A DNA stretch of 50,620 nucleotides, from NCBI GenBank assembly GCA_043821645.1, contig JBDRCO010000096.1, forward strand, positions 1-50,620. The letters are read 5' to 3'. Below, one piece after another: positions 1 to 50,620 of the stretch. The notes beneath the pieces are model-generated. The model did not search any database. It was not told the origin of the DNA and saw only the letters and a list, made by a program, of their open reading frames with translations. A program made the position numbers and the translations under genes. The stretch's first letter is position 1, and every line of letters starts with the position of its first letter. The DNA is from Pseudomonadota bacterium. GTDB lineage: Bacteria > Myxococcota > JACRCW01 > JAFGSX01.

Positions 1-515
1 GGTTCGAGCAGACGCTGCAATGCGAGCACCCGCTCGCTGCGGCGCCCATCCAGTTCGCCAAGGTGGATGGCGCCTGGTCCCGTGCGCTCGACGTCACCGG
101 GACCGTGCATGGTGCCTCCCCAGCCCACGATCGCGCTGACCACGCGTTCAGCACCCACGATGCTTGCCACGGCGTCCTCGACGATACCGTTCTGGCAGGT
201 GACCAGGTACCCCTCGCTGGCCAGCAGGGGCACGGTGACCCGAGCCGCCTCGACCACGCGTGTGGCTTTCATGATCAGCAAGGCCAGGTCAAAGGGAGGC
301 TCCTGTGCCAGGGCTTCGACCGTAGCCACGGCCCGAGCGGGTACCGAGTAGGCGCCGTCACGGGTCTTCACGCGAAGACCGCGCTCGGCGATGGCCCGGG
401 CGATGTCGGCATTGCCCGTGACGAGGGTGAGATCCTGCCCGGCCCGCAACATCTGGCCGGCCACCACACCCCCTATTCCTCCAACCCCCTCGACCAAGAT
501 CCTTGGACCTGCCAT
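1..515 (-). CDS. panE: 2-dehydropantoate 2-reductase (ketopantoate reductase), runs off the window edge
   Basis: Not in the ORF track; translated by hand from ATG 515 (GGAG upstream): MAGPRILVEGVGGIGGVVAG...FDLALLIMKA...LVTCQNGI...GTMHGPG...IHLGELDG. Shows the Rossmann GxGxxG, the KA motif and the QNG motif of PanE/ApbA. Confidence 0.88.
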   Translation of the reverse strand, partial: MAGPRILVEGVGGIGGVVAGQMLRAGQDLTLVTGNADIARAIAERGLRVKTRDGAYSVPARAVATVEALAQEPPFDLALLIMKATRVVEAARVTVPLLASEGYLVTCQNGIVEDAVASIVGAERVVSAIVGWGGTMHGPGDVERTGPGAIHLGELDGRRSERVLALQRLLE

Positions 516-630
516 GCATACTCCGCCGACACCCTGAGTGGGTCATGCATCCCGTGGCAAGCGCATGATACGCCCCCACCCCTGTGCTAGCATGGGCGGG
601 CCCCATACGTCATGGCAGATCGAGGAGTAC

Positions 631-3600
631 ATGATGCAGGAACCCTCTGCAGGTCTTGGCAGGATCCTTGCGAGTTTCGTCATCACAGCCAGTGTTGCAG
701 GCTGCCAGGATTTTTTGCCGTCCAATCCATATGACCCGAGCGCGCCCACCCACATGCAGGCGCGAGGCGAGATCCGGGGCGTGATCTTCCTCGACGACTC
801 GAGTGCGACCGAGGACGCCATCCGCAGCGAGCTCGACGCCATCTCGGTGCACCTGCGCTCGGGGAGTGGCGAGGAGCTGGTGAGCAGGACCTGTGCCTCG
901 GACACGAGTTCCGATGCCAGCCTGACCTGCACCCCCGCGGACCGGCGAGCCACCTTTAGCTTTCGCGAACTGTTGGCCGGGGACTACCGCATTGCCATCG
1001 ACGGGGTGAGCCTGCGCTACCTGCCGGTCAACGTGCCGCGCGTGACTCTGTCTCCGGGAGAGACCTCAGACCTCGACGTGCTGCGCTACGTGGTCATTCC
1101 TATTGGCGACAGTCCCCGGGACTGGACCGGCCGGGTGGAAGGTGACGTCAACCTGGCGGCGGGCCAGGGAGGACCGCGCAGGGTCACCTTGATGCGACAG
1201 GGAAGTAGTGGCCACGAGGCGCTGGCCACGGCCCTCACCGACAGCAGCGGTGCGTTCACCTTCGAAAAAGTGCCACCGGGCGAATACGCGGTGAGTGCAG
1301 AACTCGAGAACCACACCCCGGACTACAGGGTGGGCTTCTCCATCCAGGGCTCAGAGGTTCCGGTCGACCAGAACACCCAGCGCTTCACCGATAGCAGCGC
1401 CATGCTCCTGTACCCGGTCAGTGCGGTCCTCAAGCCAGACCTTCAACGCGTGTTCGGCCAGTACTACACCAGCACCACGACCGTGCCCCTCGAGGTGCTG
1501 GTCTTTGGCGGCATGAACGAGATGCGGCTGGGCACCGAGCCAGGTTTTGCCAGCGGCACCCAGACCTGGGTGCCACACTCCGGCGCGGCCGACCTCGATC
1601 TTCCTGACGTCGAGGGAGAGATCACGATCTACGGTCAGTTTCGCAACACCACCCACAGCGACTTCGTGTTCGAGTCCTCCGTGTACCAGACCACCCTGGT
1701 GCGCGACGTCACAGCGCCGGTGGTCGAGGACGTCCGCGTGCGCGGCCACGTGGCGGCTGCCGATGGCCGCATCTGGCTGTCCGCGGAGGGCGAGACCATA
1801 GGCCTCGACATCGACGGCTCGGACGCCGTCAGTGCCGTGTACGAGGTGACTCTCTACCACGACGACCTCAATGGCGCCGGCGACCCGCTGGTGCTGGGCT
1901 TCTCGCTGACCGAGACCCCTCCCGGGCTGGTGCGTCTCGACGAGGAGATGACGCTCAGCGCCGGTGAGGGTCAGAAGATCGTGTACGCCTATCTCAAGGA
2001 TCGCGCGGGCAACCTGAGCAGTGCGGGCCATGCCACGCTGTGGGTCGACGTCACGGCTCCGACCGTGGACCTGCTGGTCCTGAACACGGGTGCCACGGTC
2101 ACCGGAAACCGCACCGTGACCCTGGCCCTGGGAGCATCGGATCAGAACCGCGTCACCGGCATGAGGTTCTGGGAGGAAGGTCAGTCCGAGCCCTCGAGCT
2201 TCGGGCCCTATCAGGAAGTGACGACGCTGCAGTTGCAGCCTCTCAACTATGGCAACACCCAGCGCCAGGTGAATGCCCGCGTGGTGGACCAGGCGGGCAA
2301 TGCGTCCACCATCAGCTCGGCCACCATCACTTTCGATGATCGCGGCAGCGTTGCGGGCCTGCTCTACGTCGAGGACGCAGCCGACGGCAGCCCGGGTGAC
2401 GTCTCGGGAGTCACGGCCCTGGTCAACGGTCAGAGCTATCCCCTCGTGGCAACCGCCGGCAACAACCCAGGAGATCCCTGGCAGTTCACCGTCACGCAGA
2501 TCCCCGCCGGCGCCAACCTGTACCTGGTGCTTCAGAAGGCGGGCTATGGCAACGCCAGTCCGACCTCCCTGTTCAGCGTCAGCCCCGGGGTGGTCACCGA
2601 CGCCGGGGTCCTCAGGCTGCAACTTGCGCGCGGCAGCATCGAGGGATGGGTCGAGGTCGAGGCGGTCGCGGACAGCAGCAACGCCATCGCCCGCATCGAC
2701 AGTACCGGGCAGTTTGCCCTGTCCGACAGCACGGGCTACTTCCGCATCGAGCAGGTGCCAGCGCGTCTGGGCTACAGCGTGACCCTGAGCTACGACAGCG
2801 TGCACGCCTCCCAGGTGGTCACGGGCATCGACGTGCCAGCGTCGGGCACCACGCGCATCTCCCAACCCGGTCAGCCCATTCCATTGGCGCTGCTCGCGGG
2901 CAGCTTCGCCATTGCCCAGGGCATCTACAGCAAGGATCCGCGCATCACCTTGAGCATGAGCTATGACGGCGCCATCGAGTACCGCGCCAGCATCAACCGC
3001 GGCGACCTGCAGAACGATGTCGTCGCCTGGAGCAGCTTCTCCAACGCCGTCGGTAGCACCACCGGCTACGACTTTGACCTGCCGTCCCAAGACGGGCTGT
3101 ATAGCGTCTTCGTACAGTTCAGGGACGACACTCCCAACACGGGTTTCGTGTCCGAGATCTTCAGCGATGTGGTGACGCTGGATCAGCTTGTGCCGTCGAA
3201 CGTGGGCCTGCAGATCAACAGTGGAGCCGTCTACAGCAGCACGCTGTCCGTCACCCTGACGCCGTCGGGAACGGATGCCAATCCCATCCCGAACGTGCAA
3301 CTCAGTTACAGGGACACGACCTTGGCCAGCGAACTGGTCGACGGCGACTGGAACGCCCCCCGATCCTGGAACGGTCAACCTTTTGGTGTATCTCTGCCCG
3401 GTCTGCTCGCCTTCCGGACGGCGCGCGTCTGGGTACGCCTCATCGACGCCGCGGGCAACGTGAGTCTGCCTGTGCTCTCCAGCATCGTGATCGATCCCGC
3501 GGCTCCCACAGGTGGCAACATCGTGATCGAGGGTGGAGCCCTGGTGACCAGATCCTTCCTGGTGACCCTGACGCTGAGCGCCAGCGACGACACGCCCATC

Positions 3601-6600
3601 GAGATGCTCATCGCCGACGAGGCGGTGCCCGCGACAGGCACCTGGAGGACCTTCGCCCCGAGCACCTCGTGGGTCTTGCCCCCGGCCACCCAGGGCACCA
3701 AGCGCGTGTGCGTGGCCTACCGCGATGCCGCTGGGAACCGGACACAGGACTACTGTGACGACATCAGCTTCGACAGCGTGGCGCCGCCGACGCCTGCGAT
3801 GACGACGACGGCGGGCAGCTACACCAATCAAGCGCAGATCACCCTCGACTTCGGCAACGTCACCGCCGACGTCAGCAGCATCGAGGTGGCCAGCAACGCA
3901 GCCTTCAGCGGGGCCCAGGTGCACCCGGCGCAGGCCCAAATCTCCTTCAACCTGGGCAGTGGCGACGGCCCCCGCCTGGTGTACTCGCGCTACGTGGACG
4001 CGGCGGGAAACTTCTCTGCCGCGGCGGTGGTGAGCGTGACCCTTGATACCGAACCACCCCTGGCTCCGTCGCTGAACGTGGCCCAGGGCGTGCTGACCAA
4101 CTCACGGGTCATTGACCTGCAGCTCAGCGCGCTGGGCGCCAGCGAGGTGCTGGTCGCCCGCAGCGCCACCTGCAACACGGGAGGCACCGCACCTGACGCC
4201 GGAGGATTCGACACCGGGGGTACGGTCGACGAGGGCTGGCGCGCATTTGCCACCACCGTGCCCTGGCTTTTGCTCGACCAGGATGGAGCCCAGGATGTGT
4301 CGGTGCGCTTCCGCGACCAGGCGGGCAATCCCACCGGCTGCCTCAGCGCGCGCATCACCCTGGATCGTCAGCCGCCGGCACCAGGGGCGACGCCCGTGGT
4401 GCTGAGCAACCTGCGGCTCGAGCTCGACGCGGCCGGCACGGCCGTGCAGCGGGTGCTGGTGCGCGTGGACCTGTCCTCCACAGGCGCCACCGAGATGAAG
4501 ATCTCCAACCTGCCCGGCGCCACGGACGCCACCTGGCGCAGTTACCAGACGCCCCTGACCGAGTGGGAACTCGACCCCACGGGCGGCCAGAAGACCGTGT
4601 ACGTATTCCTGCGTGACGGTGCAGGCAACAGCACCGCCCAGCTCCAGGCCAGCATCTATGTCGACACCACCGGCGACATCAACGGCACCCTCGCCGTCGA
4701 AGGGGCGAGCGACTTCACAGACGTGGCCTTCTACCTCGATGGCAACCCCGTGACTCCGGTGTACACCGGCAGTGCTTTCGCCCTCGAGAACGTGCTCGCC
4801 GCGGAATACGGCACCCTGGAAATCGTCAAGCTCGGCTATGACGCGGTCACGGTGCGAAACGTGCGCGTGCCGCCAGGTGGCGTTGCCAGCCTTGGCGCGC
4901 TCTCCCTGAGGCAATCCCGAGGTGCGGTCGAGGGCTACGTCAGCCTCGCCGGAGCCTCCTCCCACGAGAATGTTCTGATCGAACTGCTCAACACGGGATA
5001 CACCACGCGCTCGAACTCGGCGGGTTACTTCTACCTGGGTGACGTCCTCGTCGGCACCTTCGATCTCAAGGCCTCGCGCGATGGTTTCTCGCCGCAGCTC
5101 CGCACCAGCATCCTCGTCTCGTCAGGCTTGACCACCTCCATCTCCAGCAGCCTGGATCCCATCCCCCTGCCCGTGGCGTCGGGCGACTACACCATCAACG
5201 GTGGAGCCTCCTACACCAGCACCACGCGCGTGCACCTCAACCTCTCGTATACCGACGCCACCGCGTTCAGGGTCAGCGAGACCTCGGACTTCCAGGGCAT
5301 CCCGGGCTTTCCGACCACCTATACCGGGGCGGGGGACTACGACTTTGACCTCGGCCCTGCTCCCACGCCGCCGCAGGGCGAGCACACCGTGTACGTGCAG
5401 TTCAGCACGCCCGGTGGCCCCAGCGCGGTGCTGCAGTCGAGCATCGTTCTCGACACTATCCCGCCGACCCAGGGCACCGTGCTACTGGCCGGCGGCGCGG
5501 TGGCGACCAAGGTGCTCAACGTGAGCGCGGCGCTCAGCTCCAGCGACGCCAACGGCATCGCGAGGATCGCGACGAGCCTCAATGGCAGCACCTTTGCCCC
5601 ACCGGTCACCTACCAGACGCCCTACACCTATGCCTTCACCGGCGCCGAGGGTACCAAGTGCCTGTACGTCCAGCACATCGACAGCGCCGGCAACCGTTCG
5701 GCCCTGCCCGCGGCCAGCGACTGCATCACCTACGACATCACGCCGCCCTCAGGCACGGTCGCCATTGTCGACGCCACAGGTACTGCCTATACCGGTGGCG
5801 TGACGCGCAGCCGCGCGGTGTACCTGCAGCTCAGTTCTCCCGACGCCACCGAGATGAAGATCTCGAACAAGGCCACCCTGGTCGACGCCGTGTGGCAACC
5901 CTTCGACAGCACCTTGCAGCCCTGGAACCTGAACGCAGGCGACGGCCCGCGCACCGTTTATATCGCCCTCCGAGACCAGGCCGGCAACGAGGCCAAAGGA
6001 ACAGCCGGGCTCGACGCCACCATCAGCGTGGACAGCACGCCGCCCAGCGCGCCGGTGTTCGCCATCACCCAGGGAACCTTCACCAGTACCCGGACCATCA
6101 CCCTGAGCTTCAGCAACTGGACGAGCGGCGAGACCGTGCTGTTTGAGAGCAACCAGGCCCTGGGTAGCATCCAGAGCAAGGCCGCCGCCGGGTCCCTGAG
6201 CTTCGACCTCCCCGACGTCGAGGGACTGCACCTGCTGGGCCTGCGGTACCGCGACGCCGCGGGTAACGAGAGCACTGCGGCCTCGGCCAGCATCACCCTG
6301 GACCGGGTGGCACCGACCCTGCTGCGCTTCGTGGTCGACGGGAATGGCTATACCAGCGCGGGCACGGTCTCACTGGTCATCGAGGCCGACGGTGCCACCC
6401 AGATGCGCTTCAGCAATGGCGCGGACTTCTCGGGCTCGACCTGGGAGCCCTACCGAACCCGGCGCCTGCTGTGGCCCCTCGATACCGGGACCCAGGGCCT
6501 GAAAACCGTGCGCGTGCAGCTCCGCGATGCCGCCCTCAACCCAACGGCGGGCACGGACACCGCCAGCGTCGAGTACGACACCACGGCCCCGACGGCGACC

Positions 6601-9600
6601 CTCGTGCTGGCGGGCGGTGTCAACCCCGTGGCCACACAAACCATCTCCGTGGCCCTGCAGGGCGCACCCGTCGACACGGCCTGGATGGCGGTGTCGAGCG
6701 CCGCCGCCCTCGACTGCGCCACCGCCTCGTACAGCGCCTTCACCGCCGAGATCAGCCATGTGCTGTCCACGCCCAACGACGACAATGTGGTCTACGTGTG
6801 TCTCAAGGACCTGGCTGGCAACACGCGTCTGCACAGCGGGAACATCACCCACGACGCCACCGCGCCCCTGGTCACCAGTGTGGCCACTCCCACCACCAGC
6901 ACCGACGCTGACGGTACGGTCAACGTGCAGGTCACTGTCAGCAACGCCGAGGACGATACCGTCACCGTCACCCTGACCAGCCAGCACGCGACCACGGGAA
7001 GCTTCACCATCGTGCCGATTACCAGCCGCACCGGAAGCGCCAGCATCGCGCTGCTGCCAGCGGGGGGTGGCTACAGCGACGCCGACGTGCTGCTGGAGAT
7101 CACGGCGACCGATCCCGCGGGCAACAGCTACAGCACCACGAGGGTGGTGCGCGTCGACCGCTCGGCCCCGACCGGCACGCTGCTCATCGACGGTGGCGCC
7201 ACTTACTCCACCAGCACCACCGGCCTGGTGACCCTGACCCTGAGCGCCACCGACAGCTTCTCGGGCGTCAGCCGCATGCGCTTCAGCAACGACGGCAGCA
7301 CCTGGGACAGCTGGCAGAGCTTTGCCTCCACCTACGGTCCCTGGCCTCTGGCCACGCCCTCCAGCCAGAATGATGTTCTCAAGACGGTGTACATGCAGCT
7401 CGAGGACGCGGTGGGCAACGTGTCCACGAGCACCATCAGCGACACCATCCGGCTGGACAATGTCGCCCCGGCCACGGGTGCGTTCCAGATCAACGGTGGA
7501 ACCGGCACCACCAACCAGCGGGCAGTGACCCTGAGCTTCAGCGCCACCGCGGCCACCGAGATGAAGTTGAGCCATGGCGACTCCTGCGTCGGCGGGGGGT
7601 GGGAGACCTACGCTGTCAGCGGCACCGCACCCTGGGTGCTCGAGGGCGAGGGCAGCGCGGTCTATGCGTCCGCGATCTTCCGGGATGCTGCGGGCAACCT
7701 GTCCGGCTGCGTCAACGACAGCATCACCGTGGACCTGACCAGCCCCGAGCTACCCTCGATCGCAATCGACCTCGGCGCGACCTACAACAGGAGCAGTACA
7801 CACCAGCTCAGCGTGCTGCTCAGCGCCACAGATGCCACGTTCTACCGCCTGGCCGAGACGGCCGCGGGCATCGACGCGGCGACCTGGGTCACGCCTGTGC
7901 CAGCCGGTGCCTTCACCTACACCCTGTCGTCGGGGAACCAGGGCGACGGCGAGAAGATCCTGTTCGCCCAGTTCAAGGACGACGCGGACAACACCAGCGT
8001 GGTGGTCAGCGACAGCATCATCCACGACGCCACAGCACCGGTCGTGGGCTACCTGCTAGTCGACAACGGTGCCGAGTTCACCCGCAGCACGGCTGGTCAG
8101 GTCAGCCTGTACTTCGGTGGCAGCGACGAGACCAGCGGTCTGGCCTCGGTGGAGATCAGCAACAACGGCACGAGCTGGTCAGCCTCACAGACCTACACGG
8201 GTTACATCGCGAGCTGGACCCTGGCTGCGCCCACGGCCAGCGTCGACGGTATCACGCGAACCGTATACGTCCGGTTCAAGGACAGGGCCGGCAACACCTC
8301 AACCTCGAAGAGTGACGACATCACCCTGGACAACGTCGCCCCCTCGGGCACGGTGCAGGTCAACAACAACGCCACCTACTCGGCGAGCCAGGCCGTGCAG
8401 GTGGTGGTGAATCCGGGCTCGGACGTGGAGCTGGTCTCACTGGCCAACGACAGCTCTCCGACCTGCAGCACGGCGTCCTACACCAGCGTTCAGGAAGTCT
8501 ATTCCTGGACCCTGTCCGCCGCGGATGGCCCCAAGACCGTCTTCGCCTGCTTCCGGGATCGCGCGGGTAACGTCAGCTCGCCACCGGCCAGCGATGGCAT
8601 CATCCTGGACACCCTGCGTCCGAGCTTCGTGGTCGAGGCCCAGTATCCCAATGGCACACCCAGCACCATCACCAGCGATGCCGACGGCACCATCCGCTTG
8701 GCCGTGACCCTGGACGCCTCGGATCAGGACACGGTCGACCTGGTCGCCACCTCGCCTGATACAGGAGCCATCATCGCAACTGCCATCAGCAGCGGCCAGA
8801 CCCTGGGCAATCTGGATCTGGTCATCGCACCCGCTGGCGCCGTGGACGATGGACCCTACCTCGTGGACGTGACCGCCACCGACGCAGCCAGCAACAGCTT
8901 CTCGTTGCAGCGCACCATCACCGTCGACCGCACGCCGCCCGTGCTCAGCAACGTGAGCTGCCCGGCCTGCTCCGAATGCGAGGGTTCCTGGTTTGTCAGA
9001 GGCGCCGCTGTCCTGTTGAGTCCCGTGGGATTCGACGACACCTCCGGCCTCGACCGTTTCGAGATCCGCAACGGCACCGGCACAGTCGTTGACACCGCGG
9101 GCGTCGGCGAGCAGCTCTCGTTCAATCTGGCGACCACGGAAGGCGTGCAGCAGGACTTCACTGTTCACGCCTTCGATCGCGCCGGGCTGCAGAGCGACCC
9201 ATGGCCCCTGCGCCTGGTCTACGACGCGTCGAACCCGACCCTTGGTGTCGCGTTTGCCAATGGCATCGCTTACTCCGGTGCCACGTACATCTCGCAAGCC
9301 ACGGTCGAAGTCTCACTGAACATGACGGATGGCAACTTCGCCGGGTTCCCGCAGTGCTATGGCCAGCGCTACGCCTGGGGCAGCAACCCCTCGGGTCCCT
9401 GGGGCCCATACCTGCCAGACTTCCCGGCGACGATCTCCCCAAGCTCCGATGGCAGCAGAGAGCTCCGGGTCGAGGTGAAAGACCCGGCCGGTCGCACGAT
9501 CGTCGGTCAGAGAACGATCATCCTGGACGCCAGCCCTCCGACGGGCAGCGTGACCCTCTCGGCGGTCGTTGGCGGAAGCACCAGCTACATCCAGGACAGA

Positions 9601-12600
9601 TTCGTCAACGTCGCGCTCACCCACAGCAACGACGTCAACGGCTACGCCCTGGTCGCGTCTTTCGAAGATTGCAGCGTGCTCCCTCTGGGCGCCTTCTTGC
9701 CCATCACGCCTCCCGCGACCAGCACCACTCGCAACAACGTCGACCTGGGCCTGCTCCCGGGCGTTCTGCCTCCCTTTGATAACCCCGAAGGCAATTCGGT
9801 CACGCTCAAGGCCTGTTTCAAGGACAGGGCCGAGAACCGCAGCGGTGCCTCGGACAGCATCGTGCTCGATCGCGTCCCACCGCAGGGTGCTCTGGTCATC
9901 GACGGCGACGCCCCCTGGGTCACCGACGCTGGTGGCGACGTCACCTTGACCTTCTCGGTGGATGCCGGGGACGTGGACGAGGTGTTCATCTGCAACGGCA
10001 CCTCGCCGTCAAACTGCATCGGCGCCGTGCCCGATCCCTGTGCGACCTCGCACACCCTCGAGAGCTACACGTCGACTAAGTTGTGGGCCCTGGACACCTC
10101 GGGTGGTGACGGCACCAAGTTCGTGCTCGCCTGCCTGGTCGACAACGCGGGACACCGCACGCCGATCTTCGACCAGGTGGACCTGGACCGCACCGCGCCC
10201 GCTCCCGCTGCGGTCGCGATCCGGGGTCGCATCGGATTTCGCTGCTGCACTCAGGGAGAATTCTGCCTGGACATCCCGGGATGCACCGAGAGTTCGACCA
10301 AGACCCGCATGCTGCGCGCAGCACTTGAATTCGGTTTCAGCTCGGCGAGCCCGATCGCCGACGTCCAGTATGCGGCAGGCAACGGCGACCTGTCCTGCGA
10401 TGCCCTGGCCGGCTGGACCCCGTTTGGTCCCACCGGCAACTGCCAGGACGGCGTGCTCGGAGGCTCGGGCTATGCCTGCCAGCGCATCGAACAGTGGCTC
10501 TTACCCGAGGCCGAGGGCGACGTCACGGTCACCGTGTGCTTCCGCGATGCCGCGGGATTGATGACCAAGCTCAGCGATACCATCGAGGAGGACAGGACAC
10601 CGCCCAGCGAAGCCAGTATCTCGTCGGTGAGTGCTGGACATCGCAGCGTGAGCCTGACCTGGGAAGGGAGCGCGAGCAGCGACCTCGCGGGCTACCGGGT
10701 CAAGTGGTTCCAGCCCTCGTACCCCGCGCCATGGTGGGCCCAGGTCGACCCGGAGGTGACAGACCCAAACCATCTTGGTACCTCCATCGACAGCCGGACC
10801 GTCGTCATGCCGTCCGGAGACCCACCGATCTCGAACTGCGAGCCCGTGGACCTGCGCGTGATGGCCTTCGACGACGCGGGCAACTGGTCGCTGTCCGCGC
10901 CGCAGTCGGCCACGCCGACCTTCCCGGCACCGGCAGATGTGTTCGTCGTGGGCCGCGCGCGCGAGCTACAAGTGAGCTGGAGTCCCGTCGTCGACGCTCT
11001 CAACTACCGCGTCTACGTGGCCTCCACGGCCGATGTCCAGGGCACGGCCCAGGGCTACGTGCAGGTGCCAAGCGGTGTCACCAGCGCCACCATCCGCGAT
11101 GGCGACATGTTCACCTCTCCCTCGACGGCAGTGCTTCTCCTCGACCGAACGACCTACCACGTGGGCATCGCCGCGGAGGATGGCGTGAGCTTCGTGCCCA
11201 GCTGCTTCAGCGCCGTGGGCGCGACAGACAGCGACGCGACCCGGAGTCTGGTGCCCTCGCAGACCTGGAACGGCACGATCCATCAGGGTGCGTTTGGCAC
11301 CAGGCTGGCCACCACGGACATGGATCACGACGGCTACGACGATCTGCTGATCAGCTCGCCAGCCACGCCCGACGTGTACGTCGCGGGCAACAACCTGGTC
11401 CAGGAGCCCGACGCGGGCATCGTCGAGATGTACTCCGGCCGGACACGCCAGCGCGTCTTCATGGCCAACGGAGCCCGCCCCCACGAGCGCGCAGGGACAG
11501 GCCTGGCCGTGCTCGACGATCTCGACCGAGACGGGTGGAGGGAGTTCGCCATCGGCCGACCCGGCTGGCAATGGGATGATGGAACCCAGACCAACAACAA
11601 GCGCGGCCGCCTGGATCTCTACTCCGGTCGCACAGGGATCTTGATCAAGTCCCTTTACTCACCCGAGCTCAGCGCCCTGGACAACGACGAGTTCGGCTTT
11701 GCCATCGCCAGCGCCGGCGACTTCGTCAACGCCTCCGGTGCTGTGGCAACGGATGGCATCGACGAGTTCGCCGTGTCCTCACCGGGCTACAACAACCAGG
11801 GCCGGGTCTACTTCTTCAATGGTGCGACCCAGCAAGAACTCAGCACCTACCGGCGCACAGGCGTCGCCGGGGAGCGCTACGGAGAAATTCTCATCGAGGC
11901 CGTGACCAGGGCCGGTGGTGTTGGCCAGATCATGGCTGCCGTGGCGCCGGCAGTATCTCCAACTTTTTACGGTGTGGCCCGGGTGTTCAGGCCAGTGCTG
12001 TCGGGCAACCTGCTCGTGGTCACCGGCAGCGCCGCGCGACCTATCGACGGTGGCGTGGCCCTGGCGAAGGCTTTTGGGAGCATCCAGGTCAACCTCATCG
12101 CCGTCGGCATGCCCGGCGCGATGGCAGGACCCCGGGTGGCGTCGTATCTCTACAACGGGAGTTCCACCACCGCGCTCAGCGACATCGTCTCTCCCTATCC
12201 CTCCGCTGTCGCCTTCGGCAGCGCACTCCGCTTTGCCTCGGTGCTGCGGCTGGGCGAAGCGCCGGACCTGGTGGTTGCGGGATCGGACAAGGGTGCTGCT
12301 GGCGTGCAGGGGCGCGTCACCCTGTACCAGATCGAGAGCGGCCCCAGCATCCGTCGGGCCCTGGACTGGACGGCCAGCAAACCGAGCTCAGGCTTCGGCA
12401 CCAGTCTGGCGGTCGGCCGCTTCGACAACACGGGTGTGGACCAGATCGCCGTGGGTGCACCCCGCTACAACGTGGGCAGCTTCGAGGCAGGGAGTGTCCA
12501 GGTCCTGGCTCATGATCTGTTCCAGGTGACGCCAGCACGCAGTGCCAGCGTACGCTTTGGCGAACTCCTGTTCATGCCACAGGGCGGCACGCCCGCCTAC

Positions 12601-14151
12601 GCTGTCGACTTTGCCAGTGGCGGCAACAACAGCAGCGCGCCAGCCCTGGATGGCAGCGGTGCCTACCAGGCCGGGCCCGTCGACGCGACCGAAGACCAGC
12701 TGCTATTCAGCGATGCCAAGGCACGCACCCTGACCCTGCCCGTGCCCGTGGTCAGGCCAGCGGGGGCGGTGGGCACACCTCAACTGAACGCCGTGTGCGC
12801 GGTCGATGACGAGTGCGGCATAGGAGCGGCCGTGGCCATCATCCACGACGTCGATGGCGACGGGCACCGGGACATTGCAATCGGTGCACCCCTGTACCCG
12901 GACACGGGCCTCACCCCTCAGTCCGGCGCCGTGCTCATCGTCAGCGGAACCGGCGGCTTCGCCTCCAACACCCTGCTGAAGATCATCGAGAACCCGGTGG
13001 CAGAGACAGGTGCGATGTTCGGCACGTCCATCGCGTACATGGACGACGTGAATGCTGATGGCCGCGGCGAGCTGGCAATCAGCACACCCCTGGCCAACTT
13101 CGGTGGTTTCAACAACTCGGGACGGGTGGACATCTACAGCGGCTCAGCACTGCTGGCACCGAGCCCGACCATCATGCTGTCCTTTGGCGGAAGTGACGAC
13201 GACCAGCAGCTCGGACACACCCTGGCTTACCTGGGTAACTACAACGATGTGGAGGGCCTGGACCTGGCCGTGGGCAATCCTGACTTCAATGGCTCGGGTG
13301 GCCTCGTGTGCGTTGCCAACGTGACCACGGCCGGTATCACGCAGTGGTACAGCAGTGGCTTGCCTTCGGGGTTCTGCTCGCCGCAGACCCCGGATCCCCT
13401 GGATAGAGCCTGGGACCGCATCGAGGGCAGCCCCCAGGAACGCCTGGGTCAGGCCATCGCAGGTGGAGATGTGACCGGCGACGGCGTGCCAGACCTGATC
13501 ATCGGCGCGCCCTGGGCCCGCAACGGCGCGCGCGCCCACGCTGGCCGCGTCATCGCCTTCCTGGGCTCGCGCTACCGGAACATCATGGGCCAGGTCGGGC
13601 TGGAGCTCTATGGATCTTCCACCGAGGCCTGGCTGGGCTGGGCTGTCACAGTGGGCAGTGACTACGACGACGATGGCAGCCGCGAACTCCTGGTGGGCGC
13701 GCCGGCGGACAGCTCGCGCGGTTTCACGCACGGCGGCAGCATGCACGTGGTCTCGACCCGCACCGGGGGCGCGATCGAGAGCGCGCACGGCACTGAGAAC
13801 TACGCCTACTTCGGATCGGCGGTGGCCGTCGCGGACTTCAACCACGACGGATATGGCGACTGGATCGTGGGTGCACCAGGAGATCCCCAGAACCTGTATG
13901 GTGACGACGGAGACATCTACCTACTCGATGGCGCCACGGGTGCAGGGCAGAACGTGCACTCGGGTCCCAACAGCATGGGCGAGATGTGGGGATACAGCCT
14001 GGCTGCCGGCGCTGACATCGATGGAGATGGCTTCGAGGACTTCGTGGCGGGAACGCCCGGGCGCCGCTCACCATCCTTCGTCAGTCACCCCGGGGGAGCC
14101 AAGGTCTTCATCACCTGCAGCCCCTACAACAGCGGTGGTGCCTGCCCCTGA
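631..14151 (+). CDS. Giant (~4506 aa) surface lipoprotein/adhesin: carboxypeptidase-regulatory-like domains, Ig-like repeats, FN3, two FG-GAP beta-propellers
   Basis: ORF 538-14151. The likely start is ATG 631 or 634 after GAGGAG, with lipobox ASVAG-C. About 25 D-x-A-G-N-type repeats end in D-x-x-x-P. Fourteen FG-GAP-like blades lie at the C-terminus (e.g. FGSAVAVADFNHDGYGDWIVGAP). Confidence 0.9.
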   Translation: MMQEPSAGLGRILASFVITASVAGCQDFLPSNPYDPSAPTHMQARGEIRGVIFLDDSSATEDAIRSELDAISVHLRSGSGEELVSRTCASDTSSDASLTCTPADRRATFSFRELLAGDYRIAIDGVSLRYLPVNVPRVTLSPGETSDLDVLRYVVIPIGDSPRDWTGRVEGDVNLAAGQGGPRRVTLMRQGSSGHEALATALTDSSGAFTFEKVPPGEYAVSAELENHTPDYRVGFSIQGSEVPVDQNTQRFTDSSAMLLYPVSAVLKPDLQRVFGQYYTSTTTVPLEVLVFGGMNEMRLGTEPGFASGTQTWVPHSGAADLDLPDVEGEITIYGQFRNTTHSDFVFESSVYQTTLVRDVTAPVVEDVRVRGHVAAADGRIWLSAEGETIGLDIDGSDAVSAVYEVTLYHDDLNGAGDPLVLGFSLTETPPGLVRLDEEMTLSAGEGQKIVYAYLKDRAGNLSSAGHATLWVDVTAPTVDLLVLNTGATVTGNRTVTLALGASDQNRVTGMRFWEEGQSEPSSFGPYQEVTTLQLQPLNYGNTQRQVNARVVDQAGNASTISSATITFDDRGSVAGLLYVEDAADGSPGDVSGVTALVNGQSYPLVATAGNNPGDPWQFTVTQIPAGANLYLVLQKAGYGNASPTSLFSVSPGVVTDAGVLRLQLARGSIEGWVEVEAVADSSNAIARIDSTGQFALSDSTGYFRIEQVPARLGYSVTLSYDSVHASQVVTGIDVPASGTTRISQPGQPIPLALLAGSFAIAQGIYSKDPRITLSMSYDGAIEYRASINRGDLQNDVVAWSSFSNAVGSTTGYDFDLPSQDGLYSVFVQFRDDTPNTGFVSEIFSDVVTLDQLVPSNVGLQINSGAVYSSTLSVTLTPSGTDANPIPNVQLSYRDTTLASELVDGDWNAPRSWNGQPFGVSLPGLLAFRTARVWVRLIDAAGNVSLPVLSSIVIDPAAPTGGNIVIEGGALVTRSFLVTLTLSASDDTPIEMLIADEAVPATGTWRTFAPSTSWVLPPATQGTKRVCVAYRDAAGNRTQDYCDDISFDSVAPPTPAMTTTAGSYTNQAQITLDFGNVTADVSSIEVASNAAFSGAQVHPAQAQISFNLGSGDGPRLVYSRYVDAAGNFSAAAVVSVTLDTEPPLAPSLNVAQGVLTNSRVIDLQLSALGASEVLVARSATCNTGGTAPDAGGFDTGGTVDEGWRAFATTVPWLLLDQDGAQDVSVRFRDQAGNPTGCLSARITLDRQPPAPGATPVVLSNLRLELDAAGTAVQRVLVRVDLSSTGATEMKISNLPGATDATWRSYQTPLTEWELDPTGGQKTVYVFLRDGAGNSTAQLQASIYVDTTGDINGTLAVEGASDFTDVAFYLDGNPVTPVYTGSAFALENVLAAEYGTLEIVKLGYDAVTVRNVRVPPGGVASLGALSLRQSRGAVEGYVSLAGASSHENVLIELLNTGYTTRSNSAGYFYLGDVLVGTFDLKASRDGFSPQLRTSILVSSGLTTSISSSLDPIPLPVASGDYTINGGASYTSTTRVHLNLSYTDATAFRVSETSDFQGIPGFPTTYTGAGDYDFDLGPAPTPPQGEHTVYVQFSTPGGPSAVLQSSIVLDTIPPTQGTVLLAGGAVATKVLNVSAALSSSDANGIARIATSLNGSTFAPPVTYQTPYTYAFTGAEGTKCLYVQHIDSAGNRSALPAASDCITYDITPPSGTVAIVDATGTAYTGGVTRSRAVYLQLSSPDATEMKISNKATLVDAVWQPFDSTLQPWNLNAGDGPRTVYIALRDQAGNEAKGTAGLDATISVDSTPPSAPVFAITQGTFTSTRTITLSFSNWTSGETVLFESNQALGSIQSKAAAGSLSFDLPDVEGLHLLGLRYRDAAGNESTAASASITLDRVAPTLLRFVVDGNGYTSAGTVSLVIEADGATQMRFSNGADFSGSTWEPYRTRRLLWPLDTGTQGLKTVRVQLRDAALNPTAGTDTASVEYDTTAPTATLVLAGGVNPVATQTISVALQGAPVDTAWMAVSSAAALDCATASYSAFTAEISHVLSTPNDDNVVYVCLKDLAGNTRLHSGNITHDATAPLVTSVATPTTSTDADGTVNVQVTVSNAEDDTVTVTLTSQHATTGSFTIVPITSRTGSASIALLPAGGGYSDADVLLEITATDPAGNSYSTTRVVRVDRSAPTGTLLIDGGATYSTSTTGLVTLTLSATDSFSGVSRMRFSNDGSTWDSWQSFASTYGPWPLATPSSQNDVLKTVYMQLEDAVGNVSTSTISDTIRLDNVAPATGAFQINGGTGTTNQRAVTLSFSATAATEMKLSHGDSCVGGGWETYAVSGTAPWVLEGEGSAVYASAIFRDAAGNLSGCVNDSITVDLTSPELPSIAIDLGATYNRSSTHQLSVLLSATDATFYRLAETAAGIDAATWVTPVPAGAFTYTLSSGNQGDGEKILFAQFKDDADNTSVVVSDSIIHDATAPVVGYLLVDNGAEFTRSTAGQVSLYFGGSDETSGLASVEISNNGTSWSASQTYTGYIASWTLAAPTASVDGITRTVYVRFKDRAGNTSTSKSDDITLDNVAPSGTVQVNNNATYSASQAVQVVVNPGSDVELVSLANDSSPTCSTASYTSVQEVYSWTLSAADGPKTVFACFRDRAGNVSSPPASDGIILDTLRPSFVVEAQYPNGTPSTITSDADGTIRLAVTLDASDQDTVDLVATSPDTGAIIATAISSGQTLGNLDLVIAPAGAVDDGPYLVDVTATDAASNSFSLQRTITVDRTPPVLSNVSCPACSECEGSWFVRGAAVLLSPVGFDDTSGLDRFEIRNGTGTVVDTAGVGEQLSFNLATTEGVQQDFTVHAFDRAGLQSDPWPLRLVYDASNPTLGVAFANGIAYSGATYISQATVEVSLNMTDGNFAGFPQCYGQRYAWGSNPSGPWGPYLPDFPATISPSSDGSRELRVEVKDPAGRTIVGQRTIILDASPPTGSVTLSAVVGGSTSYIQDRFVNVALTHSNDVNGYALVASFEDCSVLPLGAFLPITPPATSTTRNNVDLGLLPGVLPPFDNPEGNSVTLKACFKDRAENRSGASDSIVLDRVPPQGALVIDGDAPWVTDAGGDVTLTFSVDAGDVDEVFICNGTSPSNCIGAVPDPCATSHTLESYTSTKLWALDTSGGDGTKFVLACLVDNAGHRTPIFDQVDLDRTAPAPAAVAIRGRIGFRCCTQGEFCLDIPGCTESSTKTRMLRAALEFGFSSASPIADVQYAAGNGDLSCDALAGWTPFGPTGNCQDGVLGGSGYACQRIEQWLLPEAEGDVTVTVCFRDAAGLMTKLSDTIEEDRTPPSEASISSVSAGHRSVSLTWEGSASSDLAGYRVKWFQPSYPAPWWAQVDPEVTDPNHLGTSIDSRTVVMPSGDPPISNCEPVDLRVMAFDDAGNWSLSAPQSATPTFPAPADVFVVGRARELQVSWSPVVDALNYRVYVASTADVQGTAQGYVQVPSGVTSATIRDGDMFTSPSTAVLLLDRTTYHVGIAAEDGVSFVPSCFSAVGATDSDATRSLVPSQTWNGTIHQGAFGTRLATTDMDHDGYDDLLISSPATPDVYVAGNNLVQEPDAGIVEMYSGRTRQRVFMANGARPHERAGTGLAVLDDLDRDGWREFAIGRPGWQWDDGTQTNNKRGRLDLYSGRTGILIKSLYSPELSALDNDEFGFAIASAGDFVNASGAVATDGIDEFAVSSPGYNNQGRVYFFNGATQQELSTYRRTGVAGERYGEILIEAVTRAGGVGQIMAAVAPAVSPTFYGVARVFRPVLSGNLLVVTGSAARPIDGGVALAKAFGSIQVNLIAVGMPGAMAGPRVASYLYNGSSTTALSDIVSPYPSAVAFGSALRFASVLRLGEAPDLVVAGSDKGAAGVQGRVTLYQIESGPSIRRALDWTASKPSSGFGTSLAVGRFDNTGVDQIAVGAPRYNVGSFEAGSVQVLAHDLFQVTPARSASVRFGELLFMPQGGTPAYAVDFASGGNNSSAPALDGSGAYQAGPVDATEDQLLFSDAKARTLTLPVPVVRPAGAVGTPQLNAVCAVDDECGIGAAVAIIHDVDGDGHRDIAIGAPLYPDTGLTPQSGAVLIVSGTGGFASNTLLKIIENPVAETGAMFGTSIAYMDDVNADGRGELAISTPLANFGGFNNSGRVDIYSGSALLAPSPTIMLSFGGSDDDQQLGHTLAYLGNYNDVEGLDLAVGNPDFNGSGGLVCVANVTTAGITQWYSSGLPSGFCSPQTPDPLDRAWDRIEGSPQERLGQAIAGGDVTGDGVPDLIIGAPWARNGARAHAGRVIAFLGSRYRNIMGQVGLELYGSSTEAWLGWAVTVGSDYDDDGSRELLVGAPADSSRGFTHGGSMHVVSTRTGGAIESAHGTENYAYFGSAVAVADFNHDGYGDWIVGAPGDPQNLYGDDGDIYLLDGATGAGQNVHSGPNSMGEMWGYSLAAGADIDGDGFEDFVAGTPGRRSPSFVSHPGGAKVFITCSPYNSGGACP

Positions 14152-14325
14152 TCACCCGGATCTGACCCGAGCAACTCCTGCCACATTTCACACGGGACGT
14201 GTTCCGGTGCACACCCGCAGCTCGACTTCCATGCCCACCATGACCTCCACCTGACCGGCCAGCGTGCGGTCCTGGGCGGGCGCGCTACCCTACGGGTGCA
14301 ATGGTGGGAGAAGGAGTTGCACCCG

Positions 14326-14703
14326 ATGGTGTCGAAGACAGAGCACAAAGAGGAGTCAGGCTACCGCATCGAGTTCCAGTCCTCGCGCGAGTGGGTCACC
14401 GCTCGCACGGACAGGCTCGACGAGCAGCACTTCGTGGTGTCCAGCGCCTCGGAAGTGGCGGTGGGATCACCGCTCAACGTCCTGGTCTATATCCCGCGAG
14501 ATGACGACGTGGATCTGATCAAGACCCGCGCTCGAGTCGTTCGCTGCGATGACAAGCAAGGCGTGTTCGAGATCGAGGCGCGACTGGAGGTCTTTGCCCC
14601 GGGAGACGAGCGGCGCTGGCGGCTGTGGTGGCGCGCCCAGAATGCGCTACCACACCGTGCCCTACCCCGGCCGCCTCGCAATCGCAGTCCCAAGGTTGCC
14701 TGA
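14326..14703 (+). CDS. PilZ-like domain protein (degenerate)
   Basis: AAGGAG RBS precedes ATG 14326. The pattern V.VGS.L.V.VYIP....IKTRARVVR......IEARL fits the PilZ beta-barrel. RxxxR and D/NxSxxG are absent. Confidence 0.55.
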   Translation: MVSKTEHKEESGYRIEFQSSREWVTARTDRLDEQHFVVSSASEVAVGSPLNVLVYIPRDDDVDLIKTRARVVRCDDKQGVFEIEARLEVFAPGDERRWRLWWRAQNALPHRALPRPPRNRSPKVA

Positions 14704-14714
14704 AACGGCGAGCA

Positions 14715-15515
14715 CTACTCAGCGGTGACGGCCGCGTCCTCGACGATGAGCTCGTACTTGTAGCCCGCGCCGAAGTCCTTGTCGGCGACCAGCGTGCCCT
14801 TGACCAGCACGGTGTCACCAACCTTGGCCATGGCCGCAGTGGTCACGGTCAGGTCATTGCTGCCCTCGCTGCCGCTGCCATCGCGCAGGTGTATCCAGTT
14901 CTTGCCCATGATGTTGGCGTTGAACTTGACCACCTTGCCCCGCACGGCCAGGGGCTTGCCCACCAGCGCGGCCTTCTTGTTGTGGATCTCCTCGACGGTG
15001 ACGCCGCCTTCGGCCTTGGTCACGCTCCCGGCAGCCACCGCCGCCTCGGCGCCCTGGCCGCCCATCACCTGCGGATGCCCCTCGGGCATCGAGCCGGGTT
15101 CACCAGCAGCGGCCCCCATGGCCTGCTGTGGCATTGCCGCCGGCGCCCTCTGGTTGGGGTCGACGAAATAGACGAGCTCGAAGGTACGACCCAGGCTCTC
15201 GCTCTTGAAGTTCTGCATGGGCATGCCAGGCGGCAGGTCGATGGGATCGCCGACCTTGATGGCCATCTTGGGCACCGCGGCCCACACCTTTTCGCTGCCG
15301 CTGTCGACGAGCACATAGGTGTAGCCGGCGGCATCCATGGTCTCGGCAACCTTGCCGGCGATGCGCGCCTGGGCTCCGGCGAGTTGTTTCTCCACCGTGG
15401 TGGGTGGGGTAGCCGGGTCCGGTGTCGCAGCCGGTGCCTGGCCATCGGTCTTGGTGCAGGCCACCAGGGCCAGGGCTGTGGTCATCGCGATCATGCAGGA
15501 CAGGGTTCGGCGCAT
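14715..15515 (-). CDS. Lipoprotein with two OB-fold-like domains (NrfJ-like / 'DNA-binding protein' family)
   Basis: Lipobox LALVA-C. Motifs GKVAETMDAAGYTYV..KVWAA and VRGKVVKFNANIMGKNWIHLRDGSG...DKDFGAGYKY, with an MPEGHP linker. Confidence 0.65.
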   Translation of the reverse strand: MRRTLSCMIAMTTALALVACTKTDGQAPAATPDPATPPTTVEKQLAGAQARIAGKVAETMDAAGYTYVLVDSGSEKVWAAVPKMAIKVGDPIDLPPGMPMQNFKSESLGRTFELVYFVDPNQRAPAAMPQQAMGAAAGEPGSMPEGHPQVMGGQGAEAAVAAGSVTKAEGGVTVEEIHNKKAALVGKPLAVRGKVVKFNANIMGKNWIHLRDGSGSEGSNDLTVTTAAMAKVGDTVLVKGTLVADKDFGAGYKYELIVEDAAVTAE

Positions 15516-15658
15516 CGTCCGTTCTCCTTGTTCATCCGGTTTGGTCGTCGTCCTCGTCATTCATGGCACATCTAGCGCAGGCAGGGGACCGGGAGAAGTC
15601 AGGTCTGTCACAACTCGGTCGCGCCACTGTCCTGGTATACTGATCTCCGGAGGCGCAC

Positions 15659-18151
15659 ATGGGGCGGACTTGCCTCGGGTTGTTCCTGTTCGCAGCGGGG
15701 AGCGTGGGGGCCTGTGGTCCCTGCGGTAGCCCTCCGGCGCCTCCCTACGCGATCGACGCGCGAGGACCGCAACACTTCGTTCAGATCTGCGAACCTGGCC
15801 AGCGACATTGCGAGGGGCGCGAGGTCTGGCATTGCCTCGAAGACGGGAGTTTTGAGCCTCTGCTGAGCTGTGAGGCCACCTCGACCTGCATCCAAGGCCA
15901 GTGCCTCGACAATCCCGTGTGCACGCCGGGTGAGAAGCACTGTCAGGATCGAAACCTGCTCACCTGTCGCAGCGACGGCATGGCTTACGACAGCCAGACC
16001 TGCGATCCCGGATCCTGCATCGATGCCACTTGCACGGATCCCACAGAGACCTTCTGTGTGCCCGGCAGCACCGTGTGCGAGGCCAATGCCGTGGCCTCGT
16101 GCAAGGCAGACGGCTCGGGTTGGGTTCAGACCCCCATTCCCTGCGGCGACGCGATCTGCCTCGACAGCGCCTGCCACGACCGCATCTGCGAACCCGGCCT
16201 GGCGCACTGCCAGGATGACGTGGCGCTGGTCTGCAATGCCTTTGGAACGGCCTACCTGGCCCGCGTGTGCGGTCCCTCCTCGATGTGCCTCGCGGGCAGG
16301 TGCCAGGTCCAGCTCTGCTCTGCCCGGCGTTTCTGCGACAGCCAGCAGGCCATCACCTGCAATGCAGACCTGACGCAGATCATCGCCCGCGAGGACTGCC
16401 GCCCTGACAGCTGCGTCGAGGGCCTTTGTGTGCACCCCGGCCGGGATGCCGGACTTTTGGGCGACCGTGTCGGGGCAGACGCACCGCAGCTCGATTCCAC
16501 ATCTCCGACGGACCGCGCCGCGCTCGAGGGCCCTGTTGCCGATCATCGAGAGCAGCCGGACGCGGTGTCCGGGCTCGACGTGTCCTCGTCAGACCTCCGG
16601 AACGACGGCGGCACGAGCTTCGACTGCCGGGTGATGCCGTGCCTGGGCTTCACCTTCTGCAGTGCCGAGACCGGTCAGTGCGAGCTCGGCTGCGCCCGCG
16701 ACAGCCAGTGCCCAGGGAGCTGGTGCGACCTCTCCCAGCACGCCTGCGCCCGGGTCGACGGTGGAGTGGTGCGCGACGCCTCGATCTACGACGGGGCCGA
16801 CGGCGCGGGAGCGTACGAGCCAGATGGCGGTGGCGTCCTGGTGCCCGAGCTGTGTCCGCCCAGCGAGCAGGTGGCGCCGGGCTGCCTGGCCTCGCTCGAC
16901 GAGGGTCGCGCGTTCCTGTGCGATGGCCTGGACAACGATTGCGATGGCAAGGTCGACGAGGGTTGCCCCTGCCGCCTGGGCGAGGTGCAACGCTGCTTCC
17001 GCGGGCCCCCTGGTCGCCACAACGTGGGGGCCTGCGAGGATGGCCTGCAGACCTGCGTGTCGCGTGTCTCCTCGGTGCCACAGCCACCCGTCTGGGGCCC
17101 TTGCGTCGGTGGCATCGAGCCGCGAGCGGAGGTCTGCGACCAGCTGGACAACGACTGCAACGGCTGCATCGACGAGATCGAGGGCTGCAGCGGCATGGGT
17201 TCCTGTCCAGGCCCCGGAGATCCCCGGATACCCGACGGCAGGCCCTTCTCGGCCTACCCGCTTCGGGGCGCGGATTTCTACCCCGGCGAGGACGCGGTGA
17301 GCTGGCGCTGGCGCGTCACCGGGACACCCTGTGACCGCAAGTTCCAGGACCTGCGCAGCTCCACGGCGACCGCGGAGAACGGACAGCTCAGCTACATGCT
17401 TTACGACAGCACGCTGCGCGAGGCTGGCGTCAACTTCACGCTCAGCGGCGACTACCAGGTCCAGCTCGACGTGGGCCTCTCCGGACGCACCACCTTCAGC
17501 TGCACCTGGATCGTGCACGTCCGGGCACCGGGCCTGCGCGTGGAGCTGTGCTGGGATGCCACCGGACCGACCGCGGACCGCTTCTATGGAGGCCCCCTGG
17601 ATATCGACCTGCACCTTGGCAAGTACGACGTCACGCGGCGCTGGTTCGACACCGGCGACTGCGACTACAGCACCTGTACCAGTCGCGGTGACCTGCACAC
17701 CCGCTGGGGCTACGCCTCGACACCCATCGAGAACTGCACCGGGCCTGGAGCCCGTGGCAGCTTCTCGTCGAACTGCCCCAACCCCAGGCTCGACATCGAC
17801 AACATCTGGGAGACCACCGAGTACGTGCCCGAGAACATCAACCTGGACAACCCGCGCAATGGCGACCGCTTCCGGGTGATGGTGCACCACTACGACATCG
17901 AGAACAGACCCGCCAAGCCGCTGGTCAACGTGTACTGCGGCGGAGAACTGAAAGGCACCTATGGTGCGCCTCCGGACCTGGTCGAGGGTTTCGATCGCGG
18001 CGGAGGCCGCGAGGCTGGCTCCATGTGGCGTGTCGTCGACGTCACCACCCAGGCCAACAGCCAGGGCGTGACCACGGGCTGCGATCTGTCCCCCCTGGTC
18101 AGCCCGACGGGTGAGGGCTACTACCTCACGGTCGACAACTCGACCTTCTGA
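15659..18151 (+). CDS. Cys-rich lipoprotein with MopE-like metal-binding repeats and a C-terminal YfaP/DUF2135-like domain
   Basis: GGAGG RBS and lipobox VGA-C. Repeats of C.PG...C, plus CDGLDNDCDGKVDE and CDQLDNDCNGCIDE. C-terminal LRVELCWD..DIDLHL..PRLDIDN..PENINLDNP. Confidence 0.8.
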   Translation: MGRTCLGLFLFAAGSVGACGPCGSPPAPPYAIDARGPQHFVQICEPGQRHCEGREVWHCLEDGSFEPLLSCEATSTCIQGQCLDNPVCTPGEKHCQDRNLLTCRSDGMAYDSQTCDPGSCIDATCTDPTETFCVPGSTVCEANAVASCKADGSGWVQTPIPCGDAICLDSACHDRICEPGLAHCQDDVALVCNAFGTAYLARVCGPSSMCLAGRCQVQLCSARRFCDSQQAITCNADLTQIIAREDCRPDSCVEGLCVHPGRDAGLLGDRVGADAPQLDSTSPTDRAALEGPVADHREQPDAVSGLDVSSSDLRNDGGTSFDCRVMPCLGFTFCSAETGQCELGCARDSQCPGSWCDLSQHACARVDGGVVRDASIYDGADGAGAYEPDGGGVLVPELCPPSEQVAPGCLASLDEGRAFLCDGLDNDCDGKVDEGCPCRLGEVQRCFRGPPGRHNVGACEDGLQTCVSRVSSVPQPPVWGPCVGGIEPRAEVCDQLDNDCNGCIDEIEGCSGMGSCPGPGDPRIPDGRPFSAYPLRGADFYPGEDAVSWRWRVTGTPCDRKFQDLRSSTATAENGQLSYMLYDSTLREAGVNFTLSGDYQVQLDVGLSGRTTFSCTWIVHVRAPGLRVELCWDATGPTADRFYGGPLDIDLHLGKYDVTRRWFDTGDCDYSTCTSRGDLHTRWGYASTPIENCTGPGARGSFSSNCPNPRLDIDNIWETTEYVPENINLDNPRNGDRFRVMVHHYDIENRPAKPLVNVYCGGELKGTYGAPPDLVEGFDRGGGREAGSMWRVVDVTTQANSQGVTTGCDLSPLVSPTGEGYYLTVDNSTF

Positions 18152-18198
18152 GGCACCACAGCTTCCTGACAAAAAACGCATCCTGCCGCGCGTTGCCC

Positions 18199-18214
18199 TG
18201 TGACCGCAGTCACA
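18199..18214. promoter_or_regulatory. CRP/FNR-family operator (TGTGA-N6-TCACA)
   Basis: TGTGACCGCAGTCACA is a perfect match to the CRP consensus. It is intergenic, 66 bp upstream of ATG 18281. Confidence 0.6.
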
Positions 18215-18280
18215 TCCTGTCGATGAATGCAGGGCCGTGCCGGGGCGTCTCAAACTGGAGACCGAGATCCAGGAGGCCCC

Positions 18281-19258
18281 ATGAGCGCGAAGATGAGATT
18301 CCAGCCCGCGGCAGGCACAGGTCAAAGACCGCGCGGCACCGGGCACACCGTGCTGGTCGTCCTGCTGTCGACCCTCCTCGCCGCATCTGTCCAGGCCAGT
18401 GACCAGGGGGCCACCCCGTCCAGTCGTGGCCGCGGTCGCTCCGCCGGGCAGCGCGGCGGCCAGAGCCATGGCACCACCCCCAACCCGCAACCCACCCAGG
18501 TCACACCGCAGGCCAATCCCCAGAGCCAGGCTCATGGCCAGGGCAGCGCCCGCCCAGGCCAGCGCCCGCCGCGGCAGGGTCATGCGGTGTCACCGGGTGC
18601 GCAGCCCAGCCACGTGACCCCGCATCAGGGCAGGACCCCTCGTGCCCGCAGCTCCTACCGACCGGGTTACGCGGCTGCTCCCCGCCAGCGCGTCGTCGTG
18701 CGCCAGGCACCGCGCCGCGTCTACTACAGTTCTTACGTGGCAACCCCGCAGCCCTACGCCGGCTACGTGGTGGCCGCGCCCCCGCCGGTCGCGACTTACA
18801 TGGCACCAGCCCCTGCCGTGGATCGCTTCGACCTGGGAGTTGGGATGGGCCTGGTCGGTTCGGCGCCGCAGCTGCAGGGTGGCCTGCCATTGCTCACTGG
18901 CAAGATTCGCGCCCTGGGCATGCTCACCCCACGCCTGGGGCTGGGTCTGGACCTCGACGTGGCGTCCATGCTGCTGGTCAACCACGCCACCGTGAGCGCG
19001 GTCGTGAGCTACGACCTGACCGCGGGCTCACCGGTGGCGCTTCGCCCCTATGTGTCGCTCGGCGCCGGAGCACTGAATCTGATCACGGACCACTACCTTT
19101 TTCTGGGCCCGGCGGTGAGCGCGCGCGCCGGCATCGAGTTCAAGCCCTGGCGCTGGCTCGGCTTCAGCCTCGAAGCTGGCAGCGTGGCCTCGATGATGAA
19201 CGGCCTACCCGTGGCCGTGCCCTACGCGGGCGGGACCCTGGCGCTGTATCTGCTGTGA
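18281..19258 (+). CDS. Secreted protein with a Q/P/R-rich disordered N-terminus and a small outer-membrane beta-barrel
   Basis: AGGAGG RBS; signal peptide ending VQA. Alternating amphipathic strands (LRPYVSLGAG, ARAGIEFKPW..LGFSLEAG) and a C-terminal LALYLL. Confidence 0.7.
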   Translation: MSAKMRFQPAAGTGQRPRGTGHTVLVVLLSTLLAASVQASDQGATPSSRGRGRSAGQRGGQSHGTTPNPQPTQVTPQANPQSQAHGQGSARPGQRPPRQGHAVSPGAQPSHVTPHQGRTPRARSSYRPGYAAAPRQRVVVRQAPRRVYYSSYVATPQPYAGYVVAAPPPVATYMAPAPAVDRFDLGVGMGLVGSAPQLQGGLPLLTGKIRALGMLTPRLGLGLDLDVASMLLVNHATVSAVVSYDLTAGSPVALRPYVSLGAGALNLITDHYLFLGPAVSARAGIEFKPWRWLGFSLEAGSVASMMNGLPVAVPYAGGTLALYLL

Positions 19259-19344
19259 CCGCGGCCTTGCTGCTGTCACCTGACGCCCGACGATGACCCC
19301 GCATCTTGCTGAGCTGGCTCTGGCGTGACAGCGTGGCGCCTCGC

Positions 19345-19869
19345 ATGCCCTTCGACTATTACCACCGCCTGAGTCGAGCCCAGCGCGCAACCTATGACCG
19401 CAGCGACGCCATCACCGAGGTCCCCCTGCCCTCGGTGGACCTGCTGCGACCACTGGTGGAGCAGGTCGTGGGCGCGCTGGCCGCAGACCAGCGACGCGAG
19501 GTCGAACGCGGTCTGCAGGCGCTGGCGGATGCCCTGCTCGACCAGCTCGCGGTGCCGCGGCTCCTGGTGAAGGTCAAGGCCGTGCGCCCCTCGGCGCACT
19601 GGGGAGAGCTGCACGGGCTGTACGAGGTGCTCGAGGATGGGAGCGAGCCGCGCCTCACGGTGTGGATGCGCACGGTGGCGCACAGGCGCACGGTGGCGCC
19701 GCGCACCTTCGTGCGCACCGTCGTGCACGAGCTGTGTCACCACCTCGACGGCACCCTGCACGGCCTGGCCGAGACCTTTCACACCGAGGGCTTCTTCAAG
19801 CGCGAATCGAGCTTGGTGAATCAGGTGCTGGGCCCCTCGAGCCGCGGCCGCAAGGTACGCGATTCGTAG
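19345..19869 (+). CDS. Small HExxH zinc metallopeptidase-like protein (SprT/zincin-like)
   Basis: TVVHELCHHLD followed by a third His in ETFHTEGF. Confidence 0.7.
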   Translation: MPFDYYHRLSRAQRATYDRSDAITEVPLPSVDLLRPLVEQVVGALAADQRREVERGLQALADALLDQLAVPRLLVKVKAVRPSAHWGELHGLYEVLEDGSEPRLTVWMRTVAHRRTVAPRTFVRTVVHELCHHLDGTLHGLAETFHTEGFFKRESSLVNQVLGPSSRGRKVRDS

Positions 19870-19956
19870 AAGCAGTACCTCGTTTCGTAGCTCCCCTCGC
19901 AGACGGCGTGCGACGCCCGTGGCATTTTCCGTCGTCACCGCAGCATGTCGAGGTCT

Positions 19957-19972
19957 TGGCACCGCGTTTGCT
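19957..19972 (+). promoter_or_regulatory. Sigma54 (-24/-12) promoter
   Basis: TGGCACCGCGTTTGCT exactly matches TGGCAC-N5-TTGCW, 60 bp upstream of ATG 20033. Confidence 0.75.
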
Positions 19973-20032
19973 CTCTTGGGTCTCGACGCACGCCGGACCC
20001 CAACCAGCCCCGCGCGGCAAGAGGAGAACCCC

Positions 20033-20719
20033 ATGAAGACCACCCGCAACACCCCCTTCGCCATCCTGACTGGCCTCCTGCTTCTCGGCGCTGGCGCCTG
20101 CAGCGAGAACCACGCCTCGCCCGGCGTGGACACAGGCCCCGATGCTCTCGCCCTGCAGGAGGAGATCCTCGATGAGGTCGAGCAGGTGCTGGCACCCTTC
20201 GACCGCGATGGGGACGCGGCCATGCCAGGCATGGCCATCCAGGCCGTCGACGTGATCCCGGTGGAGCCGCGCGTCGAGCCCGAGGCGCCCGCAGCCGAGG
20301 ACCTGATGCCTGGCGTGATCTGGGTCCTGCAGACGGGCCTCAAGCAGACCCCTCAGAGCAGCGGGACCTGGAACGCTGCCCTGACCCGCGGCCAGCGCTT
20401 GCAGGTGGTCAAGGGCTCGCTCACCGACAGCGGTTTCGTGCGCGTGATGTTGCCCGATCTGTCCACGGGCTTCATCCTGGCCGACGACGTGCTGGTGGGT
20501 GAGGTCGAGGAACTGTTCGCCTTCGAGTCGAGCCCTCTCTACGCCGAGCCCGACGCCAAGGCGACCCCCAAGGCCACCCTGCCACTGGGAACGCCGCTCT
20601 TCGTACTCGACAGCCAGGGAAACTTCGTCGAGGTCATGCTGCCCGGCGGCGAGCGCGGGTGGATGCTCAACACCGACCTGGCTCGCGATCCTGAAGAGCT
20701 GACCTCGGCCCGAAGTTGA
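20033..20719 (+). CDS. Lipoprotein with two bacterial SH3-like domains
   Basis: GAGGAG RBS and lipobox GAGA-C. Motifs LTRGQRLQVV..FVRVMLPDLSTGFI and LPLGTPLFVL..FVEVMLPGGERGWM. Confidence 0.75.
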   Translation: MKTTRNTPFAILTGLLLLGAGACSENHASPGVDTGPDALALQEEILDEVEQVLAPFDRDGDAAMPGMAIQAVDVIPVEPRVEPEAPAAEDLMPGVIWVLQTGLKQTPQSSGTWNAALTRGQRLQVVKGSLTDSGFVRVMLPDLSTGFILADDVLVGEVEELFAFESSPLYAEPDAKATPKATLPLGTPLFVLDSQGNFVEVMLPGGERGWMLNTDLARDPEELTSARS

Positions 20720-20764
20720 CAGGCTGCTGGCTCGCCCCGCCCGCTCGAGAACGTTCCCCCGCCA

Positions 20765-21517
20765 TCACCCGACCTCGTCGCTGCGATCCCCCGCGGCGGC
20801 CGGATCGCCACCATAGAAGCTCTGCAGAAGGGCATAGAGCTCGGGTGTGCGCTTCTGCATCTGCCGCGGCTTCTCGAAAAAGCTCTCGGTGGCGACGGCA
20901 AAGAACTCGGCTTCGTTGGTGGCACCGTATGCGCGCATGACTTTGCGCAAGTCGCGCCGCCCGCCACGAAGCCGGGTGTAATGCAGGGCCATGATCCGCG
21001 CCCAGGGCCCGTAGTGACGCAATCGCGGCAGCACGGGTGTGCCATCAAAGGCGCCGTCCGCGTTGTCCAGCACGTGGGCAAACTCGTGCGTTGCCGTGTC
21101 GTGGCCGTCCTCGACATTCGCCAGGCCACGTTGCACCGCGTTCCAGGACAGCACCACCGTGCCCCAGTGGCGGGCTTCGCCGAGGATCGCACCATCACGA
21201 TCCGGGTGCTGGTAGGAATCCGGGTAGACCACGATCTCGCTGAGGTGATCGAAGTCGGACAGATCCCGGTGCAACACCAGGCGGGCTGCCGTGGCCGCAA
21301 TCACGACGCGGATCTCGTCACTGAGCTCGAGTCCACCGGCACCTTCCCAGTGCTTGTCCCACACGAACACCTTGACCAGCTCGGCGAGACGCGTGCGCTC
21401 TTCGCCAGAAAGCCCGGCGACGAAGGGCACCTTGAGGTCCAGGATGGCCTGCCACTCGACCGGCATGGGTCGTCGCGCCAGCCGCCGCCGACGCCATGCA
21501 GAAAGGAGTCCGAACAT
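20765..21517 (-). CDS. mtfA: Zinc-dependent peptidase, M90/MtfA family
   Basis: IVVYP, GEA..WGTVVLSW, HEFAH, YGATNEAEFFAVATESFFEKP. Confidence 0.88.
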   Translation of the reverse strand: MFGLLSAWRRRRLARRPMPVEWQAILDLKVPFVAGLSGEERTRLAELVKVFVWDKHWEGAGGLELSDEIRVVIAATAARLVLHRDLSDFDHLSEIVVYPDSYQHPDRDGAILGEARHWGTVVLSWNAVQRGLANVEDGHDTATHEFAHVLDNADGAFDGTPVLPRLRHYGPWARIMALHYTRLRGGRRDLRKVMRAYGATNEAEFFAVATESFFEKPRQMQKRTPELYALLQSFYGGDPAAAGDRSDEVG

Positions 21518-21576
21518 GGCATCAGGCTATCACGCCTGGGCAGGACACGGACGCGCCGCGAACGGGGAGCACCGGC

Positions 21577-23184
21577 TCAGCCGCTCTGCTTGAACAGGAA
21601 GGGATAGTTGACGACGACGATCCCTCCGCCCCGGGGCTTGGGAAAGCGCCAGCCATGTACCTTGCGCGCGATGCAGCTCTCGACCGCAGTGCTGTCCAGC
21701 GAAGACTCGGCGACGCTGGCACTGGAGACCCGCCCGGTACCGGCGATGATGAAGCGCACCACCACCTTGCCGTGCAGGCCAGGGTTGGCCGCCAGCTCGT
21801 GGGTGTAGCAGTAACGGATCTGGGCGATGTTGTCGGCGATGACCTGGCGGATCAGTTCTTTGTCGAGGGCGCCGGACAGCACCTGCACGCCCTGAGATAC
21901 CTCGATGTCGCGCTGCGTGCGCGGGCGCAGGCCACCACCGCCGTCGCCGTAGTCCAGGTTGCCATCGCCGTGGCCGGCAGTGCGAATGGAACCGACGCCA
22001 AAGGTATCGGTCGAGGTGCCGTTGCCCCCGGGCCCATGTCCTCGTGCGCCCAGACCCTCGAAGCCGCCGCTGTCTCCGACCCGCGCTCCGGTCACCCCGC
22101 CGAGAGCGCTGACCAGCTCACCACCAAGGTCGCTACCGAGCACGCTGCCCACCCCGAGCCCCCCGCCCCTGGCCCCGAACATCTGACTCAGGGCGCGCTG
22201 CACGGTCTGCTCGTTGGTGGGTCGCGGACCCTTGCTGGCCATGCGCTTTCCCGTGTCCGGTGCGTCGCGCCGACCGGCCTGTCCCTCGTCACCGACGTGG
22301 CGAGCGGAGCTCGCGCTGCGCTGCTCCTGCATCAACCGCGTGAGCAGGGGGCTGGACCTGTCCTGGGGTGGGTTGAGCACGAACTGCGCGAAGCGATTGG
22401 GCTGGGCAAACAGACTCTCCTCGAGCGATGTCGTGTCGTAGGGATACAGCGCGGCCGTGGCGAAGAAGCCGACGTGAACGAACAGCGAGACGACAAAGAG
22501 GTTGAGCCAGCTGTAGTTGATGCCCTGCCAGGGATGGCTGCGGAGGGCGGCTGGTCGCGCCACGAAACGGAGCTGAAGCGTGATGCCACCCTGCTCCACC
22601 GTGGTCAATGAATCGAGAGTCAGTGGAATCTGCCGGCAGCCAGGATGATCGGGATCTGGCAGACCATCGACCGCACTCAGGGCTTGCTCGACCCCGTCCC
22701 GCAGCATTCGACCCTCGAGCTGCGGCGTGCAGGTCAGATAACTCTCGCCAGCCACGTGGCGGATGAGAGGAAAGCAATCGCTGGGCAAGCCCTCGCTCGA
22801 CAGCACGACGCTGGCCCGGCTGTTCTCGCCCACGGTGATGGTCGCGGGAGCGGCCACATGCCGCACGTCGAGCAGATGGTCGTGCCACAGCGTGGCCAGC
22901 TCGAGCACGGCGTTGTGTTCGCCGAGCGCGTCCTCGGGTTCGATGAACACGCCGGCCAGCTCGCCAAAGGGATCGAACCACTCCGGGCAAGGCGCGGTGG
23001 CCAGCGGAGGCACCAGGGCTGCGCCAGAGACCCCTGGAGCGGACAGCGCGGCTGCCACCCCGGGGGAGATCGACTCCTCGACGAGAGCTGCCGGAGCAGG
23101 AACTTCTGCTGCACGCGATGGCTCCAAGCTCGGGCACACGGCGGCAACTCCCAGCGCTGGCTGGGTCTTCGGGGTCGGGCTCAT
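21577..23184 (-). CDS. TonB-like protein with an AgmX/PglI (GltG-type) C-terminal domain
   Basis: N-terminal FHA-like region, a single TM with SLFVH, a Gly-rich linker, and C-terminal IRYCY..EL...PGLHGKVVVRF.I...FPKPRGGGIVVVNYPF. Confidence 0.85.
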   Translation of the reverse strand: MSPTPKTQPALGVAAVCPSLEPSRAAEVPAPAALVEESISPGVAAALSAPGVSGAALVPPLATAPCPEWFDPFGELAGVFIEPEDALGEHNAVLELATLWHDHLLDVRHVAAPATITVGENSRASVVLSSEGLPSDCFPLIRHVAGESYLTCTPQLEGRMLRDGVEQALSAVDGLPDPDHPGCRQIPLTLDSLTTVEQGGITLQLRFVARPAALRSHPWQGINYSWLNLFVVSLFVHVGFFATAALYPYDTTSLEESLFAQPNRFAQFVLNPPQDRSSPLLTRLMQEQRSASSARHVGDEGQAGRRDAPDTGKRMASKGPRPTNEQTVQRALSQMFGARGGGLGVGSVLGSDLGGELVSALGGVTGARVGDSGGFEGLGARGHGPGGNGTSTDTFGVGSIRTAGHGDGNLDYGDGGGGLRPRTQRDIEVSQGVQVLSGALDKELIRQVIADNIAQIRYCYTHELAANPGLHGKVVVRFIIAGTGRVSSASVAESSLDSTAVESCIARKVHGWRFPKPRGGGIVVVNYPFLFKQSG

Positions 23185-23228
23185 GCCTGTCTCCTCGGAA
23201 ATACGGCGATGGGGCCGCTGTCTCAGAA

Positions 23229-23256
23229 CCGACAGTGCTGGGCTGTCAGAAGTTCC
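23229..23256 (-). promoter_or_regulatory. Possible ECF-sigma promoter (GGAACTT-N16-GTCGG)
   Basis: RpoE-type -35 GGAACTT and a GTC -10 upstream of the GltG-like gene on the minus strand. Confidence 0.35.
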
Positions 23257-23376
23257 CTCGGCGATCGAGCACAGGCGCAGGGCTGGTCACGGTGGGCGGG
23301 TGGACCTGAGAAAGCTTGAAGTGCCCGGCCCTGCGTTTCACCTGGAGTGGAGTTCCGCGCAGGACATCCCGAGGGC

Positions 23377-24315
23377 TCAGCCCTGGGTGCCCAGGGCCTG
23401 CTGGATGGCCTGCTCGAAGGCCTCGACGGGTTGGGCGCCGCTGAGCAGCTCACCGTTGATGAAGAAGGCGGGGGTGCCATCGACACCCTGCTTGCCACCC
23501 TCCTCCATCATGCGATCCACGAATCCCACCGCAGCCTTGTGCGACGCGCTGGCCTCGTCGGTGAAGCAGGCCTTGAAGGCGTTCATGTCCAGGCCGCTGC
23601 CGTCGAGGTAGACCAGGGTCTTGTCCTGCACATTCTCCGGGGTCAGATCGCCTTGATTCTTGAAGTAGGCGTCATACAGCGCCCAGTGTGCCTCGGGTTT
23701 CTGCTGCGCCGCGCAGTGGGTCGCGATGGAAGCCGGGCGTGCCCAGGGATGGAAGGGCAGAGGGTAAGGCAGGAACACCAGCTTGACCTTGTCGGCGTGC
23801 TTGGCCAGGACCTGCTCGGCGGTCTCGTAGCCCCGCTTGCAGAAGGGGCACTGGTAGTCGCTGAATTCGATGATGGTGACGGGCGCATCGGCCTTGCCAC
23901 GCACCGGCTGCCCCTGGATCAAGCCGGCCAGGGCCGCCTGCTTCTCGGCGCGCTTCTTGGCGTTCTCGGAGGCCAGATCGGCGGGGGAGCGGCTGACGTC
24001 GATGGGGCCCTCGACCACCATGTACAGGGCCTTGTCGTCGGGGGTCAGCAGCAGCAACTGCTTTTGTGGCCCCCGCGGCGTGTTGATGTTCATCTCGACC
24101 TGGTCCATCCCGTTGGCCGCCGAGGTGAAGTCACCAAGCTCCGGGTTGAGCGTGGCCAGCTGCGGGTAGCGCGCCTTGAGATTGGCCAGCACCTTGTCCT
24201 TGCGCTCGGCTGAGTTGTTGACCTTGGGCGCGGTGTTGCCGTTGCTGCTGGTCGTGGCGTGACAGGCGACCAGTGCCAGGGAGAGCACCGCCGCGAGGAC
24301 GTGGATGCGACGCAT
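23377..24315 (-). CDS. DsbA-family thiol-disulfide oxidoreductase lipoprotein
   Basis: Lipobox LVA-C. RGKADAPVTIIEFSDYQCPFC, PLPFHPWA, GVDGTPAFFING. Confidence 0.9.
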   Translation of the reverse strand: MRRIHVLAAVLSLALVACHATTSSNGNTAPKVNNSAERKDKVLANLKARYPQLATLNPELGDFTSAANGMDQVEMNINTPRGPQKQLLLLTPDDKALYMVVEGPIDVSRSPADLASENAKKRAEKQAALAGLIQGQPVRGKADAPVTIIEFSDYQCPFCKRGYETAEQVLAKHADKVKLVFLPYPLPFHPWARPASIATHCAAQQKPEAHWALYDAYFKNQGDLTPENVQDKTLVYLDGSGLDMNAFKACFTDEASASHKAAVGFVDRMMEEGGKQGVDGTPAFFINGELLSGAQPVEAFEQAIQQALGTQG

Positions 24316-24554
24316 GAGCTTGTCCTTTCTGAACTCCGCGGCCTGCGGTCGACGACAGGTCGAGCCGGTCCGCGTTCAGGTGCGACCTGTATATAACTCC
24401 GCCCTGGCCCGGGCCAGTGCCTTGCGCGTCCACGACCACCCGCGGCGTCACAGACAGCGTTGATTGCAGCAGCATCTCGCATTGGCATGTCCCTCCCGGT
24501 CCGGTACAACAACGCTCCCACCTCGACTTCGAGGCCGGGGGCACAAGTGCATGC

Positions 24555-25283
24555 ATGACGACGATCGTGTTGCTGGCCGCAGTGGTCGCGCTCGCCCACA
24601 TGGTGGAGACCATGACCGGCTTCGGCGCCACGGTCATCGCCCTGGCGCTGGGTGTGCATCTGCTTCCCCTGGAGCAGCTGCTACCGTCGCTGGTCGCGGT
24701 CGGCCTGGTGCAGAGCACCTACCTCGTGTCGCGCCACCGCCGCCACATCGCCTGGCCGGTGCTGTTGCACCGAATCCTGCCGCTGGCCGGTCTCGGGCTC
24801 GCCATCGGCGCGACCCTGTTCTACCTGCTGGCTGCTCCCGCGCTACAGACCCTGCTCGGCGTGTTCGTGATCGGGGTTGCAAGCTACCGGCTGTGGCAGC
24901 TGTGGCGCGACGCCACGCCCACATCCCCGCAGTCCTTGCCCGTGGCCGCTGCCCTGCTCATCGGAGGTGGCTTCTTCCACGGGCTTTTCGCCTCGGGAGG
25001 TCCCCTCATCGTGACCTACGCGGCGCGCGCCATCCCTGACAAAGCAGCGTTCCGGGTCACTCTGTCCAGCCTGTGGTTGACCTTGAGCGGTATCCTGCTG
25101 ATCACCTATGCGTGGACTGGAAGGCTGGACCAGGGACGGTTGCAGACAGCCCTGTACCTGCTGCCCGGTCTGCTGGTGGGCATCGTCGCTGGCGAACTGT
25201 TGCACCAGCGGGTGCCTGAACGCGGCTTTCGCATCGCCGTCCAGGTCCTGCTGCTGGCCACCGGAGTGGTGCTGCTGACATGA
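24555..25283 (+). CDS. TauE/SafE (TSUP) family membrane transporter
   Basis: TGFGA motif in the first half, GLFASGGP in the second half, about 8 hydrophobic helices. Confidence 0.85.
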   Translation: MTTIVLLAAVVALAHMVETMTGFGATVIALALGVHLLPLEQLLPSLVAVGLVQSTYLVSRHRRHIAWPVLLHRILPLAGLGLAIGATLFYLLAAPALQTLLGVFVIGVASYRLWQLWRDATPTSPQSLPVAAALLIGGGFFHGLFASGGPLIVTYAARAIPDKAAFRVTLSSLWLTLSGILLITYAWTGRLDQGRLQTALYLLPGLLVGIVAGELLHQRVPERGFRIAVQVLLLATGVVLLT

Positions 25284-25298
25284 GAAGGTGAGCGCTGG

Positions 25299-26411
25299 AT
25301 GAGCAGCCTGCAGATCCTCGCCCTCGCGCTGATTCCAGCTCCCGTGCTGTGGCTGGAGAAGCGCGTGCGCGCCGTGCGCACCCTGGGTGCGGTGCTGGTC
25401 TGCTACGCCGTGGGCATCGCTCTCGCCAACACGCCGGGCTTGCACCTGGTTCGCCAGGCCTCGCTGGACCTGTGCGGCGTGGCCATCGCCCTGGCCATTC
25501 CCCTGCTGCTGCTCAGCCTCGACGTGATGCGCTGGTTGCGCTTCGCCCGCCCGACCCTGCTCTCCTTCGGGCTGATCCTGCTCAGTGTGGTCATCATGAG
25601 TGGCCTGGCCTTTGCCTTGCTCGGCTCGCGCATCGCCCATGGCGCCGACGTGGCAGGCATGCTGGTTGGCGTCTACACCGGGGGCACACCCAACATGGCA
25701 GCCATCGGTACCGCCCTGGGCGTGCCGGGTGAGACCTTCGTCATGCTCAATGCCGCCGACATCCTGACCGCGGCGATCTACCTGCCTTATCTGCTGGCGC
25801 TGGCTCCACGGCAGTGGGCTCGCCTGCTGCCACCGACCCCGCGCATCGCCCCGGACGCCGAGACCACGGCCAGCACGAGTCCGAAAATCGGACAGCGGGT
25901 GAACCAGGCGTGGCGCGGCCTGCTGCTGGCGATCGCCGCCCTGGGAGCGAGCTGGCTTCTCTCGCACGCATTGCCGGGGTTGCCCCAGGAAACCGTGGTC
26001 CTGCTCGGGGTCACCAGCCTGGCCATTGCCCTGTCCTTTGTACCGGCGGTGCGCCGCCTCGAGGCGAGCCAGGATCTCGGTCAGTACCTGCTGCTGGTGT
26101 TCTGCGTGGCCATCGGAAGCACCTCGGACTTCAGCCAGGTACAGGCCTCCTCTCTGGTGCTGCTGGGCTTCGTGGCCCTGGTCATGTTCGGTTCGGTGCT
26201 GTTGCACCTGCTGCTGGCCACCCTCTTGCGTATCGATCGTGATACGGTCATCGTGACGTCGACCGCAGCCATCTTCGGGCCTGCCTTCGTGGGCCCCGTG
26301 GTCCTGGCCGTCGACAATCGTGAGATGATGATCTCGGGTGTGGCCACCGGACTCGTGGGTTTCGCAGTCGGCAATTACCTGGGACTGGGTATGGCCTGGC
26401 TGCTGTCGTGA
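25299..26411 (+). CDS. DUF819 family membrane protein
   Basis: LAIPLLL, GVYTGGTPNMAAI, STAAIFGP, GFAVGNYLG. Confidence 0.85.
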   Translation: MSSLQILALALIPAPVLWLEKRVRAVRTLGAVLVCYAVGIALANTPGLHLVRQASLDLCGVAIALAIPLLLLSLDVMRWLRFARPTLLSFGLILLSVVIMSGLAFALLGSRIAHGADVAGMLVGVYTGGTPNMAAIGTALGVPGETFVMLNAADILTAAIYLPYLLALAPRQWARLLPPTPRIAPDAETTASTSPKIGQRVNQAWRGLLLAIAALGASWLLSHALPGLPQETVVLLGVTSLAIALSFVPAVRRLEASQDLGQYLLLVFCVAIGSTSDFSQVQASSLVLLGFVALVMFGSVLLHLLLATLLRIDRDTVIVTSTAAIFGPAFVGPVVLAVDNREMMISGVATGLVGFAVGNYLGLGMAWLLS

Positions 26412-26424
26412 TCGAGGGAGGATC

Positions 26425-28296
26425 ATGCGTTCGGGTTTGACCCTGCTACTCGTCGTCGTGCTCGGCCTGGCCGCCTGCGAGGATCTCCAGCCGCCACCCA
26501 CCTTCGAGGTCATGGAGCTGCGGGGGAGCGACTACGACCGTGGTTTTGCCCACGGCCAGCGCTTCTCGTCCAAGATCCGATCGTTTTACACGCAGATGCT
26601 GACCACCTCGCTGCTGCCCTTCCTCAACCGCGAGCAGCCTGACATCGCGTCTGTTCTTCTCACCTACCAGGACCCCATCTACGCCGACGGCACCTTCTCC
26701 TACCAGATGCTGCTGCGCAGCGGGATAGAGCTCGAGGCCGACATCCCCCAGCCCTATCTCGACGAGATGCACGGCATCGCTGACGGCGCCGGTCTCGACT
26801 ACAAGATCGTGCTCATCCTCAACACCTTCCTCGACACCATGGTGGGCATGCGCAGCATCACCTTCTTCATCCGCAAGACCCAGGCCCCGGAGTTGCTGCG
26901 CCTGTACGTCGACGCTGATCTCGCTCACGACGGCATCGACAATGACGGCGACGGGGCCGTGGACCAGCCCGGCGAGGGCGTGCTCGACCCCTTCATGCCC
27001 AGCCGTCACGCCTCTCTGGTGGGTGTACCGCCCTCCAGCGCGGTGGTCCTCGAATTCGAGGACGCGGACGGGGTCCGGGCCGAAGGGATCCGCATCCTGC
27101 ATGACCAGACCCTGTACGTGGCAAGCGATCCTGCCATGCAGCACGAGGTCTTCGGGGACCAGGGACAGGGGCTCCGTGTGCGCTTCGCGCCTCCGGGCGG
27201 CTTTGCACCGGGACGCGCTCACACCCTGCAGATCTCCGCCGGTGACCGCAGCTGGGTCACGGATCCCCCTCCCGCGAGGGCGCGCCAGGCCCGCGACCAG
27301 CGCATCGTGTTCACCACTGCTGGCGACGGACGCGCCCCGCACGAGGTCGAGAACCGCGGCTTCGATGACGGGCGCAGCCAGCCGCCCTCGATCAGCTTCG
27401 CCTTGCGTGGCAGCGCCACACTCGACGGAGAACCCCTGCTGGCCCAGCACTTCGGGCTGCTCGACAGCAACACCTCGCACAAGCACGCGGTGATGTTTGT
27501 GCACTACCCGGAGCAGGGCATGCCCCATGCCACCCTGGGCTGGGCGGGCATCGTGTCCGGCTTCACCGGCGTCAACCAGGCCGGCCTGGGCCTGGCTGTC
27601 AACATGTCCGATACCCTCGACAACCCGATGGTCGACGAGTTCCGGCGCCTGCTGGTGGCGGCGGAGCTCAAGTCCAGTGGCATGCCCGTGGGTTTCGTGG
27701 GTCGCGAGGTACTGCGCCAGGCGCACAACGTCGAGGAAGCCCGCGCCATCATCGAACGCATACCCCCCACCTTTGGCTGGAACATCCTGCTCGCGGATGC
27801 CGCGGGCGACATGCGCGCCATCGAGCTGGATGGAGCGATCCTCGGCAGCAGCACCGAGGTGGGCGCGTTCTCGTACACCCCCGATGTCACGGATCCCGGC
27901 AACCTCGATGCCTGGGGGCGACCTCACGGCAGCGTCGGTCCCGACGATCTGCGCATGGCCAGCCACTTCCAGAAGAACGAGGACGACATCGACTTCTCGG
28001 TGTTCAGCTTCAAGATCCAGGCGCAGCGCACCTGGAGCTCGTTCTACTACCGCTCGCTGCGCTCGTTCTATGAACTCGGCGACGTGCTGGCGGATCGCTA
28101 TGGCGCCGTCGATGCCGAGGGCGCCCAGCGGATCCTGTCGCTACCCGTGCTCGTCGACCAGCGCGACAGCATGTTCGCTGCAGTCCTCGAACCCTCGCGC
28201 ATGCGCTGGCACGTGGCCATGGGCCAGGTCCCGGCAACCTCCGCGCCCTTTCGCAGCTACGACCTGCGCGCCCTGCTCGGGGAGCCTGCGCCATGA
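26425..28296 (+). CDS. Lipoprotein of the peptidase C45 / Ntn-hydrolase family with atypical active-site residues and an inserted Ig-like domain
   Basis: GGAGG RBS and lipobox LAA-C. ELRGSDYDRGFAHG, EMHGIADGAG, SFALRGSATLDG, GVNQAGL, WNILLADA. Confidence 0.8.
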   Translation: MRSGLTLLLVVVLGLAACEDLQPPPTFEVMELRGSDYDRGFAHGQRFSSKIRSFYTQMLTTSLLPFLNREQPDIASVLLTYQDPIYADGTFSYQMLLRSGIELEADIPQPYLDEMHGIADGAGLDYKIVLILNTFLDTMVGMRSITFFIRKTQAPELLRLYVDADLAHDGIDNDGDGAVDQPGEGVLDPFMPSRHASLVGVPPSSAVVLEFEDADGVRAEGIRILHDQTLYVASDPAMQHEVFGDQGQGLRVRFAPPGGFAPGRAHTLQISAGDRSWVTDPPPARARQARDQRIVFTTAGDGRAPHEVENRGFDDGRSQPPSISFALRGSATLDGEPLLAQHFGLLDSNTSHKHAVMFVHYPEQGMPHATLGWAGIVSGFTGVNQAGLGLAVNMSDTLDNPMVDEFRRLLVAAELKSSGMPVGFVGREVLRQAHNVEEARAIIERIPPTFGWNILLADAAGDMRAIELDGAILGSSTEVGAFSYTPDVTDPGNLDAWGRPHGSVGPDDLRMASHFQKNEDDIDFSVFSFKIQAQRTWSSFYYRSLRSFYELGDVLADRYGAVDAEGAQRILSLPVLVDQRDSMFAAVLEPSRMRWHVAMGQVPATSAPFRSYDLRALLGEPAP

Positions 28297-29507
28297 GGAA
28301 TCCACCACCCGCCGTGCTCGGCGTCGTTCTACTGGCCCTGAGCCCCGGCGCCCGGGCCGGCTACACTGAGACCCTGCCCGGTGGCGCGGCCATGCTCGAC
28401 GTTGGCTACGTGATGTCGTCGCTCGATCAGCGCTACGACGACACGGGCCAGCGCGTCGGCCTCATCGATAAGCTCGAGCGCTACGATCCGGGCGGCGGCT
28501 TGCAGGGCGTGCTCCTGGCCAGCGCCGACGTGAGCTACGAGATCTTTGCCCCGCAACTCAGGTTGGGTGTGTTCGACATGCTGACCCTGGCCGTGGCTGC
28601 CCCGGTGGTGCGACGGACCCGGGTGACGCCCCACCTGGGCTGGCAGAGTGGCGACTATCAGTGGACCCTGGGCCGGTCCTTCAGCGAAGAGGACTTCTGG
28701 CAGTGGGCCGCGAGCATGGGGCAACCCAGGCCTTCAGTGTGGGAGGGCAACTTCTACACCCTCGCCGATATCATCGTGGGTGGTCGCTATCGCTTCTCGG
28801 ACCACCTGCCATGGCTTGGCGAGCACGGGCTGCATTTCGCGCTGCAAGTGATGGGCGCGCTTCCCACGGGCACCCCCAAGGATCCCGAGGAACTTGTGGC
28901 CTCGGGCACGACCAGCTGGGAGCTCAACTTTCAGGGTCATCTGGGTGTGCACCTGTCGGTCGACAAGACCTTCGCACACAGCCTGGACGGCCGGCTCACC
29001 CTGGGTCTCGACGTGTTTCACGAGCTGTTCTTTGCCCAGCAGTACAACACGCCGCGCGGCACCAAGAACCCGCTCATCCTCACGGTGCAGCCCTACGCCG
29101 GCGACACCTATGTCGTCGATCCCGGAGACTTCACGGGCTTCGGGGCCAGCGTCGAGGTGGTGCCGGTCAAGGGCCCCACCTTTGCCACCTTCGTGTCGGG
29201 GCACTCGCTCGAGCGCGCGCGCGCGCTGCCACCCCTGCTGACCCTCGGCATGGAGTACACCTTCACCTTCATCGGGCAGTCGGACTGGCAGAGCGAGAGC
29301 GCTCTGTGGGATTACACCAACGAGAAGCAATGGAAACCAGGCACCAAGAACGCGCTGCGGGCGATCGCGGTGCTCAGCTTCCTGCGCCTGGGCACACCGC
29401 TGCAGGCCTACCTGAGCTACAAGACCCTGTCGCTCATTCCCGGACGCAATAGCCGCGCCACCGACGTCGTCACCGTGGGTTTGCGGGTGCCCTTCGTGGT
29501 GTGGTGA
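28293..29507 (+). CDS. Putative outer-membrane beta-barrel transporter
   Basis: ATGA overlap with the upstream gene; signal peptide ending ARA. LADIIVGGRYRF...ALPTG resembles Phenol_MetA_deg-type barrels. Ends VTVGLRVPFVVW. Confidence 0.6.
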   Translation: MRNPPPAVLGVVLLALSPGARAGYTETLPGGAAMLDVGYVMSSLDQRYDDTGQRVGLIDKLERYDPGGGLQGVLLASADVSYEIFAPQLRLGVFDMLTLAVAAPVVRRTRVTPHLGWQSGDYQWTLGRSFSEEDFWQWAASMGQPRPSVWEGNFYTLADIIVGGRYRFSDHLPWLGEHGLHFALQVMGALPTGTPKDPEELVASGTTSWELNFQGHLGVHLSVDKTFAHSLDGRLTLGLDVFHELFFAQQYNTPRGTKNPLILTVQPYAGDTYVVDPGDFTGFGASVEVVPVKGPTFATFVSGHSLERARALPPLLTLGMEYTFTFIGQSDWQSESALWDYTNEKQWKPGTKNALRAIAVLSFLRLGTPLQAYLSYKTLSLIPGRNSRATDVVTVGLRVPFVVW

Positions 29508-29625
29508 TCGTGCGTTGAACCTCTCACCGGACCCTGCAGCGCTGTCTTCTCCACACCAAGCACCCTCTCGGTGGCAGGGACCGGGAGTGGTGACCTCCTG
29601 ACGTGAGCCAAGCGGACAGGTTGAT

Positions 29626-29645
29626 CACGGACGGACCGGTACGTG
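29626..29645. promoter_or_regulatory. Imperfect palindrome, possible TetR/NemR-type operator
   Basis: CACGGACGGACCGGTACGTG lies upstream of the alkene reductase; 14 of 20 positions are symmetric. Confidence 0.3.
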
Positions 29646-29706
29646 CGAGCGACCCCTGTTTTCGCTACATGCCCCGCCTGCATCGCGTCTCACCGAGGAG
29701 GATCTC

Positions 29707-30789
29707 ATGTCGACTGAAAAGCTCTTTTCCTCAACACAGCTTGGCCGGCTGACACTGTCGAACCGCACGGTGATGGCCCCCATGACCCGCAGCCGCGCCG
29801 ACGGCAACACCCCCAACGCTTTGATGGCCGAGTACTATGCGCAGCGCGCCAGGGCCGGGCTCCTCATCACCGAGGGGACCTCGCCCTCACCCAACGGTCT
29901 GGGCTACGCCCGCATCCCGGGCATCTACTCCGAGGAGCAGGTCGCGTGTTGGAAGCTTGTCACCGAGGCCGTGCACAGGCAGGGCGGACATATCTTCGTG
30001 CAGTTCATGCACACGGGAAGGGTGGGTCACCCGCTCAACCTGCCCCAGGGCGGCGAGCTGATCGCGCCCAGCGCGGTGGCAACACCAGGCCAGATCTTCA
30101 CCGACCAGCAGGGACAGCAGCCATACCCAGAGCCCCGGGCCATGACCGAGAGCGATCTGGCCAGCACCCGCGACGAGTTCGTCCACGCGGCTCGCAACGC
30201 CATGGCGGCCGGCTTTGACGGTGTCGAATTGCACGCGGCCAACGGCTACCTGCTCGAGCAGTTCATCAGCCCGCTCACCAACCAGCGCAGCGACGGCCAC
30301 GGTGGCTCCATCGAGAAACGTCTCCGCTTCGTCCTCGAAGTGACCCAGGCTGTGAGCGAGGCCGTAGGCGGCGACAGGGTGGGCATCCGCCTCTCCCCCC
30401 ACGGCGCCAATGCCGGCATGGGTGAGTACCCCGAGATCGACGAGACCTACCACAAGCTCGTGCAGGAACTGGTGGCGACGGGTATCCAGTACATCCACGT
30501 GGTCGATCACTCTGGCATGGGCGCGCCCACGGTGCCACAGGAGCTCAAGCGGGATCTGCGCCAGACCTGGCCACGCACCTACATCGCCAGTGGTGGAATG
30601 GATCGTGAGAAGGCACAGGCTCTTCTCGACGACAACGCGGCCGATCTGGTGGCCTTTGGCCGCCCCTTTCTGGCCAACCCGGATCTGGTGGCGCGCCTGC
30701 AAACGAACCAGACGCTCAACACGCCCGACTTCAAGACCTTCTACACGCCTGGGCCCGCGGGCTACACGGACTACCCACTGGCCCCCTGA
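29707..30789 (+). CDS. nemA: Alkene reductase (old yellow enzyme, NemA-like)
   Basis: NRTVMAPMTRSRA, AGFDGVELHAANGYLLEQF, GIRLSP, FGRPFLANPDLV, FY..GPAGYTDYP. Confidence 0.93.
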   Translation: MSTEKLFSSTQLGRLTLSNRTVMAPMTRSRADGNTPNALMAEYYAQRARAGLLITEGTSPSPNGLGYARIPGIYSEEQVACWKLVTEAVHRQGGHIFVQFMHTGRVGHPLNLPQGGELIAPSAVATPGQIFTDQQGQQPYPEPRAMTESDLASTRDEFVHAARNAMAAGFDGVELHAANGYLLEQFISPLTNQRSDGHGGSIEKRLRFVLEVTQAVSEAVGGDRVGIRLSPHGANAGMGEYPEIDETYHKLVQELVATGIQYIHVVDHSGMGAPTVPQELKRDLRQTWPRTYIASGGMDREKAQALLDDNAADLVAFGRPFLANPDLVARLQTNQTLNTPDFKTFYTPGPAGYTDYPLAP

Positions 30790-30914
30790 GGCTCGGGAGC
30801 CCCCTACTCGGCGACACCGACGACGGAGAGGGGTCGACGGCACTGAAGCTCCACTGCGTGAAGGCGGCGGGTCTCCTGGTCGAATTCATGAAGCTCGGGC
30901 AGGTGCGTCGCGCC

Positions 30915-31580
30915 TCAGCTGTTCCCATCGAGCAGCAGATGCCGCCGACAGGTGACCACCACCTTCCGGCCGTCGAGGTGACGCAGCAGCGATAGCACCA
31001 CGAAGTGCAGCGGCTGCCCACCGAGGCTTCCCACCCATGCGGGTGTGCGCCGGTCCGAGCGATCCTTCTCGTCGTCCTTGCGCACACTCCAGGCCTCACC
31101 CGGCTGGGCCAGGAGTTCCAGCCAGTCCTTGGATATCTTCTTGAGCTGCTTGTCGTCCTTGGGAAACACCGTACCGTCGCCGACGAGGATCGCGGTCATC
31201 GGCTGCTGCGCATCGAGAGGATATGGAGACAGCACGCGTGCCGGATCCGCCCCGTGTTCGTGGAGACGACACAGGCCCCGGAGCAGGCTCTTCATCGCGG
31301 GCTTGCGACCCACGAAGGGCTCAAGCAGAAGCTCCGCCGCCACCGCCCTCCCCTTGCTGCTGACTCCGAGGAGATCGCTGCGGTCGCCACCGTCGCCGAC
31401 CCAGGTCACCGGGTCGTCCTCCTCGGCCAGCAACAGCGGTGGCGCGGCACTGATCCAGGGCCAGCCTGCGACCAGCGCTTGCAGGTCCTCCTCGTGAGCA
31501 AAGGGCAACGCTGGCTCGGTCGGCGCCCGACGACGGGTGGAGATCTTTCCAGCACGTAGCTCGAAGCAGTGTTCGGACAT
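30915..31580 (-). CDS. Hypothetical protein with a degenerate PD-(D/E)xK (NucS C-terminal-like) motif; possibly truncated
   Basis: GAGGAGGA RBS precedes ATG 31580, 10 bp downstream of mscS. HEEDLQALV..P...RSDLLGVSSKGRAVAAELL. Confidence 0.55.
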   Translation of the reverse strand: MSEHCFELRAGKISTRRRAPTEPALPFAHEEDLQALVAGWPWISAAPPLLLAEEDDPVTWVGDGGDRSDLLGVSSKGRAVAAELLLEPFVGRKPAMKSLLRGLCRLHEHGADPARVLSPYPLDAQQPMTAILVGDGTVFPKDDKQLKKISKDWLELLAQPGEAWSVRKDDEKDRSDRRTPAWVGSLGGQPLHFVVLSLLRHLDGRKVVVTCRRHLLLDGNS

Positions 31581-31590
31581 CGGGTCCTCC

Positions 31591-32496
31591 TCAGATCGCA
31601 GCTTCCGAGGGCGGGGTTGCGGGGCCACGACCGGCAAGTAAAGCCTGCTCCACAGCGGGATCCAGGTGAAGGTCGAGCTGCGGGAATGCGATGATGACGG
31701 CGGCATCCTTGAGCGCCCACCACACGGCCTCGTTGAGCTTCGACAGAAGCTGCGGCGCCTTCCACGGATCATCCACCCAGACCGAGATCTCGAAGTCGAC
31801 ACTGGAGCTGCCAAAGCCCACGAGCAGCACGCGCGGTTCCCTGTCGACCAGGCGCCAGTCCAGCGCCTTGGACGCGTCGCGCAGCACCTGCATGGTGAGG
31901 CGCAGGTCGGCACTGTAGACCACTCCCACCAGGCAGCGCAGGCGATAGATCGAATCTCGGCTGGTGAAGTTCTTGACGGTCGTCTGGACCAGCATCGAGT
32001 TGGGCACGATCAGCTCGACCTCGTCGCGCGAGCGCACCAGCGTCGAGCGAATGCCCATGTGGATGATACGTACCACCTGACCATCGACCTCGATGATGTC
32101 GCCTGGCTTGATCAGGCGCTCGATCAGGAGAATCAGACCCGAGACGAAGTTCTGCGCGATGTTCTGCATCGCGAAGCCGAGACCGATGGCAAAGATGGCA
32201 CCAGCGGCAAACAGGGTCGCCAGCTTGATCCCCAGCATGTCCAGCGCCACACCGGCGCCGATCACCATCACCGTGTAGTGCAGCAGGCGCTGCACGCCGA
32301 TCACCGTGCCTTCGCGCACCAGTCCTCGCCGGGCGAGACCCTGCGCCGCGACCTTTTGCAGGAGCACCGACAGCAGTCGCGCCAGCACCAGCACTAGCAC
32401 GGCAACGCCGAGAGTCGACACCGTCACCGTCGTGCCAGCCAGCTCGAACAGCTTGTAGTTCAGCACCCGTCCAACCACCACCAGAACGTCCTTCAT
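31591..32496 (-). CDS. mscS: Small-conductance mechanosensitive channel
   Basis: GLGFAMQNIAQNFVSGLILL.ER.IKPGD.IE, IRST, IVPNS, FGSSSVDF, IAFPQLDLH. Confidence 0.92.
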   Translation of the reverse strand: MKDVLVVVGRVLNYKLFELAGTTVTVSTLGVAVLVLVLARLLSVLLQKVAAQGLARRGLVREGTVIGVQRLLHYTVMVIGAGVALDMLGIKLATLFAAGAIFAIGLGFAMQNIAQNFVSGLILLIERLIKPGDIIEVDGQVVRIIHMGIRSTLVRSRDEVELIVPNSMLVQTTVKNFTSRDSIYRLRCLVGVVYSADLRLTMQVLRDASKALDWRLVDREPRVLLVGFGSSSVDFEISVWVDDPWKAPQLLSKLNEAVWWALKDAAVIIAFPQLDLHLDPAVEQALLAGRGPATPPSEAAI

Positions 32497-32634
32497 GACT
32501 GACACCTTTCGCCTCGGACACGATCATCCTAGCTCGACTCCAGCGTGGCTCCGCGAACCCTTTTTGTGGGCCCCGGCTCGCACGATCAACGGACGGTCAC
32601 GATCCTGCGAGACGGGACACCCGGAGTCGTCATC

Positions 32635-33171
32635 ATGAGCAAGAAAAAGAGTCGTGATCAGGGCAACCGATTCAAGGTCAAGCGCGCGGCGTCGGCCCCG
32701 CTGAGCAAGGTTCGCGACCTGATCAACAAGACACAGTTCGAGCAGCAGGTCCTCGACTCCGAGAACCCCTCCATCATCGACTTCTGGGCCGACTGGTGCG
32801 TGCCCTGCAAGATGACGGCCCCCGCCTTCGCCGCCGCCGCAGAGCGCTATGGCGACAAGGTGAACTTCTGCAAGGTCAACACCGAAAAGAATCGTACCGT
32901 GGCGGAGTCGTTTCGAATCCGCAGCATCCCCACCATGATTCTCATGCACCACGGCGAGGTCGTGGACATTCACATCGGCGCTGCCAACCAGTCCGCCATC
33001 GAGCGCATGGCGCTCAAGCTCATCGCCCTTGCCGAGAAAGCTACGCGTCCCGAGCATGACGCGGTTGACGGTGAGGTCGCGACGGGTTTCGTGGACAAGG
33101 TGAGAGGCTGGTTCGGGCGGGATCGCCGTCCACAGCAGAGCACCGTGGCCGACGGTGGTGCCCCGACCTGA
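32635..33171 (+). CDS. Thioredoxin with N- and C-terminal extensions
   Basis: IDFWADWCVPCK, KVN, IRSIPT (cis-Pro). Confidence 0.88.
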   Translation: MSKKKSRDQGNRFKVKRAASAPLSKVRDLINKTQFEQQVLDSENPSIIDFWADWCVPCKMTAPAFAAAAERYGDKVNFCKVNTEKNRTVAESFRIRSIPTMILMHHGEVVDIHIGAANQSAIERMALKLIALAEKATRPEHDAVDGEVATGFVDKVRGWFGRDRRPQQSTVADGGAPT

Positions 33172-33216
33172 AGTCCGTTCTGCTCCCTGCTTCCATCACG
33201 GGCTCGGCCTGATGAC

Positions 33217-34260
33217 CTAGCTGCCAGCGGCGGTCCTGGTCTTGCGACGTCGAGCCGGAGGCGCACCCGTGCCGAGCTCGCGTCGGGCATGGGCCACCGC
33301 GCCCAGAGCCACAGCGTCATCACCGAGCTGTGAACGCACGATGTGCACACCCGCAAAAGCTTCGGCAGGGAAGGTCGCAACCCTGGCCGAGGCGCGCACC
33401 TTGGCCAGGTAGGAGTCGCCCAGGGCCTCGACCACACCCCCACCGACGACAATATGGTCGGGACCGAGCAGCGCGATCAGGCTGGCCACGCCCACCCCCA
33501 GGTACCAGGCCGCCTCGTCCACGGCGATCCGCATGGCCGCATCACCTGCACGATAGGCGCGGGCAATGACGCTGCTGTTCAGGCTCGAGAGTTCGTCGGG
33601 ATCCAGGTCGTCGAGCAGAGGTGTGGGTTCCGGGGAGATCTGCAACTCGCGCAGACGACCCGCGATCCCGGCCTTGGATGCATAGGCTTCGAGGCACCCC
33701 ACCCGGCCGCAGCCGCAACGCCGCCCATGGGCCTCCACCACCATGTGTCCGACCTCCGCCGCCATGCGGTTGTGGCCGCGCATCATCTCGTGCCTGTCGA
33801 TCACGCCACCACCCAGTCCCGTACCCACGAACAGACCCACCAGCGTCGTGGCGCCACGACCCGCACCGAACTCGTACTCCCCGAGGGTGCCCAGGTTGCA
33901 GTCGTTCTCGACGCACACCGGCTGGTGCCAGCGCGCGCGCAGGATCCTCGCCAGGGGGAGCTTGCGCCATCCCATGTTGGGAGCGTTGACCACGGTGCCG
34001 TCTGCCGCCACCGGGCTGGGTGCTCCGAGACCTACCCCTGCCAGCGCTGGCCTGGAGACCGACGCGAGATCGCAGGCCTCGTCCAGGCAGCGCTCGACAC
34101 GCTCGAGCACTGCGTCGACGCCGCGCTCGGACCGTGTCTTCTTGCGGGCGCGCCCGAGGATCTGGCCCTGGCCGTCGGCCACCACGATGTGGATCTTGGT
34201 TGCGCCGATATCGATCCCGGCCCATAGCCTGGGCCGACCGGTCGCGCTCGCCGTCGTCAT
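33217..34260 (-). CDS. ROK family sugar kinase (glucokinase-like)
   Basis: GIDIGATK, ENDCN, GTGLGGG, EVGHM, CGCGRVGCLE. Confidence 0.9.
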   Translation of the reverse strand: MTTASATGRPRLWAGIDIGATKIHIVVADGQGQILGRARKKTRSERGVDAVLERVERCLDEACDLASVSRPALAGVGLGAPSPVAADGTVVNAPNMGWRKLPLARILRARWHQPVCVENDCNLGTLGEYEFGAGRGATTLVGLFVGTGLGGGVIDRHEMMRGHNRMAAEVGHMVVEAHGRRCGCGRVGCLEAYASKAGIAGRLRELQISPEPTPLLDDLDPDELSSLNSSVIARAYRAGDAAMRIAVDEAAWYLGVGVASLIALLGPDHIVVGGGVVEALGDSYLAKVRASARVATFPAEAFAGVHIVRSQLGDDAVALGAVAHARRELGTGAPPARRRKTRTAAGS

Positions 34261-34417
34261 ACCTGCCTCATCGCGGGTGGCGCTCGCCGCCCCGGTCGGC
34301 CGCGAACGCAGGTCGGAGGACCGTCGCGATTGACCTGTGCGCCCTGGCCCGCTCTGCTATGTTTCTTATCGCCTGCACGCCGTCGCCCATCGTGGAGGGC
34401 CTCCTCGAGAAACTACG

Positions 34418-36025
34418 ATGCTACCAGAGCTCACACTACCCGGCCAAGCGCTCATGCCCCGTCCTCAGACGTCCTCCACGTCGACGGTGGCAGCCATAGA
34501 CATTGGATCCAGCTCGGTGCGCATGCACATTGCCCAGCTGCTCGCCGACGGCCAGGTCGAGGTCCTGGAACGCCTGGAACGATCCCTGCGACTGGGTCAG
34601 GACACCTTCCGCCGGGGCCGCTTGGAGTCCGCCACTATGCGGGCAGCCGTGGCCATCCTTCGCGACTACCGGCGCTTGCTCGATTTTTACCAGGTCGAGC
34701 GCGTGCGTACGGTGGCGACCAGCGCGGTGCGCGAAGCCAGCAACAGCGACACACTGCTCGATCGCGTCTATGTCGCGACCGGACTGGACATCGAAGTCAT
34801 CAGCACCTCCGAGGAGAGCCGGCTGCTGGTGTCCGCGGTCCGCGAGCGACACCTCGAAGCCCTTCGCAAGGAACGCCGCCACACCCTCATCGCCGACGTC
34901 GGGGGTGGCAGTACCTTACTCACCCTGCTCAAGGGGGATCAGATCGTCGCCTCGGTGAGCTTGCCGCTGGGCTCGATTCGCATCCTCGAGAGCACCGCGG
35001 TCGACGCGGGAGCCTTGGCGCGCACCTTCGAGGTGGTCCGCGCCCAGGTCGCCAACATCATCGCCGCCAACGAGGTATCGTTACCCTTGCCTCTGGTTCG
35101 CACCATCATTGCGGTGGGGCGGGACTCCCGCCATGCGGCGGAGCACGCGCGAAAGGCCACTTCCATCCACGGCTTGACGCCGCTCTCCGCGGCGGATTTC
35201 AGCCGCTTCATGCAGCGCTGCGAGGATTCGACGGTTCAGGAGCTGTCCGTGGCGCTTGGCATCTCCCTGGCCGATGCCCAGACCCTGTCACCGGCACTGC
35301 TGGTGTATGAGGGTCTGCTTCAGGCCTCGTCGTCACAACGGGTGCTGGTCTCCGATGCCTCCATGCTGGACGGTCTGCTTCGTGATCTGACGCGAAACAC
35401 AAGTGTCGTCGAGGAAGCAGCCCTGGCTCAGGACGTGGTGCGCTCCGCCGAGTCCCTGGCAGAGAAGTACCACGTCGACATCGATCATACGCGCGCGGTA
35501 TCCGAATTCTCGGCCCAGCTCTTTGATTCGCTCCAGACCGAGCATGGCCTGCCGCGCCGCGCGCGGCTGCTGCTCCAGGTTGCCGGCATCCTGCATGACG
35601 TGGGTGTGTTCATCGATAGCCGCGCGCACCACAAGCACAGCTACTACATCATCACCAACTCCGAGGTATTCGGGCTGACCCGCGACGAGCTACAGACGGT
35701 GGCCCTGGTGTCTCGCTACCATCGCAGGAGTCCACCCAAGGCCTCCCACGTCGAATTCATCAACCTGCCGCGCGAAAAACGAGTGGTCGTGAGCAAGCTG
35801 GCCGCGCTGCTCCGTGTGGCAGACGCGCTGGACCGCTCCCACGGGCAACGGATTCGCGAGGTCGAGTTCAGCCGGGAAGGTGAGGACCTGATCATCCGCG
35901 CGCACGGTGTCTCGGACCTGTCCATCGAGCGTCTCGCGATGGAGGCCAAGAGCAACATGTTCATGGACGTCTTCGGGATGGGAGTTCGTCTCGAGGAAGC
36001 CAGCCTGGCAACGCCAAGGCCCTAG
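34418..36025 (+). CDS. ppx: Exopolyphosphatase Ppx/GppA with HD domain (start may be 34454)
   Basis: AIDIGSSSVRM, VATSAVREASN, DVGGGST, LHDVG, HHKHSYYII. Confidence 0.92.
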   Translation: MLPELTLPGQALMPRPQTSSTSTVAAIDIGSSSVRMHIAQLLADGQVEVLERLERSLRLGQDTFRRGRLESATMRAAVAILRDYRRLLDFYQVERVRTVATSAVREASNSDTLLDRVYVATGLDIEVISTSEESRLLVSAVRERHLEALRKERRHTLIADVGGGSTLLTLLKGDQIVASVSLPLGSIRILESTAVDAGALARTFEVVRAQVANIIAANEVSLPLPLVRTIIAVGRDSRHAAEHARKATSIHGLTPLSAADFSRFMQRCEDSTVQELSVALGISLADAQTLSPALLVYEGLLQASSSQRVLVSDASMLDGLLRDLTRNTSVVEEAALAQDVVRSAESLAEKYHVDIDHTRAVSEFSAQLFDSLQTEHGLPRRARLLLQVAGILHDVGVFIDSRAHHKHSYYIITNSEVFGLTRDELQTVALVSRYHRRSPPKASHVEFINLPREKRVVVSKLAALLRVADALDRSHGQRIREVEFSREGEDLIIRAHGVSDLSIERLAMEAKSNMFMDVFGMGVRLEEASLATPRP

Positions 36026-36043
36026 ACTGCAGGAGGATTCGCG

Positions 36044-38164
36044 GTGGCGCGAAAGGCTCTTCATCAACCCGAGCTCTTCATCAACCGGGAACTCAGCTGG
36101 CTCGAGTTCAACCAGCGTGTGCTCGACGAGGGCATGAATCCGCATGTGCCCCTGCTCGAGCGGCTCAAGTTTCTTGCCATCGTCAGCTCCAACCTCGACG
36201 AGTTCTTCATGGTGCGCGTGGCGGGGCTGATGCAGCAGCGCTCGGCCGACGTCCACAAGCTGGACCCGAGCGGCTTGACACCACGACAACAACTCGAGCG
36301 CATCAGCGAGCGTGCCCACGCCATGGTGGCCCAGCAGCACAAGGGTGTGCGTGAAGTCACCCAGGACCTCACCGCACAGGGACTTCGGCTGCGCGACGTT
36401 TCCAGCCTGACGATGGAGCAATCACGCCGGTTGCGCGCCCAGTTCCTGGACGAGATCTTCCCCATCCTGACCCCGCTCGCCGTCGAGGAACTCACGCCGT
36501 GCCCCCTGCTCGCGGGTCTGCGTTTGCACGTAGCGCTGGTGCTCCGCAGCTCCGCCGAGGACGCTTCGCCCGAGGGGCGGCTGGTCGTGCTCCCAGTGCC
36601 CGGGCAGCTCTCGCGCTTCATCAGCGTCCCCTGCGACGACGGAACGGACCTGGTCCGCATCGAGGACCTGATCTGCACCTTCGCGCCCCTGGCCTTTCCC
36701 GATCAGGTCGTGATGGCTAGTGCGGTGTTCCGCATCACCCGGGACGCGGATGTCGAGGTTCAGGAAGACGAGGCCGCAGATCTCCTGCACGCCATCGAGC
36801 GCGCTGTGCTGGACCGGCGTCGCCGCGGCGCGGTGCGCCTTGAGATCTCCAGGGACGCTCCGCCGCGCATCCGGCGCTGGCTCGAGGAACAGCTACAGCA
36901 GCACAGCCAGGAGGTCTACGAGATCGACGGTGTCATCGACGCCGGGGGGCTGATGGAGGTTGCGCTGCGACCAGGCCATCCGGCACTGAGGGCACCGGAC
37001 TGGCCGCCGCAGCCCTTGCCCGAACTGGGTGGCGACGTCGATCCCTGGGAAGTGCTCCACGAGCGCGATCTGCTGCTGGTCCATCCCTATGACAGTTTCG
37101 ATGCCGTGGTCGAGCTGCTCGTCCGCGCAGCTGCGGACCCGACCGTGCTCGCCATCAAGCAGGTGCTTTACCGGACAAGTGGCGATTCCCCCGTGGTACA
37201 GGCCCTGGAACGGGCCGCGCGGGCGGGCAAACAGGTCACGGTGCTGGTCGAGCTCAAGGCGCGCTTCGACGAGGCGCGCAATGTGCAGTGGGCCCTGCGG
37301 CTGGAAGATGCAGGCTGCCACGTGGTGTACGGCATCGCGGGGCTCAAGACGCATGCCAAGGCCATGCTCATCGTGCGTCGCGACGGTGGACGCATCCGTC
37401 GCTACGTGCACCTGGCCACCGGCAACTACAACGACCGCACCGCCCGCTTGTACTCGGACGTCGGCCTGCTCACCTGCGACCCCGACGTGGTCGCCGATGT
37501 GGCCGCTTTTTTCAACCTGCTCACGGGCAGCTCCGAGCCCCTGGAGTGGAAGCACCTGGTGGTCGCTCCTCTGGGGCTGCGCCAGCGCTTCATCGACCTC
37601 ATCGAGCGCGAGATCGCCACCAGCACCCGAGATCAACCAGGACTCATCATCGCCAAGGTGAACTCATTGCAGGACCGCGACCTCTGTACCGCGCTGTATC
37701 GGGCCAGCCAGGCTGGCGTGCGTGTGCGCCTGAACGTGCGCGGGATCTGCTGTCTACGTCCTGGCCTGCCCGGCGTCTCGGAGACCATCGAGGTGCGCTC
37801 CATCGTCGACCGCTTTCTCGAACACGCCCGGGTGTTCTGGTTCCAGAACAGTGGCCACGACGAGGTGTACCTGAGCAGCGCCGACTGGATGAGCCGCAAC
37901 CTCGATCGCCGTCTTGAGCTACTGTTCCCGGTGATCGATCCTGTGCTGCGCCAGCGGCTGCGCGACGTGCTCGACATCTACTTCGCCGACAACGTATCGG
38001 CGCGCATCCTGCAGGCGGACGGGCGCTGGACACGGACTCCGCGCAAGGGTCCCACTGTGAGGGCCCAGGAGAAGCTCTACCAGCTTGCGGTCAAGCGCAC
38101 GGCCGAGACCACCCGGGCCCCCCTCTCCTTCAAACCCCTCACGGCGCCAGGAACGACCCGCTGA
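36044..38164 (+). CDS. ppk1: Polyphosphate kinase 1
   Basis: NRELSWLEFNQRVL, NLDEFFMVRVAG, HPYDSF, ELKARFDE, KTHAK, DRFLEHAR, SADWMSRNLDRR. Confidence 0.97.
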   Translation: MARKALHQPELFINRELSWLEFNQRVLDEGMNPHVPLLERLKFLAIVSSNLDEFFMVRVAGLMQQRSADVHKLDPSGLTPRQQLERISERAHAMVAQQHKGVREVTQDLTAQGLRLRDVSSLTMEQSRRLRAQFLDEIFPILTPLAVEELTPCPLLAGLRLHVALVLRSSAEDASPEGRLVVLPVPGQLSRFISVPCDDGTDLVRIEDLICTFAPLAFPDQVVMASAVFRITRDADVEVQEDEAADLLHAIERAVLDRRRRGAVRLEISRDAPPRIRRWLEEQLQQHSQEVYEIDGVIDAGGLMEVALRPGHPALRAPDWPPQPLPELGGDVDPWEVLHERDLLLVHPYDSFDAVVELLVRAAADPTVLAIKQVLYRTSGDSPVVQALERAARAGKQVTVLVELKARFDEARNVQWALRLEDAGCHVVYGIAGLKTHAKAMLIVRRDGGRIRRYVHLATGNYNDRTARLYSDVGLLTCDPDVVADVAAFFNLLTGSSEPLEWKHLVVAPLGLRQRFIDLIEREIATSTRDQPGLIIAKVNSLQDRDLCTALYRASQAGVRVRLNVRGICCLRPGLPGVSETIEVRSIVDRFLEHARVFWFQNSGHDEVYLSSADWMSRNLDRRLELLFPVIDPVLRQRLRDVLDIYFADNVSARILQADGRWTRTPRKGPTVRAQEKLYQLAVKRTAETTRAPLSFKPLTAPGTTR

Positions 38165-38323
38165 CGGTCGCGCTGGTGTTTGTTCTTTGCGCGAGCGGGT
38201 CCGGGATCAGGACGTGTGCTGAGTGCCCTGGCGCAAGAAGACCTTGCCACCAAGCTCCATCGTGAAGCAGGCATCTCGCGTCGCAACGGTCTCCTTGCAG
38301 TGGTCTTTGAGCACGCCAAGATC

Positions 38324-39352
38324 CTAGTGCGAAGGCATGGGGGACACGCTGTCGTCGAGCGGCAGGGACGCCATGGCGGACACCGTGCTGTCGTGGCGTT
38401 CACCCCGGAGCAGGCGAGCGGCTCCGGCCACGGCGATCATGGCAGCGTTGTCCGTGCAGAACTTCAACGGAGGCAGAAACACCTCGAAGCCATGCTGCGA
38501 ACGCAGCCGATCCAGACTCGCCCGCAGGGCCTGGTTGGCCGCCACGCCACCGGCGACGACCAGGGACTTTGTCGACGTGCGCTGCAGGGCCCACACCGCC
38601 TTCTCCACCAGACTGTCGACGATGGCCGCCTGCAGGGAGGCACAAAAATCACCAAGCCCCTGCGCGTCGAGGGAGCCCTCGCGCTCCAGTGTCAGGCGCG
38701 CCGCGGTCTTGAGTCCCGAGAAACTGAAGTCGAGGTTGCGCCGGCCGCGCATGGCGCGGGGCAGGTGGAAACGCGCCGGATCGCCACCGACGGCAGCACG
38801 TTCGATGGCGATGCCACCGGGGTAGCCCAGCCCGAGCAGGGTGGCCACCTTGTCGAAGGCCTCACCTGCGGCATCATCGCGGGTGCTGCCCAGACAAGTG
38901 GCGTCGCCCAAAGCACGTACGAAGTACAGGCCCGTGTGTCCCCCGGATACCAGCAACGCCACGAAGGGGAACGAGGGGCGAGGTTCTGCCAGGAAGGGCG
39001 CGCAGAGGTGACCCTCAAGGTGGTGTACTCCGAGAAAGGGCAGCGATCGACTCCACGCCAGGCCCTTGGCGAACTGCAGACCCACCAGCAGGGAACCGAT
39101 GAGTCCTGGACCCCGCGTGGCCACCACCGCATCCACCTCGCCGACGGAGCAACCCGCCTGGTCAAGGGCCTTGCGCACCACCCCCACGATGTCCGCGACG
39201 TGGTGGCGGGACGCGATCTCGGGCACCACCCCCCCAAAGGGCGCGTGCACTGCGATCTGCGACGCGACCACCGAACTCTCGAGATCAAAGGGGGCGCGCA
39301 GCACAGCAGCCGCGGTCTCGTCACAGGACGACTCGATGGCGAGGACACGCAC
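38324..39352 (-). CDS. tsaD: tRNA N6-adenosine threonylcarbamoyltransferase
   Basis: IESSCDETAAA, GGVVPEIASR.H, HHLEGH, LLVSGGHT, DDAAGEAFDK, CTDNAAMIA. Confidence 0.97.
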   Translation of the reverse strand: MRVLAIESSCDETAAAVLRAPFDLESSVVASQIAVHAPFGGVVPEIASRHHVADIVGVVRKALDQAGCSVGEVDAVVATRGPGLIGSLLVGLQFAKGLAWSRSLPFLGVHHLEGHLCAPFLAEPRPSFPFVALLVSGGHTGLYFVRALGDATCLGSTRDDAAGEAFDKVATLLGLGYPGGIAIERAAVGGDPARFHLPRAMRGRRNLDFSFSGLKTAARLTLEREGSLDAQGLGDFCASLQAAIVDSLVEKAVWALQRTSTKSLVVAGGVAANQALRASLDRLRSQHGFEVFLPPLKFCTDNAAMIAVAGAARLLRGERHDSTVSAMASLPLDDSVSPMPSH

Positions 39353-39357
39353 CGGGC

Positions 39358-39876
39358 TCAGGCCTCGCTCTCGGCATCAAGGCGACTGGCACCCAGCAAG
39401 GCCGCGACAAGAAAGAGCAGGACCACGGCGGTGGCGATGAGTGCCGGCGGTGGATCCTCACCCGAGAAGCGGCCACCGACCCCACCTCGAACCAGGACCG
39501 CGATCACAAGGGCGACAGCCACCGCGGCGGGGTACAAAGATCCTGTGCGGTGTCCTGCCAGCAGCATGCGTACGGACACGGCATAGGCGACCGCGGCGAC
39601 GATCCACAGCACCAGGGCAGTGCCCAGGGCCACGGCGAAGCCCTGCTCGACCACCACGACGGCCAGGTAGGATCCGGGTTCAACGCCCAGTGCCCAGGTG
39701 GGGTGAAAGTGCAGGGTATACACCGACAGGGTGGGCACCAGGGCCGCACAGACGCCAGCGGCGCCGATCTGCAACACGCCCAGGCTCTGCCGCGAGGCCA
39801 GAATGGTCCGCCGCGTCACCTGCACCAGGGCCACAGCAAAGGCGATGACACACGCCAGGGCCATCTCGACGGTCAC
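39358..39876 (-). CDS. Hypothetical multi-pass membrane protein (start GTG 39876 or ATG 39864)
   Basis: Hydrophobic 3' end of the long antisense ORF. GAGGAG RBS at 39881-39886, about 5 TM segments, ends 5 bp before tsaD. Confidence 0.6.
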   Translation of the reverse strand: MTVEMALACVIAFAVALVQVTRRTILASRQSLGVLQIGAAGVCAALVPTLSVYTLHFHPTWALGVEPGSYLAVVVVEQGFAVALGTALVLWIVAAVAYAVSVRMLLAGHRTGSLYPAAVAVALVIAVLVRGGVGGRFSGEDPPPALIATAVVLLFLVAALLGASRLDAESEA

Positions 39877-39996
39877 AGCACTCCTCGACGGCCACCGCTG
39901 GACAGGCGGAGCCGGGGCGGCATGATGGCGAGTGCAGCGGCCTGCTGCAAGACCCAAAAGGTCGGGGATGGTCCCGATCTGTTGCACGCATGTTCT

Positions 39997-40025
39997 TTGC
40001 GACCCCGGGCTGGTTCGATAATAAT
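39997..40025 (+). promoter_or_regulatory. Possible sigma70 promoter (TTGCGA-N17-AATAAT)
   Basis: Good -35/-10 match with a 17-bp spacer, 40 bp upstream of the kinase ATG. Confidence 0.4.
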
Positions 40026-40065
40026 GGGAGCCAGCGTGGCTCCTGCCGCCGCGCACTGAGAGGCG

Positions 40066-42882
<2,817 letters not shown>

Positions 42883-42902
42883 TGCCCTGCCCTGTCCCAC
42901 CC

Positions 42903-43113
42903 GGTGCTGCCAGGGGTGAATGCGTCGGGACCTGCGCCCGACGCAGAGGGGGCGACCGATGCCCCCCGGAGCTGGTGCTGCCAGGGGTGAATGCGTCGGG
43001 ACCTGCGCCCGACGCAGAGGGGGCGACCGATGCCCCCCGGAGCTGGGGCTGCCAGGGGGGACTGCGTCGGGACCTGCGCCCGACGCAGAGGGGGCGGGCC
43101 GACCGCCCCCTGG
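42903..43113. repeat. Intergenic 71-bp tandem repeat (2 identical copies + 1 variant), each with two hairpins; REP/BIME-like
   Basis: Units start at 42903, 42974 and 43045. Stems are TGCGTCGGG-N7-CCCGACGCA and GGGGGC-N7-GCCCCC. Confidence 0.92.
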
Positions 43114-43127
43114 AAAAGGAGGCCAAC

Positions 43128-43307
43128 ATGAGCGAGGACGAAGACGGGGGAAAGGTCTTCAAGGATTTCGACTGTCCAACCTGCAACGCCAACAACCCCT
43201 ACGATGAGGGGATTCATGCAGGCGACGAGGTGCGCTGTTTTTACTGCGGGCAAGAGTTCAGGGCACAGGTCACCGATGCAGGACGACTCAAGCTGCGAGA
43301 GATATAG
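43128..43307 (+). CDS. Small zinc-ribbon protein (59 aa)
   Basis: AAGGAGG RBS at 43116-43122; CPTC...CFYC. Confidence 0.8.
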   Translation: MSEDEDGGKVFKDFDCPTCNANNPYDEGIHAGDEVRCFYCGQEFRAQVTDAGRLKLREI

Positions 43308-43363
43308 AACCTGGAGCGCTCACCGACGCAGCTGCCCCCACCCCTCGAGCCACGGGAGTTCAC

Positions 43364-44641
43364 ATGTGCCGTGCGATCACCATCCTGGGTCTCTGCGTCG
43401 CGCTCTGGGGCTGCCCTCCCGGCAGTGAGCCCCGGGACGGTGGGGCGGATGCAGCTTCTGCGGACGCCACGCTTCACGACGCGACCACGGTAGATGCGGG
43501 GCAGAACGACCTCGCAGCCAGGGACTCGTCCACTGCCCAGGATTCGGCAACAGCACACGATGCCCAGACCGTCCCCGACAGCGCCGTGGTCGGTGATGCG
43601 GGCTCCTCGTGTCTACTCTTCGACGCCTGCACAGGAGTGGTCGCCAGCGGCGCCACACACAGCCTGGCCGTGTCCTCCCTGGGCCTGGGCGGAGCCCACA
43701 CCCTGGCCCTGGGCGACACCTTGGCGACGGTGCGCACACACATGTCCGGCGTGACAGAGACCATCGCCAGCTACAACAGCTTTGCGCTCATGTACTGCAC
43801 CGAGGGTCTGGTGCTCTACTTCGCGGACAATCTGAGCGACACGGCGGGGAACGAAGGTCAGCTCACGGACAGTGACACGCTGTACAAGATCACCGCGGTG
43901 GGGAACTTCACGGGAGCCACAGACACCGTCACACCGCTCGCCCTGGGCGATCCCCTGGCCACGGTCACAGCCGCGCTCGGCAGCGCTGATTTCATCGGCA
44001 GCGGCACCTCGGTGGCAGGCGACAACGGACAGTTCCTCTACTACACCCGTGGCGTGGCGGTGCTGGTCATCGCCGACAGCGTCACCTCGCTGTCGCTGTT
44101 TCAACCCCAGCCAGGCGGTGCGATCAACGCCAGCGTGAACTTTGGCAATGGCACCATCGGCGGGGTCTCGGTCACGCACAACGCGCTGGGCAGTGTGGCC
44201 GTGCCCAGCGGATCGACGCTGACCCAGGTGCGTGCGGTGTTTGGAGCCACACCCGATGCCGACGGCGACACGACCGTCAACATCGGTGGAACCGACGTCG
44301 GTATCCTGATGCTGTCGTACTCGGCGTTGGGTCTTCGCTTCAGCGGTACGGCGCGCCAGTACTCGGGCATCAACGAACTGACAGGTGATCAGCGCAAGGT
44401 TTTCACCGCGGTGATCACCCCGCCCTTCCAGGGGCTGGACAACGGCATCGGCATAGGCACCGAGCGCGCGACCATACAGGCACGCTGGGGCGCGCCCTAC
44501 GCCAGCGATGTGGATACCGAAGGGCGGACCCTGCACAAGTACAATGTCGGCAGCCGCAAGGCCGGCGTGATGTACGCGCAGGACGCGGCCTGCGTCGAGC
44601 GCGCGGTTCTTTTCTTCGTCAACCTGATCGATCTCGACTGA
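43364..44641 (+). CDS. Lipoprotein with a D-A/D-S-rich linker and four BamE/BLIP-like repeats
   Basis: Lipobox LWG-C. Repeats LALGDTLATVRT, LALGDPLATVTAALG, PSGSTLTQVRAVFG, IGIGTERATIQARWGAP. Confidence 0.7.
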   Translation: MCRAITILGLCVALWGCPPGSEPRDGGADAASADATLHDATTVDAGQNDLAARDSSTAQDSATAHDAQTVPDSAVVGDAGSSCLLFDACTGVVASGATHSLAVSSLGLGGAHTLALGDTLATVRTHMSGVTETIASYNSFALMYCTEGLVLYFADNLSDTAGNEGQLTDSDTLYKITAVGNFTGATDTVTPLALGDPLATVTAALGSADFIGSGTSVAGDNGQFLYYTRGVAVLVIADSVTSLSLFQPQPGGAINASVNFGNGTIGGVSVTHNALGSVAVPSGSTLTQVRAVFGATPDADGDTTVNIGGTDVGILMLSYSALGLRFSGTARQYSGINELTGDQRKVFTAVITPPFQGLDNGIGIGTERATIQARWGAPYASDVDTEGRTLHKYNVGSRKAGVMYAQDAACVERAVLFFVNLIDLD

Positions 44642-44796
44642 CGCGCTTCACGGGCTCGGGCACAAGTCCAGCGCTCTGTAGCACACTCCCGTCGACGAGA
44701 AGAGCACGCGAGCAGTCCGCGACAGTGCTGCGGAGCGCCCGTCGAGGTTCGCGCTCGGCGAAATGAAAAGGCCCACACCCCTTCAGGCAGGCATGG

Positions 44797-45459
44797 TCAG
44801 GGCAACAGGCGAGCGGCTCGCGGCGCCAGGCGATCCCCGTCGAGCAGCGTGGACGGCGGAGCAAAGCGAGGTTCCAGCGCCACCCGCCGCTTGAGCGCGC
44901 GCACCACCCGCACATGCGATGGATGATCCGCAGCGGCATGCAGTGCCAGGTAGAGCCGCGCCCGGTCCACCCAGGGAGCCGCCAGGGGCTCATAGAACCC
45001 GAGCTTGTCGACCTGCTCGATCAGGGACAGTCCGGCCCGCTCGAGAGGAACGGCATAGACCTCCGTGATCTCATAAAACGCCGTGGCCTCGTCAGCGCTG
45101 GCGTCCAGGGGCGCAGGAAGCGCACGTGCCCGGGCGGCGAGGTCCAGGTGAAGCTCCGCCACCCGGACCAGGGCCAGGGCTGAGTAGGCATTGCGTGGGT
45201 GGGTGAGCAGAACTTCGAGGTAGCGATCACGCAGGTCCACCATGCGCAGCATCTCGTTCTCGAGGTTGTCCAGGCACCTCGCCGGAGACCGCGCAACGAT
45301 GGGTGTGCCAATGAAGGCCTGAAAATGTGGTTCCAGGTCCACCAGTTCGGCGTAGGTCTCCAGATCGACGGGCGTTGCCAGGCCGCGCGCCTGCGCAGGG
45401 GTGCAGGCCATGACAGTCAGGGCCAGCACGGTAGGCACACCTGTACGTCGTCGGGACAA
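44797..45459 (-). CDS. Helical (TPR-like) putative lipoprotein resembling the C-terminus of myxobacterial Glt TPR proteins
   Basis: GGAGGG RBS precedes TTG 45459; VLALTVMA-C. Y.EV......SALALVRVAEL..DLA...P.P...EATAFYE....AVPLE...WVDRA. Confidence 0.6.
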   Translation of the reverse strand: MSRRRTGVPTVLALTVMACTPAQARGLATPVDLETYAELVDLEPHFQAFIGTPIVARSPARCLDNLENEMLRMVDLRDRYLEVLLTHPRNAYSALALVRVAELHLDLAARARALPAPLDASADEATAFYEITEVYAVPLERAGLSLIEQVDKLGFYEPLAAPWVDRARLYLALHAAADHPSHVRVVRALKRRVALEPRFAPPSTLLDGDRLAPRAARLLP

Positions 45460-45656
45460 TGCGCATCCCTCCAGGACCGTCCTTCGGAGATTCGATGGCT
45501 TATCGTTTCTCAGGGCCGGTCGAGCACACAACACTCCTAAAGAAAAGTGTACCCCGTGGCAGCCAACCTGCAAGGCGTCCAGGCCCATGCCATGCGGATT
45601 TCGCCACGATCCGCCCTGGACTTCCTCGCATCCCCCAGCTGCGCTATTTTGTAGGC

Positions 45657-46649
45657 ATGACAACGCGTATCCAGCAAAGCGCGATCTTGCTGCCCTTGCT
45701 CCTGGGCCTGCCGAACATCGGATGCATCCTGTGCAACGAGGAGTTCCCCGAAGCCTGCATGGAAAATTTCAACACCTGCGAGGGAGACAAGGGCGCTGTG
45801 CTGGGCCAGACCCAGGTGGAACTCGACCTGCGCAAGAGCGTCGTGCGCACCCGCGAGGCGCCGGTGGGCAACCTGGTGGCCGATGCCTTTCACTACACCG
45901 CGAATCTGGTTTGCCAGCGCAACGGCGTGGCCTGCCCCGACGCTGCTTTTCAGAATGGAGGCGGCATCCGCTCCCAGACCGCGTGTGGTGAGCGCGAATT
46001 GATCCCCATCGGCGCCCTGTACGAGCGCGACGTCAACCAGATGCTGCCCTTTGGCAACTTGCTCACCGTGACGGAGGTCAGTGGCTGGGATCTCAAGCTG
46101 GCGCTCGAGCACTCCGTCGACGAGCTGGGCTTGCCAGGCAAGGCGGGTCAATCCGGGCACTTCCTGCAAGTGTCGCGGCTGCGCTTCGAGGTGGACTGCC
46201 GGCAGGCGCCGCATGCTGCGGACTCCAGCGAGACCCAGATCACGACGCCAGGGGCGCGCATTGCCGACGGGTCCCTGTACATCCGCACCGACGACGGTAG
46301 CGGTCCCGATGAGGTCTGGACGCCGGTCGACACCACCAAGCCGACCTTGGGAAACCCGGGCACGCTCTACCGCATCGCACTCAGTGGCTTCATCGGCAGC
46401 GGCAATGACGGGTTTCTGGCCTTCGTGCTGCGCGACCAGGACGAGATCGCGCAGCCGCCGGGAGAGCCTCCCTACCTCAACAAGATCATCAAGAATCTCA
46501 ATGGCGAGGAGGCGCTTCGCGATGACAACGACGCGCAGATCACCGACGCCATGGCCGTGATGAAGTACATCCAGGCCAAGAAGAAGGTCGCGCCAGACAT
46601 CGAGTACCGCATCGTGGCTCGTAACTGCGTGGCCGGTGTCGACGAATAG
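45657..46649 (+). CDS. Exported (probably lipo-) protein consisting only of a 5'-nucleotidase C-terminal domain
   Basis: VRTREAPVGNLVADA, NGGGIR, LPFGN, LKLALEHSV, FLQVS, FIGSGNDGF. No metallophosphoesterase domain. Confidence 0.85.
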   Translation: MTTRIQQSAILLPLLLGLPNIGCILCNEEFPEACMENFNTCEGDKGAVLGQTQVELDLRKSVVRTREAPVGNLVADAFHYTANLVCQRNGVACPDAAFQNGGGIRSQTACGERELIPIGALYERDVNQMLPFGNLLTVTEVSGWDLKLALEHSVDELGLPGKAGQSGHFLQVSRLRFEVDCRQAPHAADSSETQITTPGARIADGSLYIRTDDGSGPDEVWTPVDTTKPTLGNPGTLYRIALSGFIGSGNDGFLAFVLRDQDEIAQPPGEPPYLNKIIKNLNGEEALRDDNDAQITDAMAVMKYIQAKKKVAPDIEYRIVARNCVAGVDE

Positions 46650-48000
46650 TCCCATGGTGCAATATTCTTGCAGCCGTCGAGCGATCAGCGTCCTGCGGAT
46701 TCATGCCGCGGGTGCCGTCGTCGCATTGCTCCTGCTTTGTGCAGGCGCCCCGTCCCGTGCGCAAGATGTGCCCACCTATGGCGATCTCGCCCTGGACTTC
46801 GGAGAGGCACGGGTCGTGGGGGATGTGCGCCTGCGCTCGAGCCTCGACGCCAGCCGGGATCTGAGCTCCCAGCCTGATCTGGACGCCCGCTTTCCGGTAC
46901 TCGCCAGGGTCGGAGCCGAGGCGGCCGTGGCCGAGAGCTACGCCGCCCGTGTGCTCCTCGGTGCTGTCGGCGAGCTCGGTCTCCGGCGTGAAGAGCCTGC
47001 TCTCTTCGTGGACGAGGCCTGGGTCGAGGCCCGGACAGGCCTGCTGGGGGGACTGGCGCGCCTGCGCTTCGGGCGCCAGGCGCTCGAACTGCAGGACGGC
47101 CGCCTGGTGTCGAGCGAGGCCTTCGTCACCCACCCACGGCGCGTGGATGCGCTGCGCGGCTCCGCGTCCATCGGCGATCTCGAGCTCGAGAGCTTTTTGG
47201 CCATTCTCTCGACGGCACTGGCAGCGCCCTCGCCGGCCACGGACACGGCACCCGACGATCTCCTCGGTGGCGTCCTGGCCAGCTACCAGCTCGGGTCATG
47301 GCTGCGGGTCGGTGGCCATATCCTTGGTCAACTCGGCACTGCCGTCGACAGCATCGACATCCCAGCCATCACCGGCGACGAGCGGACCCCCCTGCGCATC
47401 CTCACCCTGGGACTGGAAGCTCGAGCCTGCCCCCTGACCTGGCTCGAGGCCGTCGCCGCCCTCAGTCTGCAAGTCGGTGAGGCGCGCGCTCTCGAACAGC
47501 AAGCGGTGGACCTGCACCTGCACACCCAGGCTGCAGTGCCGGGGCCAGGCCAGCCGACCCTGCGACTGGGGTATGACCTGGCTGGGGGCGACCGGAATCC
47601 TTTCGATCTGCGCAGCAACAGCTTTCGCAACCCGCTGGGAGCACGCCACGCGCGCTTTGGCGCCTCGGATCTGCTGGCTCCGCGCAATGCCCAGGACCTG
47701 TTCGTGGCGCTGCGTATCCAGGAACAAAACAGCTGGGCAGAGCTGAGCCTGCACCGCCTTCAGCTCGATTCGACGCGTGAAGCCTGGCTCGATGGAGAGG
47801 GACGCGAGATTCTGGCCGCGCCTGCGGGTGACGAGCATCTGCTCGGGTACGACCTCGATGTCGCGGGACACCTGGCTGTTCATCCGCAGCTCAGCGTCGA
47901 GCTGCTGTATGCCCTGTTCCTTCCCGACGGGGTGGCCAGGACTGCCGTCGGCAATCAGGCTGCCCATCGTCTGCTACTCGGAGTGCTGGCCAGGTTCTAG
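46636..48000 (+). CDS. Alginate-export (AlgE-like) outer-membrane porin (start may be 46654)
   Basis: DEAWVE, LRFGRQAL.LQDGRLVS, DALR, LRLGYDLAGGD, F.NPLG.RH.RFG..D, LGYDLDV; C-terminal Phe. Confidence 0.8.
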   Translation: MSTNSPMVQYSCSRRAISVLRIHAAGAVVALLLLCAGAPSRAQDVPTYGDLALDFGEARVVGDVRLRSSLDASRDLSSQPDLDARFPVLARVGAEAAVAESYAARVLLGAVGELGLRREEPALFVDEAWVEARTGLLGGLARLRFGRQALELQDGRLVSSEAFVTHPRRVDALRGSASIGDLELESFLAILSTALAAPSPATDTAPDDLLGGVLASYQLGSWLRVGGHILGQLGTAVDSIDIPAITGDERTPLRILTLGLEARACPLTWLEAVAALSLQVGEARALEQQAVDLHLHTQAAVPGPGQPTLRLGYDLAGGDRNPFDLRSNSFRNPLGARHARFGASDLLAPRNAQDLFVALRIQEQNSWAELSLHRLQLDSTREAWLDGEGREILAAPAGDEHLLGYDLDVAGHLAVHPQLSVELLYALFLPDGVARTAVGNQAAHRLLLGVLARF

Positions 48001-48028
48001 GTGAATGCGTGGGGGCTGTATCGATGCA

Positions 48029-49414
48029 TCAGCCCGCAGGCACCGCGCAGTATTCGACCCGCACCACCGAGCTGCCGCTGCCCAGGGCCTGGCAAGCCGG
48101 CCCGAAAAACTCGATCGTGCGAGCGCCGACGTAGTCCCAGCCATTGACCCGCGACTGGTCGCGGGACTCCGCGGTGCCATCGACGGTCACCGCCACGGTC
48201 GTCGACAGCGGAGCATTCTGCAGCTCGAAGCGACACATGGAGACCCGTCGTCCGATCTGGCGAAGGGCAGCCTCCAGCGCCTGCTGCGAGCCCGCGTCGT
48301 AATACTTGTGCACACCACTCACGGCCGTACCGCCGGCCACAGCCATGCCGTCGAGCACGCCGGCAAACAGCTCCGAGCCCGGGATGCCGACGACGAAGGT
48401 GGCGATGCCATCCTGGGCCAGCGCCTGCACTGCAGCCACGGTATTGCTGTCATCGAGACAGGCGAAGCTGTGCGAGCAATTGCTGCTCTGGCTGCACACG
48501 CAGCTGTTGACGTCGGCAGAGGCATTGCAGTTGGGCGCACCATCCGTGGCCAGCACCACGGCCTGGGGCCGCGTGGTGACTCGATTGTGCAGGTGCGCGC
48601 CGGCCACACGCAAGGTCGCCGCGGTGGGCGTGCCTCCTCCTGGTCCGGTGGACCAGAAAGCATTGGCGATGGCCGGTCCGTTGGCATCCGCCATGTCGAC
48701 CACCACGCTGCCGCCCACGCACTGCAGGGCCTCGCCCGAACCCGCAGGGTAGAACATCAGGCCAAAACCATAGGTGTCGTCGAGTTCGGCGGTGACGCCG
48801 GTGATGACCTCGCGAACCTGCTCCCACTTGGTGTTCGCCGCGCCCTGCGGGACCTCGTCCATGCTGCCCGAGCGATCCACCACCAGCAGCAGATCCGCCT
48901 CGGCCGTGCTCGACGGGTTGAAGGTTTCCTCGTCACAGACCGGGGGTACGCTCCCGCTCCCACCGCCGGGATTGGTGCTGGTCCCCGATCCTGGATTCGT
49001 GGTGCCGCCCGAGCTGCCGTCGTCCGGGCAACCTTCCTCGGGGCAGTCGCCGCCGGTGCCGCTGCCGTCGCCCGGGTTGGTGCCGGTGCCGGAACCCGGG
49101 GTGGTACCGGTGGCGCTGCCGTCGTCCGGGTTGGAGCCCCCGCTGCCGTCGCCCGGAACCGTTCCGCCAGTGCCGTCGCCGGGGACACCGCTGGCGCAGT
49201 TGAACATTCCCTCTTCGCTGCCCATGCAAACGTCGCCGCTGGAATCATCGGGATTCTGCGCCGGTGAGCCCGAGGACCGTGTCGCCGGAGGCAGTGAGCC
49301 ATTCTCGAACTCGTCCGTGTTTCCTGGCCCCTGCACCCCGCAGGCTGTCCAAAGCACCAGGACCAGGCCGCAGGTCAGGACCAGAACCAGGTGATGAAGC
49401 TTCGGGGTCGACAT
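48029..49414 (-). CDS. vWA-domain lipoprotein, CglB-like
   Basis: GAGGAGG RBS and lipobox WTA-C. MIDAS residues DRSGS, GGTPT and LATDGAPNC; TFVVG; Cys-rich; Gly-rich PGDGSG linker. Confidence 0.85.
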   Translation of the reverse strand: MSTPKLHHLVLVLTCGLVLVLWTACGVQGPGNTDEFENGSLPPATRSSGSPAQNPDDSSGDVCMGSEEGMFNCASGVPGDGTGGTVPGDGSGGSNPDDGSATGTTPGSGTGTNPGDGSGTGGDCPEEGCPDDGSSGGTTNPGSGTSTNPGGGSGSVPPVCDEETFNPSSTAEADLLLVVDRSGSMDEVPQGAANTKWEQVREVITGVTAELDDTYGFGLMFYPAGSGEALQCVGGSVVVDMADANGPAIANAFWSTGPGGGTPTAATLRVAGAHLHNRVTTRPQAVVLATDGAPNCNASADVNSCVCSQSSNCSHSFACLDDSNTVAAVQALAQDGIATFVVGIPGSELFAGVLDGMAVAGGTAVSGVHKYYDAGSQQALEAALRQIGRRVSMCRFELQNAPLSTTVAVTVDGTAESRDQSRVNGWDYVGARTIEFFGPACQALGSGSSVVRVEYCAVPAG

Positions 49415-49539
49415 GGACGCCTCCTCGCAGGTGACCAGCATTCATTATGAGATTCGGGTGCGTGATCCGCGTCGGTCGTTGATCCGACGTCGGAAGTTGC
49501 CGACATCGCGTGAGAACACCTGTCTGCCCCTTCCGACAG

Positions 49540-49566
49540 CTTGCCGATACCTGCGCCGTGCCTAAC
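49540..49566 (+). promoter_or_regulatory. Possible RpoH-like heat-shock promoter (CTTG-N17-CCTAAC)
   Basis: Lies directly upstream of clpB and resembles RpoH-type CTTG-N17-CCYAT promoters. Confidence 0.35.
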
Positions 49567-49605
49567 CTTTTTTTAAGTCACGACGACGCAGGAGGGATGA
49601 CCATC

Positions 49606-50620
<1,015 letters not shown>

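Follow-up and report, generated by a model that had tools for sequence, protein, structure and literature searches.

The window, that is, the whole stretch of 50,620 nucleotides that was analysed, carries on its forward strand a gene (631..14151) that forms a single intact frame of 4,506 amino acids. The open frame runs from 538 to 14151 (+) without an internal stop over 13.5 kb, and the probable start is the ATG at 631 or 634, with a ribosome binding site (GAGGAG, 622-627) upstream. Base composition is even along the gene and of the coding type, with a GC3 of 0.84. The host is an uncultured, myxobacterium-like organism from groundwater, represented by a metagenome-assembled genome (MAG) of 140 contigs, in which the gene lies on contig C96; the samples that contain the gene are from groundwater or biofilm. 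The Ppk1 sequence gave no useful placement of the organism, as its identities of 39-58% are scattered over many phyla. Scans for promoters and terminators on either side of the gene yielded 0 sites, and no RNA datasets were found among the sequencing runs listed for the gene. The features of the gene are collected in Table 1.

Table 1. Parts of the giant gene and the junctions between them, with the evidence for each
Feature	Coordinates	Strand	Basis
Signal peptide with lipobox V-A-G-C; Cys25 predicted lipidated first mature residue	631..705	+	Translation; RBS 622-627
Post-Cys signature: Cys, 4-8 residues, N-P-(F/Y/L)-D-P	703..738	+	13 of 15 family N-termini examined
CarboxypepD_reg/transthyretin-like beta-sandwich pair	808..1422	+	Pfam PF13620, 43.3 bits, 2 stretches
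Ig-like block 1, 3 modules	1423..2340	+	Own-repeat HMM
Stalk insert 1, CarboxypepD_reg-like, size fits two domains	2341..2886	+	Gap in module map; PF13620 22.5 bits, under cut-off
Ig-like block 2, 6 modules	2887..4668	+	Own-repeat HMM; colinear with C13 and C51 at 54-55% identity
Stalk insert 2, CarboxypepD_reg-like	4669..5169	+	PF13620 45.9 bits; fn3_3 25 bits
Ig-like block 3, 17 modules and 1 marginal	5170..10596	+	Own-repeat HMM; Big_13 and OmpL47-type matches
Two putative FN3 domains	10600..11220	+	Homology to G017 homologue; AF2 moderate, second domain only
Propeller 1 (P1), 7-blade FG-GAP, divergent	11242..12528	+	FG-GAP 53.1 bits; AF2; Foldseek E 2.5e-13; VIA-align Z 37.9
Inter-propeller spacer, ~90-100 aa (aa ~3967-4055)	12529..12795	+	pLDDT ~30; no Pfam match; similar length in G017
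Propeller 2 (P2), 7-blade FG-GAP	12796..14148	+	FG-GAP 142.3 bits; AF2 pLDDT 83.8; Foldseek E 3e-21; VIA-align Z 38.0
Junction Ig to FN3	bridged 10418-10762		Independent metagenome contig, 0 mismatches
Junction FN3 to P1	bridged 10625-11427		Independent metagenome contig, 0 mismatches
Junction P1 to spacer to P2	bridged 12345-12865		Independent metagenome contig, 0 mismatches
Junction P2 to downstream gene	bridged 12448-15600		Independent metagenome contig, 0 mismatches

Identical contigs (0 mismatches), which stem from runs of four studies, tile the gene and bridge every domain-class junction, and this makes a chimera unlikely. A chimera, a collapsed repeat or a pseudogene might still be suspected in a MAG of so many contigs, the more so since no single independent contig among the metagenome contigs spans the whole gene and several short-sided "joints" were listed in the contig comparison. 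The latter were disregarded, as their sides measure 21-29 letters (<30) and were flagged as unreliable by the tool itself. The length of frame free of stops, the even composition and the bridged junctions all speak against such an artefact. In addition, no tandem DNA repeats of note were found in the gene, the DNA of the stalk modules is just 60-80% alike and this only over short stretches, which argues against a collapse, and the order of the parts is common to colinear paralogues and to a homologue in a distant genome (see below). We therefore regard an artefact of this kind as extremely improbable.

The N-terminus, read from the translation, starts with an n-region containing Arg, followed by a hydrophobic core of 13 residues and by the sequence V-A-G-C, in which the Cys is Cys25. 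The latter sequence agrees with the lipobox pattern [LVI][ASTVI][GAS]C. Of the 15 family N-termini examined (paralogues and homologues from the phylum), 13 retain the lipobox Cys, and the genome encodes the machinery for lipoprotein maturation and transport (matches over cut-off: Lgt 3, LspA 2, Lnt 2, LolA 1). The lipid anchor that had been proposed in a sequence-only reading of this DNA is thereby strengthened, and the protein would be lipidated at Cys25 and located in the outer membrane.

A second signature directly follows the Cys. All three paralogues of the giant in its own genome (C13, C51 and C58) show the lipobox Cys and then an NP(F/Y)DP motif. A strict-lipobox scan of that genome recovered the post-Cys NPxDP only in the giant and in C13 and C58, while in C51 it is present behind a variant lipobox. 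The idea that the motif marks the lipoproteins of this genome in general was consequently rejected, and since within the genome it is limited to the family of the giant, a role in sorting does not necessarily follow. In the giant, position +2 after the Cys is Q, +3 is D and +7 is S; in the three paralogues +7 is Ala. In Myxococcus xanthus a Lys at +2 acts as the inner-membrane retention signal, the residues adjoining the Cys sort some lipoproteins to the matrix, and the +7 residue decides matrix export of FibA (PMC3222651, where the Asp+2 retention rule of E. coli is described as well). The giant lacks the Lys at +2. The NPxDP motif extends over this same position +7, by which M. xanthus directs matrix export.

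Most of the protein is a stalk. A hidden Markov model built from the repeats of the gene itself mapped 26 Ig-like modules (E<=1e-12) and one marginal module (E 0.14) of ~92 aa each, in line with the ~25-28 estimated in the sequence-only reading. The modules match Pfam Big_13 (75 bits, cut-off 27) and the OmpL47-type domain of NCBIfam (NF047446; 59.4 bits, cut-off 40), and the best PDB match of the module profile is 2yn3 (E 2.6e-5). In the third block the distal modules are degenerate, and a Cys-rich insert is found at aa ~3188-3243. The long beta-sandwich stalk of the sequence-only reading thus stands, but three pairs of CarboxypepD_reg-like domains (aa ~60-264, 571-752 and 1347-1513) had been overlooked. 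For the N-terminus of the giant the ESM Atlas returned only generic clusters of NOMO/CarboxypepD_reg-like sandwiches. Taken together, the rod comprises about 35 beta-sandwich domains: 6 CarboxypepD_reg-like, 26-27 Ig-like and 2 of the putative FN3 type. The FN3 assignment is indirect. The region itself has no Pfam match (E<=1) and no sequence match in the PDB, but it is 32% identical over 199 aa (E 1.6e-17) to the homologue in genome G017, which scores 40.5 bits on Pfam fn3 (PF00041; cut-off 25) in 2 stretches. In the AlphaFold2 (AF2) model the second FN3 domain reaches a pLDDT of 64-83, and the first stays below 50.

Two propellers make up the C-terminal end. The Pfam FG-GAP family (PF01839; cut-off 22.1) scores 156.4 bits on the whole protein, P1 and P2 each exceed the cut-off on their own (Table 1), and seven blades can be read in each of them, as had been proposed from the sequence. 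Predicted Ca loops with an exact D-x-[DN]-x-[DN]-G match number seven, five in P2 and two in P1, where these motifs are confined to blades 1-2 and blades 4-6 are degenerate; P1 is nevertheless in register with 33 FG-GAP proteins. The model of P2 (pTM 0.88) has integrin alphaIIb as its best structural match in VIA-align (rmsd 2.4 A, 372 residues aligned), and its residues 2-443 align with alphaIIb 14-452, the whole integrin propeller. Integrin alpha chains fill each of the top 10 structural rows for P2 (Z 33.7-38.0), generic propellers score Z 28-31, and by sequence P2 matches integrin alphaV (E 9e-11). P1 was modelled in a second AF2 run, in which most of the region has a pLDDT of 75-96, with weaker values (44-66) around model residues 440-500 in blades 4-6. 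Its best structural match is integrin alphaM (rmsd 3.0 A, 371 aligned), and residues 4-441 of alphaV are covered by it as well (Z 36.3); the alignment underlying this model consists mostly of generic FG-GAP propellers and could bias it towards that fold. As modelled, both propellers are closed seven-blade rings of the integrin-alpha type. The spacer between them is present and kept in G017, but the beta-rich fold once ascribed to it is not borne out by the model, since neither the spacer nor the first FN3 domain obtained a confident AF2 fold.

By sequence comparison the giant is a member of a paralogous family and not a singleton. The paralogues C13, C51 and C58 are 50%, 49% and 39% identical to it over 2,287, 2,126 and 1,356 aligned columns, which correspond to the first 1,300-2,300 residues, and contain 17, 17 and 13 Ig-like modules, respectively. 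Their heads lack FG-GAP repeats and differ from that of the giant wherever the end is assembled. No conserved neighbour gene is common to the four paralogue loci; two flanking ORFs recur, but at C13 and C58 only. Of 301 genomes sampled from the phylum, 20 contain the anchor module. The distant genome G017, a member of another family of the phylum, shows the parts in the same order, both propellers and the spacer included, and a single HSP (26% identity, E 2e-33) runs from P1 through the spacer into P2; the pieces of this counterpart lie at the ends of two contigs, and their joining is inferred. A spacer-centred query found G017 as the sole colinear genome among 400 others. That tally and the one of paralogue colinearity include an unpublished genome (G195), on which alone no claim is made.

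A search with the 977 C-terminal residues retrieved 27,044 clusters at E<=1e-3, which shows that multi-propeller FG-GAP giants are common in metagenomes. The best match is 32% identical, and none of the best 150 of these clusters is colinear over both propellers. A search among proteins of 2,478-7,886 aa gave only 3 matches, all with different architectures; a query of FN3, P1 and spacer gave 8 weak matches, and 40 relatives showed generic FG-GAP matches only. The giant lipoproteins with a shared anchor and stalk and differing heads constitute a previously undescribed family.

The absence of known secretion features, as noted in the sequence-only reading, holds on closer inspection. The GGxGxD motif occurs 0 times in the giant and HemolysinCabind (Pfam) has no match. 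No autotransporter, T9SS or RTX family of Pfam or NCBIfam was found in the whole protein, and no beta-barrel translocator either, at E<=0.01 for the whole protein and at E<=1 for nine segments that cover both ends and part of the stalk. None of the 28 neighbouring ORFs scanned encodes a T1SS ABC, MFP or TolC component or another secretion function. The MYXO-CTERM model (TIGR03901) has 29 matches over cut-off in the genome and 0 on contig C96; the giant itself closes with a short tail that contains Cys but no hydrophobic helix. A Slam profile (PF04575) had no match in the genome, but as the control likewise matched nowhere this result is uninformative.

We consider it rather likely that the giant is an outer-membrane-anchored fibre of ~110-140 nm, displayed at the surface and carrying a Ca-dependent binding head. 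The chain would be exported by Sec, acylated at Cys25 by Lgt, LspA and Lnt, and carried to the outer membrane, presumably by the Lol system, where it would form the rod described above. A beta-sandwich domain spans ~3.3-4 nm, so that ~35 domains would extend over ~110-140 nm. Such a rod would exceed the periplasm and would have to project from the cell surface; it is this length argument, and only this, that suggests surface exposure. The distal end would then present the two integrin-alpha-type propellers, joined by a conserved linker of ~100 aa, with P2 as the partner rich in Ca loops. The head may be a Ca-dependent binding module for a polysaccharide or a surface protein of the matrix, the substratum or other cells, as suggested by its likeness to integrin alpha heads and by the propeller of Vibrio Bap1/RbmC, which binds exopolysaccharide. 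The roles in adhesion or in the recognition of prey or kin that the sequence-only reading put forward are likewise conjectural. The family retains the lipobox, the NP(F/Y)DP motif, the N-terminal pair and the stalk while it swaps the head, which points to a modular scaffold for presenting a binding head at a distance from the cell.

The same anatomy could also serve other ends. Beta-propellers house many enzymes, and the head might be a stalk-held enzyme that cleaves or modifies glycans, the generic enzyme propellers reaching the Z of 28-31 against P2 given above; we think this improbable, since no enzyme family of Pfam or NCBIfam matches the giant and the integrin alpha propellers, which are non-catalytic, clearly lead the structural matches. 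Less probable still is a lipoprotein of the outer or inner membrane that faces the periplasm. Classical outer-membrane lipoproteins mostly do so, according to the CglD preprint, and the acidic residues at +2/+3 recall the Asp+2 rule of E. coli (PMC3222651), but the Lys+2 retention signal of M. xanthus is missing, and ~35 tandem sandwich domains with two propellers would probably be too large for that compartment.

An alternative of more weight, though in our view unlikely, is that of a released matrix component, which is lipidated and then exported or shed to the matrix or to vesicles, like FibA and other matrix lipoproteins of M. xanthus, and which would there cross-link exopolysaccharide and not serve as an adhesin anchored to the cell. 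The Ala at +7 of the three paralogues would fit such a fate, and so would the binding of matrix polysaccharide by the propellers of Bap1/RbmC (PMC10102183); the giant itself, however, has Ser and not Ala at this position. The surface-anchored fibre is kept here as the preferred reading.

Lipoprotein-anchored surface adhesins as such are an already established kind. The integrin alpha head (alphaIIb, alphaV, alphaM) is the closest relative of the propellers in sequence and fold, with seven blades and loops of the DxDxDG type. A true integrin alpha subunit was considered and rejected: the giant carries two propellers in tandem, which end the protein at its C-terminal tip, it has no thigh/calf leg, no transmembrane helix and no nearby beta-subunit gene, and its lipid anchor would be N-terminal. 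Within the Myxococcota a close parallel is formed by CglB (VWA, alphaI-like) and CglD (beta-integrin-like) of M. xanthus, which are surface-exposed, integrin-like lipoproteins. These are at most ~1,100 aa long, contain VWA, EGF-like or COMP modules and work with the Glt machinery of gliding; the terms "FG-GAP" and "propeller" do not occur in the CglD preprint (0 times). The giant, in contrast, lacks a VWA domain, and its neighbourhood contains no Glt genes.

The stalk and the head each have their own counterparts. The Lig proteins of Leptospira combine a lipobox with tandem Ig repeats. The stalk modules of the giant likewise resemble the OmpL47-type Ig-like surface proteins of that genus, as judged from NF047446, but the giant reaches only 39 bits on the OmpL47 equivalog model, far under its cut-off of 250, and the Leptospira proteins lack a propeller head and consist of a much smaller number of domains. 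A tandem rod of bacterial Ig domains with a binding tip away from the cell is also found in the giant T1SS adhesin SiiE of Salmonella, of which we take PDB entry 2yn3 (named "putative inner membrane protein" by its depositors) to be a BIg fragment. The giant differs from SiiE by the lack of RTX nonapeptides and of nearby T1SS genes, and by its attachment, which would proceed via the N-terminal lipobox and not via a T1SS retention module. As to the head, Bap1 and RbmC of Vibrio cholerae are modular adhesins whose Ca-type beta-propeller directly binds the exopolysaccharide of the cell itself, as reported in PMC10102183. Their propeller is eight-bladed, however, and the proteins are secreted, non-lipidated and equipped with beta-prism domains; they are absent from the 50 best structural matches of P2, but may still be related. 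Surface exposure has been reported for OmpL47 (PMC2698987).

One may extend the preferred reading of a surface-anchored fibre to a whole class of lipid-anchored surface fibres >100 nm in the Myxococcota, defined by the lipobox Cys, NP(F/Y)DP within 4-8 residues, a transthyretin-like pair, an Ig-type stalk and interchangeable heads. The double-propeller head would then be ancient and conserved, and would be the missing alpha-propeller element beside the alphaI-like CglB and the beta-like CglD, and the post-Cys motif would be the signal or handle for a dedicated surface route. This extension is speculative, and we put it forward only tentatively.

The transport of lipoproteins to the Gram-negative cell surface is understood only in part, and a lipoprotein of 4,500 residues would be an extreme cargo for any surface route. 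Giant proteins that combine Ig and FG-GAP domains are very common in metagenomes, which is a counterweight to the importance of this single case. Nevertheless, the double integrin-alpha-type head is a further argument that integrin-like parts serve myxobacteria in their contacts with the substratum, the matrix or other cells, and the family signature of a conserved Cys, an NP(F/Y)DP motif over position +7 and exchangeable heads provides a concrete, testable handle on myxobacterial lipoprotein sorting.

The giant gene is a single open frame at 538-14151 on the plus strand, with a GC3 of 0.84 and a composition that is even along its length. It lies on contig C96, the whole of which (50,620 bases) forms the window, in an assembly of 7.07 Mb, 140 contigs and 94.7% completeness. 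The ATG at 631 or 634, preceded by GAGGAG at 622-627, would be the best placed start; from there the predicted protein counts 4,506 aa and begins with the same short signal peptide as its homologues. Further along the contig, positions 15659-18151 (+) encode a protein of 830 aa that is rich in cysteine, begins with a lipobox-like stretch and contains a metal-binding motif of the MopE type (37 bits); the paralogue loci lack it in their flanks. At 48029-49441 (-), 34 kb from the giant gene, lies the gene for a 470-aa protein whose VWA domain has the integrin beta/alphaI-type fold.

At the DNA level the gene contains weak repeats, 30-70 nt long and 60-80% identical, besides a single trivial tandem repeat, which makes repeat collapse unlikely. 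The stretch is present in eight metagenome runs from five studies (groundwater, biofilm and aquatic), of which the best-matching one (share 0.88) could itself be the source. The sequence-only reading had named an assembly chimera as one outcome that would refute it; in alignments of contigs from four studies each class of junction is bridged without mismatch, while no single contig covers the whole gene and the contig joints listed have sides of 21-29 letters, a length that the tool flags as a warning. A second strain seems visible over window positions 1-2232, where a contig of run X1 shows 37 differences, the 3' pieces being identical. The pattern points either to variation among strains that is concentrated toward the anchor, or to another strain present in that sample.

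Features of the giant and its neighbourhood, junctions bridged by contigs of metagenome runs X1, X2 and X4, and own-genome paralogues
Feature	Position	Strand or orientation	Remark
PanE/ApbA gene	3-515	divergent from giant	upstream neighbour
281-aa predicted lipoprotein	14715-15560	-, convergent with giant	downstream neighbour, without Pfam family
CarboxypepD_reg-like segments	aa ~60-264; 571-752; 1347-1513		before first block and between blocks
Ig-like stalk blocks 1, 2, 3	aa 265-570; 753-1346; 1514-3322		own-repeat HMM
Junction last Ig module / FN3	10418-10762		X4 contig, 0 mismatches
Junction FN3 / propeller 1	10625-11427		X1 contig, 0 mismatches
Junction propeller 1 / spacer / propeller 2	12345-12865		X2 contig, 0 mismatches
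Junction propeller 2 / downstream gene	12448-15600		X1 contig, 0 mismatches
Paralogue C13	G000:C13:29970-36878	+	at least 2,303 aa, contig end cuts gene; 17 modules (module HMM)
Paralogue C51	G000:C51:160984-169371	-	2,796 aa; 17 modules (module HMM)
Paralogue C58	G000:C58:6916-15084	-	2,723 aa; 13 modules (module HMM)

The lipobox claimed earlier for the N-terminus is read in the translation as V-A-G-C with Cys25, behind a charged n-region and a 13-residue hydrophobic core. An HMM built from the giant's own repeats mapped 26 modules of ~92 aa at E<=1e-12 and one marginal module, in line with the ~25-28 Ig-like modules first proposed; the CarboxypepD_reg-like segments that interrupt the stalk had been overlooked. 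The modules share a D-x-A-G-N motif and a terminal Asp, and pass the cut-offs of Pfam Big_13 and the NCBIfam OmpL47-type domain. The nearest solved relative of their profile is 2yn3 (E 2.6e-5), which we take for a piece of SiiE, another giant adhesin. Cys-rich insertions in distal degenerate modules (aa ~2775-2790 and ~3188-3243; nt ~8950-9000 and ~10190-10360), in a protein with 41 Cys in total, may be disulfide-stabilised knobs.

Judged by its sequence, the giant does not stand by itself but belongs to a family. A query of four stalk modules retrieved two colinear paralogues in the own genome (54-55% identity) and two matches (50-52%) in the sole other genome of the taxonomic family; weaker module arrays were found in large ORFs of 56 of the 301 sampled genomes of the phylum, a count in which the own genome and G195, which is unpublished, are included. 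Paralogues C13, C51 and C58, named after their contigs, run colinear to the giant, signal peptide included, at 50%, 49% and 39% identity over 2,287, 2,126 and 1,356 columns, respectively. They keep its predicted anchor and stalk and, as far as their ends are assembled, carry different heads. In C58 an fn3 domain is followed by about 870 aa without family match, for which the ESM Atlas gave weak Kelch- or BNR-type propeller leads (0.80-0.85), the top match (0.92) being an fn3 cluster; C51 ends in about 400 aa without family match. The FG-GAP head is matched in the own genome by the window gene only.

The anchor carries a mark of its own. Fifteen N-termini were examined (giant, three paralogues and 11 loci of other genomes), and in 13 the lipobox Cys is followed, after 4-8 residues, by N-P-(F/Y/L)-D-P; one of the other two lacks the motif and one has it remote from any N-terminal Cys. 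A strict-lipobox scan of the own genome recovered the Cys plus NPxDP signature only in the giant, C13 and C58, and C51 has it behind a variant lipobox. Since the signature is confined there to the giant and its paralogues, we regard it as a family mark and reject the alternative of a general lipoprotein signal. Counterparts of the first 270 aa of the giant were found in 20 of 301 genomes, several times in some, in ORFs of up to 5,982 aa. In one family of the phylum (f18), genomes hold several copies of the anchor module, with C-E-V-V-T-P-x-N-P-F-D-P behind the lipobox, some in even larger ORFs; the 5,982-aa ORF (G073:C27) belongs to this set.

At the other end, the sequence-only reading had placed two FN3-like domains and two sets of seven FG-GAP blades. 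The FN3 region has no family match of its own, but a homologue (32% identity over 199 aa) passes Pfam fn3 in two stretches, so that the two domains are putative FN3 domains, called by way of the homologue. Both blade sets were read in the C-terminal 960 aa, and each alone exceeds the Pfam cut-off. When this region was modelled, both propellers were predicted to match integrin alpha propellers. The propeller 2 model (48 homologues in the alignment; pLDDT 83.8, pTM 0.88) does so with a Foldseek E of 3e-21 and a VIA-align Z of 38.0; integrin alpha chains fill all of its first ten rows (Z 33.7-38.0), against Z 28-31 for generic seven-blade propellers. Propeller 1 is divergent, with FG-GAP partners by sequence for its first three blades only, and aligns in register with 33 FG-GAP proteins. 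Its model is of mostly high confidence and reaches Z 37.9, though the underlying alignment consists mostly of generic FG-GAP propellers and could bias toward such a fold. The ~100-aa spacer, which the sequence-only reading had called beta-rich, shows no confident fold in the model (pLDDT about 30), so that this description is tentative.

A counterpart of this architecture lies in G017, a 72% complete genome from another family of the phylum. One ORF of at least 1,934 aa, running off its contig end, holds a lipobox, NPLDP, 12 modules, an FN3 pair and the first FG-GAP blades, and aligns with giant aa 11-1347 and 2436-3645. A second contig starts inside an 814-aa ORF (Pfam FG-GAP, 160 bits) that matches giant aa 3618-4416; a single HSP (26% identity, E 2e-33) reaches from propeller 1 over the spacer to propeller 2. 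We infer that both pieces belong to a single gene. Among 400 other genomes, G017 alone gave a colinear match to a query centred on the spacer, which indicates that the double head is old but rare in the sampled genomes.

We likened the giant to the giant-Ig-repeat adhesins, here from sequence and models, and to lipoprotein adhesins. It differs from RTX/T1SS adhesins, autotransporters, MYXO-CTERM proteins and true integrins in the defining feature of each. RTX repeats, an autotransporter barrel and neighbouring secretion genes had not been noticed earlier, and likewise we found no RTX nonapeptides in the giant, no autotransporter or T9SS domains by family search, and no secretion-system genes among 28 neighbouring ORFs scanned, so that the gene stands alone. 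The MYXO-CTERM tag, generally regarded as specific to myxobacteria, is absent from the giant; 29 occur elsewhere in the own genome and none in 14 control genomes. The giant's component parts are already known, and multi-propeller FG-GAP giants are common in metagenomes; a lipobox-anchored look was found, by a crude regex, in two of 139 Met-starting proteins among the best FG-GAP matches. As far as sequence comparison tells, the novelty lies in three things: the signature of the family, a size that is extreme among lipoproteins, and a double propeller that is conserved. A full-text literature search found no description of such a giant-lipoprotein family, although one may exist.

Genes for Lgt, LspA, Lnt and LolA are all present in the own genome. 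LspA (signal peptidase II) is encoded by a tandem pair (G000:C118:155166-156337, -); as Lgt is matched three times and Lnt twice in full, the lipoprotein machinery appears expanded. Cys25 would be acylated and the giant moved to the outer membrane and displayed outside, where about 35 tandem sandwich domains, at a rise of 3.3-4 nm each, would form a rod of roughly 110-140 nm. In M. xanthus, Lys at +2 causes inner-membrane retention of lipoproteins, and FibA is directed to the matrix by Ala at +7 (PMC3222651); in the giant these positions hold Gln (+2) and Ser (+7), and the three paralogues have Ala at +7, immediately preceding NP(F/Y)DP. Work on M. xanthus CglB and CglD shows that the surface of myxobacteria is accessible to lipoproteins of integrin-like type. 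Finally, by the precedents of the integrin alpha heads and of the Bap1/RbmC propeller, for which PMC10102183 describes direct exopolysaccharide binding, the probable ligand of the head is a glycan or a surface protein, bound with dependence on Ca.
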